A stretch of 64,000 bases of DNA, taken from positions 1,798,001-1,862,000 of the forward strand of contig OZ251233.1 of the NCBI GenBank assembly GCA_965240325.2, read 5' to 3'. The DNA comes from Rebecca billardiae RCC1528 (Eukaryota > Protista > Haptophyta). The notes beneath the pieces were generated by a model, which searched no databases, had not been told where the DNA came from, and was given only the letters and a program-made list of their open reading frames with translations. The translations under genes were made by a program, and so were the position numbers. Shown here piece after piece: positions 1-64,000 of this stretch (positions are counted from its first letter, which is position 1; each line of letters starts with the position of its first letter).

Positions 1-487
1 CGTTAGCAGGCGATATATGCGCGCCGAGACGGACTCGGCTGCATGCCCGCTGCCGCACTGTTATATCAGCTAGTATGCAGCATGCATGTATCACGTCACA
101 GTACCACTTACATATGTTAACTACCCGCCGCCGCCGGATGTAATTTATAAGAATGCCGCCTCCGCGGACGATGCTAGTCGGCCTAGTGGTTGGCAAACTT
201 TAATATAATAGTATCAGATTCGATGCAGCATGGCCGGATTCGAATGACGTAGAGTGGAATGTGACAGGCACACTAGCTTAAATGTGACGCCGCGGGCTGC
301 GCAGACGCGGTGTCATCGCGGCGTCCGAGGCTCCGACGACTATATATTACGACTATATATATATATACATATCCGCCAGAAGCGTGATCGTCTTGGCACC
401 CACGTGTCCTGATGACGCGGTACGGAGCAGTCGTTCTGCGTACGAGAGCGACTGTTCGGTACCGCATGAAGGCAGCGGCGTCTTGCC

Positions 488-1150
488 CTAAGAGCCCAGA
501 GATCCCCTGCTGGCATCCTGCGACGAGTCGGCAACGAACTGTAGGCTCCGGGGGGTGTTGAGCTGCGAGTCGGCCGTCAGATGTGACCGTGACAACTCAC
601 GGCCACGCGGTCCCTCGAACAGCTCGGCATGGGTCTCCGCTGAGGGCAGCCGCGATGCGTCGGGCGTGATCTCAGCCGTCTCGGCGCAACGGCCAACCAC
701 GAGCTCCCTCGCGCGGGGACAATGCACCAGATGCGGCCCGAAGCCATGCCTGTCAAACTCACGCTTGCACCCAGGGCACACGATGGCGTCGGACAAACAA
801 CTGGCCTGCTGCCGGAGCTCCTCGAGCTTGGAGCGGAGCATGGTCGCGGTGCGCGGTAGACGACGCGGCTTTGGATACGGCTGCCGAAGCTCCGCTTCCA
901 GCCCGGGGTGCTCGTCGTGCAAGCGCACGTGGTGGTCAAGGGACTTCTTGTGCCTCAGGGCCTTGCCACACCCTGGGCGTGGGCAGATGTGGCGCGCGCC
1001 GCCGTGCACGACCCGCGCGTGCGACCGAGCGTTCGAAAGGCTCGAGAACGTCCTCGAGCAGCTGGTGTCTGGGCACGGGAAGCGCGAGCGCTCCGGCTGT
1101 GCGCTCAGACTCTGGCTGCTGTCTAGCACCTTGGCCGGGGGAGGGCCCAT
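488..1150 (-). CDS. C2H2 zinc-finger protein
   Basis: Two C2H2 fingers (CPDTSC..HARVVH, CPRPGC..HVRLH) and a C2HC-like finger (CPGC..HLVHC). First in-frame ATG is at 1150; the ORF track starts at a GTG at 1246. Confidence 0.75.
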   Translation of the reverse strand: MGPPPAKVLDSSQSLSAQPERSRFPCPDTSCSRTFSSLSNARSHARVVHGGARHICPRPGCGKALRHKKSLDHHVRLHDEHPGLEAELRQPYPKPRRLPRTATMLRSKLEELRQQASCLSDAIVCPGCKREFDRHGFGPHLVHCPRARELVVGRCAETAEITPDASRLPSAETHAELFEGPRGRELSRSHLTADSQLNTPRSLQFVADSSQDASRGSLGS

Positions 1151-1347
1151 CGTGGATTCGTGACCGACGATGACCTCGTCGCCCCAAGCCCGAAGACTGG
1201 AATCCGGGTGGAATCCGGGCCTGGGGAAAGAAAAGCCGTTGACCACGCCATCTTAAATATTGTGCCGCGGCCACTGGCCATCGGGCCGGCTCGGCTGCTG
1301 ACCAACGACCTGTCCTCCGAGGCTTGCCGCGCGCGCACACGAAAGCC

Positions 1348-2573
1348 ATGTTCGAGGTGCGCGCTGGTGGGGGGGGGATGTGCCCGCGGGAGGACGCGCC
1401 GCCGCGCCGCGCTCGGATCTATCTACGCCCGCCACTGCGCACAGCGACCGTATTCTGGGGCACCGCGCGCCTGCCCGCGCGCGGGTGGCCTCTCGTGCGC
1501 GCCCTTTGGCTGCGCTCCGCGGCGCGGCCGGTCAGCGGCGGCTGACAGATGCAGGTGAGCACGGCGGCGGCAGCAGTGGGGAGGGGGGCACATGCAGCGC
1601 TTTAAAAGATCGACGCGCGCGCGCGCACGCGTGCCACCCGTCTCCTCGAGCATCGCCTGCACCGTCTGACGTGTCTGCGCCCGCCAATGGCGCGCGCCGC
1701 GCACACAGGCACGCTTGGTGAAGGGCGAGCTGCTCAAGAAGGTCATCGAGGCGCTCAAGGACCTGGTGAGCGAGGCGAACTTCGATGTGTCGAGCACGGG
1801 CATCTCGCTGCAGGCGATGGACAGCTCGCACGTCTCGCTCTGCGCGCTCTCGCTGCGCAGCGACGGCTTCGATCTCTTCCGGTGCGACCGCAGCATGCCG
1901 CTCGGCATCAACCTGCAGTCGATGTCGAAGGTGCTCAAGTGCTGCAACAAGGACGACATCGTCACGCTGAAGGCCGAGGACGACGGCGACACGATCAGCT
2001 TTATGTTCGAGTCGCAGGCGCAGGACCGGATCTCCGACTTCGAGCTGAAGCTGATGGACATTGACAGCGAGCACCTCGGCATCCCGGACACCGAGTACAA
2101 GGCGACGGTCATCATGCCCGCGGGGGAGTTCACGCGGATCTGCAACGACCTGTCGATCCTGGGCGAGACCGTCGGGATCAGCGTCGGGAAGGACGGCGTC
2201 AAGTTCACCGTGACTGGCGAGATGGTGCGCGCGCGCGCTCGCCTCTGCTGGATCACGCGCAGCGCGCGCGCGCCCCTGGCTGATGTGCGCCTGCTGCCGC
2301 GTCCCCGCCGCCGCGCAGGGCACGGGCAACATGACCGTGCGCGACAACGCCTCGGCGGACGTGAAGGACGAGGAGCGCGTCGAGATCGAGATGGACGAGC
2401 CGGTCAGCCTCAACTTCGCGCTGCGCTACCTTAAGAGCTTCTCGAAGGCGGCGCCGCTCGCCGACCGCGTGCACCTCTGCCTGTCGCGCGACGTGCCATT
2501 GCTCGTCAAGTACCAGATGGCGGACGTCGGCCACCTGTCGTACTACCTTGCGCCGAAGATCGACGAGGAGTGA
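1348..2573 (+). CDS. PCNA: Proliferating cell nuclear antigen; exons 1348-1356, 1709-2224, 2319-2573 (259 aa)
   Basis: Spliced product MFE|[11 protein letters not shown]...[11 protein letters not shown]...[10 protein letters not shown]. Two GT-AG introns restore a continuous frame. Confidence 0.97.
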
Positions 2574-3292
2574 GGCTGCCACAGGGTGACGCGTGCACCG
2601 GGCAGCGTCGGGGCCATCACAATCCAATAGCCGGTCGAATGGGCGAGGCGCTCAGCGGCTCGAGGCAGGCGTAGAGCCTTCATTCACGCGAGCTCGCGCT
2701 TAGGCCGCCTCACGGGCGCATCGGTAACTTATTGGCAGCACCGCGATCGCGGACTCTGCCGCGGAGGCTGTGCATGCTCAGCGTAGAGGCTGGCTGAAGG
2801 CGCAAACTAGTCAGCGGCGGCGCCGTTATGAACGCGGCTACAGTACCTGCGCCGTCGCGCCGCGATCGGACGATCGTCCGGACTGATCACGGTCAGACCG
2901 TCATGTAATTCGTAAATGCAACGACGAGAGAAAAGCCCGGCCGCTGCTGCGACGAAAAAGACGACGAATGCAATGGCCGCCTCGATGAGGTGCGGCAACG
3001 CGCCCCTCACCTGCCTGCGCCGGTCTGTTTTGTGGCGGTGTCTTTGTGCAGTGTGTGGATGGCGACAATCACGCCTTAAATCTTAATTAACCAAGTGTGC
3101 ACGTTAAAACTTAAAACATAGTTAACTGTAACGGAAAACGGCAAAACGCCGCGCGCGCGGGCCGCGGAGCCGCGGAATCGGAAATAATGATGGCTGCTGC
3201 TGGGGAGCCCGCGAGATCCACCATTGGCCGTCGCCGCCGCGACGCAGCCCTCAGCCGGCGGACTTCGTGAACGACGCTCATTAGTCATTGCC

Positions 3293-5062
3293 ATGGCGGC
3301 GTTTGCGACCGGCTTCATGGTGGGAGGTGCCGCGCTCGCCATGGCGGTGGGCTGGCCGCGCACCGCGCCAGCATCCTCGCTCCCGAGAGCGCTCACGATG
3401 GAGGGCCCGTTCGATGGCGTGGTGAGCACCCAGTGCGGCACGTACGCTGGCACGCGCGTGGCGCAAGAGCCCGGCGTGTGGACCTGGCGCTCGATCAAGT
3501 ACGCGCAGGCCGACCGATGGGCTCCGCCAAAGGCGGCAGCTTGTGACAAAGAGTCTTCCGCAGTGTACAACGCAAGCACGTGCGGCGCAGAGTGCGCGCA
3601 GCCCGGCCTCGTCGGGGGATTCACCGGCGTGGAGGACTGCTTGTCGCTGACCATCGTTGCGCACGAGCGCGCGATCGCTTCGAGTATGAGCGGCGGCGTG
3701 CCCGTCATCGTGTGGCCGCGCTCAGCCTCGCTCGTGTATGGCGCGGGCTGCGACCAGCCTGGTTGGGGCGGGTCGTGGGCGCTCGCGGCCGATGCGCGCG
3801 CGATCGTCGTCGGCGTGTCGTTCCGCCAAGGTGTGTTCGGCTTCCTCCACCTCGAGGGTGACGACGGCGAGCCCCTCCTCGGCCCAACCGCCAACAACGG
3901 CATCCGCGACGTGCTCGCGGCGCTGCGATGGGTCAAGGCACACGCGCGCGCTTTTGGCGGAGACCCGGCGCGCGTGATGGTGATCGGCGAGTCGTCGGGC
4001 GGGACGGTCGCGAGCTCGCTGCTGGTCTCGCCGCTCGCGCGCGGGCTGCTGCACCGCGTGTACGCCGCCTCGCCCTCCGTCACGATGGCCACGCCCGCGC
4101 AGGCGTCTGCGAGCTGGTGGCGGCACCTGGTAGCGAACCTGCCAGCGAAATGCACGACCAGCGCAGATGCGGTGCGCGTGTGCCTCGCGCGCATGCCGGC
4201 CAGGGTGATTCTGAAGGCGGTGGACAAGGTGGCGCTCGGCACGCCGTGGGCGTTCACCCTGCCGATGCGCCCCGCCGCCAACGAGACCACCCTCTTCTTG
4301 CCCGTCGTCGATGGCACCGTGATCAGCTGCGCCCCAGCCGAGGTCGGCTCTGCGCCGCGCGAGCTTGTCGCCTCGCTGCCCATCGCGCATGCCGCCGTGC
4401 TCGTGGGCATGACGCGCGAGGAGGTGGACTTTGCGTTCAAGAAGCCGCATCATAAAGTGCTCCGCGACTTCAACGCGACTCACGTGCGCCCGTGGGCCAA
4501 CGTGCTCGGCGAGGGCGACGACTTCGTGCGCGGTGTGTCCGAGGCCTACGGCCCGCGGGGCGGCGACGACGGTGGTGACGGCGGCGGCGCAGATCGCGAG
4601 CAGCGCATCATGCAGCTTGCATCAGACATGCGCGTCGTGTGCCCGGCGCGCGCGTTCGCCATCGCCGCCGCGCGCGCGAGCGCGCCCTTCGGCGGTAGCG
4701 CGTTCGCGTACCTCCTCACGCACACCCTCGGCTCGGCCTCGCACCTCTTTGGCGGCACGCAGCGCTACGCCTTCCACACGCTCGATTTCGAGGTGCTGGT
4801 GATGCGGTCGAGCGGCGGCTACCGCGGCAGGGGCTGCCTCTTCGACGTGGCCATGTCGGCCGAGGATGAGCGCGTGGGCGGCGCGCTGCGCTACGCGATC
4901 CTCAGCCTTGCCGAGAGCGGCTCGATGCTCGGCTGGGCCGCTGCGGCACGCGGTGCCATGTGCTCGGTCGACACGACGGGTACCCACTGCAGCCCGACGC
5001 TCAAGGCGCGCGAGTGCGGCGCGCTGCGCGACAACGTGCTCAAGTACGCGATCGTCAACTGA
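3293..5062 (+). CDS. Type-B carboxylesterase family alpha/beta hydrolase with N-terminal hydrophobic anchor
   Basis: Motifs EDCLSL, GVFGFL, FGGDPARVMVIGESSGG (nucleophile elbow), candidate Glu (GMTREE) and His (AFHTLD). Intronless; first in-frame ATG at 3293. Confidence 0.85.
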   Translation: MAAFATGFMVGGAALAMAVGWPRTAPASSLPRALTMEGPFDGVVSTQCGTYAGTRVAQEPGVWTWRSIKYAQADRWAPPKAAACDKESSAVYNASTCGAECAQPGLVGGFTGVEDCLSLTIVAHERAIASSMSGGVPVIVWPRSASLVYGAGCDQPGWGGSWALAADARAIVVGVSFRQGVFGFLHLEGDDGEPLLGPTANNGIRDVLAALRWVKAHARAFGGDPARVMVIGESSGGTVASSLLVSPLARGLLHRVYAASPSVTMATPAQASASWWRHLVANLPAKCTTSADAVRVCLARMPARVILKAVDKVALGTPWAFTLPMRPAANETTLFLPVVDGTVISCAPAEVGSAPRELVASLPIAHAAVLVGMTREEVDFAFKKPHHKVLRDFNATHVRPWANVLGEGDDFVRGVSEAYGPRGGDDGGDGGGADREQRIMQLASDMRVVCPARAFAIAAARASAPFGGSAFAYLLTHTLGSASHLFGGTQRYAFHTLDFEVLVMRSSGGYRGRGCLFDVAMSAEDERVGGALRYAILSLAESGSMLGWAAAARGAMCSVDTTGTHCSPTLKARECGALRDNVLKYAIVN

Positions 5063-6045
5063 TGCGCACCACGCGCTGACGGTGTGTGTAGTGTTGGGCG
5101 GTCTCGCTCACGGCGGCGCCGATGACGGTCGCTGGCGGGCCTTCCAGCTGGGCCCGCTGGGAGTGGAAGTCCCGCTACCGAGTTTAATATTTATAAGTTA
5201 TACTATACTAAGAATAAATAAGAGACGCACACAGCTCACGGGCAGGCGAGTTACTACTGTATTTATTCCATCAGGGAGCAGAATCCGCCTGTGCCAATTT
5301 CAGACTGCCAAATAAATGTCGTAGTGATCTAGCCGGTAGTGCGATTCTGCGGTGCAAATAGCGAGATCACCTTGGAGATCGTGTATCTCCCCTACTAATG
5401 TTGCAGAGATCGCGTCGACTAATTAGTGATTGAGGTCGTATATAGGCTCCAGTATGGGGGTATGTGACATTTTTTCGCAAAAGTTACTATCTTACTTATC
5501 AGCGTGACCCCAGGTCGTCGTCATATATATCATTTCAGGCGAATATTGACATCCCGAAGTTTGAGAGCCTCATGCCCTCGTCTCAAGAGACAAGACGACA
5601 GACAGTTGGATTTTGGGCCACTACACACCCCACTACAGTCCTTGGGGCTCTGACCCCCGTCTACGTCGTACCGATAGCTTACCGCGCCGGGGGCGGGTTG
5701 CCATCCGATCCGATGAGGTTCAGGTTGACAGAGACTTAGATTGAGTCGTCATCATCATGTACTGTCGGATGCCGGCGCTGTACTCTACGCCGCTGCGTCG
5801 AGTGAGACAGCACAGCTTGACTGCGTGAGTCAGTGCTGTGCATGTGCTATGAGCCGTCGCTGCGTCGTCGACGACTCGATGACTCGTCATCGCATCAGGT
5901 AATATATCGTAGTGCATAGGCATCAGCAGCCGCGCAGACGCTGAAGTCCGCGGCTGATCGACAACGGTCTAGTGCGCGCGTTTTGATGTGTCATGTGATG
6001 ACGGCGACGATCCATATAGTAACCGTGCGTCACAATGATTATTTA

Positions 6046-8388
6046 CCAGGTCGTTCCCCCTGCACTGGGAATCCGCGGTTTGGACATACGAGAAAAACAG
6101 CCGCAGGACGCACCCGTCGCTACCCGCGAATAAGATTTTCAGGTCTCGCGGGTGCGGATGTGCGTCAATCGATGAGCTGGTCTCGCAATCCCAAAATTGA
6201 GCCGCAACGAGATAGAAGGCAGGGCGGAGCCCCCGGTGGCGGCTCGGCAGGCGAGGGCCGACCAATCTTGACCTTTTGCCCTCGGCGGCAGGCGGGCAGT
6301 GGCAAGGCCGCCGAGCGCCGTTGGCGGGCGGCGCGCCCGGGGCACGCCGCACGGCGCTGCGGGCGCGGATGTGCTCGCGGAGCCGGCTTGCGTGGACAGG
6401 CTGTCGCGGGAGAGTATCTGGCGCCCTCCTGCGCCGCGCGTCTCGCGCCACGCCTCTTTTCGCCGCGGCTCAGGGCAGCGCGCACGCGCGCGCTGCCTCG
6501 AGGCCCGAGCACTGCCGCGCCGCAGCCAACCGCGCGCGCGCCGTGCGCGGCGTGGTCGGGAAGGAACGGGGGGTGCTGCCGGGCGAGATGACGACATCAT
6601 GTGCGCACGCCATGCCGCCCCGCGGCGCCGCGAAAGGGCACGATAACGGATCCGCACAGCTGTTGACGAGTGCTGATTTCTTGTCGTGCCTGAAGCCAGA
6701 CCTGAGCTCGAAGAAGATGATGAAAGTGCATCCGCGCGAGGAAAGCGTCGCACCCAGCACTTCTACATGACCACGCAGTGATGAACATTCATGTAAGAGT
6801 TTCCCGCGTGCCCGTCTGGCACTGTTCTGTGTCTCAATGATCGTCCCGACAAGGGTCACGACCGCGAGGCCGCGTGCACACCATTTGTGACAACTCGAAG
6901 AGGCGTGCAAACGGACCGGCGACACGCTCGGCAAGGCGTGGCGGGGCGGCATGGCGTGCGCACATGATGTCGCCATCTCGCCCGGCAGCCGCGCCCGTTC
7001 CTTCCCGACCACGCCGCGCACGGCGCGCGCGCGGTCGGCTGGCGGCGCAGGCAAGGCTGGCCTTGAGGCGGCGCGCGCGTGCGCGCTGCCCTGAGCCGAG
7101 GCGAAAGAGGCGTGGCGCAAGTCGAGCGGCGCAGGAGGGCGGCAGATACTCTCCCGCAACAGCCCGTCCACGCACGCCGGCTCCGCAAGCACATCCGCGC
7201 CCGCAGCGCCCTGGCCCGGGCGCGCCCCCCAGCCAGCGGTCACGACCGCGAGGCCGTGGCACACCTGACACCATTTGTGACAACTCGAAGAGGCGTGCAA
7301 ACGGACCGGCGACACGCTCGGCAAGGCGTGGCGCGGCGGCATGGCGTGCGCACATGATGTCGCCATCTCGCCCGGCAGCCGCGCCCGTTCCTTCCCGACC
7401 ACGCCGCGCACGGCGCGCGCGCGGTCGGCTGCGGCGCAGGCAGGCAAGGCTGGCCTTGAGGCGGCGCGCGCGTGCGCGCTGCCCTGAGCCGAGGTGAAAG
7501 CGGCGTGGCGCAAGTCGCGCGGCGCAGGAGGGCGGCAGATACTCTCCCGCAACAGCCCGTCCACGCACGCCGGCTCCGCAAGCACATCCGCGCCCGCAGC
7601 GCCCTGGCCCGGGCGCGCCCCCCAGCCAGCGGTCACGACCGCGAGGCCGTGGCACACCTGACACCATTTGTGACAACTCGAAGAGGCGTGCAAACGGACC
7701 GGCGACACGCTCGGCAAGGCGTGGCGCGGCGGCATGGCGTGCGCACATGATGTCGCCATCTCGCCCGGCAGCCGCGCCCGTTCCTTCCCGACCACGCCGC
7801 GCACGGCGCGCGCCGCGGTCGGCTGCGGCGCAGGCAAGGCTGGCCTTGAGGCGGCGCGCGCGTGTGCGCTGCCCTGAGCCGAGGCGAAAGAGGCGTGGCG
7901 CAAGCCGCGCGGCGCAGGAGGGCGGCAGATACTCTCCCGCAACAGCCCGTCCACGCACGCCGGCTCCGCAAGCACATCCGCGCCCGCAGCGCCCTGGCCC
8001 GGGCGCGCCCCCCAGCGCCGGGCCAGCGGCATCGATCGCACTCGCCGCCGCCCGGCTGCAGGGGGCGGGTCAGAATCGGTGCTCCGCACCCGCGGGAGGG
8101 CTCCCGCCTCCGCTTGCACACGAAGAACTCATTTCCAGCGCGCATCGATTTCGTGAGCGGACTATCGCTGACGAGGCTGATTACTGCTTTCCACGGCTTT
8201 GCCGCGCTCGGGATTTGGCTTCTCCAATGGATGGATGTAGTTTCGTCATTTTCAATTGGAAAGCTCGATTAGATCGTTCAAGTGGTCTGATAGAGCAAGC
8301 GGAAGACTAAATCTGCGTTGCTATGCAGCGGCCTCGCGCTCTGAATAGTGCGAAACCGCGGATTCCCAGTGCACGGGGAACGACCTGG
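6046..8388. mobile_element. Non-autonomous Tc1/mariner-like TIR element with foldback interior
   Basis: 36-bp TIRs CCAGGTCGTTCCCC(C/G)TGCACTGGGAATCCGCGGTTT at 6046-6081 and 8353-8388 (1 mismatch), each flanked by TA. No transposase recognised. Confidence 0.8.
6854..8016. repeat. Three tandem ~385-393 bp units, with an inverted diverged copy at ~6325-6625 and a partial copy at ~18925-19008
   Basis: Unit start GGTCACGACCGCGAGGCCG recurs at 6854, 7238 and 7631; ORF-track translations repeat accordingly. Confidence 0.95.
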
Positions 8389-8455
8389 TAGATATTGCCT
8401 CGAAGCCTACTCTCAGGCTGCCGTGACCCCGGGGATCGGTCACAGCTTATAATGC

Positions 8456-8565
<110 letters not shown>

Positions 8566-8620
8566 CACGTACACGTCTCTGGGGCCGCGAGCGGCCTCGG
8601 GCCAAGCCTGGCCAAGCTCC

Positions 8621-9503
8621 TCACGCCGCGGCAGCATTGCCCGCTGCCGCGCGCGCAGCGCCGAGAATATGGGCGCAGATCTCGTCCACACCCTTACCAT
8701 GCTTCACCGCGGCGAAGACCGTCGGCCCATCGCCACGCATTCGCGCCGAGTCTCGCTCCATCACGCCCAGGTCGGCCCCGACCGCCTCTGCCAGATCCAC
8801 CTTGTTCACAATGAGAAGGTCAGACTGCGTAATGCCCGGACCGCCCTTGCGCGGCACCTGGGCGCGTGGGCGCGGGGCGTGGGCGCACGTGAGTACGTGC
8901 CGCGGGCGTGGGGCACGCCCGGCGTTCGAGCCTCGCATATCACACCTTGTCGCCGCCGCTCACGTCAACCACGTAGATCGTGAAGTCCGCGAGCTCTCGT
9001 GAGAAGTTGGCCGCAAGGTTGTCGCCGCCCGACTCGCAGATGAGGAGCTCAGGAGGCGGCGAGCACTCGCGCATGAGGCCCTCAAGAGCGGCAAGGTTGG
9101 AGGAGATATCCTCGCGGATCGCCGCGTGCGGGCATCCGCCCGTCTCGACGGCGCGGATGCGCTCCCCGCTGAGGGCGTCGTTGCGGCCCAGGAACTCGGC
9201 ATCCTCGCGCGTGAAGATGTCGTTCGTGACGACGCCGAGCGAGACCTCGTCGCGCAGCCGCTGGCAGAGCTGGAGCACCAGCGCCGTCTTCCCAGAGCCC
9301 ACCGGCCCGCCGATGCCCACGGTGAAGGCGCGCGTGCGGAAGTTGCGCAGCTGCCACTCCGGCCGCTCGCGCGCGGCAAAGTCGCCAGGGCCGTGCGCGT
9401 GGTCGTGTGTGTGGGTCATGTGGGTTCGCACGTGCACGAGTGGTGCGCCAAGCGCGCGCTGCGCGGTCCGGCCGACTCCCAGCGAGCGGAGTGCGAGGGA
9501 CAT
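8621..9503 (-). CDS. ureG: Urease accessory GTPase UreG; exons 9503-8946 and 8857-8621 (264 aa)
   Basis: His-rich N-terminus, P-loop [32 protein letters not shown]|[12 protein letters not shown]; 88-nt GT-AG intron. Confidence 0.96.
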
Positions 9504-9845
9504 CGCGCTGTCGGCGGGCGGCCGGCTCGCGTGTTCGCGGCCCGAATGCGAACGCGTGGCGGTGGTCTCGATCAGCTGACAGAACGTGAACGGGAACCGC
9601 TGCGCGCGGGGTGTCCGCGAAATCGTATCTACGATATCGCTTCCGGCCCCAGATTCAGACTCGCATTTATGATAGCCGTAGTAGCAATCAGTCTGGGCAG
9701 CTACTACTACCGTACCGTACTCATACGAGCAAGATGTTTGGTTCTGCTGCCATATTCAAGGCTCCGGCTGGACGGACAGATCGCCGAGCTTGGCCTCGGT
9801 CAGCCCGACACTCGCCGAGGCCGGCGCATTTGCGAGCGCCCGACG
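9504..9845. promoter_or_regulatory. Putative bidirectional promoter shared by ureG and urease
   Basis: 342 bp between divergent ATGs, more AT-rich than the flanks. Contains the dyad ATCGTA-TC-TACGAT (9622-9635) and is conserved in the second copy. Confidence 0.6.
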
Positions 9846-12642
9846 ATGCTCGGCGGCCTGGCCTCGCGTGCGGCGGGCCTGTTGGCCCGCGCCGCGCACG
9901 CGCGCTCGATGCACCTGTCGCCGCGCGAGCTCGACCACCTGCGACTCTCGCAGGTGGGCCAGCTCGCTCAGCGCCGCCTCGCGCGCGGCGTTCGTCTCAA
10001 CCACCCGGAGGCTGTGGCGCTCATCTCCTCGCAGATGATGGAGGCGATCCGCGAGGGCTCGCCCGTGTCCACGCTGATGACGCTCGGGCAGCGTATCCTC
10101 GGCCGCCGGCAGGTGATGCCTGGCGTCGCGTCCCTCATCCACGAAGTGCAGGTGGGCGCGCCGCGCGCGCGCTCTTGAAGACCCTTCTGCGCGTGCGCGC
10201 GCGCGCGCGCGCGAGGCGGGTGGCTCGCGCGCGCACTGTGAGACGAGCGCGCGCGCGCGGCGGCCTCGGGGCGCAGGTGGAGGCCACGTTTCCCGACGGC
10301 ACCAAGCTGCTCACCGTGCACAACCCGATCGCCCAGGAGGACGGCGACCTCGAGGAGGCGCTGCGCGGCTCATTCCTGCCGGTGCCTCCGCTCAGCGCGT
10401 TCGGGGGCGCCGCCGCCGACACGGTCGTGCCGGGCTCGTACGCGCACGCCGAGGGCGAGATCGAGCTGAACGCGGGGCGCTCGCTCATCGAGCTCGGCGT
10501 GACGAACACCGGCGACCGCCCGATCCAGGTCGGCTCGCACTACCACTTCCTCGAGACGAACAAGGCGCTCGTCTTTGACCGCGCGCAGGCGCTCGGCCGC
10601 CGGCTCAACGTGCCCGCGGGCTCGAGCGTGCGCTTCGAGCCGGGCGAGTCGAAGACGGTGACGCTGGTCGAGATCGCGGGCGGCAAGCGCGTCGTCTCGG
10701 GCAACCGGCTCACCGACGGCGTCGCCAGCCCCGACCGGCTGCCGGAGGTGATGGCGCGCGTGCAGGCGGGTGGGTTTGGGCACAAGGAGGCGGCGGCCGT
10801 GCCGGGCAAGCCGCTCAAGCTGAGCCACTCGCAGTACGCGGACATCTTCGGGCCGACGGTGGGCGACTGCGTGCGGCTGGGCGACACGGGGCTGCTCGCG
10901 CGCGTCGAGAAGGACGCCACCGTGTACGGCGACGAGTGCAAGTTCGGCGGCGGCAAGGTGCTGCGCGAGGGCATGGGGCAGGCGACGGGCGTGGGCGCCG
11001 CGGACGCGCTCGACGTCGTCATCACCAACGCGCTCATCATCGACGCGGTGCAGGGCATCGTCAAGGCGGACATCGGCATCAAGGTGCGCGCGCGCGGCGC
11101 GCCCGTGCGCCGCCCCCGCGCGCGCCAGCCGCCGACGCTCCCGACCCTCGGCCCGTCCGCCGCGCGCGCGCGCGCGCGCGCCCCATCCCGCAGGGCAACC
11201 GCATCGTGGGCATCGGCAAGGCGGGCAACCCAGACGTGATGGCGGGCGTGACGCCGGGGATGGTGACGGGCCTGACCACCGAGGCGATCGCGGGCGAGAA
11301 GATGATCGTGACGGCGGGCGGCATCGACACGCACGTGCACTGGATCTGCCCGCAGCTGATCGACGAGGCCCTCGCCTCCGGCCTCACCACCATGTACGGC
11401 GGCGGCACCGGGCCGGCGACGGGCACGAACGCGACCACGTGCACGCCCGCGCCGTCGCAGGTGCAGATGATGCTGCAGGCCACCGACGTGTTCCCGATGA
11501 ACTTTGGGTTCTCCGGCAAGGGCAACTCGTCCGCGGTGGACGGGATGTTCGAGGTGATCGAGGCGGGCGCCGCCGGCCTCAAGCTGCACGAGGACTGGGG
11601 CACGACGCCCTCGGTGATTGACACCGCGCTCGGCTTTGCGGACGAGCACGACGTCGCGATCACCATCCACACCGACACGCTCAACGAGTCCGGCTTCGTC
11701 GACGACTCGATCGCGGCGATGAAGGGGCGCACGATCCACACGTACCACTCGGAGGGCGCGGGCGGCGGCCACGCGCCCGACATCATCAAGGTGTGCGGCC
11801 TGCCGCACGTGCTGCCCTCCTCGACCAACCCGACGCGGCCGTTCACGGTCAACACGATCGACGAGCACCTCGACATGCTGATGGTGTGCCACCACCTGGA
11901 CAAGAACATCCCGGAGGACGTCGCCTTCGCCGAGTCGCGCATTCGCGGCGAGACGATCGCGGCGGAGGACATCCTGCACGACACCGGCGCCATCTCGATC
12001 ATCTCGTCCGACTCGCAGGCGATGGGGCGCGTGGGCGAGGTGGTGGCGCGCACGTGGCAGACGGCGCACAAGATGAAGGAGCAGCGCGGCGCACTGCCCG
12101 AGGACACGTCGAGCGGCGACGACAACACGCGCATCAAGCGGTACGTGGCCAAGTACACGATCAACCCCGCGCTCGCGCACGGCATGGCGCACGCCGTCGG
12201 CTCGGTCGAGGTGGGCAAGCTGGCCGACCTCGTCCTGTGGAAGCCGGCGCTCTTCGGGGCCAAGCCCGAGATCGTCATGAAGGGCGGAACGATCGCGTGG
12301 GCGCAGATGGGCGATCCCAACGCGTCCATCCCGACGCCGCAGCCCGTGGTGATGCGGCCGATGTTCGGCGCGTTCGGCTCGGAGGCGATCGGTGGCACGT
12401 CGCTCGCCTTCGTGTCGCAGGCGGCGGCGCGCGCGGGCGTGGGCTCGAGGTACGGCCTCAAGAAGGGCGTGGAGGCGGTGAAGCGCTGCCGCGCGGTCAG
12501 CAAGGCGGACATGGTGCACAACAGCCACTGCCCCGACATCAGGGTCGACCCGGAGACGTTCGAGGTGACCGCGGACGGCGAGCGCCTCACGTGCGAGCCC
12601 GCAAAGGTGCTGCCGCTCGCGCAGAAGTTCTTCCTCTTCTGA
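9846..12642 (+). CDS. URE: Single-chain eukaryotic urease (gamma-beta-alpha fusion); exons 9846-10151, 10277-11083, 11194-12642 (853 aa)
   Basis: [70 protein letters not shown] flap, SDSQAMGR; two GT-AG introns. Confidence 0.98.
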
Positions 12643-13455
12643 GCGTGAGCGTAGTGATGCTACGCCTCATCCTTCGGAGCCCGGCCGCACTCGCAGGGGG
12701 CACGGCGGACATACAGTACTCATCGTGATCTGGGCGGTGCGTTCGAGGGGGCGCTGGAGTAGAGCGCAGCTTCATTCACACTACTCGCTACGGCGCGGTC
12801 TGAACGTGAAGGCAGTGGGCCGTGCGGTCTGTGCAACGGCCGTGCGCGAGGTGGCACATGCCGCGCGTGCGCCCGCTCGGCGCGCTTGAGGCTGAGCAGT
12901 CGTGAATCGCGCGAGCAGACCGAGCACTCTGCAGTGGCAGCGGTCAGCCGTCAGGCTGCGTCACCATTCATCTGGCATTCACCAACTCATCACCACGCGG
13001 AGGACATCCAAAAATGAAGTCCCAATAAGCAAGAGACGACACGACTCACGAGCAGCAGCAGCGGCAACATTCTGGCGATCAACCGCGTACGACTACTGCC
13101 TCAGCGCCCTACTCAGCCTGTCCCGGACCCGAGACCGTGATTACCGGAACGTCAACGACAACGTGCGGAGTGTCCCGGACCCGTGTCCGATGAGCCTAGG
13201 TCTGAGTCATCTCAGTCTGCGCAGTCCGCCGCCACTACCGTTGATGAAGCAGATATGCCATATCACGCGCGCGCTTAAGAACGATATGATATATACACCA
13301 TTTGAAAAGTATAGTGTCCCGTACACGTGGCAGCGTGTATACAGTACGTACGTCCCCGCGTGTCCCGAGAACGAGCCCGCGTGGCGCGTCACGCGTCGCC
13401 GGGCAGCTTCGGCGAGTCGCCCGCACTCCGCAGAGTCCGCCGCATTCAAGTCGAG

Positions 13456-15616
13456 TCATCCCGCAATGTGCGGCGTTGCGCGCGTGAGCATCCACGCACC
13501 GTCGGTGCGCTCAGCTTCGGTGAAGGCGAGCGCACTGCCATCGCATGCCGCCGCCTCGACGCGCTCGCTGAACGCGCAGTTGAGCTGGTGAGAGCGCTCG
13601 GCTGCAAGCGCACGCACGCGGTACTCGCTGCACCGCGCCGTGTCGAGGGCGCGGCACAGCGTGTGCAGCGCGCACGGCAGCACGATGCCGGCCAGCTCGA
13701 CCATGCACACGCTCTCGGTCGCCGCGCCGGCTGTGCGCGGCCGGGCGTACTCGCCGGGCTGCCCGCCGCTCACCACGCGCTGCATCAGCGCGCCCTGCCT
13801 CTGCACGCGCAGCCGTCGGCACGTCGCGTTAAGGAAGGGCCTCGGCGCGTACAGCCGAGAGGCGGCCGCGCTCAGCGCCGAGGTTGAGGAGGTGAGCATG
13901 TCGAAGAGGGCGTGCACGTCCTCGGCGCCGCGGAAGGCGAGGGCGCCCGTGCTGCTCCCGCCGGCCACCGCGGCGCTCGGCCCGCGGCTGAGCGCGGGCA
14001 TCGCGCACGACGCCGCGTTGAGCGACTCCAGCTCAGCGGCGGCGTCGGGGTCCCCCACTTCGTCCGCAACCGACTGCGCGGCCGGCCGCCTGCCTCCGGC
14101 GCTCACGCCACCGGCCGGCGGCAGGCTGCGCGGGGGCACGTGGCGCGTGAAGGGCACGTCCGCCGCGCGCAAGGTCTCGCAGACCGACGCGCCCGGATTC
14201 GACATCACCGCGTACAGCCCGCCCTCCGCCTCCAGCTCAACCGGCGCGTCGAAGCAGCCCGGCGCGAGGCTGTGAGCGTCTGCACCGCAGCCGGCGCCCG
14301 CCTGTTCAGCGCCGCCGCACGCGGGCACGCCCGCGTTGCGCCAGAGGATGGTGTACTGCCCGCCACCGTTGCCGATGCCCATCTGCAGGTAGAAGTAGGG
14401 GCAGTGCCCGCGGAGTAGCAGGTAGTATGCCGAGCGCAGCGCCTCCACCCATTCTCCGTAGGTCGCGCTGGCCGCAGCGGCCGCTGCGCTCAACGCGCCG
14501 TCAGGGCCGCCCTCGGCGCCACCGCACGCGCCGCCGGATGCGCCGAGGCTCGAGGGCCGCGCTGCGGCGGCCGGCCCGGCCGCGCCCGAGGGTGGCGGCG
14601 CCGGCACGTACGCCCAGTACTGCAGCGCGCGCGCGAACAGCGCCTTCGCCACGTCCACGCCCGCGGCGGCAGCCGCCGGCCCGGGCGGCTGCTTTGGGGA
14701 CAGCGCGCCGCCTGAGGCGGAGCACAGCAGCGCCTCGCACTCGATGCCTGCCCTGAGCTGGGAGCACCATTCGAGCGAGTCGGGCGAGGACAGGCGGACG
14801 TGCTCCTTCAGCGACCAGTCCCATGGCAGCCGCTCGGCGCGCAGCCGCCCGCGCACGGCCGCGGTGCCGCTGCCCGCGCCCGTCCCGCGCGCAGCGGCAA
14901 ACCCAGCAGCCGCGCGCGCGGCGTGCCGGGAGTCCACCTGCATCAGCATACTGGCCGCGTGATCGGCCTGCGTGACGGGGGCGGGGCGCGCGAGGAGCGT
15001 GCCGTGGTTCGACAGCTCGTCTGCGAGCGCTGGGAAGCTCGTCTGTCGCCCGGCGGTGCCGCTGCCACCCGCGCCCTCCGCGCCGGCCGAGCGACCGCCC
15101 GCCAGCGCCGAGGGCAAGCTGCCGCCCAGGAACGCGCCTGCGCGGAGGAGCGACTGCGACCGTGGCGCGGAGCCGCCGTGGTCGCGGCTGGGAAGCGCCC
15201 CCCCACTGAGCGGCGACGGCTGGCTTCTGTGCGCGGGGACCAGTGTGAGCGGCGGAGAGTTGCGGATGCCACTTGAGAGCCTGCGCGCGAGGAGAACGCG
15301 CGTGCGCACGACGCGAGGCCTGAGCGCTGGGCGAAGAAGCGCGACGGCTCTGGCGAGGCGAGCGCAAGCGCACCTCCGATCATCCGATCGCTCCCTGCGC
15401 TTGGTCCCCCGCGACGCTTTGTGCTGGGCCTGCGCTCGAGCGCGCGCGCGCGCGCGCGCGCGTGCTCCGCGCGTCAGCACGTAACGCTGCATGCACGCAA
15501 TCCTCCGCCGCTCGCCCGCAGAGTGCTTGCGGGTGGAGGGGCGAGAGGACGCAAGATGCGCGCGCATCACGCACCGCCAGCTCGCTCGGCGTCGGCCCGC
15601 TTCGCATCTGGCTCAT
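13456..15616 (-). CDS. DONSON: DONSON (downstream neighbour of SON) replisome factor; exons 15616-15575, 15429-15374, 15280-13456 (640 aa)
   Basis: Family motifs LPWDWSLK..SPDSLEW, WVEALRSAYYLL..CPYFY, YAPRPFLNAT, VELAGIVLPCAL. The splice model keeps frame; the 5' exons are less certain. Confidence 0.85.
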
Positions 15617-17898
15617 TTCCGTGCGAGGATGCGCGCTCGAGCGCGCGCAGCTCGCCTCGCGTGCCGGTGGCCAGTGGGCGCCCAGCTTGCGGCGGGTGAG
15701 TTTGAGCCGTCGTCCGGATACTTGGGATAGTCAGCATCATTCGCAGGAGGTCGCAAAACGAGTGGCAACGGCCGAATGCCCGAAGCACTTTCAACTTTCC
15801 TCCTGACCACAGCTCCTGAGTTGAGAGTCCTGACGAGTCCGCGCGGGCGGCCCGGCGCACGCCTGCTGACGCCTTGCGGTTGGGGTCAAGGGTGGTCGCG
15901 GGTGGCGCGAAAGCGCGCTGCCCGCCGCACGCGTTCGTCTGCGGCGGCTGACATTGCCGTGGCGACCGCGCATCGCGGCCATCCTCTGAGGGCCCGCTCA
16001 AGGGACACCTGGCTCTGCAGAAATGTGCCGCCCGTCAGCCTCTCATTGTCTCCGCGTCGGCATTCCGGGCAAGCTCTGCACTCGAGTACTCGACTCAATC
16101 CTGCTCACCGCTCAGCTGAGCTCAGAGCTGAGGCGAGCGAGTGGCCGAGCCGGTAAGCGAGGCCCGGTGGCGGGAGCTCGGACAATACAGTGACAGACAA
16201 CCCAGCGAAGCCAGTCTGCCAGTGGGCAACCGCAGTTAGTTCACTCAGTGCCCGAGTGAATTCCGGGCCGGTCAGGATTATAGGCGGGAGGTATGGAGCG
16301 TTCGGTGGACTAGCTTACCTGCGGACTACTTGCTTCATTGCTCTTGAGCCGGGGAGTGGAACTAATTCAGAGCCCGCATTCCCCAGCGAAGTGCCGACGA
16401 CCATCTCGGCGTGACTGACACGCGCCCGGCACTCTCAGTGAGTCTCACACGCTCCGTGCCCGCGTGGGGCAGACCCGGCACGGACATGCTGCGACCGCTG
16501 GTGACCGCATTACCGGGACATGCGCGCACCATACTCCATTACTCGGAACATCCGCGGGCACTCTACTCATACTGTCAGGCCTGCGCCGCGGCTCGGACTG
16601 GACGACTGCATCACGGCCAGACCGCCTGAGTGACCGCACGTCGCACTGCCGCGTGTCGGACGGCGGTCGCACGACTACCGCGCAGTCAACATTGATCGTC
16701 AGACTCGCGGTGTGTTGGGTCAGACGGAATATTGACTGGTCTGCACCGTCGTCGCAAGGCATACCAAAGTAGAGGTAGTCGGCGACCTCCCTTGGGTCGC
16801 TCGGCAGCCGTCAATGTCGGGCGTCAACCGCGGGTTAGCGTCGCCGTACTGATGTTACGCCCTTGCTCGTGTGTCAATGATTGTATGCGGCTGATCCGGT
16901 GAAAGTCCCCTGGCTCATCACGGATTGTACAGCGCACCCTGGACGACGCCGCAGCGCCAGCCGCCGCCAGCCAGCCAGCTGGCTCGAGCAGCAAGTGCGT
17001 ACGCGACCGCCCGGGGGAGCACGGGGCAGGCTCGACCAGCTGCTACAAGCGGCTGAGACTGCCAGCTGACATCCGGACCTGCACTTTCGCCCTCGCTCGG
17101 GGCACAGCAGGTCCATGCGAGCCGCGCAGCGCGGGTGGATCGCGCTTCAGCAGCTCAAGGCCGCGCTCAAGCTTTACGATCGCGGTGCAGGCTATGCTCT
17201 GCCACCCAACGCCGACTTCGTGTCGACGATCGGGCACTGCCGCCAATCATATATATATATATATATGGGTTGGCGCTGCGCGTCAACTTGGGCTGGAAAC
17301 CTGTTTCTGAAACGCATGATGGCACGCCGGGCCGGTAGCCCGAGCTCGGAATTCCGACGCTGCCAACGGCGCCACAGGGGCGCAGCGGCGGGGCTGACGA
17401 CGCGCGCGCGTGTGCACGTCTGACCACGGAGTGCGCGCTGCAATGACTGACCCGTCCGCAGCACCACGCCCCGCGCTGTGAGTGAGAGTGTGGCCCGCGC
17501 CCAAGCGAGAACGCGGGCCGGGCGGCACTCCGCCGACCTCGCTGGCCGCCGACCAGCCCGCGGCCGCCTGCTGCAGCTCGTGGAACACGCAGTCGCGCGC
17601 TCGCGCGTGGAGGGCGGACCTGCGCGTATGCGCCCGCCGGGCTTGCCGCTTCATCCGCTGGCACCGCAGTGCAGGTCGAGCCGTCCGCCGCCCACCGAGC
17701 CGGCGCCACGCCTCGCGTTCGTGCTCGAGCTGAGGCGGCGGCGTGTCGCCCGAGCCGGCGAGGTCGCGCGCGTGCGCGTGGTGGGCAGCCTCGCGCGTGC
17801 GCCCGCCGCGCGCCCCGCGTCTCTCGCTTGGCGCCGCACGCGAGCCGCTCGTCGCGCGACCGAACGAGACGTCAATCGCAAGGGCGACCCTTGGAATA

Positions 17899-18810
17899 GT
17901 CCCCCTCGGGGCGCCAGTCCGGCTCAAAAGCGTTGCCGCGGCTCGCGAGATGGCTGCCCATCGCTCCCAGCGTGGGCCATCTCTCGCACAACGAGGGAGC
18001 GCCCACGCGGACACCACGGGCGCGACGGCGCGTGTGGCGTTGCGGGTTGTGTGACATGTACGTGCTTGAGGTATCTACGCACATTGGCGCCTGTAATCTA
18101 CCTCCATTGTCGCTTGGCTTGTGCAAGCGACCGCTGCTGTGATCTTTGATCGTACGCCTGCCCGCGCGGGCGCCCTGCTCGGATTCTTACCCTGCGCTCC
18201 TGGATGAGTGAACGCGAGCAGTGCACGTAGCCTTCGGAGGGAGGCTGCCAGCGCGTGCGCGAGCTCTCGAGCCCATCCGATCCTTGCAGACACCCCCAGG
18301 AAGAGCTCCAGAGCCATACACCACAGAAGCTGCAGAAAAATCCCAATTCAAAAAGCAATCACCGTCATGCCTGGTATACTACCACAGGAGCGGAGACGCT
18401 GGCCCTGGAGCGGCGAGCGAAACTACATGCGAGCTGCGAGCGCTGACGGCATTCCATGAACGATGCGCAAACATCCACCACCCACAACTCCGGCCTCCCC
18501 CGGCGTTATGCACTTGTCTTTGCCCGTGCACGGTCGGCGTGCACGTCGATCACAGGCCATGCGGAAGCAGGGACAACAGGAGCTGGAGAGAGGTGGATAC
18601 GAGTCGCCCAGCGATGTCAAGGCCTGAAGAAGAGTCATCTACGACCATCAAACCCCCGCGCCCTGCCGTGCCCGCCCTTTCATGCCTCCCATACCTCGGC
18701 CCTTGTGCGTCGTGCCGCACTGGCACGCAGCGGGTCGCCATCACGAACCAAAAGCCTTGCGGCAACGCTTTTGCCTCAACTGCCGGCAGCCATCGTGCCC
18801 CGAGGGGGAC
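17899..18810. mobile_element. TA-flanked MITE-like element
   Basis: TIR GTCCCCCTCGGGGC at both ends, an inverted subterminal AAAAGCGTTGCCGC, and TA on both sides. Confidence 0.7.
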
Positions 18811-20525
18811 TATGGCGTGGGCAAGGGAGGTCCGGGCCGGGAGCTCCCAGCGAGCGGCCAGCGCGACATCACTCCGAAGTTTTCCCTGAGCGCCGGGCGG
18901 CAGCGGCGGCGAGGGCGGTGCTCCGCTGGCGGGGCGCGCACGGGGCACGGCGCAGCGGGCGCGGATGTGCCCGCAGAGCCGGCGCGTGCGGACGGGCTGT
19001 TGCGGGAGAGAGAGAAAGTGACGGATCGTGTGAATGTGAAGTGTGAACTCGCGACGATGCGATTCGCGCGAATGTGAGTACGCAAAGCGCCGAACGACGA
19101 GCGGCTTTTGACCGAACGACGAGCGGCTTTTGTCCTATCGAGCGCGTAAGTGGGTACGCGAATTGCGCTTATGTGACCGACCGACAAACAGACGGGTGAG
19201 CCGGGCGTCAAATAAAGGGGTGCGACGGGCTGGTCCCCAGCGTGAAGTCGTGCCTTTGTTCTCGTGGGTTTCCAGAATATAAACAGCGGGGGCCTTGCGG
19301 CCTTGTCCCGGTGGGGCTGGTCGAACACAGCGCGTGTAGGACGCGACGGAGAAGCTTCCCAGGGCCGGCAGACCCGACGACGATGGGACGAGTTGGCCGT
19401 TCAGCGCTGACTGACGGTATCATCCGGTGGCGCGCCGCAGTCGCGCGTGCGATTAAGCCACTGGGCGCGGCAGCGCGGCACTTCTGCAAGGCCCACCGAG
19501 GCGCATGGCGAGGCGCGCGTCGATGCGGTCGTCGCTGCGCACGGCCGCTCGGGCACGACGGCACGGCAACGGCACGCACCGCGGATGGCCCACCGGCTGT
19601 AGGCGCGGGGCGAGCGGCGCCAGGCCGGCAGGGCACAACCGACTGCAGGGCGTAGACCGTCCTGCTAAGCCGTCGCTGAGCACGGCCCGTCGGGCACGAC
19701 GTGGTACGAGCGGCTCGCGTCGGTGTGCATGTTGTGTTGTGCAGCTACGCCGGTCCGCGATGGCGCCGCGAGCCGCGGGCGGCGCGGGTGACGGCTCGAA
19801 GGCCGCACCTGTTGATGACGAGCCAGGGCGAGTAGTAGTAGTCGGGCAAGTCGGCGAGCGGGTGGCTTATGGTAGGCTTGTGGTACGAGCTTCTCCATGA
19901 GGCCGTTCGTGCACGTCATCTGATGCGGTCGCGGCTGCTTGATCGCCGCCACGTGCCGCTGGATCTCCGCCAGATCGGCGCAGTTCCTCGCGACGCCGAC
20001 GTGATGGCATCCAGCGCTGGGTTCGGCGGAGCGGCCCGCAGAGCTGTTCCTCGGTCGCGCACGTGTGTACTGTGTGCGAGTCGAGCCACGCCGGCTGAGC
20101 GCCATTCTGCGTGTCGCGCGCGGCCTTCGCCTCCTGGAGCGGCGCGCTCGTTCGTCATACTCAATCGTGTGTGCCGAGCGCACGCGGCGCGGCGGCGAAA
20201 GCACACGTGCGTCGCGGTTCCTCGACTTGGGGAGCGGGACCAAGGACCCCAGTTTCTCCCGGGTAACAATTCCTCTAACTATTACTCACCCCCGTCGCGC
20301 CCGTGAAAAGTGTTACAGGCCGAGCGTAGCAGTAACATGTAACACTCTCACGCCGGACTCACCCGGACTGCGGGTGTCTGACCGAGCCACGCCGCCTGAC
20401 TAAACCCTGGCTGAGCACACTGTCAGCCATCACTTTCACTTGAGACCGTCCGGGTCTCGGATTCTCGCGGCCCGTTGCCGGCCAGTCCGGGTCCGGGTCC
20501 GGGGCCGGGCGGGTGGCGCTGGGCC

Positions 20526-20956
20526 CCGGGAGGAGGCCCCCTGTAACAGCTGTAACACCGTAACACGTAACAAGTCCGGCGCGGCGAGTCCGGGAGCCGA
20601 CCGGTCCAGGTCCGGGGCGGGCGGGCCGCCAGGCCCGGGCCCGGGAGGAGGCCCCCTGTTACAGCTGTAACACCGTAACACGTAACACAATGGCGCCGCT
20701 CGGCCATGGCCCGTCGTCGGCCCGGTGAAAAAATGGCGGCGGGGCGCGCGGCGCGCAGCGTCGCGCTCGGTGCGCTCGGCGGGGCTCGAGGAACGACTGC
20801 GGACGGGCGAGCGCGCACGGGCGCGAGCACGAGTCGCGTCGCCCGCGCCCCTCCCCGAGCGACCTGCCGCCGCGTCTCGCGACGATGGCGCAGTGGCCGC
20901 TCGTCCGTGGCCGCGTGAAAAAATGGCGGCGGGGCGCGCGGCGCGCAGCGTCGCGC
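20526..20956. repeat. Left inverted-repeat arm of the primase cassette, including two inverted TGTTAC-array units
   Basis: Near-perfect reverse complement of 22439-22878. Confidence 0.95.
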
Positions 20957-22176
20957 GCCCAGGCGAGGCGTGCACGCACGAGGTTGTGTTCCTGGCAAGT
21001 GGCTCGCAGCGTACGTTCGGCGGCCGGCTGCACGTGCCGAGCAGCCGCCTGCGCGAGCTCGATGCACTCGTGGCCGCGCAGCACTTGGTGCACGGCGCGC
21101 GCGCGCCCATGGTAGTCGAGGCGCTCGGCGCGCGCGCGCGCTTCGTCGTCGATGTGGACTGCGCCTTCAGCACCGCGCCCTCCCCCTCGGACGTGGCCGC
21201 ACTGCTCGTCGGCCTCCACCGCGTCGCGGAGGAGCATCTGCCCGTGCCCGTTCCCGTGGCTGGGCGCGTCGTGTACGTCTCGGCGCGCGCGCCCAGCCCC
21301 GCGACCGCCGCCGGCTCGGCGCCGGGCGTGCGCCGAGCCGGGATTCACGCGACATGGAGCGACTCGGCCATCGTCTCGGCCGCTGAGGCGGCGCGCATCG
21401 CGCGCGTCCTGCACGACTGGGCGCGCTCGCAGCCGCGGCCGCCGTGCTGGCACAAGCTCGAGATCGACTGCAGCATCTACGGGGCGGGCCTGCGCCTGCC
21501 GTTCACGGCCAAGTCGGACGGCGGCCCGCCCTACCTGCCGGCAGCCGTCGTCGCCGCCGACGAGCACGGCGCCGTGCGCTGCGCGTGGCTCGACGCGCTG
21601 CCTGCGCAGCACGCGCTGCGGCGGCTCGCGGCGGATGGCGCGCGCTGGCTCTCTCGCGCGCGGCTGCGCACCGAGCTGGTCGAGTGGAGCGCGCCGCCGC
21701 CCGCGCCCGGCCGACCGGCTGTGCCGGCGACGAGCGCCGCCGGTCGCGATGCGGCGGCCGGCGCGCGGCGCGCGGCGCTGGTCGGCTGGCTCAACGAGCA
21801 GCTGCACGCGCACGCACGAGTCTCTGGCTCGGCCGAGCGCTGGCCGCGCATCGTGCAGGTGTTTGCTGGGAGCACGGCGCACGGCCCGGTCGCGACGTGC
21901 TCGACCGCCAGCAGGTGGTGCGAGTGCAAGGGCGCCGAGCACGCGCGACGCACCGTCTTCTACTTCGCCAAGTCCGACGGCCTCGACCTGTGCTGCGCCG
22001 ACGAGGCGTGCGTGGCAGCGCGCGGCGCCGGGCGCGCGCGCGCCGTCTGCCTGCGCAGCATGCTCTTCTGCGCGGGCGGCGGCCGCGCGGGCGCGCCGCC
22101 ACGCAGCGCCGAGTTTGCCTCGCGCTTCCACGCCGCGTTCGCCAGCGGCCGTGCCGCGATGGGCCCGGCGCGTTGA
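20923..22176 (+). CDS. NCLDV/herpesvirus-clade AEP primase-polymerase (PrimPol-like) with UL52-type Zn finger, 417 aa, intronless
   Basis: GGRLHVP, MVVE, motif I RFVVDVD, motif II GIHATW, motif III IDCSIY, LRLPFTAK; C-terminal C-x6-H-x17-C-x4-C (WCECKGAEH...CADEAC). ATG in AAAAAATGGCG context. Confidence 0.82.
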   Translation: MAAGRAARSVARPGEACTHEVVFLASGSQRTFGGRLHVPSSRLRELDALVAAQHLVHGARAPMVVEALGARARFVVDVDCAFSTAPSPSDVAALLVGLHRVAEEHLPVPVPVAGRVVYVSARAPSPATAAGSAPGVRRAGIHATWSDSAIVSAAEAARIARVLHDWARSQPRPPCWHKLEIDCSIYGAGLRLPFTAKSDGGPPYLPAAVVAADEHGAVRCAWLDALPAQHALRRLAADGARWLSRARLRTELVEWSAPPPAPGRPAVPATSAAGRDAAAGARRAALVGWLNEQLHAHARVSGSAERWPRIVQVFAGSTAHGPVATCSTASRWCECKGAEHARRTVFYFAKSDGLDLCCADEACVAARGAGRARAVCLRSMLFCAGGGRAGAPPRSAEFASRFHAAFASGRAAMGPAR

Positions 22177-22211
22177 CGACGCGGCGGCCGTGCAGCGCGC
22201 ATGCGCCCGCA

Positions 22212-22264
22212 CGCCGCCGCCGTCGCCGCCGCCGCCGCCCCGCCGCCGCCGCCGCCGCCGCCGC
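22212..22264. repeat. (CCG)n microsatellite
   Basis: Seen directly, just downstream of the primase stop codon. Confidence 0.9.
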
Positions 22265-22438
22265 GCCCACCTCGCGCCGTCGGCCGACGGGCTCAGCAAA
22301 CGAGGCGGCGTGCAAACAAGGACTCGGCGCTCGCGCCGGGGTCGGTGCAGCGCGACGCCACGCGAACCGCCGCGGTGCTCGCGCCCGTGCGCGCTCGCCC
22401 GTCCGCGTGCGCTCCTCGAGCCCCGCCGAGCGCACCGA

Positions 22439-22878
22439 GCGCGACGCTGCGCGCCGCGCGCCCCGCCGCCATTTTTTCACGCGGCCACGGACGAGCGGCC
22501 ACTGCGCCATCGTCGCGAGACGCGGCGGCAGGTCGCTCGGGGAGGGGCGCGGGCGACGCGACTCGTGCTCGCGCCCGTGCGCGCTCGCCCGTCCGCGGGC
22601 GTTCCTCGAGCCCCGCCGAGCGCACCGAGCGCGACGCTGCGCGCCGCGCGCCCCGCCGCCATTTTTTCACCGGGCCGACGACGGGCCATGGCCGAGCGGC
22701 GCCATTGTGTTACGTGTTACGGTGTTACAGCTGTAACAGGGGGCCTCCTCCCGGGCCCGGGCCTGGCGGCCCGCCCGCCCCGGACCTGGACCGGTCGGCT
22801 CCCGGACTCGCCGCGCCGGACTTGTTTGAGTTGTTACGTGTTACGGTGTTACAGCTGTTACAGGGGGCCTCCTCCCGG
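22439..22878. repeat. Right inverted-repeat arm of the primase cassette
   Basis: Reverse complement of 20526-20956 with one ~9-nt insertion. A ~105-bp block is duplicated at 22376-22480 and 22565-22670. Confidence 0.95.
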
Positions 22879-24205
22879 GCCCGGCGGCCCGCCCGCCCCG
22901 GCCCCGGACCGGCCGGCTCCCGGACTCGCCGCGCCGGACCGTGTTACGTGTTACGGTGTTACAGCTGTAACACTAACAGGGCCAGGGGGCCTCCTCCCGG
23001 GCCCGGCGGCCCGCCCGCCCCGGACCTGGACCGGTCGGCTCCCGGACTCGCCGCGCCGGACTTGTTACGTGTTACGGTGTTATTACAGCTGTTACAGGGG
23101 GCCTGTCCTCCCGGGCCCGCGGGCGGCCCGCCCGCCCCGGCCCCGGACCGGCCGGCTCCCGGACTCGCCGCGCCGGACTTGTTAGTGACGACATTGTTAC
23201 GTGTTACGGTGTTACAGCTGTTATACTTACACGGGGGGCCGCTCCTCCCGCGGGCCCGCGGCGCGGCCGGCCCGCCGGCAGCCCCGGACTCGGACGAGCC
23301 GGACTTGTTACGTGTTACGGCGTTGTTACAGCTGTTACAGGGGGCCTCCTCCGCCGGGCCGCGAGGCCCGGGCCCGCCGGCAGCCCCGGACCCGGACGCG
23401 CCGGACTCTTGTTACGTGTTACGGTGTTATTACAGCTGTTACATTTATTTAACACGGGGCCTCCTCCCGGGCCCGGCGCGGCCGGCCCGCCGGCAGCCCC
23501 GGACTCCGGGACGAGCCGGACTTGTTACGTGTTACGGTGTTACTTACAGCTGTTACAGGGGGCGGCCTCTAACCTCCCGGGCCGCGAGGCCCGGGCCCGC
23601 CGGCAGCCCCGGACCCGGACGCGCCGGACTTGTTACGTGTTACGGTGTTACAGCTGTTAATTATAAAGTGACAGGGGGCCTCCTCCCGGGCCCGGCGCGG
23701 CCGGCCCGCCGGCAGCCCCGGACTCCGGGACGAGCCGGACTTGTTACGTGTTACGGTGTTACAGCTGTTACAGGGGGCCTCCTCCCGGGCCGCGAGGCCC
23801 GGGCCCGCCGGCAGCCCCGGACCCGGACGCGCCGGACTTGTTACGTGTTACGGTGTTACAGCTGTTACAGGGGGCCTCCTCCCGGGCCCGGCGCGGCCGG
23901 CCCGCCGGCAGCCCCGGACTCCGGGACGAGCCGGACTTGTTACGTGTTACGGTGTTACAGCTGTTACAGGGGGCCTCCTCCCGGGCCGCGAGGCCCGGGC
24001 CCGCCGGCAGCCCCGGACCCGGACGCGCCGGACTTGTTACGTGTTACGGTGTTACAGCTGTTACAGGGGGCCTCCTCCCGGGCCCGGCGCGGCCGGCCCG
24101 CCGGCAGCCCCGGACTCCGGGACGAGCCGGACTTGTTACGTGTTACGGTGTTACAGCTGTTACAGGGGGCCTCCTCCCGGGCCGCGAGGCCCGGGCCCGC
24201 CGGCC
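22707..24205 (+). repeat. Tandem array of 14 units (97-132 bp) with core GTTACGTGTTACGGTGTTACAGCTGTTACAGGGGGCCTCCTCCCGGG
   Basis: Cores start at about 22709, 22833, 22943, 23064, 23196, 23307, 23411, 23524, 23632, 23743, 23840, 23939, 24036 and 24135; linkers alternate between types. Confidence 0.97.
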
Positions 24206-24727
24206 CAGGAGTGCCGCCGCGGACCGACCGCGCCGCTGACTTAGGACGCCGACGGCGTCACGGCGGCGATGCGGCGCGCCGCCGCGCGGCCGCCGCCGCG
24301 CGCGCGCGCCTGACGCGCGCGCTGTCGAGCCGCAGTCCCTCGCGTGCCTGCGCGGGCGGGTGACCGGGGTGTTACCATCGCTACGGCCGACAGGGCCAAA
24401 AATCCCTATAGAAAACATTTCCCCTATGAAGGTAATATGGGTAGCAGAAACTCGGGTCCATACCCGGGAGCGGATGGTCGTAGAAAAGCGTCAACAAATA
24501 GGTGGGAATCGCAACGACATCCCTATGGCGCGCGCTCAAAAAGGTAACGACATGCGTTCTCGATCCCCGAGGCGTGCCTAATCAAAAAACGTTTGCGGCC
24601 CCATTGTTCGTATTCCTACTCCGGTATTACTTGGGACAGCAGTACGTCACACCAATTAAAGGGGGTCGGAGCTGGGTAATCCCAGGGCTTTGTCACGAAT
24701 TAAAATTGTTTAAAGCTGTGTTCACCA

Positions 24728-24772
<45 letters not shown>

Positions 24773-24776
<4 letters not shown>

Positions 24777-25009
24777 CGACGTGGTATGCAACGGGCAGGC
24801 GTCCGAAGAGTCAGCAAGCTGTAGCGGCAGATCGAGCAGCAGAGACAAACACCAGGATCAGCGCTCCTCGCCGTCGTCCCCCCCCCCTCGTAGTCGCCCA
24901 TCACTTCATCGCCGAGCGGAAGCTCGACGCACCGTCTGGCGTCGACGCGCGCGCGCCACCGCGGTGGTCGCGGTGCCACGCGTCGTCAGCCGTCGTCTCG
25001 AAGCAGTCG
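24773..25009 (+). mobile_element. (TA)n-embedded dispersed repeat, subfamily A
   Basis: Terminus TTAACGACGTGGTATGCAAC; homologous to 41370-41610; TA runs on both sides. Confidence 0.75.
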
Positions 25010-25021
25010 TATATATATATA

Positions 25022-25239
25022 TAGAATGGGTATGAGTAGATAACGGTACGTCGGTACCCTTGTTGTACCCACTAGCATACCCACTCTGGCTGTACCAGCA
25101 ACTCTAATCAAGCAGCTACTGTAAAGTACCCCTGCGCGATCTCCGTCCCATCAGGAGCAATAATCACTTGCTATTGGCGCCCTCAAATTTGCTCAAATGA
25201 AGGTAGTGGTTGATGAACACAGATGAGGTTTCCGAAGCT
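25022..25239. repeat. 218-bp direct repeat, copy 1
   Basis: Near-identical to 26492-26710. Confidence 0.95.
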
Positions 25240-25283
25240 TCGTGTCGACGATCGGGCACTGCCGCCAATCATATATATATATA

Positions 25284-26492
25284 TTCTGGTGAACACAGCT
25301 TTAAACAATTTTAATTCGTGAGAAAGCCCTGGGAGACCCAGCTCCGACCCCCTTTAATTGTGTGTCCAATACTGCTGAGGAAAGTAATACCGGAGTAGGA
25401 ATACGAACAATGGGGCCTCAAACGTTTTTTGATTAGGCACGCCTCGGGAATCGAGAACGCACTTGGTTAATTTTTGCGCCAATTAAGGCACGGCCTCGGG
25501 AATCGATAACGCATGTGGTTAATTTTTGCGCGCGCCGCATAGAGATGTCGTTGCGATTCCCACAAATCTGGCGGCGATCTTAGCGGTACCCCTGTTACCC
25601 AGTTCATACCGCCTATACAATACGGTGACGGTACGCAAAGCGCCTGCCGCTTTTGCCGACGACGCCGGGTCCCCGGTAGGGAGGGGCACGCGTGCAGATG
25701 CGGAGGCGGAGCGCGGCGGCGTGCGCGCAATTCGCCAACGTGCGTGCAGCCCTGGCCATTCTCATCCGCCGCCGGTACCGCGGCGAGGGCGACGCGGGCG
25801 GCGCGCGCATGTCGGACGCGCTGTCCACTGAACACGTCGCGCGCTGGGACGCGCGCGTCGCCGGGCTGCGCGCGCTGGAACTGCGCGATGAGCCGTTTGT
25901 GGACCTGGCGCGCCTCGCCGTGCACCCGCACGAGGCCACGCGCCCCGGCGCGCGCGCGTCCGCGGCCTCGCACCCAAACTGCGAGACGCCGGCAGCGCTC
26001 GACGCGTGCCTCGCGCAGCTGCGCGCGCGGCTGGCGAGCACGCTGAACGACGTGGACGAGGCGCGCAACGCGGAGCGCCGCGCGGGTCACGCCGCGCGTC
26101 GAGCCGCCCCGCGCGCGGCGCGCGACGGCTGCAGGAGTCTACGCCGTACAGTCGGTTGTGCCCTGCGCCGCTCGCTCCGCACCTGCAGACCGGTGGGCCA
26201 TCCGCGGTGCGTGCCGTTGCCGCGCCGTCGTGCCCTAGGGCCGTGCGCAGCGACGACTGCATCGACGCGCGCCTCGCCGTGCGCCTCGGTGGGCCTTGCA
26301 GAAGTGCCGCGCTGCCGCGCCGCTGGCTTAATCGCACGCGCGACTGCGGCGCGCCACCGGATGATACCGTTAGTCAGCGCTGAACGGCCAACTCGTCCCA
26401 TCGTCAGACCCTAACCAGCTTCTCCGTCGCGTCCTAGACGCGCTGTGTTCGACCAGCCCCACCGGGACAAGGCCGCTAGGCCCCCGCTGTTT
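25284..26492 (-). mobile_element. Short relative (copy R) of element L, inverted, with different internal sequence
   Basis: Shares head and tail blocks with 19281-24730. Has a ~50-bp subterminal tandem duplication at 25436-25533 and an internal ORF-like stretch from ~25692. Confidence 0.65.
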
Positions 26493-26710
26493 AGAATGGG
26501 TATGAGTAGATAACGGTTCGTCGGTACCCTTGTTTGTACCCACTAGCATACCCACTCTGGCTGTACCAGCAACTCTAATCAAGCAGCTACTGTAAAGTAC
26601 CCCTGCGCGATCTCCGTCCCATCAGGAGCAATAATCACTTGCTATTGGCGCCCTCAAATTTGCTCAAATGAAGGTAGTGGTTGATGAACACAGATGAGGT
26701 TTCCGAAGCT
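26492..26710. repeat. 218-bp direct repeat, copy 2
   Basis: Near-identical to 25022-25239. Confidence 0.95.
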
Positions 26711-26830
26711 CGTTGGCGATTATACCCTAATTAACAGACCTGAGGAACCACGGGCGCGCGGTAACCGAACGAATCCGTGAGCAAGTGAGCAAGGGCACCC
26801 CTTGGGCACCCACCTCTCGGGCAAAGGGCA

Positions 26831-29068
26831 ATGGGCCGAGCAGGCGGCACCGCGCTCTCAGCAGTCGAGATTAGCGCCGAGCTCGAGGCCAGTTTGAACG
26901 ATGCGCGCGCCGTGCCCAACCTCGCCGCCCGCCGCTTCGCCATGCCTCTCCTCTTCACGGCCATCCTCCCCCTGGGCGTGTACGCGGTCGACCTGATTGT
27001 CGTTGCGCACAAGCGTGGCGTGCCGCTGTGGATGGCGAATGCCGTGGACGACCGCCTGTACGCTCGCACGCAGGTCTACCGCTTCGTCACAGCGCTTCTG
27101 TTCCCGCTCGCCGCCACGCTCCTCCCGCCCTCCCACCACTTCCTCGTGCGCATCCGCCTGCTCCTCGGCTCGTGCGCCTTCACAACCGGAACGGTGTTCG
27201 TGTTCGTGCTGTGGCTAATGATCTCACGCACGTCGGCCGACAGCCCCTCGCTCACGATGCAGGCGGCCGTCATCACACACGGGGTTGGCGCGATGCTCTT
27301 TTCCGCCGCCCTGTACGCGAGCTGGCGCCGGCCACGCCTCCTGCTCGAGCGCTTCCACAGCGCGTACGGCGTGTGGTTCGGTCTCGTGTGCGCGCGCATA
27401 TGCGCCGAGATCGCGCTGTGCCTGGGCGCGCCGCAGCTCGCGACGTCGATGGGGCTCGATGTGGTCGCTGCGAGGCGCGCGTATGCACTCCGCCTAGCCA
27501 CGTGCGCCGCGTCCCTGCTCGTCTCGGCGGCGTGCGTGCTGCCGCCCGTGCGCAACCGATGGCTGGCGTGCGTGATGCACCGCACGGGCACAAGTGGCAC
27601 TCGCGCCGGGCTGGCGCCGCTGCTCGGCTTCGGGCTCGGGCTCGAGCTCGAGCCGCAGGAGCTCGTCGCCTGCACGCTCTCGCGTGTGCGCACGCACGTG
27701 CTGCACGACGTCGCCGCCACTGGCCTGTTCTCGCCGAGCGTCGAGCAGGCGAAGGCGGTTGCACGTGCGGCTGTGTCCGGAGGCGTCGGCCGCGGCGGCG
27801 CCCGCGACGGCACCGGCACCTGCGGCGGCACGGCCGGCCATGGTGGCGCGCATCCGTGTGCGCCCCCGCCTGTCGGTCGCGCGCGAGCAGCTGCCATGGC
27901 TGCCAACAACTCGCTCCCCACCCTGTCCTCCCTCTCATCTCTCGGCGGCCGTGTGCGGTCCGCCCTGCACCGCGGTCCGGCCCCGGGAGCGGCCTCACCA
28001 CCCAAGCACGCGCTGCCGCCGATGCCTGCCCGCCCGCCCGCCGCCGTGCCCGACACAACGCGCGCGGCCCCTGAGGCGCCGCACGCGCCCGACGCGCCCC
28101 AGGTGCCGCCCGCGGCACCATGCGCACCGACCCCTCCGCACGAACCCGACATCGACGCATCCGCCGTCGCCGCGCCGCCGATGCTCCGCCCATCGCGCGC
28201 GCTGCGTGAAGTGAGCACCCCGCGCATCGATGCGTACGTGCTGCACTGCGCGCGTGATCCGTCGCAGCCCCGGCGACTCGCGCTGCTCGCGTGGGCCGCG
28301 AGTTTCGAGGCCCGCCACGGTCGGTGGCCGGTGATCGTGCTCGACAGCGGCTGCCACGGGGCCGATCAAGACGATGCCTTCCACGCGCGCCCGGACGCAC
28401 TCATCGCCGCCGAGGCTGCCGTGTGCTCACAGCGCGGCGCCCGCGCGGACGCGCGGCAACACAGCGGCGCCGCCAGCTACCGCCTCGCACAGGTGCCCGT
28501 GCTACTCGGCTGCAGCGCACAGCTCGTCGTGCTCGCCGGCCCGCGGCTGCTGCGGCTCGACATGCACGTCCTGATGGTGCTGCACGTGTGGAGCGCGCTG
28601 GGCGGCGATCTCGACCACGTCCACTTCCTCCCGTCCGGCGTGAGCGCGCACAAGCTGCACCGGCTGGCGACGGCACTGGTCGGCGGCGTCGTCTCTGTGC
28701 TCCACGCGCCAACGCCGCCGTCCCACGCGGAGGAGCGTGCCATCCTCGAAGCGGCCGAGCTGACCGGGCAGCGCGACTTCGACGCGACGATCGCGGCCTA
28801 TGCGCCGCGCGTGCTCTCCGCGGCCGACAGGCTGGGCGCGCAAGGTGACGTCGATGACCAGAGCTCGGGCTCAGCACCCTCGCCGCGCTCGCCGCTGCAC
28901 GTGGCGTCACGCCTCACGGGGCTCTGGGCGGCGCGCCGTCTCGGCGGGCGCGGGCAGCGCGCGACGGTACACCCTGCGACGGTCACCGACACGGAGAGCG
29001 AGCCAGCTCTCACGGGCCGCATGCGCACGCGATGGCGCCCGGCGCGTGGGATGCACTGTACTGTTTGA
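26831..29068 (+). CDS. Multi-pass membrane protein with Pro-rich linker and degenerate TIR-like C-terminal domain
   Basis: About 7 hydrophobic segments at the N-terminus. C-terminal IDAYVLHC..D, WAASFEARHGRWPVIVLDSGC and VPVLLGCSAQLVVLAGP resemble an algal TM+TIR-like family recalled from memory. Confidence 0.7.
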   Translation: MGRAGGTALSAVEISAELEASLNDARAVPNLAARRFAMPLLFTAILPLGVYAVDLIVVAHKRGVPLWMANAVDDRLYARTQVYRFVTALLFPLAATLLPPSHHFLVRIRLLLGSCAFTTGTVFVFVLWLMISRTSADSPSLTMQAAVITHGVGAMLFSAALYASWRRPRLLLERFHSAYGVWFGLVCARICAEIALCLGAPQLATSMGLDVVAARRAYALRLATCAASLLVSAACVLPPVRNRWLACVMHRTGTSGTRAGLAPLLGFGLGLELEPQELVACTLSRVRTHVLHDVAATGLFSPSVEQAKAVARAAVSGGVGRGGARDGTGTCGGTAGHGGAHPCAPPPVGRARAAAMAANNSLPTLSSLSSLGGRVRSALHRGPAPGAASPPKHALPPMPARPPAAVPDTTRAAPEAPHAPDAPQVPPAAPCAPTPPHEPDIDASAVAAPPMLRPSRALREVSTPRIDAYVLHCARDPSQPRRLALLAWAASFEARHGRWPVIVLDSGCHGADQDDAFHARPDALIAAEAAVCSQRGARADARQHSGAASYRLAQVPVLLGCSAQLVVLAGPRLLRLDMHVLMVLHVWSALGGDLDHVHFLPSGVSAHKLHRLATALVGGVVSVLHAPTPPSHAEERAILEAAELTGQRDFDATIAAYAPRVLSAADRLGAQGDVDDQSSGSAPSPRSPLHVASRLTGLWAARRLGGRGQRATVHPATVTDTESEPALTGRMRTRWRPARGMHCTV

Positions 29069-29252
29069 GGGACGGTCAGTACTGTCACTGCTATGGCGCC
29101 GCGTTTCAGTTGGCGAGCGCAGGCGGCGCGGCGCCGCCGTCCGCACGCTAAGCTGGCCGTCAGGCTCGTGGCCTCAGGCGGCTTCGCAATAATCGCATGG
29201 CAATGTGATGTAAACAGCCGCGGTTATAAGTTATTATTAATCGACCCCGAGG

Positions 29253-29253
<1 letters not shown>

Positions 29254-29290
<37 letters not shown>

Positions 29291-29300
29291 TAAATATCAA

Positions 29301-29341
<41 letters not shown>

Positions 29342-29364
29342 ATCCCAGCATCGTCATTAGAGAG

Positions 29365-29425
<61 letters not shown>
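29254..29425. repeat. Compound microsatellite (TA)n/(TTA)n/(GA)n
   Basis: Seen directly. Confidence 0.98.
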
Positions 29426-29428
<3 letters not shown>

Positions 29429-29429
29429 A

Positions 29430-31470
29430 CACAGTGAACAAAAACGGGATTATCGTTACCGTAACCCGTCCGAGGCGTCCGACACGAGCCGATTTTCGGG
29501 GAAATTCTCGCGCGGGCCGCACGAGCGCACAGACGACGCTACGGTGGTCGCGCAGGCGCCTGGCGAGTGCCCCGGGCATGGGACTGCAACATCCCACCCA
29601 GCCTCCCCATCCCTCCGCCCCTCTCTGCCTCGCCGGGTTGCACGCGGCTGGCCGGTCACGTAGCTCGTGGTGAGCCATTCGTGAGCGTGGAGCCCTGCTG
29701 CTCAGTGCGGCGATGCAGCGAGGCGAAGCGGCGCGTAAGATGGCGCATCTTACTCCGAATGCAGTCTGCTGCCAGCACAGCCGCCCTCGCCGGAGTGCCT
29801 GGTCGTCACCTTCGTTGTGTGCACCTGTCGCGCGCTGCTGTGAACAAGCGAAGTCTCAGGCCTCCCTGGAGCCATTCAAACACGCTCGTCCTCGACGAGG
29901 CGTGCGCGAGGCACCGCGCGAGCGCGGGAGCGGCCCTTCCTAGCATACTCCTGCACGGCCATCCACCTCGCCACAGCCTGCCATGTCACACTCCTCCCCG
30001 CACGCAGTGCTCGCATGCCGCGTGCAAGTCGGTCGACTGACCTGGTAGGAGGGTGCACAGAAATATTCGACTGCGAGGAGACGGCAGCGAGCCCACGCGC
30101 GCGGCGCCGTCCCACGCTTCATTGTGCTGTTCTAGACCAGTCGCGCGCCCGCGGCACCGCGCCCGCCATCTCCGCGTCGCGTGCCAGTCCACGCCGCGCG
30201 CGTGGCTCTCGACGTGTGCGTCGAGGGCGTCGTGCGTCCGATTCGTACCCGCATGTATTCAACAAATACGACAAATCGCTGAGCTGAACGCACCTCGTCG
30301 CGCGATGGCATGGTCGCGCTGTGTGACGTCGCTCGCCGCAGGAAATTCGGTACGCGACGAGAGCACGGCGCACGCGCTCGGCGCGGCGTGGGAGGCGGGG
30401 CGGTGGTGTCCTCGAGCCATCCCGCCCGCGCCGCAGTGCGCCAGCCGCCACCTCGCCGCGCCGTGGCCCATGCCGCGCGGCAGGTGTCGACCAGATCGAC
30501 CTTGCCGCCCAAAAGAGGGCCGCACCGGAAATTCTGTATTTGTTGAATACAGACTTACCCACGTGCCCGCGATGCGGCGGCGCCTGTGGCGGCGGCGTGG
30601 CGCGGCGGCGGCGGCGCGGGCAGCCTGACGGGCCAGATAGGGCGCGCCAGGTCGGGGCGATCGTGATGGGATGGTTCCATACGCATCAGTGCGTGCTCCT
30701 GTGCATCTCAAGAGCGCGCTGGGCGCCCTCTCTCGCGCCTATGCCCATCCCACGCGGTCTGAGAAGCCTCTGTTTGGACACCGTTGGCTGCGCGCTCGGT
30801 CGTGGCTGCCCGGCGGGTCGGAGAGGTCGAGGCGAGCCGGGTCGTTCGCGACGGACGATGCCTATGGGTCATGGCGAGTGCCAGCACGCAGCTCGGGCGC
30901 GCGCCCGGCGCCTCCTCGCCGCGCTACATCCACACCAAGATCTGGCCCAAAAACAGGCTTCAAGAGCGAAAGTCAGTCTGGGAGCTGCTCAGGCCGCTGT
31001 GTGCGGTTTGGCGGCGTACAAACTTGTGGAGCGGGTGCCCACATGGGTTGAGCACAATGCTATAGAACGTTTTTCCGCGAAACACCACTTCCTCGCCTCT
31101 CCGCGCGCGTGCCGCGCGGCCCCCGTGAAGTCATCTTAACAGCTCACGTGTGGCCGCCCGTGGAGCGAGGGTGGGCGAGGAGGGGCGGGCGAGGGTGACG
31201 CCGCCCCGGGGAACCGCCTTGGTAAGCCGGCCGACGCCTCGCAGCCCCCCTCGCGGCAAAAATGCGCGCACGCCCGCCGCTCGGAGCGCGCCATCGATTC
31301 GAATGGGCGTGCGCACGAACGACCATGCTCAACGGGCTTCGGCCCGATCTTTCTCCACTGTGGCGGCGCGAAGTGCCGCGAACGGGGCATGAAAAAAATT
31401 CCAGCGCATCCCCACTGGGCGGAAGCGCGGACGGGTTACGGTAACGCCGAAAATCGATTTCTTTACTGTG
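29430..31470. mobile_element. Non-autonomous DNA transposon with CACAGT-starting TIRs, TA-flanked
   Basis: TA|CACAGT...CGTTACCGTAACCCGTCCG on the left and its inverse CGGACGGGTTACGGTAACG...ACTGTG|TA on the right; internal 15-bp inverted pair GTATTCAACAAATAC at 30256 and 30537. Confidence 0.75.
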
Positions 31471-31559
31471 TAACTATCTGCTGCTACAGGCTACAGCGTG
31501 CGGCTGACCCTTAGCCCGTTCCGCGCGCAGGCGCGGCGCCGACACGCCGCCCCCGGCGC

Positions 31560-31863
31560 CGTGCCGCGAGCGACAGCCGGGCTCACTCGTCACTGTTGCT
31601 CCGCCGGACTGCGTCGATCTTACCGGCGGCGCGGACTACTGACATTCTCATCCAAGTGCTCCGGAAGGCGCTCGGCCGCGGCGGCATCTGCCGTCGCCGC
31701 CGCGTGCCCCAGGCCGAGGCGGTGCTCCATCCCGGCCCTGCTCCCTCAGAGGGACAGGGCTGCGGGTGGCGCATTGCCTGACCTGGTTGGAAGGCGCGGA
31801 CGCATTCTATGTGTCTGCTGCACTCTGAGCCTGACGCTTGCCCGTTGCATACCACGTCGTTAA
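31560..31863 (-). mobile_element. Microsatellite-anchored dispersed repeat, subfamily B
   Basis: Reverse complement of the 40130 and 40634 copies; terminus abuts (CA)n. Inner boundary is approximate. Confidence 0.7.
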
Positions 31864-31864
31864 A

Positions 31865-31878
31865 TACACACACACACA

Positions 31879-31939
<61 letters not shown>

Positions 31940-32193
31940 ATTGATGGTGACTACGATGATCGATATAATCGCGTAACAGTGAGACTTCTTCTCTGCGTGT
32001 CGGCCGCCCGGGAGTCCGAACTACGAAATGAGGCCGCGCTCACCGCGTTAACGTACGACGTCGAGTTTGATCGGAGTTTGATTGATAGTAAATAGCTTGT
32101 TACACAGTAACAGCCGAGTTGATGCCTGACCTTGCGCGGTTACGAACGTAATACTGCGCTCACTCATTCCGTGCGATATATGTATATATATAT

Positions 32194-32260
<67 letters not shown>

Positions 32261-32378
32261 TACATACATACATACATACATACATACATACATACATACA
32301 TACACATATACATACATACATACATACATACATACATACATACATACATAGTAACATACATATATATATATATATATT
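31865..32378. repeat. (CA)n at 31865-31931 and compound (TA)/(CA)/(TACA)n at 32177-32378
   Basis: Seen directly. Confidence 0.95.
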
Positions 32379-33445
32379 ATCGACTACGGCAGTACGTGAC
32401 TCGTGTCTGCTGTAGTTTGAAACTCACGTCGGAACGTGACGCACAACACACTTTTACCTGATGATGTCCCCCCACCCAACTCCTCTACCGTATTGGCAAA
32501 TAGTGAAATACGACGACATTGTTTGCGCGCGCGATCTCTAATCTTTGTCGTATGTGGGAAACCGTTTGCTTTCATAGGCCGAAACGGGCCTCCTAATAGG
32601 CCACCGGCTCTCACTGAAATCTCTGGCGGATACCCACATTCATAACAGCGTCCGGTCCTAAATAGTGTCTTGTCTTGTCTTGGTAATCTCGTTTCACTTA
32701 TAACCGCGGGCACGCCACACACGCCGCCGGGCTGCGGAGCGTGCATGCGCCACAGTTTCCGCGACATTGCTGACGACGAGAGGTCAGTAGCGTCGCACCG
32801 CGCCGTGGGCAGCGACGCACGGCGCACGCGCCTAGTGGTGCCTCCGCAGGCGCTGTGGCGGTGGTCGCAATGGGAGGGCCTCAACCTTCACCCAGGGTTG
32901 CCCTCTACGAGCTGCGTCGCACTTCTCGGCGTTCTGACCATCCCCGAGTGGATGCTCGACGAACGCGACTCCATGTTAAGCGCGCTCGGGCGCGATGTCC
33001 TGTGACATCTCGCGATGCCTAGTGCATGCAATGATGAACTTATTCTGACACAACGGTACAACGCAGTTTACTAAACGAATAAAAGACTTAATTCGTTTCT
33101 GCTGGTGGTGCGGCCACGGATAAAAGACTTCGTTTCTGCTGGTGGTGCGGCCACGGACGATGGCGTGAGTGACGAACCAAATAACCAATTTGGGCAAAAT
33201 GCGTCGTCAATTCGCATCTTCGTCGTACGGCTCGTATCCATTCTATGGTACCGGCCAGCGGGTACGTATTATATGTCGTACACCTTGAACCTTAAAGGCT
33301 GACATAATTGACCCGCAATTAGTGACGACGACAATCGAGTACGGACCCCCACGACACCGTGCAAAGCTGATCGCCATCGCGGCGGCGCAGCTGGCGCTCG
33401 GCACCAACAGACAGCCGGCGCGCCTCGCCAGCGACTGCACGCGCA

Positions 33446-35049
33446 ATGGGGGTGGGGAGGCACGTGCGTTTTCGAAAGCGGGGAACACCATTCCCACATG
33501 CGATCGATGAGCTCGCAGAGGATGCCAAGACGGTGCTCAAGCCTGGCTCTCCGATCACGCAGATGATGTTTGTGTTCGCCTTTGCGTTCGCGCTGCCCAC
33601 CGTTGGCGTGATGACGCAATGGTTCTACGCGCCTGACTACTTCACGGCGCAGGACTACTCGTACGTGATCGGCTCGCACTGCGAGAACATCATCGGCCGC
33701 ACGACGACAGTGGGCCTGAGCGCTCAGACGCGCGCGTGCGTGAAGGTCTTCATCTCGGAGCGCTCGGAGGAGCAGCTCAGGGTACGTTTTTGGCGCACGC
33801 GGCGGTGCGCGGCGCGGCGGTGCGCGGCGGCCTTGACACGCGCACGCGCGTGTGCGCGCGGCGGTGGCGGCACAACCAGGACTTTGTTGACATATTTGCC
33901 GCGACAATGCTCTTCTTTGTGTACACGATCCACGCGGCGATTGGCTATCTCAACTCCTTCTACTTCAAGTCCATCGCCCGGGTGATCTTCTGCGTGTCCG
34001 TGCTGACGGAGACGGGGTTCATGTTCTCGATCTTGCAGGTGCGGACGCGGTTCGACTCCGAGTTTGAGAACGCCAGCCTCTCGCCTGACCTCAACCTGCT
34101 CGACCCCGCCGTGAATGACCCGTTCCGAGATCTGATCGACGCGACCATCGTCGAGTCGACGGTCGTGCGCGCGCTCACCGTGGTCGCACTGGCGGTGTTT
34201 GTGGTGCGCGGCGACACGTTCACGCCGCCCGAGCGCCTGCAGGCGCTCGAAGCGCGGTACACGCCGGCCGACGGCCTCCCCGACCGCCTCATCCGCCGGC
34301 TGTACGTGTTCTGCTTCACGGTGCTCTGCTGCATCATGGGCTTCACCGTGCTGCTGTTCTACGTGCCCCAGACGCTCACGGCAGAGGAGGCGAGCTACCT
34401 GGTGGGCGGGCACTGCTCGGGCGTGGAGGGCTTCCGCTCGGCGGCAGAGGTGTGCGCCTCGCCCACCGTCTCGAGCCCGGTCCACGGCAAGATCTCCTGC
34501 TCCCATCTGGAGGGCTGCATCCAGCTCGCGCTCACCGTCGCGACTGAGGGTCAGGTCGACGCCTTCTACACCGTGTACGTCACGATCGTCCTCTTCTATG
34601 CGCTCACGCTCGTCGAGGCGCTGGGCTTCTTCCGCGCGGAGGACGACGAGCGGCACGCGCGGTGGCACCAGAAGGCGCGCGTGCTCCTCGCCTTTGCCAT
34701 CTTCATCGAGATGGTCTTCCTCGTCACGAGCTACTTTGTGTCAACCCAGCTGCTCCAGACCGCGACCGACCTGGACAACAACCGGCCGCTCGCGCCAGTC
34801 ATGCAGTACTCGATCGGCGGCATCACCTCGTTCCGCCTCGTCGTGATCGTCGTCTACTTCTGCATGTACATCGCGGCTGACTGGGAGGCGCAACTGGATG
34901 GGACCATTGGCATGAACGGCTCGCCCCTGCCGTTGCCCGCGAGCGCGGGCGCAGCGGGCAAGCCAGCGCAGGGCAGGAAAGCTGGCCCGCCGGATCCGCC
35001 CACGGCAGGTAGCAAGGCTTCGCAGGGCGGCCGCAATGGCCGCGCGTGA
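33446..35049 (+). CDS. Uncharacterised multi-pass membrane protein with two-fold internal repeat; exons 33446-33781 and 33880-35049 (501 aa)
   Basis: A phase-0 GT-AG intron at 33782-33879 joins two ORFs; about 8 hydrophobic segments; strong GC3 codon bias. Confidence 0.8.
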
Positions 35050-35512
35050 TGATAATGACGACAACTACGCTGGCGCTCTCTTCGCGTCTTCGATGATCAG
35101 TACTAATAAAGTGTGAGTTTCAATTATATATATATATATAAACGCGTGTATTTTCATAACAATTATTTGTGGTGTATACAATTTTATAAAACAATGATGA
35201 AAGTATATATATATATACTTTATAATTATACTGTTATTATAACAGTTATAATTATAAATAATAATAATTTTAATAATATGGTCCTTCGGCGCGGACTTCT
35301 GCTAGCTATTAGCTAAGCGCGCCGGCCTGGCCTAGCCTGGTGGCGCGGGCTGGAGTAGCAGCCGTAGTAGCTTACGGCGCCAGACGAGTTTTCTATTCTG
35401 ACTCTAAGACTTCGTCAGACGGCCACTGATGCTGTTTATTGCTTCGGACGAGGCCGCGAGCTGGTGTAAGCGCCACCCGCGCCGCGACGCGCTGTCGCCA
35501 TCAGCATATTGG

Positions 35513-36274
35513 TCACCACGCGCGCGGCTGCATCGCCATCACCCAGTATGCGTGCTCACAATCGCCAGTCTGGCTGTCGATCCACATGATGCCTTCGCGC
35601 ATAAGGGCAGCGAGTGCGTCGTCTGCGCGCCCAGGGGTCCAGCTGAGCTGGTCGACGAGCTGTGCGCGTGTGACAAAAGCGGTGGGAAGCGCGACCTCCA
35701 GAACGGCGTTGTGGTCGCGGCTGAGTTCGGTTGGGACTGAGTGCACGTACTCTGCGCCACCAAGCTGCACGAGGTTGTACCCGCCTCCCAGCTGTCGCAG
35801 CTGCCCGAGAGCGCAACGCACGTCGTCGGCGCTCACTACCTGCGTGCTGCTCGAGTGCGGAGAGCCTCGCGCCGACGCTGCGCGGACGGCCTCGAGCCGT
35901 CGGTGAAGGTCGCTGAGGGCCATGAGCCCGCCATTGTCAGCACGCGTCCTCATGCACACGTCCGCAGCCTGGACGGCGAGCTCAAAGTAGAAGTCGCCGA
36001 CGCCAAGCAGCTGCGCCCAGAACCCCTTGCTGGACTGCAGCGGATCCACCCCGATTGTCGAGCACATGCTATTGAACTGCGCACGGAATTTGGGATCCCT
36101 GTTGATGTCCTCGCGATGCTGCGTCGCAAACAGCTCTATCTTTTCACGAAGTGTCTCGAGCTGCTCGCGGAGCTCAGCGGCATTCTGAGTGCTGAGGTCC
36201 TCGCCCGCGCGCCGGAGATGCGCATCCTTGCGCTGCTGCTTCTGTAGACCAGCGATGCCCACGCCCCGTCGCAT
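35513..36274 (-). CDS. SNF8: ESCRT-II subunit SNF8/Vps22/EAP30
   Basis: MRRGVGIAG, FRAQFNSMCSTIGVDPL, FWAQLLGVGDFYFELAVQ, SVPTELSRDH, EGIMWIDSQ. Confidence 0.95.
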   Translation of the reverse strand: MRRGVGIAGLQKQQRKDAHLRRAGEDLSTQNAAELREQLETLREKIELFATQHREDINRDPKFRAQFNSMCSTIGVDPLQSSKGFWAQLLGVGDFYFELAVQAADVCMRTRADNGGLMALSDLHRRLEAVRAASARGSPHSSSTQVVSADDVRCALGQLRQLGGGYNLVQLGGAEYVHSVPTELSRDHNAVLEVALPTAFVTRAQLVDQLSWTPGRADDALAALMREGIMWIDSQTGDCEHAYWVMAMQPRAW

Positions 36275-36401
36275 GCCCGGCGGGAGCGACGGGGATCACC
36301 ACTTTCGCAGTTTGCGCACGCAAGTCAGTGGCGGGCCCGGGCGGCCATCGTGGGAATGTAATCTCGCCTGCCCGAGCTGTGTGCGTCTCTTATTCTTTAT
36401 A

Positions 36402-37039
36402 CAGGGGGGGCCAGATGAAGTTTCCCACTAACTTCGGAAGGGAAGCCATGGCGGGCGTGAATGCCCGTCCCAACGCGATCCAAGGCGCGTGTGGCACGTC
36501 CGGGACCGGGGGGCATGCCACACGCCGGTCGGCGTCGCCGTACGAGCGCGTGTGCGTGAGTGACAGCTTCCCTTCCGACTTTTCGACCACTCTCACGTCC
36601 ACGTCCACGACCCCGTACGACCGGCGCGCCGGTGAGGTTGCGCATGAGAAGGATGGGCAGGTAGCGGCCAGGATCACCGTTCTGACGGTCATACTGCCCT
36701 CTGGGGCATGCATTGCGACGATGCATGCCTGGCGATGGTCCATCTGACCCTACAAGCCGTGGATCTGAGGAGCAATGTTGGCTGCGCGGTAGTCGTGCGA
36801 CCGCCGTCCGACACGGCTGCCGTGGCGAATACATTTGGCGTGTGCGCGCCTGTCAACGGCAGGGTGATCAACGACCGGCATGGCTAGCAAGCTGATCAGG
36901 ACTAGTAACAACCTTGTCTGAGACCACGCCACGCCATTTGGCGACCTCGCCACCGCTCAATGCCCGTCCAGAGGCACGGACGTGCCGCACTACCTGGCCA
37001 GCCACCGCCAAAGTGGGGCCCACCATCTGGTCCCCCCTG
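36402..37039. mobile_element. Tc1/mariner-type MITE
   Basis: TA|CAGGGGGG(G/A)CCAGATG-N6-CCCACT inverted at both ends, with TA flanks. Confidence 0.75.
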
Positions 37040-37865
37040 TAGTAAACTGTGCACCCAAGCCACGGCTGGCGGCCGGAGGAGGGCAGGAGTCCGGGAGCCA
37101 AGGCGCTGGGTGCGTACCAAGCTTGAGGCAGTGGTGGTGTGAGCACGTTGACGGTTGGTCGCCAGGGTTGATGTCAAGTTGTAGTTGTCGTCGTCGACGG
37201 CGCCGTCCGGCCTGGCAGGAAGTAGGACTAGGAGTACCTAAAGGGCAAGGCAAAGACTGCGGTTCACGAGCATGTTGACCGCACGGCGTGGTGCCAGCAG
37301 TGTGCCGGTCGCTGTGGCAACGTGAATTGAGTTGGCCGGGTCCGAGGAAATGTCAGCTTCCGACGGCGCTACCATCGGCGACGGCTTCATGGGCGCGGTG
37401 ACAGTTGGCGGGCGTCAATCTCGCCTGCCTGAGCTGCGTGTGCGTCTCTTATTCTTACTGATGTAGTCGTATAAACTGTTACTGTCACGCCTGCCACGCC
37501 AAGTCGACGGTGGCCGGTAGCCGGCTAACATTAAATCAGTTAGACAGCCCAGCTGAACAGCGAGTCCGCCTGCGAGGCGCGAGCCCGACCGAGGCGGCGA
37601 GTCCGTGTCCGTGAGCGATCGCGGCGTGACCGTGGGCGTGGTCGGCACCAGGTGCATATGATGAGGCCTGACGTCCCGTCCGGACTCAGGTGTCTGGGGT
37701 CGCCTGCTCACACGCCGGGAGACGCCTCGTCGGGCGATCGACGGGATCTGCGCCGCGGCATCCACATCCCCGCGAAGGCCTACTCATTGCAACCAGACGC
37801 CGTGCGCGCACGGTCGAAGCCTTGGCAGGAAGCGCAGCGCGCGCGCGGCCACCCATTCGGAGTAG

Positions 37866-38661
37866 TCACAACTCCTCCTTCTCATTGCCGCTGGGCGCAG
37901 GGTCGCCTGCTGTGCCGTGCTGCTTCTTCTTACCCTTCTTGCCCGACTTCTTCTTCTTTTGCAGATCCGGGTCGGGTCGCGGGTCGGGCGGGACGTACCC
38001 CTCGTAACCGGCCACGTTGGGCTTCTTCCAATCGATGCCCTCGCAGATGCCAGTGAGCTCCAAGCACAACTTGTCAGAGCTGCCCTCACCACCGGCGATC
38101 AGCGCAGCCTCAAGCTCATCGCCTGCACCGGCGCGCGCACGGACGCCGGCGGTTCGCGTGAGTGCAGCCGTCGGCTTCCGTCTCCACCGGGCGTGTGCCA
38201 CCATGCGCGCGCACCGCTGTGCTCCGCAAGGAACTCCTGGCAGCCCTTCTTCATCTTGGGCGGGATGCTCTCGTAGATCTTGAGGTACTTCACGTCACAC
38301 ACCTCGTCGAGGAACTCGATCACGTCGGCAGGGTCGCGCTTTGGGGTGTGCCGGAATCGGTGGTCAGTCTGGTGCACTATGGCTCGGCATGCGTGGCACA
38401 GCAGGCGAGCGTCCGTCTCGATGGGCTTGCGCGGGTCCTGCCGGTGCAGGGGATAGAGGGCAAAGTCACGTGCGACGCGATTGCTGGTCGATCGCGGGGA
38501 CGGCGGTGTGCGCCCATGCGGGCACGCTGGTACGGGTGCGTGGGGCGGGGTGAGGGCGCGCATACCGAGCCCATGACAAGGTTATCTATCGCGGACCCTG
38601 CTCGCGCGAGAACGGGCAAGAACAACACGGCAAGCGCCGCGGCGCATTGACCCGCCGCCAT
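37866..38661 (-). CDS. ER-retained saposin-like (Canopy-like) protein; exons 38661-38566, 38437-38215, 38122-37866 (191 aa)
   Basis: Signal peptide, six-Cys saposin spacing (CHAC...VC...GC...LC..GIC), Lys-rich tail and C-terminal KEEL; two GT-AG introns keep frame. Confidence 0.82.
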
Positions 38662-38756
38662 CGCCCTCGGTCTCGATGGGGTGCGGCTGCCCAACGCCCA
38701 ACGCCTTCAGGCCTCACGCGCGGACGCGAACCCACGCTGCGCTGCGGTTCCGAGGG

Positions 38757-39992
38757 ATGGCGTCGTTGCACAGACGATCCTTGGCAACAGCGCTGCTACT
38801 CCTCAGGCTCGGCAGCGTCTCGGCGGGAAGATCGCGGAGCATTGTCTACGTGCACATTGGGAAGGCCGGTGGCGGGAGCGTGGACACCGGGCTCGAGCAG
38901 CTGTGCATCCGCGGTCTCGTGGACGAGGTGATCGCTGTTCACACGTGCAAAGCGAGCAAGAATGCCACGCGCAAGCCGTTGCCGTTTCTCCCCTGCACTA
39001 TGGTGCACGTTGGCGGCCCGCTCCTCGAGAGCAATCACACCGCCTGCTCCAGCTCGATCGAGATCACGAGCAGGAGTACGCCTCTCTTCTCCCGTGCCGA
39101 CATGGTCGCCCAGAGGGCGCAGCACGCGCACATCCTGCTGTGGGTCCGAGACCCAGTTGCTCGGTTCGCCTCGTGCTGGGGCAACATGATGGCGCTCGAT
39201 CGAGACAGCCTGCCGGAGCACAAGAGCGCGAGTAAGGCGAGTCGCGTCGATTTCTTCGTGAACACCACTCTCCCCGCCATCCAGCAGCGCATCCCTGGGC
39301 TCGAGCGCCTGAGCGAGCTGCACGTGCGCACAGACCTCCAGAGCCTGCTGGAGGTGATCGCCGCCAGCCCCCGCGCACAGGAGGCGATGCAGCAGGTCTT
39401 CGAGAACGTGCCGCACGCCCTCACCGGCGTCGCGCATTACATGGGCGGCACGGAGGGGCTCGAGCGCGTGCGCGCACGGCTGGCATTCGTCGGTACGACG
39501 GAGCATTTTGAGGAAAGCTGGAAAGCGATGATGCCTGCGCTCTCGCGTGCGTTTGGCTGGAGCGAAGGGCACTGGCGCAGCTCGGTGCCCGCAGCGCCAA
39601 TACTTGCGCACACGCACGTCTCGTCGAGCGGGCACGCACGCAGTTCGCTGTCTGCGGCCTCCGTCCGCTTTCTGCGCGATCACTTTGCGGCTGACCTCGA
39701 GTGCATCGCTCTGCTCTCAAAGTGGGAGCTGCTGCAGCGCTCGTATGCGGTCGAGGTGGGGGCGGTCGCGGACCCGTCAGTGAAGGGCGTCTCAGCGCGC
39801 ACGTCGTACACGTACGAGGCCTTGTCCCTGCCAAGGCCCGACGACGCGCCCGAGGCCGTCCGTGCGGCAAAGCGCGTCGTTTCACGCTGGGGGGGAGCTC
39901 TGCTCGAGACGTTGGGCTCGGGGCTCGGCCAGCCCGACCTCAATCGCATGGGCTCCAAGATCCGCCGTGCAAATGGCGGTGGGCGGCGGTGA
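38757..39992 (+). CDS. Sulfotransferase family protein with N-terminal signal/anchor
   Basis: 5'-PSB-like VHIGKAGGGS, 3'-PB-like VRDPVARFAS, and FVGTTEHFEES. Confidence 0.8.
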   Translation: MASLHRRSLATALLLLRLGSVSAGRSRSIVYVHIGKAGGGSVDTGLEQLCIRGLVDEVIAVHTCKASKNATRKPLPFLPCTMVHVGGPLLESNHTACSSSIEITSRSTPLFSRADMVAQRAQHAHILLWVRDPVARFASCWGNMMALDRDSLPEHKSASKASRVDFFVNTTLPAIQQRIPGLERLSELHVRTDLQSLLEVIAASPRAQEAMQQVFENVPHALTGVAHYMGGTEGLERVRARLAFVGTTEHFEESWKAMMPALSRAFGWSEGHWRSSVPAAPILAHTHVSSSGHARSSLSAASVRFLRDHFAADLECIALLSKWELLQRSYAVEVGAVADPSVKGVSARTSYTYEALSLPRPDDAPEAVRAAKRVVSRWGGALLETLGSGLGQPDLNRMGSKIRRANGGGRR

Positions 39993-40129
39993 TGATATAA
40001 ATAGCTCGCGACGCGATTATTACTATATATATATAGGTTATCTAATTTACACTGATGGAAAATTTTATAGAATCAGCATAAAACATTGATGTGACACCGC
40101 TATATATTAATATATATATATATATATAT

Positions 40130-40544
40130 TTAACGACGTGGTATGCAACCGGCAAGCGTCAGGCTCAGAGTGCAGCAGACTACACATAGAATGCGTCCGC
40201 GCCTTCCAACCAGGTCAGGCAGTGCGCCACCCGCAGCCCTGCCCCCCTATGGGAGCGGGGCCGGCCGATGGAGCACTCTGCACTGCCTCGGCCTGGGGCA
40301 CGCGGCGGCGACTGCAGATGCCGCCGCTGCCGAGCGCCTTCCGGAGCACTTGGATGAGGGTGAGGTCGTAGTCGATGTCGCCGCCCGCCGACCTAGCGGC
40401 GAGCAGCTCCGGCAAGCGGCAGCCGCGGCTGTCGCCCCCGTGCGCCCGCGTGGGCGCCTGGATGAGGATGAGGTCGTAGTACGCGTCGCCGCGCGCCGGC
40501 CAAGCGGCGCGCAGCTGCAGAAGAGGGGCTTGGAGAGTGAGCGC
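40130..40544 (+). mobile_element. (TA)n-embedded repeat, subfamily B
   Basis: Shared terminus; TA runs on both sides; close match to 40634-41052. Confidence 0.8.
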
Positions 40545-40561
40545 AAATATATATATTATAG

Positions 40562-40622
<61 letters not shown>

Positions 40623-40633
40623 TAAGTATATAT

Positions 40634-41052
40634 TTAACGACGTGGTATGCAACCGCGACAAGCGTCAGGCTCAGAGTGCAGCAGACGCATAGAATGCGTC
40701 CGCGCCTTCCGACCAGGTCAGGCAGTGCGCCACCCGCAGCCCTGCCCCCCTACGGGAGCGGGGCCGGGATGGAGCACCGCCTCGGCCTGGGGCACGCGGC
40801 GGCGACGGCAGATGCCGCCGCTGCCGAGCGCCTTCCGGAGCACTTGGATGAGGGTGAGGTCGTAGTCGATGTCGCCGCCCGCCGACCTAGCGGCGGGCAG
40901 CTGGCCGGCAAGCGGCAGCCGCGGCTGTCGCCGCCCCGTGCGCCCGCGTGGGCGCCTGGATGAGGATGAGGTCGCAGTACGCGTCGCCGCGCGCCGGCCA
41001 AGCGGCGCGCAGCTGCAGAAGAGGGGCTTGGAGAGCGAGCGCGCCGCCTAGC
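40634..41052 (+). mobile_element. (TA)n-embedded repeat, subfamily B (tandem second copy)
   Basis: Shared terminus; TA runs on both sides; close match to 40130-40544. Confidence 0.8.
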
Positions 41053-41369
41053 ATATATATATATAGTATATCATCATTGATATGACAGTTAATACGACAT
41101 AATTAAATAATAACATTAATAATCCGATGAACACTCAACAGCGTCAACACTCACACACACACGGCACATTCACACGGGCGACACGGCGCCTAGTCTGCCG
41201 CCTAGACATGCTACAGCACACATGCGCTACACATTCAACTCACATGCACACACACACATCACACACACACACACACACACCATGCGCAATTTGAAATATT
41301 ATATTGGCGAATACTGCTTGGCGCACGTGCGCTTTGGGGGCACGCGCCCGCGGGGGCGCTGCGCACGAC

Positions 41370-41610
41370 GGCTACTTCGAGGCGACGGCTGACGACGCGT
41401 GGCACCGCGACCACCGCGGTGGCGTGCGCGCGTCGACTCCAGACGGTGCGTCGAGCTTCCGCTCGGCGATGGAGTGATGGGCGACTACCATACGAGGGGG
41501 GGGGGGGGACGACGGCGAGGAGCGCTGATCCTGGTGTTTGTCTCTGCTGCTCGATCTGCTGCTACAGCTTGCTGACTCTGACGCCTGCCCGTTGCATACC
41601 ACGTCGTTAA
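41370..41610 (-). mobile_element. (TA)n-anchored repeat, subfamily A
   Basis: Reverse complement of 24773-25009. Confidence 0.75.
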
Positions 41611-42717
41611 TATATGATAATTAATTACTGATTTCATCGTCCTGTCTTCTGTGCCCATCGAGGCCCGTTCCAATTTTCGAGCCTGCAGTTGATGTGTCAA
41701 TGAACTGCGCCCGCGGAAACGTCAAACGAGCACGGATCGTCATCGTTATCAGACATCATCAGTGATCGGGCGGTCACTGTACGATGATCACTCAATAACT
41801 CATCAAGCTCATAAGGAGTCTCGGATGCAGTCCAGCTTGAGCTTGAGCTTCGCCGATCGCGGATATGCCATACGGACGAGCCACGCAAGGCACACTGAAT
41901 CTACCGCATGAATGTGCCCACAGCGACAACAGCGTGATGCCAAAGCTTTTACCAATGGCAGTTGCATGCCACACGATGCATGATTCAACCACTGCCCGCT
42001 GCCTGAGGCCACAAGTTGTGTCCTCGCGCTGTGGCAGCTTCACAAGCTTGCGCCCGCGCCGACCGGAACTCGCGTGTCACACGCGCACGGTCTCAACTGT
42101 CGATGCGGCGCACGAGGAGGGTGCTCAGTGCAGAGAGTGGCGCGATGCGATTTCACAGCAGTCCGAAAGCGCGAGCCGCGGTAGTTGGTGCGCGGCGGAG
42201 GCGAGCGCCATTGGGCATTAGTGGCCGTGAATCGTGCGTTGGCCGACTGAAGTACTGAACCTCCACGACCACCGGCGGAGTTCAAGTTGGAACTTTCTAT
42301 CACACAGTAGCTTTTAAAATCGTCTTCCGGCCTTCCGTGCCGCTTCATCACCGAGCGAGCGAGCCGACGAGTCGACGACGCAGCGATCGAGACCACAGCC
42401 TGAGATATCGGAGATGATGACCACAATATCAATTATTACACCAGAAGGTCTGCGACGACGACGTGGGTTCGGTCTTCACCGTCAGGGACCGTCTTGTCAC
42501 GCGAGTTCTGGCAAGGACGGCTCAATTCTCCATATTGCCGTGCAAGTCGTGAGCTCGCGACATAGCAAACCGAACACGAGAAGGCACAGCCGTACGACTT
42601 GTTGAGATATCTGCAGGCCAATCAGATCGAATCAGACCCTTTGGAAGGCCACGAGTCGTTCGGACGAGACGACGCTGGAGCCGAAGCGAAGTCTCCACCC
42701 CATCGTCCGTTCGCGTC

Positions 42718-44124
42718 ATGTGCACGAGGGCGTTGGTCACGACCGCGCGGTGTGGGCTGGCTCGACGCTGGCTATCGACGAGGGTGCCAACGCGAGAGGA
42801 TGTCCTCTCGCGTCGCCCGGGCTTGAGTGCAGACGGCCTCTCTTTTGTGTGCCGCACCACCGACGGCGACTACTCCATCGGCCGCGCCCTTGGCAGCCTG
42901 TGGCTCAAATTGCGCTCGACACCAGTCGACGTGAACTACTCGTACCGGGAGTGGTCCGAGCACGAACGCTCTTCGCGTCACATCATGCAATGGGGCCCAC
43001 GAATGCTCAGCTCGCAGACGCTCCGACGGCTGCTCCTCCCCGACCTCACGCTCATCACGTGCTTCTCGCAGGCGATCGTGCTACACAACTGCCGCGTCGC
43101 TGCAGGTGAGGGCGCAACCTACGTGGAGCAGCCCGGCTGGGACGTGATACTGCACCCTGACCAAGTCATGCTACCCACTGAACCTTTCTCGCTCTCCGGC
43201 TTCGCGCTCGGGCTGCTTGTCACCTTCCGCATGCAGTCGTGCCACGGCCGGTACGTCGAGGCGCGAACACTTTGGGGGGCGCAGCTCAACACGTGCCGCG
43301 ACCTCGCGAGCCGGCTGCTTGCGGTCATCCCGGCGGACACGCCCGCTCTCCGAAGCGAGCGTGCGCGCGCGATTCGGCTGCTCTCCAGCTTCGCACTCAC
43401 GCTCAAGTACCAGCTGACGTACACCGGTGGAAACAAGCACATCGACAAGTACGGCAGGCCAGACGCGGAAGTGCGCGCCGACATCGACGCAGCGCTCGAG
43501 GACGAGGTGACGCTAGCTTGGGAGGACGCCGAAGGCGTGCTGCGCGAGGGCGAGATGGCCGCATTCTGCCGCGAGCTGCTCGCCTGCCCGCCCACAGGCC
43601 GTCCCCTGCACGTGCTGCACGAGCTGGGCATGGTCGTGCGCCGCGTGCGCGACGCCGGCATTGTCAGCCCGGTCTCATGCCAGACGCTGGATCAGCAGAT
43701 CATGTCGCTGGCCAACGTGCTGGGCGGGTGTGAGCGGCTGATGCGCACGCCCATCTACACGCCGTTCACCAACCACCTCTCGCGCTTCCTCCTGCTCTGG
43801 TGCCTCTCTGTGCCCGCCGCCATGTACCCTGTCTGCGGGCCGAGCGGGACTACCGTCGTGTCCGTGGCGATCGGGTGGCTGCTGCTGGGCATGGAGGACA
43901 TCGCCTCCGCGATCGAGCAGCCTTTCGGCGCGCTACCGCTGTGGCTGTACTGCGACACGGTGCACACGTCTGTGAGGCAGGTCGAGGCGCATGACGCGCG
44001 TTCACGCGCCATGGAAGCAGCAGTGGCCGCCCCAGAACGGACAAGCAACCATCACAGTCCCAGGCCGGCTGCCAGGCAGACTGTCGCACAGACACGGAGA
44101 GGCAATGCGCAGGCCTCAGCATGA
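42718..44124 (+). CDS. Bestrophin-like anion channel (YneE/VCCN/BST type)
   Basis: PFSLSGFALGLLVTFR..RYVEARTLWG, GGCERLMRTPI, LLGMEDIASAIEQPFG. Confidence 0.9.
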   Translation: MCTRALVTTARCGLARRWLSTRVPTREDVLSRRPGLSADGLSFVCRTTDGDYSIGRALGSLWLKLRSTPVDVNYSYREWSEHERSSRHIMQWGPRMLSSQTLRRLLLPDLTLITCFSQAIVLHNCRVAAGEGATYVEQPGWDVILHPDQVMLPTEPFSLSGFALGLLVTFRMQSCHGRYVEARTLWGAQLNTCRDLASRLLAVIPADTPALRSERARAIRLLSSFALTLKYQLTYTGGNKHIDKYGRPDAEVRADIDAALEDEVTLAWEDAEGVLREGEMAAFCRELLACPPTGRPLHVLHELGMVVRRVRDAGIVSPVSCQTLDQQIMSLANVLGGCERLMRTPIYTPFTNHLSRFLLLWCLSVPAAMYPVCGPSGTTVVSVAIGWLLLGMEDIASAIEQPFGALPLWLYCDTVHTSVRQVEAHDARSRAMEAAVAAPERTSNHHSPRPAARQTVAQTRRGNAQASA

Positions 44125-45599
44125 TCCTCAGCATATAAATATGAAGTAGCAGATGATACATACACACTATTAAGAACTCTAAGAGCTCTACATCATCACA
44201 CAGCAGCTACTCACTGTCTCTGTCTCACAGACTGAGTGAGACTGACTCACACGTTCGTAATCGTAACAGGGACCGACACGACGACTCATAATCGGTAAAT
44301 ATTCGCGCGGTCGGTTCGTCGTCACGGTCAGCATCAACATTCACATAGACACATTGACATTGTCCGGAGCCGTCGATATCATGCTGCATGCTCATTGCTG
44401 CTGCTCAGAGTCAGACAGCTCGTCTCTAACAGCTCAGACTTGGCGCTGTCGCTTACACGCCAACACGGAATGACCGACGATTGGTAATGACGATGATAGT
44501 ATGGCGACGTGCGCGCCGCCATCACGTCATTCTATTCACTATAACTACGCCGAGTGAGGCGAGTGCCAAGCGAGCCCGGGCGCACTCGGCACTGGCGGGG
44601 GCGCGGGCCCGAGGGCAGTCCGCGGCACGCGAGGTGACCCCGGCCTGGCCGGCCGTCGGGGCGCCCTCGCCGACAACTCGGACAGCGGGCCGTCACCGTT
44701 GCCACGGCCGCGGCCCGCGCCTCGCAGTCGCAGGCGCGCGGGTCGCCCCGCCGCCGCCTGGCCGAGTACGGTCCGACCGTAGTCCGTGGCCGGCCTGTCA
44801 CTAGTGTCAGCCTGACTGAGGCTGAGCCATAGGAGCGCCCTGGCGGGCGAAGAAACTGATGGTACGATACCTAGTTATACTTATGGCCCGCGGTGCAGGG
44901 CGGAGCGCGTAGCGTGGAGCCCCACCGGGGCCCTCACTACGTTGTCAAAAAGATCTTTTGATCAAAGAAAAGGGGACGGGGGACGATTTTTAGGGTTGTT
45001 GGAGGGTGAGTTTTCGATTTTTTGAGGGGTACGGTACAATGCTGTCCATCCCAAGCTTAAAAGGCCGCGCCCGGGTCATTCCGCGTATGTCGTTGGACGG
45101 CCGTCACATTGTCAGTAAACGAATCTGCGCCATTGTGGTAATGCCCGGGGCCGGACTCCGCCCAGCACCAGACAACAGTGATCCGGACTCCGGACTGGGC
45201 GGTCCGGCGATCGCTCCCCGCGATGAGTCGATGACCAGTGGACCTCTCGACCCGCAGTCAAACGCCGGCGACGCGGCGCGGGCGCGCGCGGACGCGCACG
45301 CGAACCGGCTCGGCATGCGGAACGCGTTGATGCGCTTGGGGACGCACGACATCGGGCCGTTCTGAAACGACACCGGGCGAAACTCTACCGCGTGCACGCG
45401 CGGACCGCAGGCCGCGTGACGACTTCGACACTGCGCGACGCGAAGGAGCAGGTGCTGGCGCCGCAGATGGCGGTGCGGGCGTTCTGCCCCGGAGCTGCAA
45501 CAACCCGCTGCTCTCGGGCCAGGTGCATCAGCGCATCCAGGACCGCCGCTGCCACGTGCTAACCAAGGTGGTGGGCATGAGACACGCGACCGTGTGCGA

Positions 45600-46860
45600 G
45601 CAAGGCGTGCCAAGATGATCGACACGGCGAAGCAGGTGGTGATCGAGGCGCTGAGCCTGATCATGGTGAGGCGCATCTTCTCGACCTGCCCGACGCGCAG
45701 ACCACGCAGGCGTCGCTTCCGGGCGCGTGGGACTCGCGCACCAAGACGGTGTGGCGCGTGGACCCTGTCGCTAAGGCCGGTCAACTCCGCCTGGCCGCTG
45801 GAGGTGGTCGCTCGCCGCGCCTGGCCAAGCTGGTGCACGTGAGGGGCCAGCTGATGGCGGCGGTGGTGCCACCGATGAAGCTGATCTTCGTGCAGCGCAA
45901 GGACGCGTCGGGCCCGTTCTCCCACGTGCTCAAGATCGTCTTCCGCGTCGCGACGATGAGCGTGGCGGCCCCTCACAACCTGCAGCTGCCGGCGTCGCTG
46001 CTCTCAGCTCTGTGCGCGGCGCGCGCGCGCGCGTGCGCGCGCGACGGGCACGTGGCGCGCCGACCAGCCGTACGGCGCTGACTGTTGACGCACCTCGCGC
46101 ATGCGCTACCCCGGCCGCGCCGCCGCCGCCGCCGCGCAGGCATGCTCTCGTAGGAGGAGACGGCGGAGCTGCGCGCACACATGGCCGCGCGCGGCTCTCG
46201 GTCGGACGGTCGGCGATCACGGGCGCGCTGCCGGCCCGGCGCGCCGCTGAACGACGAGTAGGCCGCGCTGGAGGAGTACGTCCGCCGCCGCGCTCCGCCT
46301 GCGCGAGCAGCGCTCCGCCGCGCCCGACCCGCTGGCCGAGCAGCTGCGCAGCGACCGCGCCATCGCAGAGCAGCTGCAGCGCGAGGAGATGGCGGCACGC
46401 GCGGGCGGCGCGCCCGTGACGCTGCACTCGGCCGAGGTCGACGAGGACGCGCAGATGGCGCTGGCGCTGCTGCTCGTGTGCGAGGCGTGCGACCAGGACA
46501 CACGCGCGCTGCGCAACGCTGAGCGCCGGATCCGTTTTCGGCGCCGTAAGGTACGCAAGGCGCTGGCAGCGGAGCGCACCGGGGCGGCGGCGCATGCGCG
46601 CACGCGGCGCGCTCGCGGTCGATGCGCGGCAACTCCAACCGCCTCGGCAAGCGCAAGCAGCGGGACGAGGGCGGCGCCGCGGCGGCGGGTGCGATGAACA
46701 AATCGGACGAGCGCGCCAAGTCCCGACGCATCGCCAACGCCGCCAAGCTGTTCGAGGACATGGACGGCGACGAGATCGCGGCCGCGGCGCACGCGGCGGG
46801 CAAGCTGGACTGCCAACTTGCGACGCGTCTCGCAGACTGCCACTGCCACTGGGCCTGGCC
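45600..46860 (+). pseudogene. Degenerate coding fragments of unknown origin
   Basis: Consecutive protein-like segments in different frames (AKMIDTAKQVVIEAL; MKLIFVQRKDASGPF; SDERAKSRRIANAAKLFEDMDG) separated by stops and frame changes. Confidence 0.35.
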
Positions 46861-47548
46861 CATTATAAATCTTCATACGACATTGAGCAGCCGAGCAGCC
46901 GACGGAGGGTGCACCGCGGGCCCCTAACTGCGTTGGTTCTACGGAAGGACCGCCGGGAACGCGGTCATAGTAGGTAGCAGTCGAACACCGGCACCCCGCA
47001 GACGGGTCTGACCGCTGTCGACGCCACTGGCCAAGTGGCCAGCGACTCACTTTGAAGTCTATTGACAGTCAAAGACAACGGTGCCAGACGGTGACGTATT
47101 GTCATTATTGACGAGATTATATGTCATATCCGATTAAATTGATTCGAGTAGCTATAGTGAAAAGAATAATAGCATCATCAGCGAGCTCGGAGCTTGGCGC
47201 CCGTGCCGGCGTGCCGGCGCGGTCGCTCACCCGCCGGACGACTGGGCACTGGCGATTCACCTGTGACTCGGCCGACGCGCGGCGCCGACGTCATCAGTAG
47301 TCGTCGTCACCGCCGGCAGACGGCGCAGTCCGCGCAGACGCAGAGTCGTTAACGCGGCGACGTGTCATATCGTATCATCATAACGTGACGACGGATCCGA
47401 CGTGTAACAGTGTGTACTCACTTCTCAGTGATGCCGTCAATAGGCAGTGACTCGGAGTAGGCTTCGGACTGCACATGACTATGCCGAATATAGGCAGCCG
47501 CGTAGGCGCGGCTCATGCGGACCGTTCCGTGAGTGCGTCGCGGCGGGC

Positions 47549-48259
47549 CTAGGGGCTTCGAGCATTTTGCTGACGATTGATCGCGGCTTCCTCCAGAATT
47601 TTGCGAGCCTGCGCCTTCGTACGATGCCGCAGGTGATTCGCGTGGCTGATCAGCAGCACCGTCACGAAGAAGCCGAGCATTGCAACGGCGCTGCTTGGCC
47701 AGCCCAGGTTGTGCACCACAATGTGGGGCGAGACGTAAACAGTCACGCTCAGCGAGCCGAGGAGGCAAAAGGCAGAAGAAAGCTGTGCGGCCGACGCAAT
47801 GTATCGCTGGTACCGGGTGACGTCGATGAACTTGTAGGCGAGGGGAGCGGCGCGATAGACCATGGGCCTGCCCCCTTCCCCGCGCATCGACAGCAGGCTG
47901 TCGCCATGGTACCCGTGGTATATGTAGATGAATGTCGAGAGCAGCCCAAGCGTGGTTGCGATCAGACTCAGCATGACCGCGTACCCAAGCGCCTTATTCT
48001 CGTCGACCTCGGCATCGGTGCTGATCTCGAAGAGGACCGTCGCGCTGAAGCCGAAGAGAAGGGCGCTCACAACCCCAAGCGACTGGTATGAGGCGAGCTT
48101 GCGCTGCACACTCAAGAGTTCCTGCTCCTCCATCTGCGAGCCTGTGAGATCAGTGTCGGTGATAGCACCCTCAAGACGCCGCTCTTCTGCGGTCAGATCC
48201 GTGTACTGCTCCGGGCGCACAGACTTGGCCTTGGCACCGCAAGGCCAACAGCCCGCCAT
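47549..48259 (-). CDS. Four-TM membrane protein, Orai/CRAC-like
   Basis: TM1 SALLFGFSATVLFE parallels Orai SALLSGFAMVAMVE; three further hydrophobic helices; Cys-containing N-terminus. Confidence 0.6.
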   Translation of the reverse strand: MAGCWPCGAKAKSVRPEQYTDLTAEERRLEGAITDTDLTGSQMEEQELLSVQRKLASYQSLGVVSALLFGFSATVLFEISTDAEVDENKALGYAVMLSLIATTLGLLSTFIYIYHGYHGDSLLSMRGEGGRPMVYRAAPLAYKFIDVTRYQRYIASAAQLSSAFCLLGSLSVTVYVSPHIVVHNLGWPSSAVAMLGFFVTVLLISHANHLRHRTKAQARKILEEAAINRQQNARSP

Positions 48260-48810
48260 GCTCGCCGCCGGCCCGTCGCAGCGACCGGGGCACCGGGCAC
48301 ACCGCCGCCGAAAAAGCGCGCGACCGAATCACCGAAAAGAGAGATCGGCGAACCGCGCGCCCGGACCGGACTCATTCTATGATTTAACGATGACACAGGT
48401 AGGACTGGGCAGCCAGAAGACATCAGCACTGAGCACTCAGCAGTATTCAGTAACCCAGCCACACGTCTTCTCGCTCGAATTCGTCTGGTTCAAAGGTGCC
48501 AACTGTTCCAAGTGCTGCCAGGCGGCAAGCCGTAGACGACTGCCCCTTGCCCGCTCACCGCTGCCGAGTGCCGGGCCGTCGAGCCGGCTGCCGCCCTCGG
48601 GCTCGGACCGCGGACGGGCTGCCAGCGTCCGGGTCCGTGACTCGCCGCGTGCCGCGCCGTGCCCCGTCCATCACGCTGCGCCACCACGCCGCTCGCCGCG
48701 CCTTCGGTCGCACGGCAGCTGCCAGCACGACCCACCTGAAGCCCTGAATAGCTAAGACCGTTGCACCGTCCCGTTACAGTCATTTCGAGCCCTGCCGGCC
48801 GAGCCCGAGG

Positions 48811-50181
48811 TCACAGCGCGGGGCTGCTCGAAGCATTCGACTTGGCGGGCGAGCCGAGCGCCTGCTGCTTCTTCATCAGCTTGACGAGCAGCCGCTTCGA
48901 CTCGAGGTCGAGGTTGCGCAGGTCGATCTTCTCGCCGCCCTTGCCCTGGATCGCCGCGCGCAGCTTGTCCATCTTCAGCTGCCGCCGGAACGCCTCGGAG
49001 TGCTGCGGCGCCACCATCTCATGCGGGCCGACGTAGTGCGTGAACGGGTTGATCCCGACCACCACGCGCTGCTCGCCGCGCGGGAGGCGCGTCACGCGCG
49101 TCGCGGCGTGCGCCCATTCGCCCGGGTGCACGGTCGCGCGGTTGAAGCGGTACGGCACCTTGCGCCAGCCCGCCGCCGGGTCGTCCCAGTCGGCGGATGG
49201 CACGCCGTTGGGCGGCGGCAGGCGCACGCACTTGTACCCACACCGGTCGTAGTGCGCGAGGCCGTTCTCGTTCGCGCCGTACTCGCCGCCGCCCATCTCG
49301 CCCTCCTCGAAGGGCGAGAGCTGCAGCGTGATCGCGAGCAGCGGCGGGCACAGCTCGTTCGTCTGCTTGCGGTGCCACTCGGCGTAGTCGATGTGGTAGC
49401 TCACCTGGTGCCCCTCGGGGCCTTTGACTGCCCACACTTCAAAGCCGTGCACCCAGCCTGCGCCCATCGCGGGCGCGAGGAGGCGGCCGCCCTCGCGCGC
49501 GAGGAAGCTGCGCACCACCTCGAGGCCGAGCACGTCATCCTCGAGCTCGCCGCCGGCCTTAAGCTCCGGTGCCGCGCCAGCGCCCTCGGCCGCTCCCTCG
49601 AGCAGGACATACGTACCCCACGACTCCTTGCGCTGCACCGTGTACGCGTACGCGCGGCGCGCGAGCTCGGGCTCGAGCGCGCCGTCGATCACGGCCAGGC
49701 CGCCGGGCACGTGGACAGCCGGCGGCCGCACGAGCACCGTCGGCTGGCTGTTGCCGGGCGATGAGAAGCCATCGTCGTACGGCTGGGGCTTAGGCTCGTA
49801 TGGCTCCAGCCGCGCGGGCGGCGAGGGCGACGGAGCCTGCTGCGGTGCGGCGGTAGAGGCGGACGGCAACAGGCCCCCGACACGAGGCATGGCAAGCGTG
49901 CGGAACCTGAACGCACAGGCGACCACCCCTCCGACGAAGAGCCCACCCGCGAACGGTGCCATGGCTGGCTGTGCCAGCAGCTCGACGGTGCGCGGGATGT
50001 GTGCCTCGAGCGCATCGAACACGCGCTCCGCGCGGCGCCCGGCGGCGGCAGCGAGCGACGCGAGGACGGCGATGAGAGACCCCACCTGTTCGCCGACCGC
50101 AGCCAGCTCGGCCGCCACAAGGTCGATCGCCGCGTGCGCCTGCGCGACGAGCGCCGACTGTTGCGTCGACGACGACGGCAT
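48811..50181 (-). CDS. Putative 2OG-Fe(II) oxygenase-fold protein with N-terminal hydrophobic segment (456 aa)
   Basis: GFEVW..YHID (HxD), NRATVHPGEWAH (distal His), RVVVGIN; ATG at 50181. Confidence 0.7.
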   Translation of the reverse strand: MPSSSTQQSALVAQAHAAIDLVAAELAAVGEQVGSLIAVLASLAAAAGRRAERVFDALEAHIPRTVELLAQPAMAPFAGGLFVGGVVACAFRFRTLAMPRVGGLLPSASTAAPQQAPSPSPPARLEPYEPKPQPYDDGFSSPGNSQPTVLVRPPAVHVPGGLAVIDGALEPELARRAYAYTVQRKESWGTYVLLEGAAEGAGAAPELKAGGELEDDVLGLEVVRSFLAREGGRLLAPAMGAGWVHGFEVWAVKGPEGHQVSYHIDYAEWHRKQTNELCPPLLAITLQLSPFEEGEMGGGEYGANENGLAHYDRCGYKCVRLPPPNGVPSADWDDPAAGWRKVPYRFNRATVHPGEWAHAATRVTRLPRGEQRVVVGINPFTHYVGPHEMVAPQHSEAFRRQLKMDKLRAAIQGKGGEKIDLRNLDLESKRLLVKLMKKQQALGSPAKSNASSSPAL

Positions 50182-50277
50182 ATTGAACGCGCGAGCCTCC
50201 GCGGCTACAGTCGCAGCCACCTGACGCCATCCCGGTCGTGGCCGGCGTGCATGGGCGCACGCGCCAGGCGGTGGACG

Positions 50278-51708
50278 ATGTCGCGGCGTGGGCGCGAGCT
50301 CGCGCTTCCGCTGGCGCTTGTTCTGTGCGGCGCGCTGCTGCTCTTCTCGATCGCCGGCGCCCGCCGCGGCGCCGGGCTCGAGGCGCGGTGCGACGTGCGC
50401 GCGCTCGCGCGCGACGCCGAGGCGATCGACGTGCGTGGGTGCGGGCTGACGCAGCTGCCAGCGGAGATCGGGCAGTTCACGCGCTTGCGCAGGCTGGACG
50501 CGTCGAACAATCTGATCGCCGCGCTCCCGCCCCAGCTGCCCCCCTCGCTCGCCGTGCTCTTCCTCACGGGCAACCGCTTTGCTGACCTGCCGAGTCTCTC
50601 CGCGCTGCCGCGGCTGCGCATGCTCAGCCTGCGCAACAACAGGCTGCGTGGCACGCTGCGCGCGCGCGCGCTGCCGTCGCACCTGGCGTGGCTCATCCTC
50701 ACCGACAACCACATCGAGCACCTGCCCGAGGACCTCGGCTCGCCGCTCGCGCCAGACGGCCGCCCGGCCGAGTGCGCGCTCGTGAAGGTGATGCTTGCAA
50801 ACAATGCGCTGCGCGCGCTGCCGGCGAGCATGGCCGCGTGCGAGCGCATCGAGCTGCTCCGGCTGGCGAACAATCGGCTCGAGGCGCTGCCACCCTGGCT
50901 GCTGCGCCTCCCCCGCCTCGCATGGATTGCGCTCGCGTCCAACCCAGCGATGCCGCGCGCGCATGCGGCCGAAGGCGTACCATCGCTCACGCTCGCCGAC
51001 CTCGACGTTGACCGCGCGGCTGGTGCGCTGGGGGAGGGCACGAGCGGCGTGGTGTACCGTGGGAGGCTCACCGGCACCGGCGAGCTCATCGCCGTCAAGC
51101 TGTACAAGACGCAGCTCACCTCCGACGGCACGACCGCAGACGAGGCGCGCGCGAGCGCCGCGGTGGGCGAATCGGCCGCGATCGCGCGCACGCACGCGCT
51201 CGTCGTCGAGCGCAGGGCTGGCGGCGCGGAGGACACGATGGCCGGGATCGCGCTGGAGTGGCTCCCCGGCTTCCGCTCGCTGGGCGACCCGCCGTCCCTC
51301 GACACCATCTCGCGCGACACGTACCGGCCGGACGTGCGCTTCACGCTCGCGTCGGCCAAGCGCATCGCCGCGTCCATCTGCGCGGCGGGCACGCACCTGC
51401 ACGCGGCGGGGCGGCAGCTGATGCACGGGGACGTGTACGCGCACAACATCCTCGTCGACGACGCGGGCGCGGCCAAGCTTGCCGACTTTGGCGCCGGCTT
51501 CAGCTACGCGGGTGTTCCTGGCGCCGACGCGTTCGAGCGCATTGAGGTGCGCGCGTTTGCCATCCTGCTCGCCGAGCTCGCCGAGCGCATCGACCCGGCA
51601 CCGGGCGAGGCGGCCGAGGTCACCCGGCTTCGGAAGCTCGCCTCGCGCGTCGCGGATGCGCCGCCAGAACGCAGGCCGCAATTCGTCGGCGTGTGTGCCG
51701 AGCTGTAG
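50278..51708 (+). CDS. Leucine-rich-repeat protein kinase with N-terminal signal/TM segment
   Basis: About 7 LRRs (LxxLxxNxL), GEGTSGVVY, AVKLYK, TSDG, HGDVYAHNIL, LADFGA, IEVRAF. Alternative ATG at 50251. Confidence 0.88.
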   Translation: MSRRGRELALPLALVLCGALLLFSIAGARRGAGLEARCDVRALARDAEAIDVRGCGLTQLPAEIGQFTRLRRLDASNNLIAALPPQLPPSLAVLFLTGNRFADLPSLSALPRLRMLSLRNNRLRGTLRARALPSHLAWLILTDNHIEHLPEDLGSPLAPDGRPAECALVKVMLANNALRALPASMAACERIELLRLANNRLEALPPWLLRLPRLAWIALASNPAMPRAHAAEGVPSLTLADLDVDRAAGALGEGTSGVVYRGRLTGTGELIAVKLYKTQLTSDGTTADEARASAAVGESAAIARTHALVVERRAGGAEDTMAGIALEWLPGFRSLGDPPSLDTISRDTYRPDVRFTLASAKRIAASICAAGTHLHAAGRQLMHGDVYAHNILVDDAGAAKLADFGAGFSYAGVPGADAFERIEVRAFAILLAELAERIDPAPGEAAEVTRLRKLASRVADAPPERRPQFVGVCAEL

Positions 51709-52136
51709 TTCTAAGTCGAGCCGCGCGGCCTATGCTTGCCCGTGCGCCGCGAAGTTTGCGCGAGTGTGCGACCATATGTCGTGCCGTCATCATCGTCGTA
51801 GTATGATCCTGCCACTCGGCACTCGGCAGTAGCGCCGTTTCCCGTTGGCGGCGTTATACTTATGTCATCATCATCACTGTTACTGTACTACTCTAGCTAT
51901 AATGTATCGTCAGCATCGTAGCGCGCGATCTTACACTCGACAGCGGGCCATCGACGAATCACGACGACATCATTCACTAATCACTGTGACTGCTACTCGC
52001 CGACGAGCCACTGCGAGAGTGATCCGGATCTCGAGCAGTGATCGAGACGAGGGTGAGAGTAGAAGCAGAGTACGACGTGCTGTTTATGTTTTAACGTACT
52101 GCACATCACTTGGTTAAGGCGTGTACGAGCGGCGGC

Positions 52137-52183
52137 GACCGCAAAGTCATTACAGCAGCACGTGCTGTGATGACTTTGCGGTC
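52137..52183. other. Hairpin in the convergent 3' region of urease copy 2 and the LRR kinase
   Basis: GACCGCAAAGTCAT / ATGACTTTGCGGTC form a perfect 14-bp stem extendable to about 20 bp. Confidence 0.8.
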
Positions 52184-52243
52184 AACGGTGCAGCGCCGTA
52201 ACTCATCGTCACACGCTGAGCCTCGGATGACTCTCATGCGCGC

Positions 52244-55038
52244 TCAGAAGAGGAAGAACTTCTGCGCGAGCGGCAGCACCTTTGCGGGCTCGCACGTGAG
52301 GCGCTCGCCGTCCGCGGTCACCTCGAACGTCTCCGGGTCGACCCTGATGTCGGGGCAGTGGCTGTTGTGCACCATGTCCGCCTTGCTGACCGCGCGGCAG
52401 CGCTTCACCGCCTCCACGCCCTTCTTGAGGCCGTACCTCGAGCCCACGCCCGCGCGTGCCGCCGCCTGCGACACGAAGGCGAGCGACGTGCCACCGATCG
52501 CCTCCGAGCCGAACGCGCCGAACATCGGCCGCATCACCACGGGCTGCGGCGTCGGGATGGACGCGTTGGGATCGCCCATCTGCGCCCACGCGATCGTTCC
52601 GCCCTTCATGACGATCTCGGGCTTGGCCCCGAAGAGCGCCGGCTTCCACAGGACGAGGTCGGCCAGCTTGCCCACCTCGACCGAGCCGACGGCGTGCGCC
52701 ATGCCGTGCGCGAGCGCGGGGTTGATCGTGTACTTGGCCACGTACCGCTTGATGCGCGTGTTGTCGTCGCCGCTCGACGTGTCCTCGGGCAGTGCGCCGC
52801 GCTGCTCCTTCATCTTGTGCGCCGTCTGCCACGTGCGCGCCACCACCTCGCCCACGCGCCCCATCGCCTGCGAGTCGGACGAGATGATCGAGATGGCGCC
52901 GGTGTCGTGCAGGATGTCCTCCGCCGCGATCGTCTCGCCGCGGATGCGCGACTCGGCGAAGGCGACGTCCTCCGGGATGTTCTTGTCCAGGTGGTGGCAC
53001 ACCATCAGCATGTCGAGGTGCTCGTCGATCGTGTTGACCGTGAACGGCCGCGTCGGGTTGGTCGAGGAGGGCAGCACGTGCGGCAGGCCGCACACCTTGA
53101 TGATGTCGGGCGCGTGGCCGCCGCCCGCGCCCTCCGAGTGGTACGTGTGGATCGTGCGCCCCTTCATCGCCGCGATCGAGTCGTCGACGAAGCCGGACTC
53201 GTTGAGCGTGTCGGTGTGGATGGTGATCGCGACGTCGTGCTCGTCCGCAAAGCCGAGCGCGGTGTCAATCACCGAGGGCGTCGTGCCCCAGTCCTCGTGC
53301 AGCTTGAGGCCGGCGGCGCCCGCCTCGATCACCTCGAACATCCCGTCCACCGCGGACGAGTTGCCCTTGCCGGAGAACCCAAAGTTCATCGGGAACACGT
53401 CGGTGGCCTGCAGCATCATCTGCACCTGCGACGGCGCGGGCGTGCACGTGGTCGCGTTCGTGCCCGTCGCCGGCCCGGTGCCGCCGCCGTACATGGTGGT
53501 GAGGCCGGAGGCGAGGGCCTCGTCGATCAGCTGCGGGCAGATCCAGTGCACGTGCGTGTCGATGCCGCCCGCCGTCACGATCATCTTCTCGCCCGCGATC
53601 GCCTCGGTGGTCAGGCCCGTCACCATCCCCGGCGTCACGCCCGCCATCACGTCTGGGTTGCCCGCCTTGCCGATGCCCACGATGCGGTTGCCCTGCGGGA
53701 TGGGGCGCGCGCGCGCGCGCGCGGCGGACGGGCCGAGGGTCGGGAGCGTCGGCGGCTGGCGCGCGCGGGGGCGGCGCACGCGCGCGCGGCGCGCGCGCAC
53801 CTTGATGCCGATGTCCGCCTTGACGATGCCCTGCACCGCGTCGATGATGAGCGCGTTGGTGATGACGACGTCGAGCGCGTCCGCGGCGCCCACGCCCGTC
53901 GCCTGCCCCATGCCCTCGCGCAGCACCTTGCCGCCGCCGAACTTGCACTCGTCGCCGTACACGGTGGCGTCCTTCTCGACGCGCGCGAGCAGCCCCGTGT
54001 CGCCCAGCCGCACGCAGTCGCCCACCGTCGGCCCGAAGATGTCCGCGTACTGCGAGTGGCTCAGCTTGAGCGGCTTGCCCGGCACGGCCGCCGCCTCCTT
54101 GTGCCCAAACCCGCCCGCCTGCACGCGCGCCATCACCTCCGGCAGCCGGTCGGGGCTGGCGACGCCGTCGGTGAGCCGGTTGCCCGAGACGACGCGCTTA
54201 CCGCCCGCGATCTCGACCAGCGTCACCGTCTTCGACTCGCCCGGCTCGAAGCGCACGCTCGAGCCCGCGGGCACGTTGAGCCGGCGGCCGAGCGCCTGCG
54301 CGCGGTCAAAGACGAGCGCCTTGTTCGTCTCGAGGAAGTGGTAGTGCGAGCCGACCTGGATCGGGCGGTCGCCGGTGTTCGTCACGCCGAGCTCGATGAG
54401 CGAGCGCCCCGCGTTCAGCTCGATCTCGCCCTCGGCGTGCGCGTACGAGCCCGGCACGACCGTGTCGGCGGCGGCGCTCCCGAACGCGCTGAGCGGAGGC
54501 ACCGGCAGGAATGAGCCGCGCAGCGCCTCCTCGAGGTCGCCGTCCTCCTGGGCGATCGGGTTGTGCACGGTGAGCAGCTTGGTGCCGTCGGGAAATGTGG
54601 CCTCCACCTGCGCCCCGAGGCCGCCGCGCGCGCGCGCTCGTCTCAGAGTGCGCGCGCGAGCCACCCGCGTCGCGCGCGCGCGCGCGCGCGCGCGCAGAAG
54701 GGTCTTCAAGAGCGCGCGCGCGGCGCGCCCACCTGCACTTCGTGGATGAGGGACGCGACGCCAGGCATCACCTGCCGGCGGCCGAGGATGCGCTGCCCGA
54801 GCGTCATCAGCGTGGACACGGGCGAGCCCTCGCGGATCGCCTCCATCATCTGCGAGGAGATGAGCGCCACAGCCTCCGGGTGGTTGAGGCGAACGCCGCG
54901 CGCGAGGCGGCGCTGAGCGAGCTGGCCCACCTGCGAGAGTCGCAGGTGGTCGAGCTCGCGCGGCGACAGGTGCATCGAGCGCGCGTGCGCGGCGCGGGCC
55001 AACAGGCCCGCCGCACGCGAGGCCAGGCCGCCGAGCAT
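52244..55038 (-). CDS. URE: Urease, second copy; exons 55038-54733, 54607-53801, 53692-52244 (853 aa)
   Basis: Same exon lengths and motifs as copy 1; one amino-acid difference seen (FGGAA vs FGSAA). Confidence 0.96.
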
Positions 55039-55378
55039 CGTCGGGCGCTCGCAAATGCGCCGGCCTCGGCGAGTGTCGGGCTGACCGAGGCCAAGCTCGG
55101 CGATCTGTCCGTCCAGCCGGAGCCTTGAATATGGCAGCAGAACCAAACATCTGCTCGTATGAGTGCGGTACGGTAGTAGTAGCTGCCCAGACTGATTGCT
55201 ACTACGTCTATCATAAATGCGAGTCTGAATCTCGGGCCGGAAGCGATATCGTAGATACGATTTCGCGGACATCCCGCGCGGAGCGGTTCCCGTCACGTTC
55301 TGTCAGCTGATCGAGACCACCGCCACGCGTTCGCATTCGGGCCGCGAACACGCGAGCCGGCCGCCCGCCGACAGAGCG

Positions 55379-55942
55379 ATGTCCCTCGCACTCCGCTCGC
55401 TGGGAGTCGGCCGGACCGCGCAGCGCGCGCTTGGCGCACCACTCGTGCGCGTGCGAACCCACATGAGCCACACACACGACCACGCGCACGGCCCTGGTGA
55501 CTTTGCCACGCGCGAGCGGCCGGAGTGGCAGCTGCGCAACTTCCGCACGCGCGCCTTCACCGTGGGCATCGGCGGGCCGGTGGGCTCTGGGAAGACGGCG
55601 CTGGTGCTCCAGCTCTGCCAGCGGCTGCGCGACGAGGTCTCGCTCGGCGTCGTCACGAACGACATCTTCACGCGCGAGGATGCCGAGTTCCTGGGCCGCA
55701 ACGACGCCCTCAGCGTGGAGCGCATCCGCGCCGTCGAGACGGGCGGATGCCCGCACGCGGCGATCCGCGAGGATATCTCCTCCAACCTTGCCGCTCGTGA
55801 AGGCCTCATGCGCGAGTGCTCGCCGCCTCCTGAGCTCCTCATCTGCGAGTCGGGCGGCGACAACCCGTTCACTTGCCGGCCAACTTCTCACGAGAGCTCG
55901 CGGACTTCACGATCTACATGTCGAGGCGGTGACAAGGAGTGA
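55379..55942 (+). pseudogene. ureG: Truncated, frameshifted ureG copy
   Basis: Matches exon 1 of copy 1 up to ESGGDN, then an insertion/frameshift and a deletion. The donor is altered (AAGGAGTGA vs AAGGTGTGA) and exon 2 is not found. Confidence 0.85.
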
Positions 55943-56468
55943 CACGCGACGCGCACGCGCGAGAGCGTTGCGGCCTAGACCCGGTTGTCTGTACGGAACA
56001 TCTAAAGCCGCAGATCGACCTGCCAGAAGCGCGACCACGGCGGTAAGTCGCACCGACCAACCGTGATACATCGGAGGCAGATCCTCCACCAGCCAGGCTC
56101 CGACGGCCGGCCGGACGCGAGACCACTCGGGGAGCTGGTATGAAAGTGAGTATTTGTCCGGCCGAGGATGTTTTGTAGGTTCTTCTAGAGCTTGCTAGAG
56201 AGAATCGGCGGTAATCTTGTCGTCGTGGTCGAACTTGAGTACATCGGCAGGCCTTGAGTGCGGCTGACAAACCCCTCCGCCTTGTTCGCGAAACCTGAAA
56301 CAGCTCCGGCCTTTCTTCCCAACCGCAAGCTGGAAAGCCGCGCGCCCCGCGGCCGTGCACACCGCGCCCATCGATTCGCGGCGGAGCTCGTGGCTTGGGT
56401 CGGAGCTCCACAGCTCGTCGGGAGATCGACGACACCTTCCGCCGAGAGGTCGCGACCGCACGCGCAAG

Positions 56469-59400
56469 ATGCGCGCCTTCCTCCTGGCCGCCGTGGCCGT
56501 GGGCCTCGCGAACGCGTGGGACATCTCGTCCATCGACACGTCGAAGATCAAGGACGCGCTCTCCGACCCCTCGAAGCTCCAGGACTCGGACGCGATGAAG
56601 GACCTGCTCAAGCAGCAGGTCGAGGAGGCGGCCGAATCGCTCAAGGGCCACCTCTTCGAGCAGGCCAAGTCGTGGCTGGGGCAGCTCGCGAGCGCGGAGA
56701 GCCAGCCCAGCTCGGCGTCGGCGGTGGACGCGGTGCTCAGCGCCGCCCGCGCCGACCTGAACGCCTTCACCTTCCCGGGCGGTGGCGACATGCAGAAGAA
56801 GATGCAGGACGCCGCTGCGGCCGCCAAGTCCAAGGCGTCGGACATCATGGCCGGGAAGGGGCCGACGGACGAGGAGGCGAAGAAGGCCGTGCAGGACGCC
56901 GCGGACGTCGCGAAGGAGAAGATCAAGGAGCTCTTCGGCGGCTCGAACCCCAGCGCGGACGACGCCAAGCAGGCGGTGCACGATGCGGAGGCAGCCGCCG
57001 AGGCCGAGGCTGAGGAGGTGATGGAGGGCGAGGGGGCGGCGGATGCGAGCGACGTGGACGCGCAGCGGACGATGCAGGACGCCGCGGACGCCGCCAAGGC
57101 CAAGGTCAAGGAGATGTTCGGCGGCGTCACCCCGACCGACGAGGGCGCCAAGGAGGCGATGGCGGAGGCGGAGGCCAAGGCCGAGGCCAAGGTGAAGGAG
57201 ATCTTCGGCGGGCGCGCGCCGAGCGCGGACGGCATGCCGAGCGCCGACGACGCCGCGGGCGCCGCCACGGAGAAGGCCGCGGACGCCGCCGGCGCCGCCT
57301 CGGACGCCGCCAGCGCCGCCTCGGACGCCGCCGGCGCCGCGGCACGCACTGCGGGCGCCGCCGCCTCGGACGCCGCCGCGGGCGCGTCCGCAGGCGCGTC
57401 CGCGGAGGTGCCCAATGGCGCGGACGCGGCGAAGGCGATGCAGGACGCCGCGGCCGCCGCGAAGGCCAAGGTCGACGAGGCCGCCGCCGCGGCGATGCAG
57501 CTCACCCCGGACGAGCAGTCCGCGCTCGACGACCTCAAGCAGAAGATCAACTCCATGTCGGAGGACACGCTGGGCAAGGCCAAGGGGCTGCTCAACGACC
57601 TGAAGAAGGCGCAGCAGGACGCGGAGAAGGGCGACGAGGACGCGGCCGACGCGGAGATGAAGAAGGTGCTCGACGAGGCGAAGCAGGGCATCGACGTCGT
57701 GCCCGACAACGCGGGCTCCACGCTCACCGTCCCGCCCAAGATCGAGTCGAAGCTCGACGAGCTCTCCAAGCTGGTCGACGGCATGCCGCCCGCCGCGCTC
57801 GCCGAGGCCAAGGACATGGTGGAGGCGATGCAGCAGGCGGTGTCGCAGCACTCGGCGGGCGACGAGACGGGCTCGCGCCTCGCGATCGGCAAGGCGCTCA
57901 CCGACGCGAAGAAGGCGCTCGACGCCATCGCGGCCAAGGCGAAGAGCGACGCCGCCCTCCCGGCGCTCTCGACAAACCTCGTCTCGCTCTCTGGGCTGAT
58001 GGGCAAGCTGACCGACAAGATGAACAAGCTGACCGACGAGATGGGTGACGAGGCGCCGAGCTCGCTCACGGACAAGATGAAGCAGATCGGCGCGATGGGC
58101 GACTCGCTCGGGGACGGCACGCTCGACCAGGCGAAGGGGCTGCTCGACCAGTTGAAGGGCGCGGCCGCGAGCGAGGGCGGCGAGGACGACACGCTGTCGA
58201 GCGCGCTCGACAAGGCGATGAAGGCGCTCGACTCGATCACCGGCAGCCTCGGCTCGGACGGCGACGACACGCCGGCCGCGGACGCCGCGGGCGGCTCGTT
58301 CGTCGCGCTCAGCCCGGCCGCCGCCTCCGCCGTGCGCACCGTGATCAACATGAAGAGCTCCTCGAGCAGGCAGGCCAAGTCGCTCGCGGACGAGCTCGGC
58401 GAGCTCACGGCGGACGACCTCGCGAAGGCGAAGGACTGGCTGGGCGAGCTGAAGGCAGCGGCGGACGCGAAGCAGCAGGCGAGCAACGCGAACTCGCCCG
58501 AGCTCAGGGCGCAGGCGGAGGAGGTCGCGAAGGCCGCCAGCGACAAGGCGCAGCAGGACGCCGAGGCGGAGCTCGAGTCTGTCGAGGAGGCGAAGGCGGC
58601 CGGCTCGAGCTCGGCCGCGCGCGACGCGTCCGCGCTCCTCGACGCGGCCGCGCTCGTCGCCGCGTTCGACTTCGGCCCGTTCCAGGCCAAGGCGAACAAG
58701 CTCGCGAGCAAGCTGCACGAGATGGCCCCCGACGCGCAGGAGCAGGCGCAGGGCTTCCTCGGCGACCTCAAGGCCGCCGCGGAGGCGAAGGCCGCCAAGG
58801 CGAGCGCGACGACGCCGGAGGCCAAGGAGGCGGCCAAGGACGCGCTGCACCAGGCGATGAAGGCGTTCGGGGAGAAGAAGGAGGCGGCGCTCGAGGCGGC
58901 GAAGGGCGCGGTGGGCGACGCGATGGGCGGCGGCGGCGCCGCCGCCGCCCTCGTCCGCTTCGACCTGAGCGACCTCACCGAGAAGGCCAAGGAGCTCAGC
59001 TCGAAGCTGTCGGCACTCTCGCCGGACGCGCAGGCCAAGGCGCACGGCTGGCTCGATGATCTCAAGGAGGCGGCCGACGCCAAGGCGAAGCAGATGGCCG
59101 CGAAGGGCTCGCAGGCGCGCGAGAAGGCCGAGCAGATGGCCGAGGCGGCCAAGGAGCGCGCCGAGCAGAAGGCCGAGGCCGCGCTCGAGGCGGCCGGCTC
59201 GAAGGCCAAGCGCTCGGCGCAGGCGGCCGAGCAGGCGGAGGCGGCGGTCGTCGAGGCGGCCGAGGAGGGCGCGGCGGGCGCGGCGCCGGCGGCGGCGAGC
59301 GCGCCGCCGAGCGTCGACGACGCGGTCGTGCTGATCGACGACCTCTCGCGCGAGGTGCAGTCGCTCCGCGCGCAGCTCAAGGCGATGCAGGCGTCGGGCG

Positions 59401-60062
59401 TGCAGCCTGCGCTCGTGTCGTTCGCCCTCTGGTCGGCCGACGACAAGGCGGCTCTCAAAAAGTGGCTGACCGAGCAGAGCATCGGCGACCCGGCGGACCT
59501 CCTCGAGCGCGCCAAGGCGTTCAAGGCGCAGGTGATCGAGCAGAAGAAGCGGGACATCGATGCTGCCAAGGACGAGCTGCAGCGCCGCATCGCCGACGCG
59601 AAGGAGGGCGCGGCGGCCATGCTGGCCAAGGGCAAGAACGCATCTGGGGTCTACGGCGCGCTCAAGGCCAACATCAAGGACGCGAAGAAGTGGGCCAAGC
59701 ACGCCTTCTCGAGCGTGGGCGATTCGATCTTCAACCTGACCAACGCGACTGACGCGCCGGCCGACGACGCCGACGTCGACGCCGACGCGGCGCGCGAGGC
59801 GAACGCGACGCTGGTGCTGCTGCAGGCGCGCGCCGCCGCGCAGTCGCACGCCTCGCACTTCAGCGCCGCATCCGTCCTGCTCGTCGCCGGCGTCGCGCTG
59901 CCCGCGGCCGGCATCGCGCTCGCGCGGCGCCGCCGCGCGCGCGCAGAGACGTACGACTCGTACGTGGCGGCGAGCGAGCGCGCGCTCGCGCGCGGCATCG
60001 GCGCGTCGGTGCGGGGTGACGAGTCGCTGACGGTCTCCATCATGCGTGACGACCGCCTCTGA
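56469..60062 (+). CDS. Large Ala/Asp/Lys-rich type I membrane or surface protein (1197 aa) with helical repeats
   Basis: Signal peptide MRAFLLAAVAVGLANA, repeated amphipathic helices, C-terminal TM followed by RRRR; strong GC3 bias; intronless. Confidence 0.88.
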   Translation: MRAFLLAAVAVGLANAWDISSIDTSKIKDALSDPSKLQDSDAMKDLLKQQVEEAAESLKGHLFEQAKSWLGQLASAESQPSSASAVDAVLSAARADLNAFTFPGGGDMQKKMQDAAAAAKSKASDIMAGKGPTDEEAKKAVQDAADVAKEKIKELFGGSNPSADDAKQAVHDAEAAAEAEAEEVMEGEGAADASDVDAQRTMQDAADAAKAKVKEMFGGVTPTDEGAKEAMAEAEAKAEAKVKEIFGGRAPSADGMPSADDAAGAATEKAADAAGAASDAASAASDAAGAAARTAGAAASDAAAGASAGASAEVPNGADAAKAMQDAAAAAKAKVDEAAAAAMQLTPDEQSALDDLKQKINSMSEDTLGKAKGLLNDLKKAQQDAEKGDEDAADAEMKKVLDEAKQGIDVVPDNAGSTLTVPPKIESKLDELSKLVDGMPPAALAEAKDMVEAMQQAVSQHSAGDETGSRLAIGKALTDAKKALDAIAAKAKSDAALPALSTNLVSLSGLMGKLTDKMNKLTDEMGDEAPSSLTDKMKQIGAMGDSLGDGTLDQAKGLLDQLKGAAASEGGEDDTLSSALDKAMKALDSITGSLGSDGDDTPAADAAGGSFVALSPAAASAVRTVINMKSSSSRQAKSLADELGELTADDLAKAKDWLGELKAAADAKQQASNANSPELRAQAEEVAKAASDKAQQDAEAELESVEEAKAAGSSSAARDASALLDAAALVAAFDFGPFQAKANKLASKLHEMAPDAQEQAQGFLGDLKAAAEAKAAKASATTPEAKEAAKDALHQAMKAFGEKKEAALEAAKGAVGDAMGGGGAAAALVRFDLSDLTEKAKELSSKLSALSPDAQAKAHGWLDDLKEAADAKAKQMAAKGSQAREKAEQMAEAAKERAEQKAEAALEAAGSKAKRSAQAAEQAEAAVVEAAEEGAAGAAPAAASAPPSVDDAVVLIDDLSREVQSLRAQLKAMQASGVQPALVSFALWSADDKAALKKWLTEQSIGDPADLLERAKAFKAQVIEQKKRDIDAAKDELQRRIADAKEGAAAMLAKGKNASGVYGALKANIKDAKKWAKHAFSSVGDSIFNLTNATDAPADDADVDADAAREANATLVLLQARAAAQSHASHFSAASVLLVAGVALPAAGIALARRRRARAETYDSYVAASERALARGIGASVRGDESLTVSIMRDDRL

Positions 60063-62288
60063 TCACGAGCGCCGCGCGCGTAGCGCCGCAGCCGCGGCGA
60101 AGTGCCGCTGCTGCGGCCGGCGGGGCTGCATGGGCGGGGCGCCCTGCCTGCTCGTTCCCGCGCACGTTAATATTTAAGTCTGCCTGCACCCCATGTGTGG
60201 TCTTGCGTGGCGTCGCGGGCAGTGGGAGTCTGTGTCCCGACCTACGTCGCTGTTGCCGCCATTGGCGGCCAGCAACGGCAACCGCCGGGTACAGCCCGGC
60301 GTACACGGCCCGGCCGCCGTCCCGGCGCCACGGCGGCGCCCCCGGCGGGCTGAGGGGGCTGGGGCTCGTGAACTTAGGCGGCCACGCCCGCACGCGCCCG
60401 CGGCACAGCGGCGTGAGCGTCTCGACTCTCGTCACAGTCGTAATAACTGAGACAGTCGTCAGTCAGCAATCACGGCGGCGTCAGAGGCGCACACTATTGA
60501 TGACAATAGTAATAGTTATAGTGACTCAGTATTGACGACATACGCAGTAAGCCTACGGCCGCATCACTCACTAGCCTACGGTCCGCGGCGACCGTTGGCG
60601 TTGACCTGCTCCGTCCGGACCGTCCTGGCGCTGGCTCCTGCTGACCAGTGCTCGGACCGTCAGAATCATCCGAGATCACTCGGGTAAGATGGCGACGAAC
60701 TCTCAGTCTCACTCGTCTCAGCAGCAGGTGCGTAGCAGCCGAGTTTAATGCTGATGGATTTTATTAATAATCAGCAGCAGTCGTCGTCATCATCAGCAAA
60801 GCGTGATCATCGGCGCGCGTTTTTCGGCGCCGCCGCACTCAGCCTCGCCCTCAGGCTCAGCCGCTGACTAGTCAGCCGCTCAGCCGCGCGCTCAACCGGG
60901 CCCCGCGAGTCGGCGGCGAGACTGCGACCGCCCGACGGCCGCGGGCCGAAAGCTCGGGGCGAGGCCGCCATGCTTGCGCCGCGCCAAAGCATGATGACGA
61001 CAGCTCGACCCACCGTGCTCATCGCCCGACGACGTTGCCATCACGTGTCTTGTATCGTCGCTTGGCTGACTGCCATCGGCCAGCCGTCGGAAACTGCAGT
61101 CCCCGTCGAGGTCAATAGCCACAGAAACGACGTGGTAGAACGCAATTAGAGGAGAGTGCACAGCAAGCCCTCAAGAGTATCCGAGAGAGTAGTCTGCGGG
61201 GTCTGCTGTCCATGTCACCCTGCTCACTTCCCAAAGGTTGTGCCCTGAAGGCGTTGTTGGTGCCACCACAATCGCTGGGGGCTGTAGCCTTTTCAATTTC
61301 TCGTCGTGTGAGGCGTGCATGAGCTGCAGGTCGGTGTGCCGCATCGCGTCGGCAACTGTCGCTGGCTCGTGCGCATGGATACCCGCCGCCATCCGGTGCA
61401 TCCTGTTCTCAAAGTTCCGATGGTGGTGATGGGCCTTCTCCAATTCCACCACCATCTGCACGCCCTGCTCCGCGGCCTCCCCCATCGTGATCACAATTCG
61501 CGCCGGCCAATGACTCGGGAGTCGGTCATGATCGGAGATCAGTCGGGACGAAAGACAGGACGATTCACGAATCACGATTCTCACTATTACTGGTACTGCT
61601 GTTTCATGGGCGGTGACAGTTGGCGGGCGTCAATCTCGCCTGCCTGAGCGAGACGCACACAGCTCAGGCAGGCGAGATACCTGGTATTGTGATCAAGGGG
61701 GCTCCCTGGCGACAGCACAGTCCGGCCAGCACCATCATGCCGATTCATGACCGATGAGACGGTAACGGTTAAGACGATTGGCCACGGGCCATCGTCTTCA
61801 CTGGCTCACAGCCAGTCTAGGCCCGCGCGAGGCGCGCGCCGAACTGTGGCCTGCATGTCCGCTGTCCCGGCCGGTCCGGCGACGAATCATAATCGGCGTC
61901 ATCCCGCAGTACTCAGTAGGCCGCCGCGCAGTCGGTCAGTGATATTATTCACTCAATTCAGGCGGAGATCCTAGTGATGACGGTCCGAGTGATATGCTGA
62001 TGATGAGTCATTGAGCCAGTCAGATGAGACGCAGATCCGAATCGGTGTGACAGTGAACTGTCACACCGCGCTGTCCCTGTCACCTGTGTCTGTGATCGCC
62101 GACCCTGGTCTTGTTGAGTTGTGACTGCTGTGAAGTCGTCAGAATGATCGAATATATATATAAGAATTATATTAATGTGACTGCTATCTAGTCTCACTAG
62201 TCACTAGACACGACTAGCATTGATGTCCAGTGTGAGTCTGACTCTGACACTGCCGCCGGTGTGGCCCGATGTCATCGCATCACGATCA

Positions 62289-63978
62289 TCATTTTGCCGG
62301 CGCTGCGTTGCCGTGCAGCTGCCTGAGCGTCTGCAGCACGCTCGGGTCGACGTCTTTGAGCAGCACCTCCTCGTAGTCCGTGCCGAGCACGTGCACCTTC
62401 TTCTTGGTGCGCTCGTTGAGGAAGTTGCTGATCACGCTCCACACCATCGGGAAGAAGAAGGGCGCGTTGATGAAGTAGAGGGTGGCCAGGGACTCCGGGT
62501 ACATCGAGGTGCACGTGCTGATGATCTGCTGCACCGTCGAGACCGCGCTCGCGTCCCTGAGCATCCACATGCCCATCCCGTGCAGGTCCTTGATCTGCAC
62601 CGACTGCACGAGCATCCCGGTCTCCACGGACATTTCGTCGATGATGATCTGGCGCAGCTCCGAGACCTGCGCGCGCGGCGGGGCGGGCGAGGCGGGCGAG
62701 GAGGCGCGCGCACGGCGGCGTCAGGCCCGCCCCTGCGCGGAGGCGGGCCACGCGCGCATGCGCACAGCCGAGAGCGCGAGCGAGCAAAGGCGCACGGCGG
62801 CGGCGCGCGCGCTTTTGGCCCTCCGCCGCCACTCGCGTGCGCCGCGGCGCGCGCGCGCGCACCCCGAGCATGAACTCAAAGAACCGGTCGGCGCCGACGT
62901 CATCCATGAGCTCACGCAGCCGTATCTGGCCCACCGGGTCGACGGAGACGACGTGGCCGTGGCGCGAGAGCCCGCAGTCCAGCTGTATCGGGTACACCTT
63001 GTACACCTCGCGCCCGTGCGGCATCTCGTCGGCCGTGAGCGAGCACTTGAGAATCTTCTCACGGATGCTCTCGACGTCGTGCTGTCTGCGCGTCGCGAGC
63101 ATCGCGCGGTACGCCGCGACGGCCTGCGGCACGGAGTGGCTGTACCCGCGGAGGAAGCGCAGCAGCTTGATATCGCCCGACACGTCGTCGTACTGCGGGA
63201 ACTCCTCTAGGTCGGAGGCGAGCTCTATTCGCCTGCGCGAGGGAGGCGGCCGCGGCGGGGGAAGACGTGAGCGACAGGGTGTGGCCGCGCGCCGCGCGTG
63301 GCCGCGTGCGGCGGGAGATGGGGCGGGGCGGTGGCCGCGGAGCGCGCGAGGTGGCGCGCACATGCGCGTGAGCAGCGGCGCCTCGTCCGTGGTGGTGAGC
63401 GGCAGCACGTCGAGCGTGTCGAGCTGCTGCGAGGTGCACGTGGCGAGCTGCTGGCTGTCGCCATGGCTCGGCATCAGCTGCTGCAGCCGCTCGCCGCGCG
63501 ACGAGCGGCGGCGCGGCGTGATGACGTTGAGCACCTCGTGCTCGATCTGCGGCCCTTGCAGCGCACCCAGCGTCACCTGCCGCTCGAGCGTTCCGCCACC
63601 GGGCTGCAGAGAGCCCATGCCTCGCGAGAAGGAGTGCGCCGCGCGACGCAAGCCGGTGCCCGGCGATGGGCCGCTGGCCGGGTGCCCGCTGCTGTCGTCG
63701 GGGGGAGGGTCGACGGCCAGCGGGCCTGCGAGTTTGGGTTCGCTCGTCGTGTCGACGTCCACCCTCCTCTCGGCCACTGAGAGCACGCCGGCGACGTGCG
63801 GCAGCGCCGAGCTCGCTCTCGCCGCTTCTGCATCGCGAGACGCCTGCTGGCTCGAGCGGCACAGGAGGCGTTCGATGCGCACCACGAGGTACACGACGCG
63901 TAGGATGAGATATGTCACCAGCACCAGCCCGATGTCCGTGAGCTTCACGCCCGATTCGCCGACAACCCACCACTGCAT
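62289..63978 (-). CDS. SEC14/CRAL-TRIO lipid-binding protein with N-terminal TM; exons 63978-63362, 63232-62863, 62666-62289 (454 aa)
   Basis: LLRFLRG, IKDLHG, YPESLATLYFINAPFFF..VWSVISNFLNERTKKKV; two GT-AG introns keep frame. The start may lie further upstream. Confidence 0.9.
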
Positions 63979-64000
63979 CGTCGGCGGCGCCGACGAGTGC

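Follow-up and report, generated by a model that had tools for sequence, protein, structure and literature searches.

A giant-virus-type primase gene with mirror-oriented iteron arrays in a haptophyte alga of the order Pavlovales

Endogenous giant-virus genes in algae are known, as are primases of viral type, and the UL52-type zinc finger is common to herpesvirus primases, giant-virus primases and human PrimPol. Giant-virus primases resembling C962R or A468R carry DxD, GxH and D-x-S/T-x-Y motifs, followed by a C-x6-H...C-x4-C finger. ASFV C962R (AsfvPrimPol) and HSV UL52 likewise have an AEP fold and, set apart from it at the C terminus, a zinc finger; they are large, C962R being fused to a helicase and UL52 belonging to a helicase complex, whereas neither a helicase domain nor a nearby helicase gene was found at the locus described here. 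Endogenous giant-virus elements and integrated polinton-like viruses resemble this locus in having a viral replication gene in an algal nuclear genome and decayed family copies, but they carry many viral genes (capsid, packaging ATPase, polymerase, integrase) where we find one. By analogy, the locus may also be likened to iteron-type replicons and to giant-virus satellites such as transpovirons, in that one replication gene is accompanied by direct-repeat arrays in a small unit, with inverted arrays at both ends and iterons specific to each copy. The initiators of iteron plasmids are not AEPs of the NCLDV-herpesvirus clade, and transpovirons, at ~7 kb, have several genes including a helicase. 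Within the literature searched and to our knowledge, no primase-only unit with its own mirror-image, copy-specific short-repeat arrays has been described, and we know of almost no viruses of Pavlovales. Cellular members of the same higher-order clade, PrimPol (CCDC111) and the kinetoplastid PRI1/PRI2, are thought to be viral in origin and have an AEP domain and a UL52-like finger that is needed for priming (PMC4538821, PMC4027207).

The locus lies in a 64-kb stretch of nuclear DNA from a Pavlovales haptophyte, the whole of which is referred to as the window (Table 1). Its central ORF is uninterrupted across 417 codons. In the encoded protein the catalytic motifs occur in order (D77-x-D79, G140-x-H142, D182-x-S184-x-Y186), the finger residues are C333-x6-H340...C358-x4-C363, and an N-terminal GG-R-L-H-V-P occupies residues 32-38, so that every motif named in the original prediction (DxD, GxH, D-x-S-x-Y, the finger and GG-x-L-x-VP) could be located and the protein is complete for catalytic and zinc-finger residues. 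The GC3 of the ORF is 0.91, which is coding-like and equal to that of host genes, indicating that the copy has been resident for a long time or is fully adapted.

Table 1. Features of the primase locus and its surroundings, in window positions.
Feature	Position	Strand	Remarks
Outer inverted repeat, left arm	19280..19676		88% to 26122-26493; neighbour, doubtful member of the module
Left array	20479..20690	-	2 units plus a partial third; mirror-oriented relative to right array
Left arm of inverted repeat	20569..20956		388 nt, 2 mismatches to right arm; gapped start 20479
Stand-alone NCLDV-type AEP primase-polymerase ORF, intact, 417 aa	20923..22176	+	GC3 0.91
AEP domain	~residues 18-210 (20974-21552)	+	Part of ORF 20923-22176
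Putative UL52-type finger C-x6-H...C-x4-C	residues 333-363 (21919-22011)	+	Part of ORF 20923-22176
Unique spacer, stop codon to right arm	22177..22438		(CCG)n run 22207-22264
Right arm of inverted repeat	22439..22826		Gapped extension to 22931
Right array	22700..24232	+	14 units, 97-132 bp
Outer inverted repeat, right arm	26122..26493		Neighbour, doubtful member of the module

Searched directly, the window protein gave no significant match in Pfam, including PF23162 (AEP_C962R) and PF03121 (Herpes_UL52); the sole match, to DUF7739, fell under the cut-off, and sequence and profile searches of the PDB returned nothing. A library of 1.84 billion proteins yielded six related cluster representatives, none named PrimPol. 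Two of them, P0006 and P0004, linked to the window protein at E values of 5e-10 and 6e-5, match PF23162 at 43.2 bits (6e-11) and 27.8 bits (3e-6), respectively, against a cut-off of 23 bits. P0006 alone also matches the PF03121 finger, weakly (E 0.096), and its 14.4-kb metagenomic contig carries genes for an mRNA capping enzyme, a NUDIX protein and TFIIS, a viral link. Alignment with P0001 gave 37% identity across 365 residues, with the conserved blocks falling on the AEP motifs. D77, D79, H142 and D182 are kept in all five full-length family members, and C333, H340 and C358 in all seven family sequences (C363 in six of the seven).

Structure prediction, proposed as a check, gave a poor model (pLDDT 56) in which the finger region was modelled best. 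With this model, the first BFVD matches in Foldseek were C962R-like AEPs of medusavirus, Feldmannia virus and pandoravirus (E 6e-8 to 1e-4), proteins of 325-480 aa and thus similar in size to the window protein. The best PDB matches were the Prim/Pol domain of AsfvPrimPol and HSV UL52, at E ~1e-3, with identities of 13-17%, low TM-scores and a model of low confidence. Compared with giant-virus C962R-like primases, then, the window protein shares motifs, size and fold matches, but it is too diverged for the Pfam model, which it reaches only via its relatives, and it is encoded in an algal chromosome rather than a virus genome. The data support the conclusion that the product of the ORF is genuine and conserved, belongs to the NCLDV-herpesvirus AEP clade and carries a finger of probable UL52 type. 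The original prediction, which placed an intronless 417-aa ORF of this clade between inverted repeats, holds for the reading frame, the arms and the clade alike. In the reading favoured below, the protein falls on the giant-virus (C962R-like or phycodnavirus A468R-like) branch of the clade, the A468R-like label being a lead for comparison and not a membership.

Eukaryotes have co-opted members of this clade before (PMC4538821), and the AEP could accordingly be a domesticated gene that serves the alga in DNA replication or damage tolerance, as PrimPol and kinetoplastid PRI1/PRI2 do, its repeats being regulatory or incidental. The intact ORF, the host-like GC3 and the host genes on all sides would fit. 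PrimPol, however, is widespread and single-copy, whereas the whole library contributed six representatives to the window family, not one of them drawn from an annotated Pavlovales proteome, and the family is mostly decayed: its other loci are one intact copy (L001), two that are 5'-truncated and three that are frameshifted. The sequencing run that gave one of these paralogues (L013) also yields contigs 100% identical to the window, which makes it a second copy in the same organism. No PrimPol chain appeared among the PDB sequence, profile or fold matches. We therefore consider domestication quite unlikely. A very small family of patchy distribution, the decay of most of its copies and the lack of PrimPol in every search result support the view, already put forward, that the window protein does not behave as an orthologous host PrimPol.

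The genes around the ORF are of host type (urease, UreG, SNF8/EAP30, bestrophin, carboxylesterase, an LRR-kinase, PCNA) or lack recognizable domains. ORFs up to 5 kb away yielded no domain of a capsid protein, integrase, helicase or transposase, and the viral hallmark cluster (major capsid protein, packaging ATPase, polymerase, integrase) is absent among the neighbours. The viral-type gene content of the locus is the primase gene alone, which bears out the earlier view that this is not a large viral insert. Gene order near SNF8/EAP30 has nothing in common with that in Diacronema lutheri or Pavlovales sp. CCMP2436, and synteny is therefore uninformative at such species distance.

The ORF lies between two inverted arms that, when aligned with gaps (20479-20956 and 22439-22931), are 95% identical across 494 columns (~480-490 nt); given also the 388-nt core, their earlier description as ~430 bp and near-perfect is fair. 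Within the left arm lie one array unit, 1.3 tandem copies of a 190-bp segment (20707-20956), the motif CGTGAAAAAATGGCGG at 20724-20739 and again at 20914-20929, and the opening 11 codons of the ORF. Since its inner end sits 34 nt within the ORF, the start codon and these codons belong to the inverted repeat. The arms would also carry the probable promoter of the gene. On the minus strand of the right arm the same A-run motif and start codon recur (22466-22481, 22656-22671), opening only a short ORF. The 190-bp repeat is carried on past the right arm (22375-22438), and its copy number differs between the two sides. Neither arm nor array sequences occur elsewhere in the window.

Long, nearly identical inverted arms that bear arrays and enclose one gene, with no transposase domain nearby, are also what a non-autonomous cut-and-paste DNA transposon would present, if an element with long terminal inverted repeats and subterminal arrays had captured a primase gene and were moved in trans by a transposase encoded elsewhere. 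This is very unlikely. The arm takes in the start codon and 11 codons of the gene; the arrays differ greatly in unit number (2 versus 14) and extend past the arms; and iterons vary between copies, which would not be expected of one transposase family. Furthermore, reading of 20440-20530 and 24180-24260, where the arrays give way gradually to G/C-rich sequence on their outer sides, revealed neither a target-site duplication nor defined termini. An inverted duplication that took in array, upstream region and the first 11 codons describes the arms better than the term transposon termini does.

A still less probable explanation is that misassembly of a repeat produced the inverted repeat, gave the array its length, or did both. 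Short-read contigs of the relatives do end exactly at such arrays, and the window has a second near-perfect inverted duplication, of very large size. Nevertheless, the arms differ by two mismatches, with indels in the gapped extension, the 190-bp repeat is unequal in copy number and array units have individual variants, all of which are typical of real copies.

The arrays were originally read as repeats of TGTTAC; the unit is in fact 97-132 bp long and holds four (T)GTTAC motifs, spaced by 7, 8 and 9 nt. When up to two mismatches are allowed, a 20-mer covering three GTTAC motifs has 15 matches in the window, all of them within 20552-24154; shuffled sequence leads one to expect none. Together with a right-hand unit at 23306, the fourteenth, which bears a variant of the 20-mer, these matches reproduce the earlier counts: on the left two units and part of a third, on the right 14. 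Across 16 units the first ~50 nt (iteron cluster and G/C-rich box) are nearly invariant and the remainder is variable; the outer five units of the right array form a 196-bp higher-order repeat, alternate units being ~99% identical. The single-strand structure of the array units was unremarkable (z about 0), and they have no AT-rich stretch that clearly suggests unwinding.

What ties the arrays to the gene is that diverged copies repeat the unit layout beside the gene with different iterons. Three such copies, on short contigs, one of them from the same organism as the window, have this layout adjoining the gene in matching orientation. An iteron cluster followed by AAGTCCGG or a close variant lies upstream of P0004 (L005), upstream of P0002/P0127 (L006, L015) and, in mirror orientation, downstream of P0003/P0128 (L013, L016), and the iteron sequence is different at each. 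In the window, all 12 occurrences of the AAGTCCGG 8-mer fall inside the arrays, and among the relatives' loci it is confined to two iteron-bearing flanks; non-CG iteron clusters are absent from the remaining 60 kb of the window. The contigs of the relatives show one unit or its start, with both arms in no relative. Flanking arrays were not seen beside the homologue on a giant-virus contig (L004), nor in the 58 nt upstream and 400 nt downstream available at L001. As in iteron replicons, a replication gene adjoins short direct-repeat arrays, and the pairing extends across copies. On the sequences compared, what is new here is this pairing in three diverged copies whose iterons differ. The element enclosed by its repeats that was first proposed is supported in part: the diverged copies strengthen the link between gene and arrays; element ends and a target-site duplication could not be defined.

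The same observations bear on the alternative of an inert endogenous viral fragment, in which the algal genome took up a primase gene from a giant virus and the gene lies by chance in a local tandem repeat that became duplicated in inverted orientation, the arrays having no functional relation to it. The host-like codon composition, the decay of most relatives, the nest of other repeats in the neighbourhood and the lack of an array at L001 all favour this. Against it, the ORF is intact with complete catalytic residues, conservation within the unit is selective for its iteron half, and unit layout and orientation recur beside three diverged copies with different iterons, which is not expected of a chance satellite. 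We regard an inert fragment as somewhat unlikely.

We favour, with a probability of about one half, the interpretation that the locus is a virus-derived module of ~3.7 kb in the Pavlovales nuclear genome, in which a giant-virus-type primase gene and mirror iteron arrays form one unit, either what remains of a small self-priming replicon or giant-virus satellite or a copy of one that is still competent. Gene and arrays would be inherited together, and the arrays would act as cis-acting sites for the primase or its partners, perhaps origin-like priming or loading sites recognized through the UL52-type finger, which primase activity requires in this clade. The inverted arms would have arisen by inverted duplication of the array, the upstream region and the 5' end of the gene. 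The locus would then be an endogenous viral primase variant and possibly a small element of a new kind. Points that weigh against this interpretation are the lack of direct Pfam and PDB sequence matches, the poor structure model, the short contigs on which the flanks of the relatives were read, the array-free flanks of L001, the ordinary single-strand structure of the units, the lack of element ends and target-site duplication, and the host-like GC3. A bolder extension, which we consider distinctly doubtful, is that it represents an undescribed class of minimal eukaryotic selfish replicon, living or recently so, or a giant-virus satellite of Pavlovales, in which one AEP would recognize copy-specific iterons in inverted end arrays and prime its own duplication, protein and iterons co-diverging.

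If gene and arrays do work together, the module would be the smallest eukaryotic DNA element built on a primase-polymerase, and its diverged copies would provide natural pairs of protein and DNA site for asking how a UL52-type finger picks priming sites. If they do not, the locus nonetheless cleanly documents that Pavlovales were once in contact with giant viruses.

Repeats of other kinds crowd around the module. The outer inverted repeat encloses the whole of it together with other repeats, and the neighbourhood also has a palindromic repeat that includes an (AT)n run, as well as pieces that recur at 40-41.6 kb.

The locus carries an intact viral-type primase-polymerase gene in a host chromosomal setting with no other viral genes, and mirror-image iteron arrays are tied to this gene across diverged copies. 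As originally predicted, the 417-aa ORF is open throughout and lies between near-perfect inverted repeats, both of which continue outward as a tandem array with the predicted number of units on each side (see table). Because the reading frame is continuous, no spliced model arose. The G+C content at its three codon positions (0.77/0.64/0.91) is coding-like, in a window with a G+C content of 55–74%, and its product is a real protein. The left arm ends 34 nt within the ORF, so that the start codon and the first 11 codons belong to the repeat. Within the window, a 16-nt A-run motif overlapping the start codon is confined to the arms, at four positions, and the arms also contain a 190-bp segment with a tandem copy number of 1.3 on the left and ~1.65 on the right. 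An A-run-like motif also lies near the truncated copy of the gene on two short contigs, L006/L015 (positions 321–341 and 419–439 of L006), in the opposite orientation to that gene. In the right arm the mirrored start codon leads into no more than a short ORF; a second gene driven from this arm was rejected, since it would have only ~59 codons and no homologue.

Coordinates, within the window, of the primase module and of the other features discussed
Feature	Positions	Strand	Details
417-codon ORF	20923-22176	+	continuous reading frame
Inverted arms, ungapped	20569-20956 / 22439-22826		388 nt, 2 differing positions
Inverted arms, gapped	20479-20956 / 22439-22931		95% over 494 columns
Left array	20479-20690		2 units and a partial third
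Right array	22700-24232		14 units
A-run motif	20724-20739, 20914-20929, 22466-22481, 22656-22671		16 nt
Outer inverted repeat	19280-19676 / 26122-26493		88% over 398 columns; encloses module and other repeats
Palindromic repeat	24534-25479		arms ~210 nt at 90%, around an (AT)22 run
Direct repeat	25022-25239 / 26492-26710		219 nt, 99%
Recurring pieces of the 24534-25479 / 26492-26710 region	40101-41615		
Inverted repeat pair	31647-31840 / 40659-40852		194 nt, 95%, 8.8 kb apart
SNF8/EAP30 gene	35513-36274		
Dispersed motif	36350-36397, 37417-37457, 5205-5254, 61650-61678		~30-50 nt; first position just upstream of SNF8/EAP30, the other three elsewhere in the window
Urease inverted duplication	9017-12645 / 52241-55865		three blocks, 573-1483 nt, 99-100% identical; innermost blocks ~39.6 kb apart (12645 to 52241)
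Rfam '5_ureB_sRNA' matches	11211-11351, 53535-53675		within urease coding sequences
1235-aa ORF	56355-60062	+	GC3 0.97; strong A-over-T skew; 87-96-nt internal tandem repeats
Tandem repeat in 548-aa ORF	6878-8129	- (ORF)	~3 copies of ~390 bp, 94-99% identical
PCNA-like ORF	1670-2431	+	PCNA_N 3.6e-51; 18 kb from primase

The array units are 97–132 bp long. Each begins with four (T)GTTAC motifs, at spacings of 7, 8 and 9 nt, and then a G/C-rich box. These elements make up the first half, which is near-invariant in all 16 units (commonest-base share 0.95–1.00 per ten-column block), while the second half varies in both sequence and length (shares of 0.69–0.89). The outer five units of the right array form a 196-bp higher-order repeat, in which alternate units are ~99% identical. 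When a 20-mer across three of the motifs was searched for with up to two mismatches, 15 matches were found in the window, none of them outside the arrays, against an expectation of zero. Single-strand DNA folding of the units was no better than that of shuffled sequences; a hairpin priming signal is thus unsupported.

The window protein had no significant match in Pfam, PHROGs, PDB sequence or profile searches, and look-up of the exact 417-aa product gave no record, probably because short-read contigs break within the arms. Exhaustive HMMER searching of 1.84 billion representatives of all lengths recovered just six relatives (176–509 aa) and no longer fusion proteins. Word-indexed searches, with either the single sequence or the family alignment, yielded only two of these, P0001 and P0006, because the candidate lists were flooded by low-complexity words. 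Identity to P0001 is 37% over 365 residues, with the conserved blocks falling on the primase motifs. In the family alignment, the catalytic residues D77, D79, H142 and D182 are kept in all five full-length members, and zinc-finger residues C333, H340 and C358 in 7/7 (C363 in 6/7). Two relatives, P0006 (6e-11) and P0004 (3e-6), pass the Pfam model for the N-terminal AEP domain of C962R (PF23162), and P0006 has in addition a weak match to the Herpes_UL52 finger. An AlphaFold model built on the thin alignment was poor (pLDDT 56). Its best PDB matches were the Prim/Pol domain of the African swine fever virus (ASFV) primase and HSV UL52, and those in BFVD were C962R-like AEP proteins of medusavirus, Feldmannia virus and pandoravirus (E down to 6e-8), together with several unnamed viral proteins of 325–480 aa; despite the low quality of the model, these matches are consistent. 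The NCLDV-herpesvirus clade is defined by an AEP domain with a separate UL52-like finger, and its listed members include phycodnavirus A468R-like proteins and cellular PrimPol (PMC4538821). Taken with this definition, the PF23162 matches of the two relatives, the conserved motifs and the fold matches bear out the proposed placement in this clade. The narrower proposal of a phycodnavirus-type primase is no more than plausible, the best BFVD matches being without names.

The association of the gene with iterons extends to its relatives. Upstream of the P0004 gene and on its strand, contig L005 carries, in this order, a G/C box, a motif repeated four times at 9-nt spacing, TAATCCGGG and a G/C-rich segment, and its 111-nt periodicity indicates that the contig begins inside an array. 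Upstream of the gene in L006 and L015, a G/C box is followed by an 8-nt motif present three to five times and then by AAGTCCGG. Downstream of the gene in L013 and L016, in mirror orientation, CCGGACTT is followed by three copies of a 7-nt motif at spacings of 7 and 8 nt, and both contigs end at this cluster. The flanks of the relatives therefore match the left and right arrays of the window in layout and orientation, with an iteron that differs in each lineage. All 12 occurrences of the 8-mer AAGTCCGG/CCGGACTT in the window lie within the arrays; among contigs L001–L014 the 8-mer is confined to the flanks of L006 and L013, in each case on the strand expected, and it is likewise present in L015 and L016. 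Clusters of non-CG 5-mers (at least three copies at 7–9-nt spacing) occur exactly at the L005, L006/L015 and L013/L016 flanks, and none is found in the other 60 kb of the window. Since the 8-mer is confined to arrays and flanks and such clusters are absent elsewhere, a chance origin of the shared layout is unlikely. The iterons nearest to those of the window belong to L013, which encodes the closest protein, and the most different to L005, which encodes the most distant; across four lineages only, this hints that iteron and protein may have diverged together.

These flanks bear on the possibility that the gene is an inert viral fragment lodged in an unrelated repeat. The contigs concerned are 1.3–2.6 kb long, each with a single unit or the initial bases of a unit, and L001, the other intact copy, has no array within its short flanks; given the layout shared by the remaining lineages, we regard such a fragment as unlikely. 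Misassembly seems most improbable.

The family has few members, a patchy distribution and mostly decayed copies. P0006 is encoded on a 14.4-kb metagenome contig whose gene table lists an mRNA capping enzyme, NUDIX and TFIIS, a giant-virus-like gene set; the other relatives are on short G+C-rich contigs. L001 is intact, L005 and L014 each have at least one frameshift, L013/L016 are 5′-truncated with at least two frameshifts, and L006/L015 are 5′-truncated with the remaining part in a single frame. Around SNF8, the window is matched at 100% identity by contigs of runs ERR14847148 and ERR14847149. L013, from the latter run, has an AEP-like part with 69% DNA identity to the window gene, and the same organism thus holds at least a second, diverged copy. 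The window gene might be a domesticated host gene; nevertheless, few intact and many decayed copies have the look of endogenous viral or selfish DNA, not of a housekeeping gene, and we consider domestication distinctly unlikely. No further relatives were found in IMG/VR with the window protein, P0006 or the family alignment, nor in one GTDB genome scan. The array 20-mer was absent from IMG/VR, and its five single matches in JGI metagenomes, of only 20–25 nt and in unrelated contexts, were discarded as chance. G/C-rich noise dominated tblastx of the relatives' contigs against the window, and nothing relevant was found in the literature on primase-only elements or on Pavlovales endogenous viruses. 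A+T-rich sequence abuts the G+C-rich primase copies in L006 (1–125, 1371–1440), L014 (760–1282) and L015 (1–285), so that in these other organisms or samples they stand out as compositional islands; this may not be diagnostic, as the window too has short A+T-rich intergenic stretches.

The surroundings of the module are cellular. The SNF8/EAP30 protein shares 77% identity with an MMETSP transcript, 59% with Pavlovales sp. CCMP2436 and 58% with Diacronema lutheri, which assigns the window to a Pavlovales haptophyte and sets aside a human or animal source; none of the contigs looked human either. Other window genes, all ordinary cellular ones, encode a single-chain urease, UreG, bestrophin, a carboxylesterase, an LRR-kinase and PCNA. 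ORFs within ~5 kb of the module lack Pfam domains, and no capsid, integrase, helicase or transposase was found around it, in agreement with the original prediction that it is not part of a large viral insert. Gene order was uninformative, with no neighbours shared with D. lutheri or Pavlovales sp. CCMP2436. A non-autonomous transposon would account for inverted arms around a gene with no transposase nearby; neither module ends nor a target-site duplication could be defined, and we consider this very unlikely. Repeats are abundant close to the module. The outer inverted repeat was rejected as the element's ends, as its centre differs from that of the inner repeat, the spacers are unrelated and no clear flanking duplication was seen; it is treated as a separate repeat. 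The palindromic and (AT)22 repeats, pieces of which recur farther along the window, look like a dispersed host repeat family unrelated to the module, and no evidence was found that neighbouring repeats belong to it. A further inverted repeat pair is listed in the table.

The reading that we favour, with a probability of about 50%, is that gene and arrays form a module, which would be inherited as a single unit and derive from a virus or a satellite. The arrays would then be candidate cis-acting sites at which the protein, or a complex containing it, might be loaded and DNA synthesis primed. In this clade a separate zinc finger is needed for primase activity (PMC4027207, PMC4538821), and the finger is accordingly the natural candidate for iteron recognition. 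The arms would provide a predicted promoter as well as the start codon. The copy in the window might still be competent as an element, might have been domesticated or might be a relic.

Several other features of the window were recorded. The large inverted duplication contains the urease gene and borders on a UreG-like ORF; its right copy is one continuous 967-aa single-chain ORF, and the left is in two frames (one frameshift). The Rfam '5_ureB_sRNA' matches are probably the urease coding sequence itself. Short-read contigs break at the dispersed motif upstream of SNF8. The 1235-aa ORF has no Pfam domain and the minus-strand 548-aa ORF no clear domain. PCNA is also encoded by giant viruses; the PCNA-like ORF of the window is most likely a host gene.
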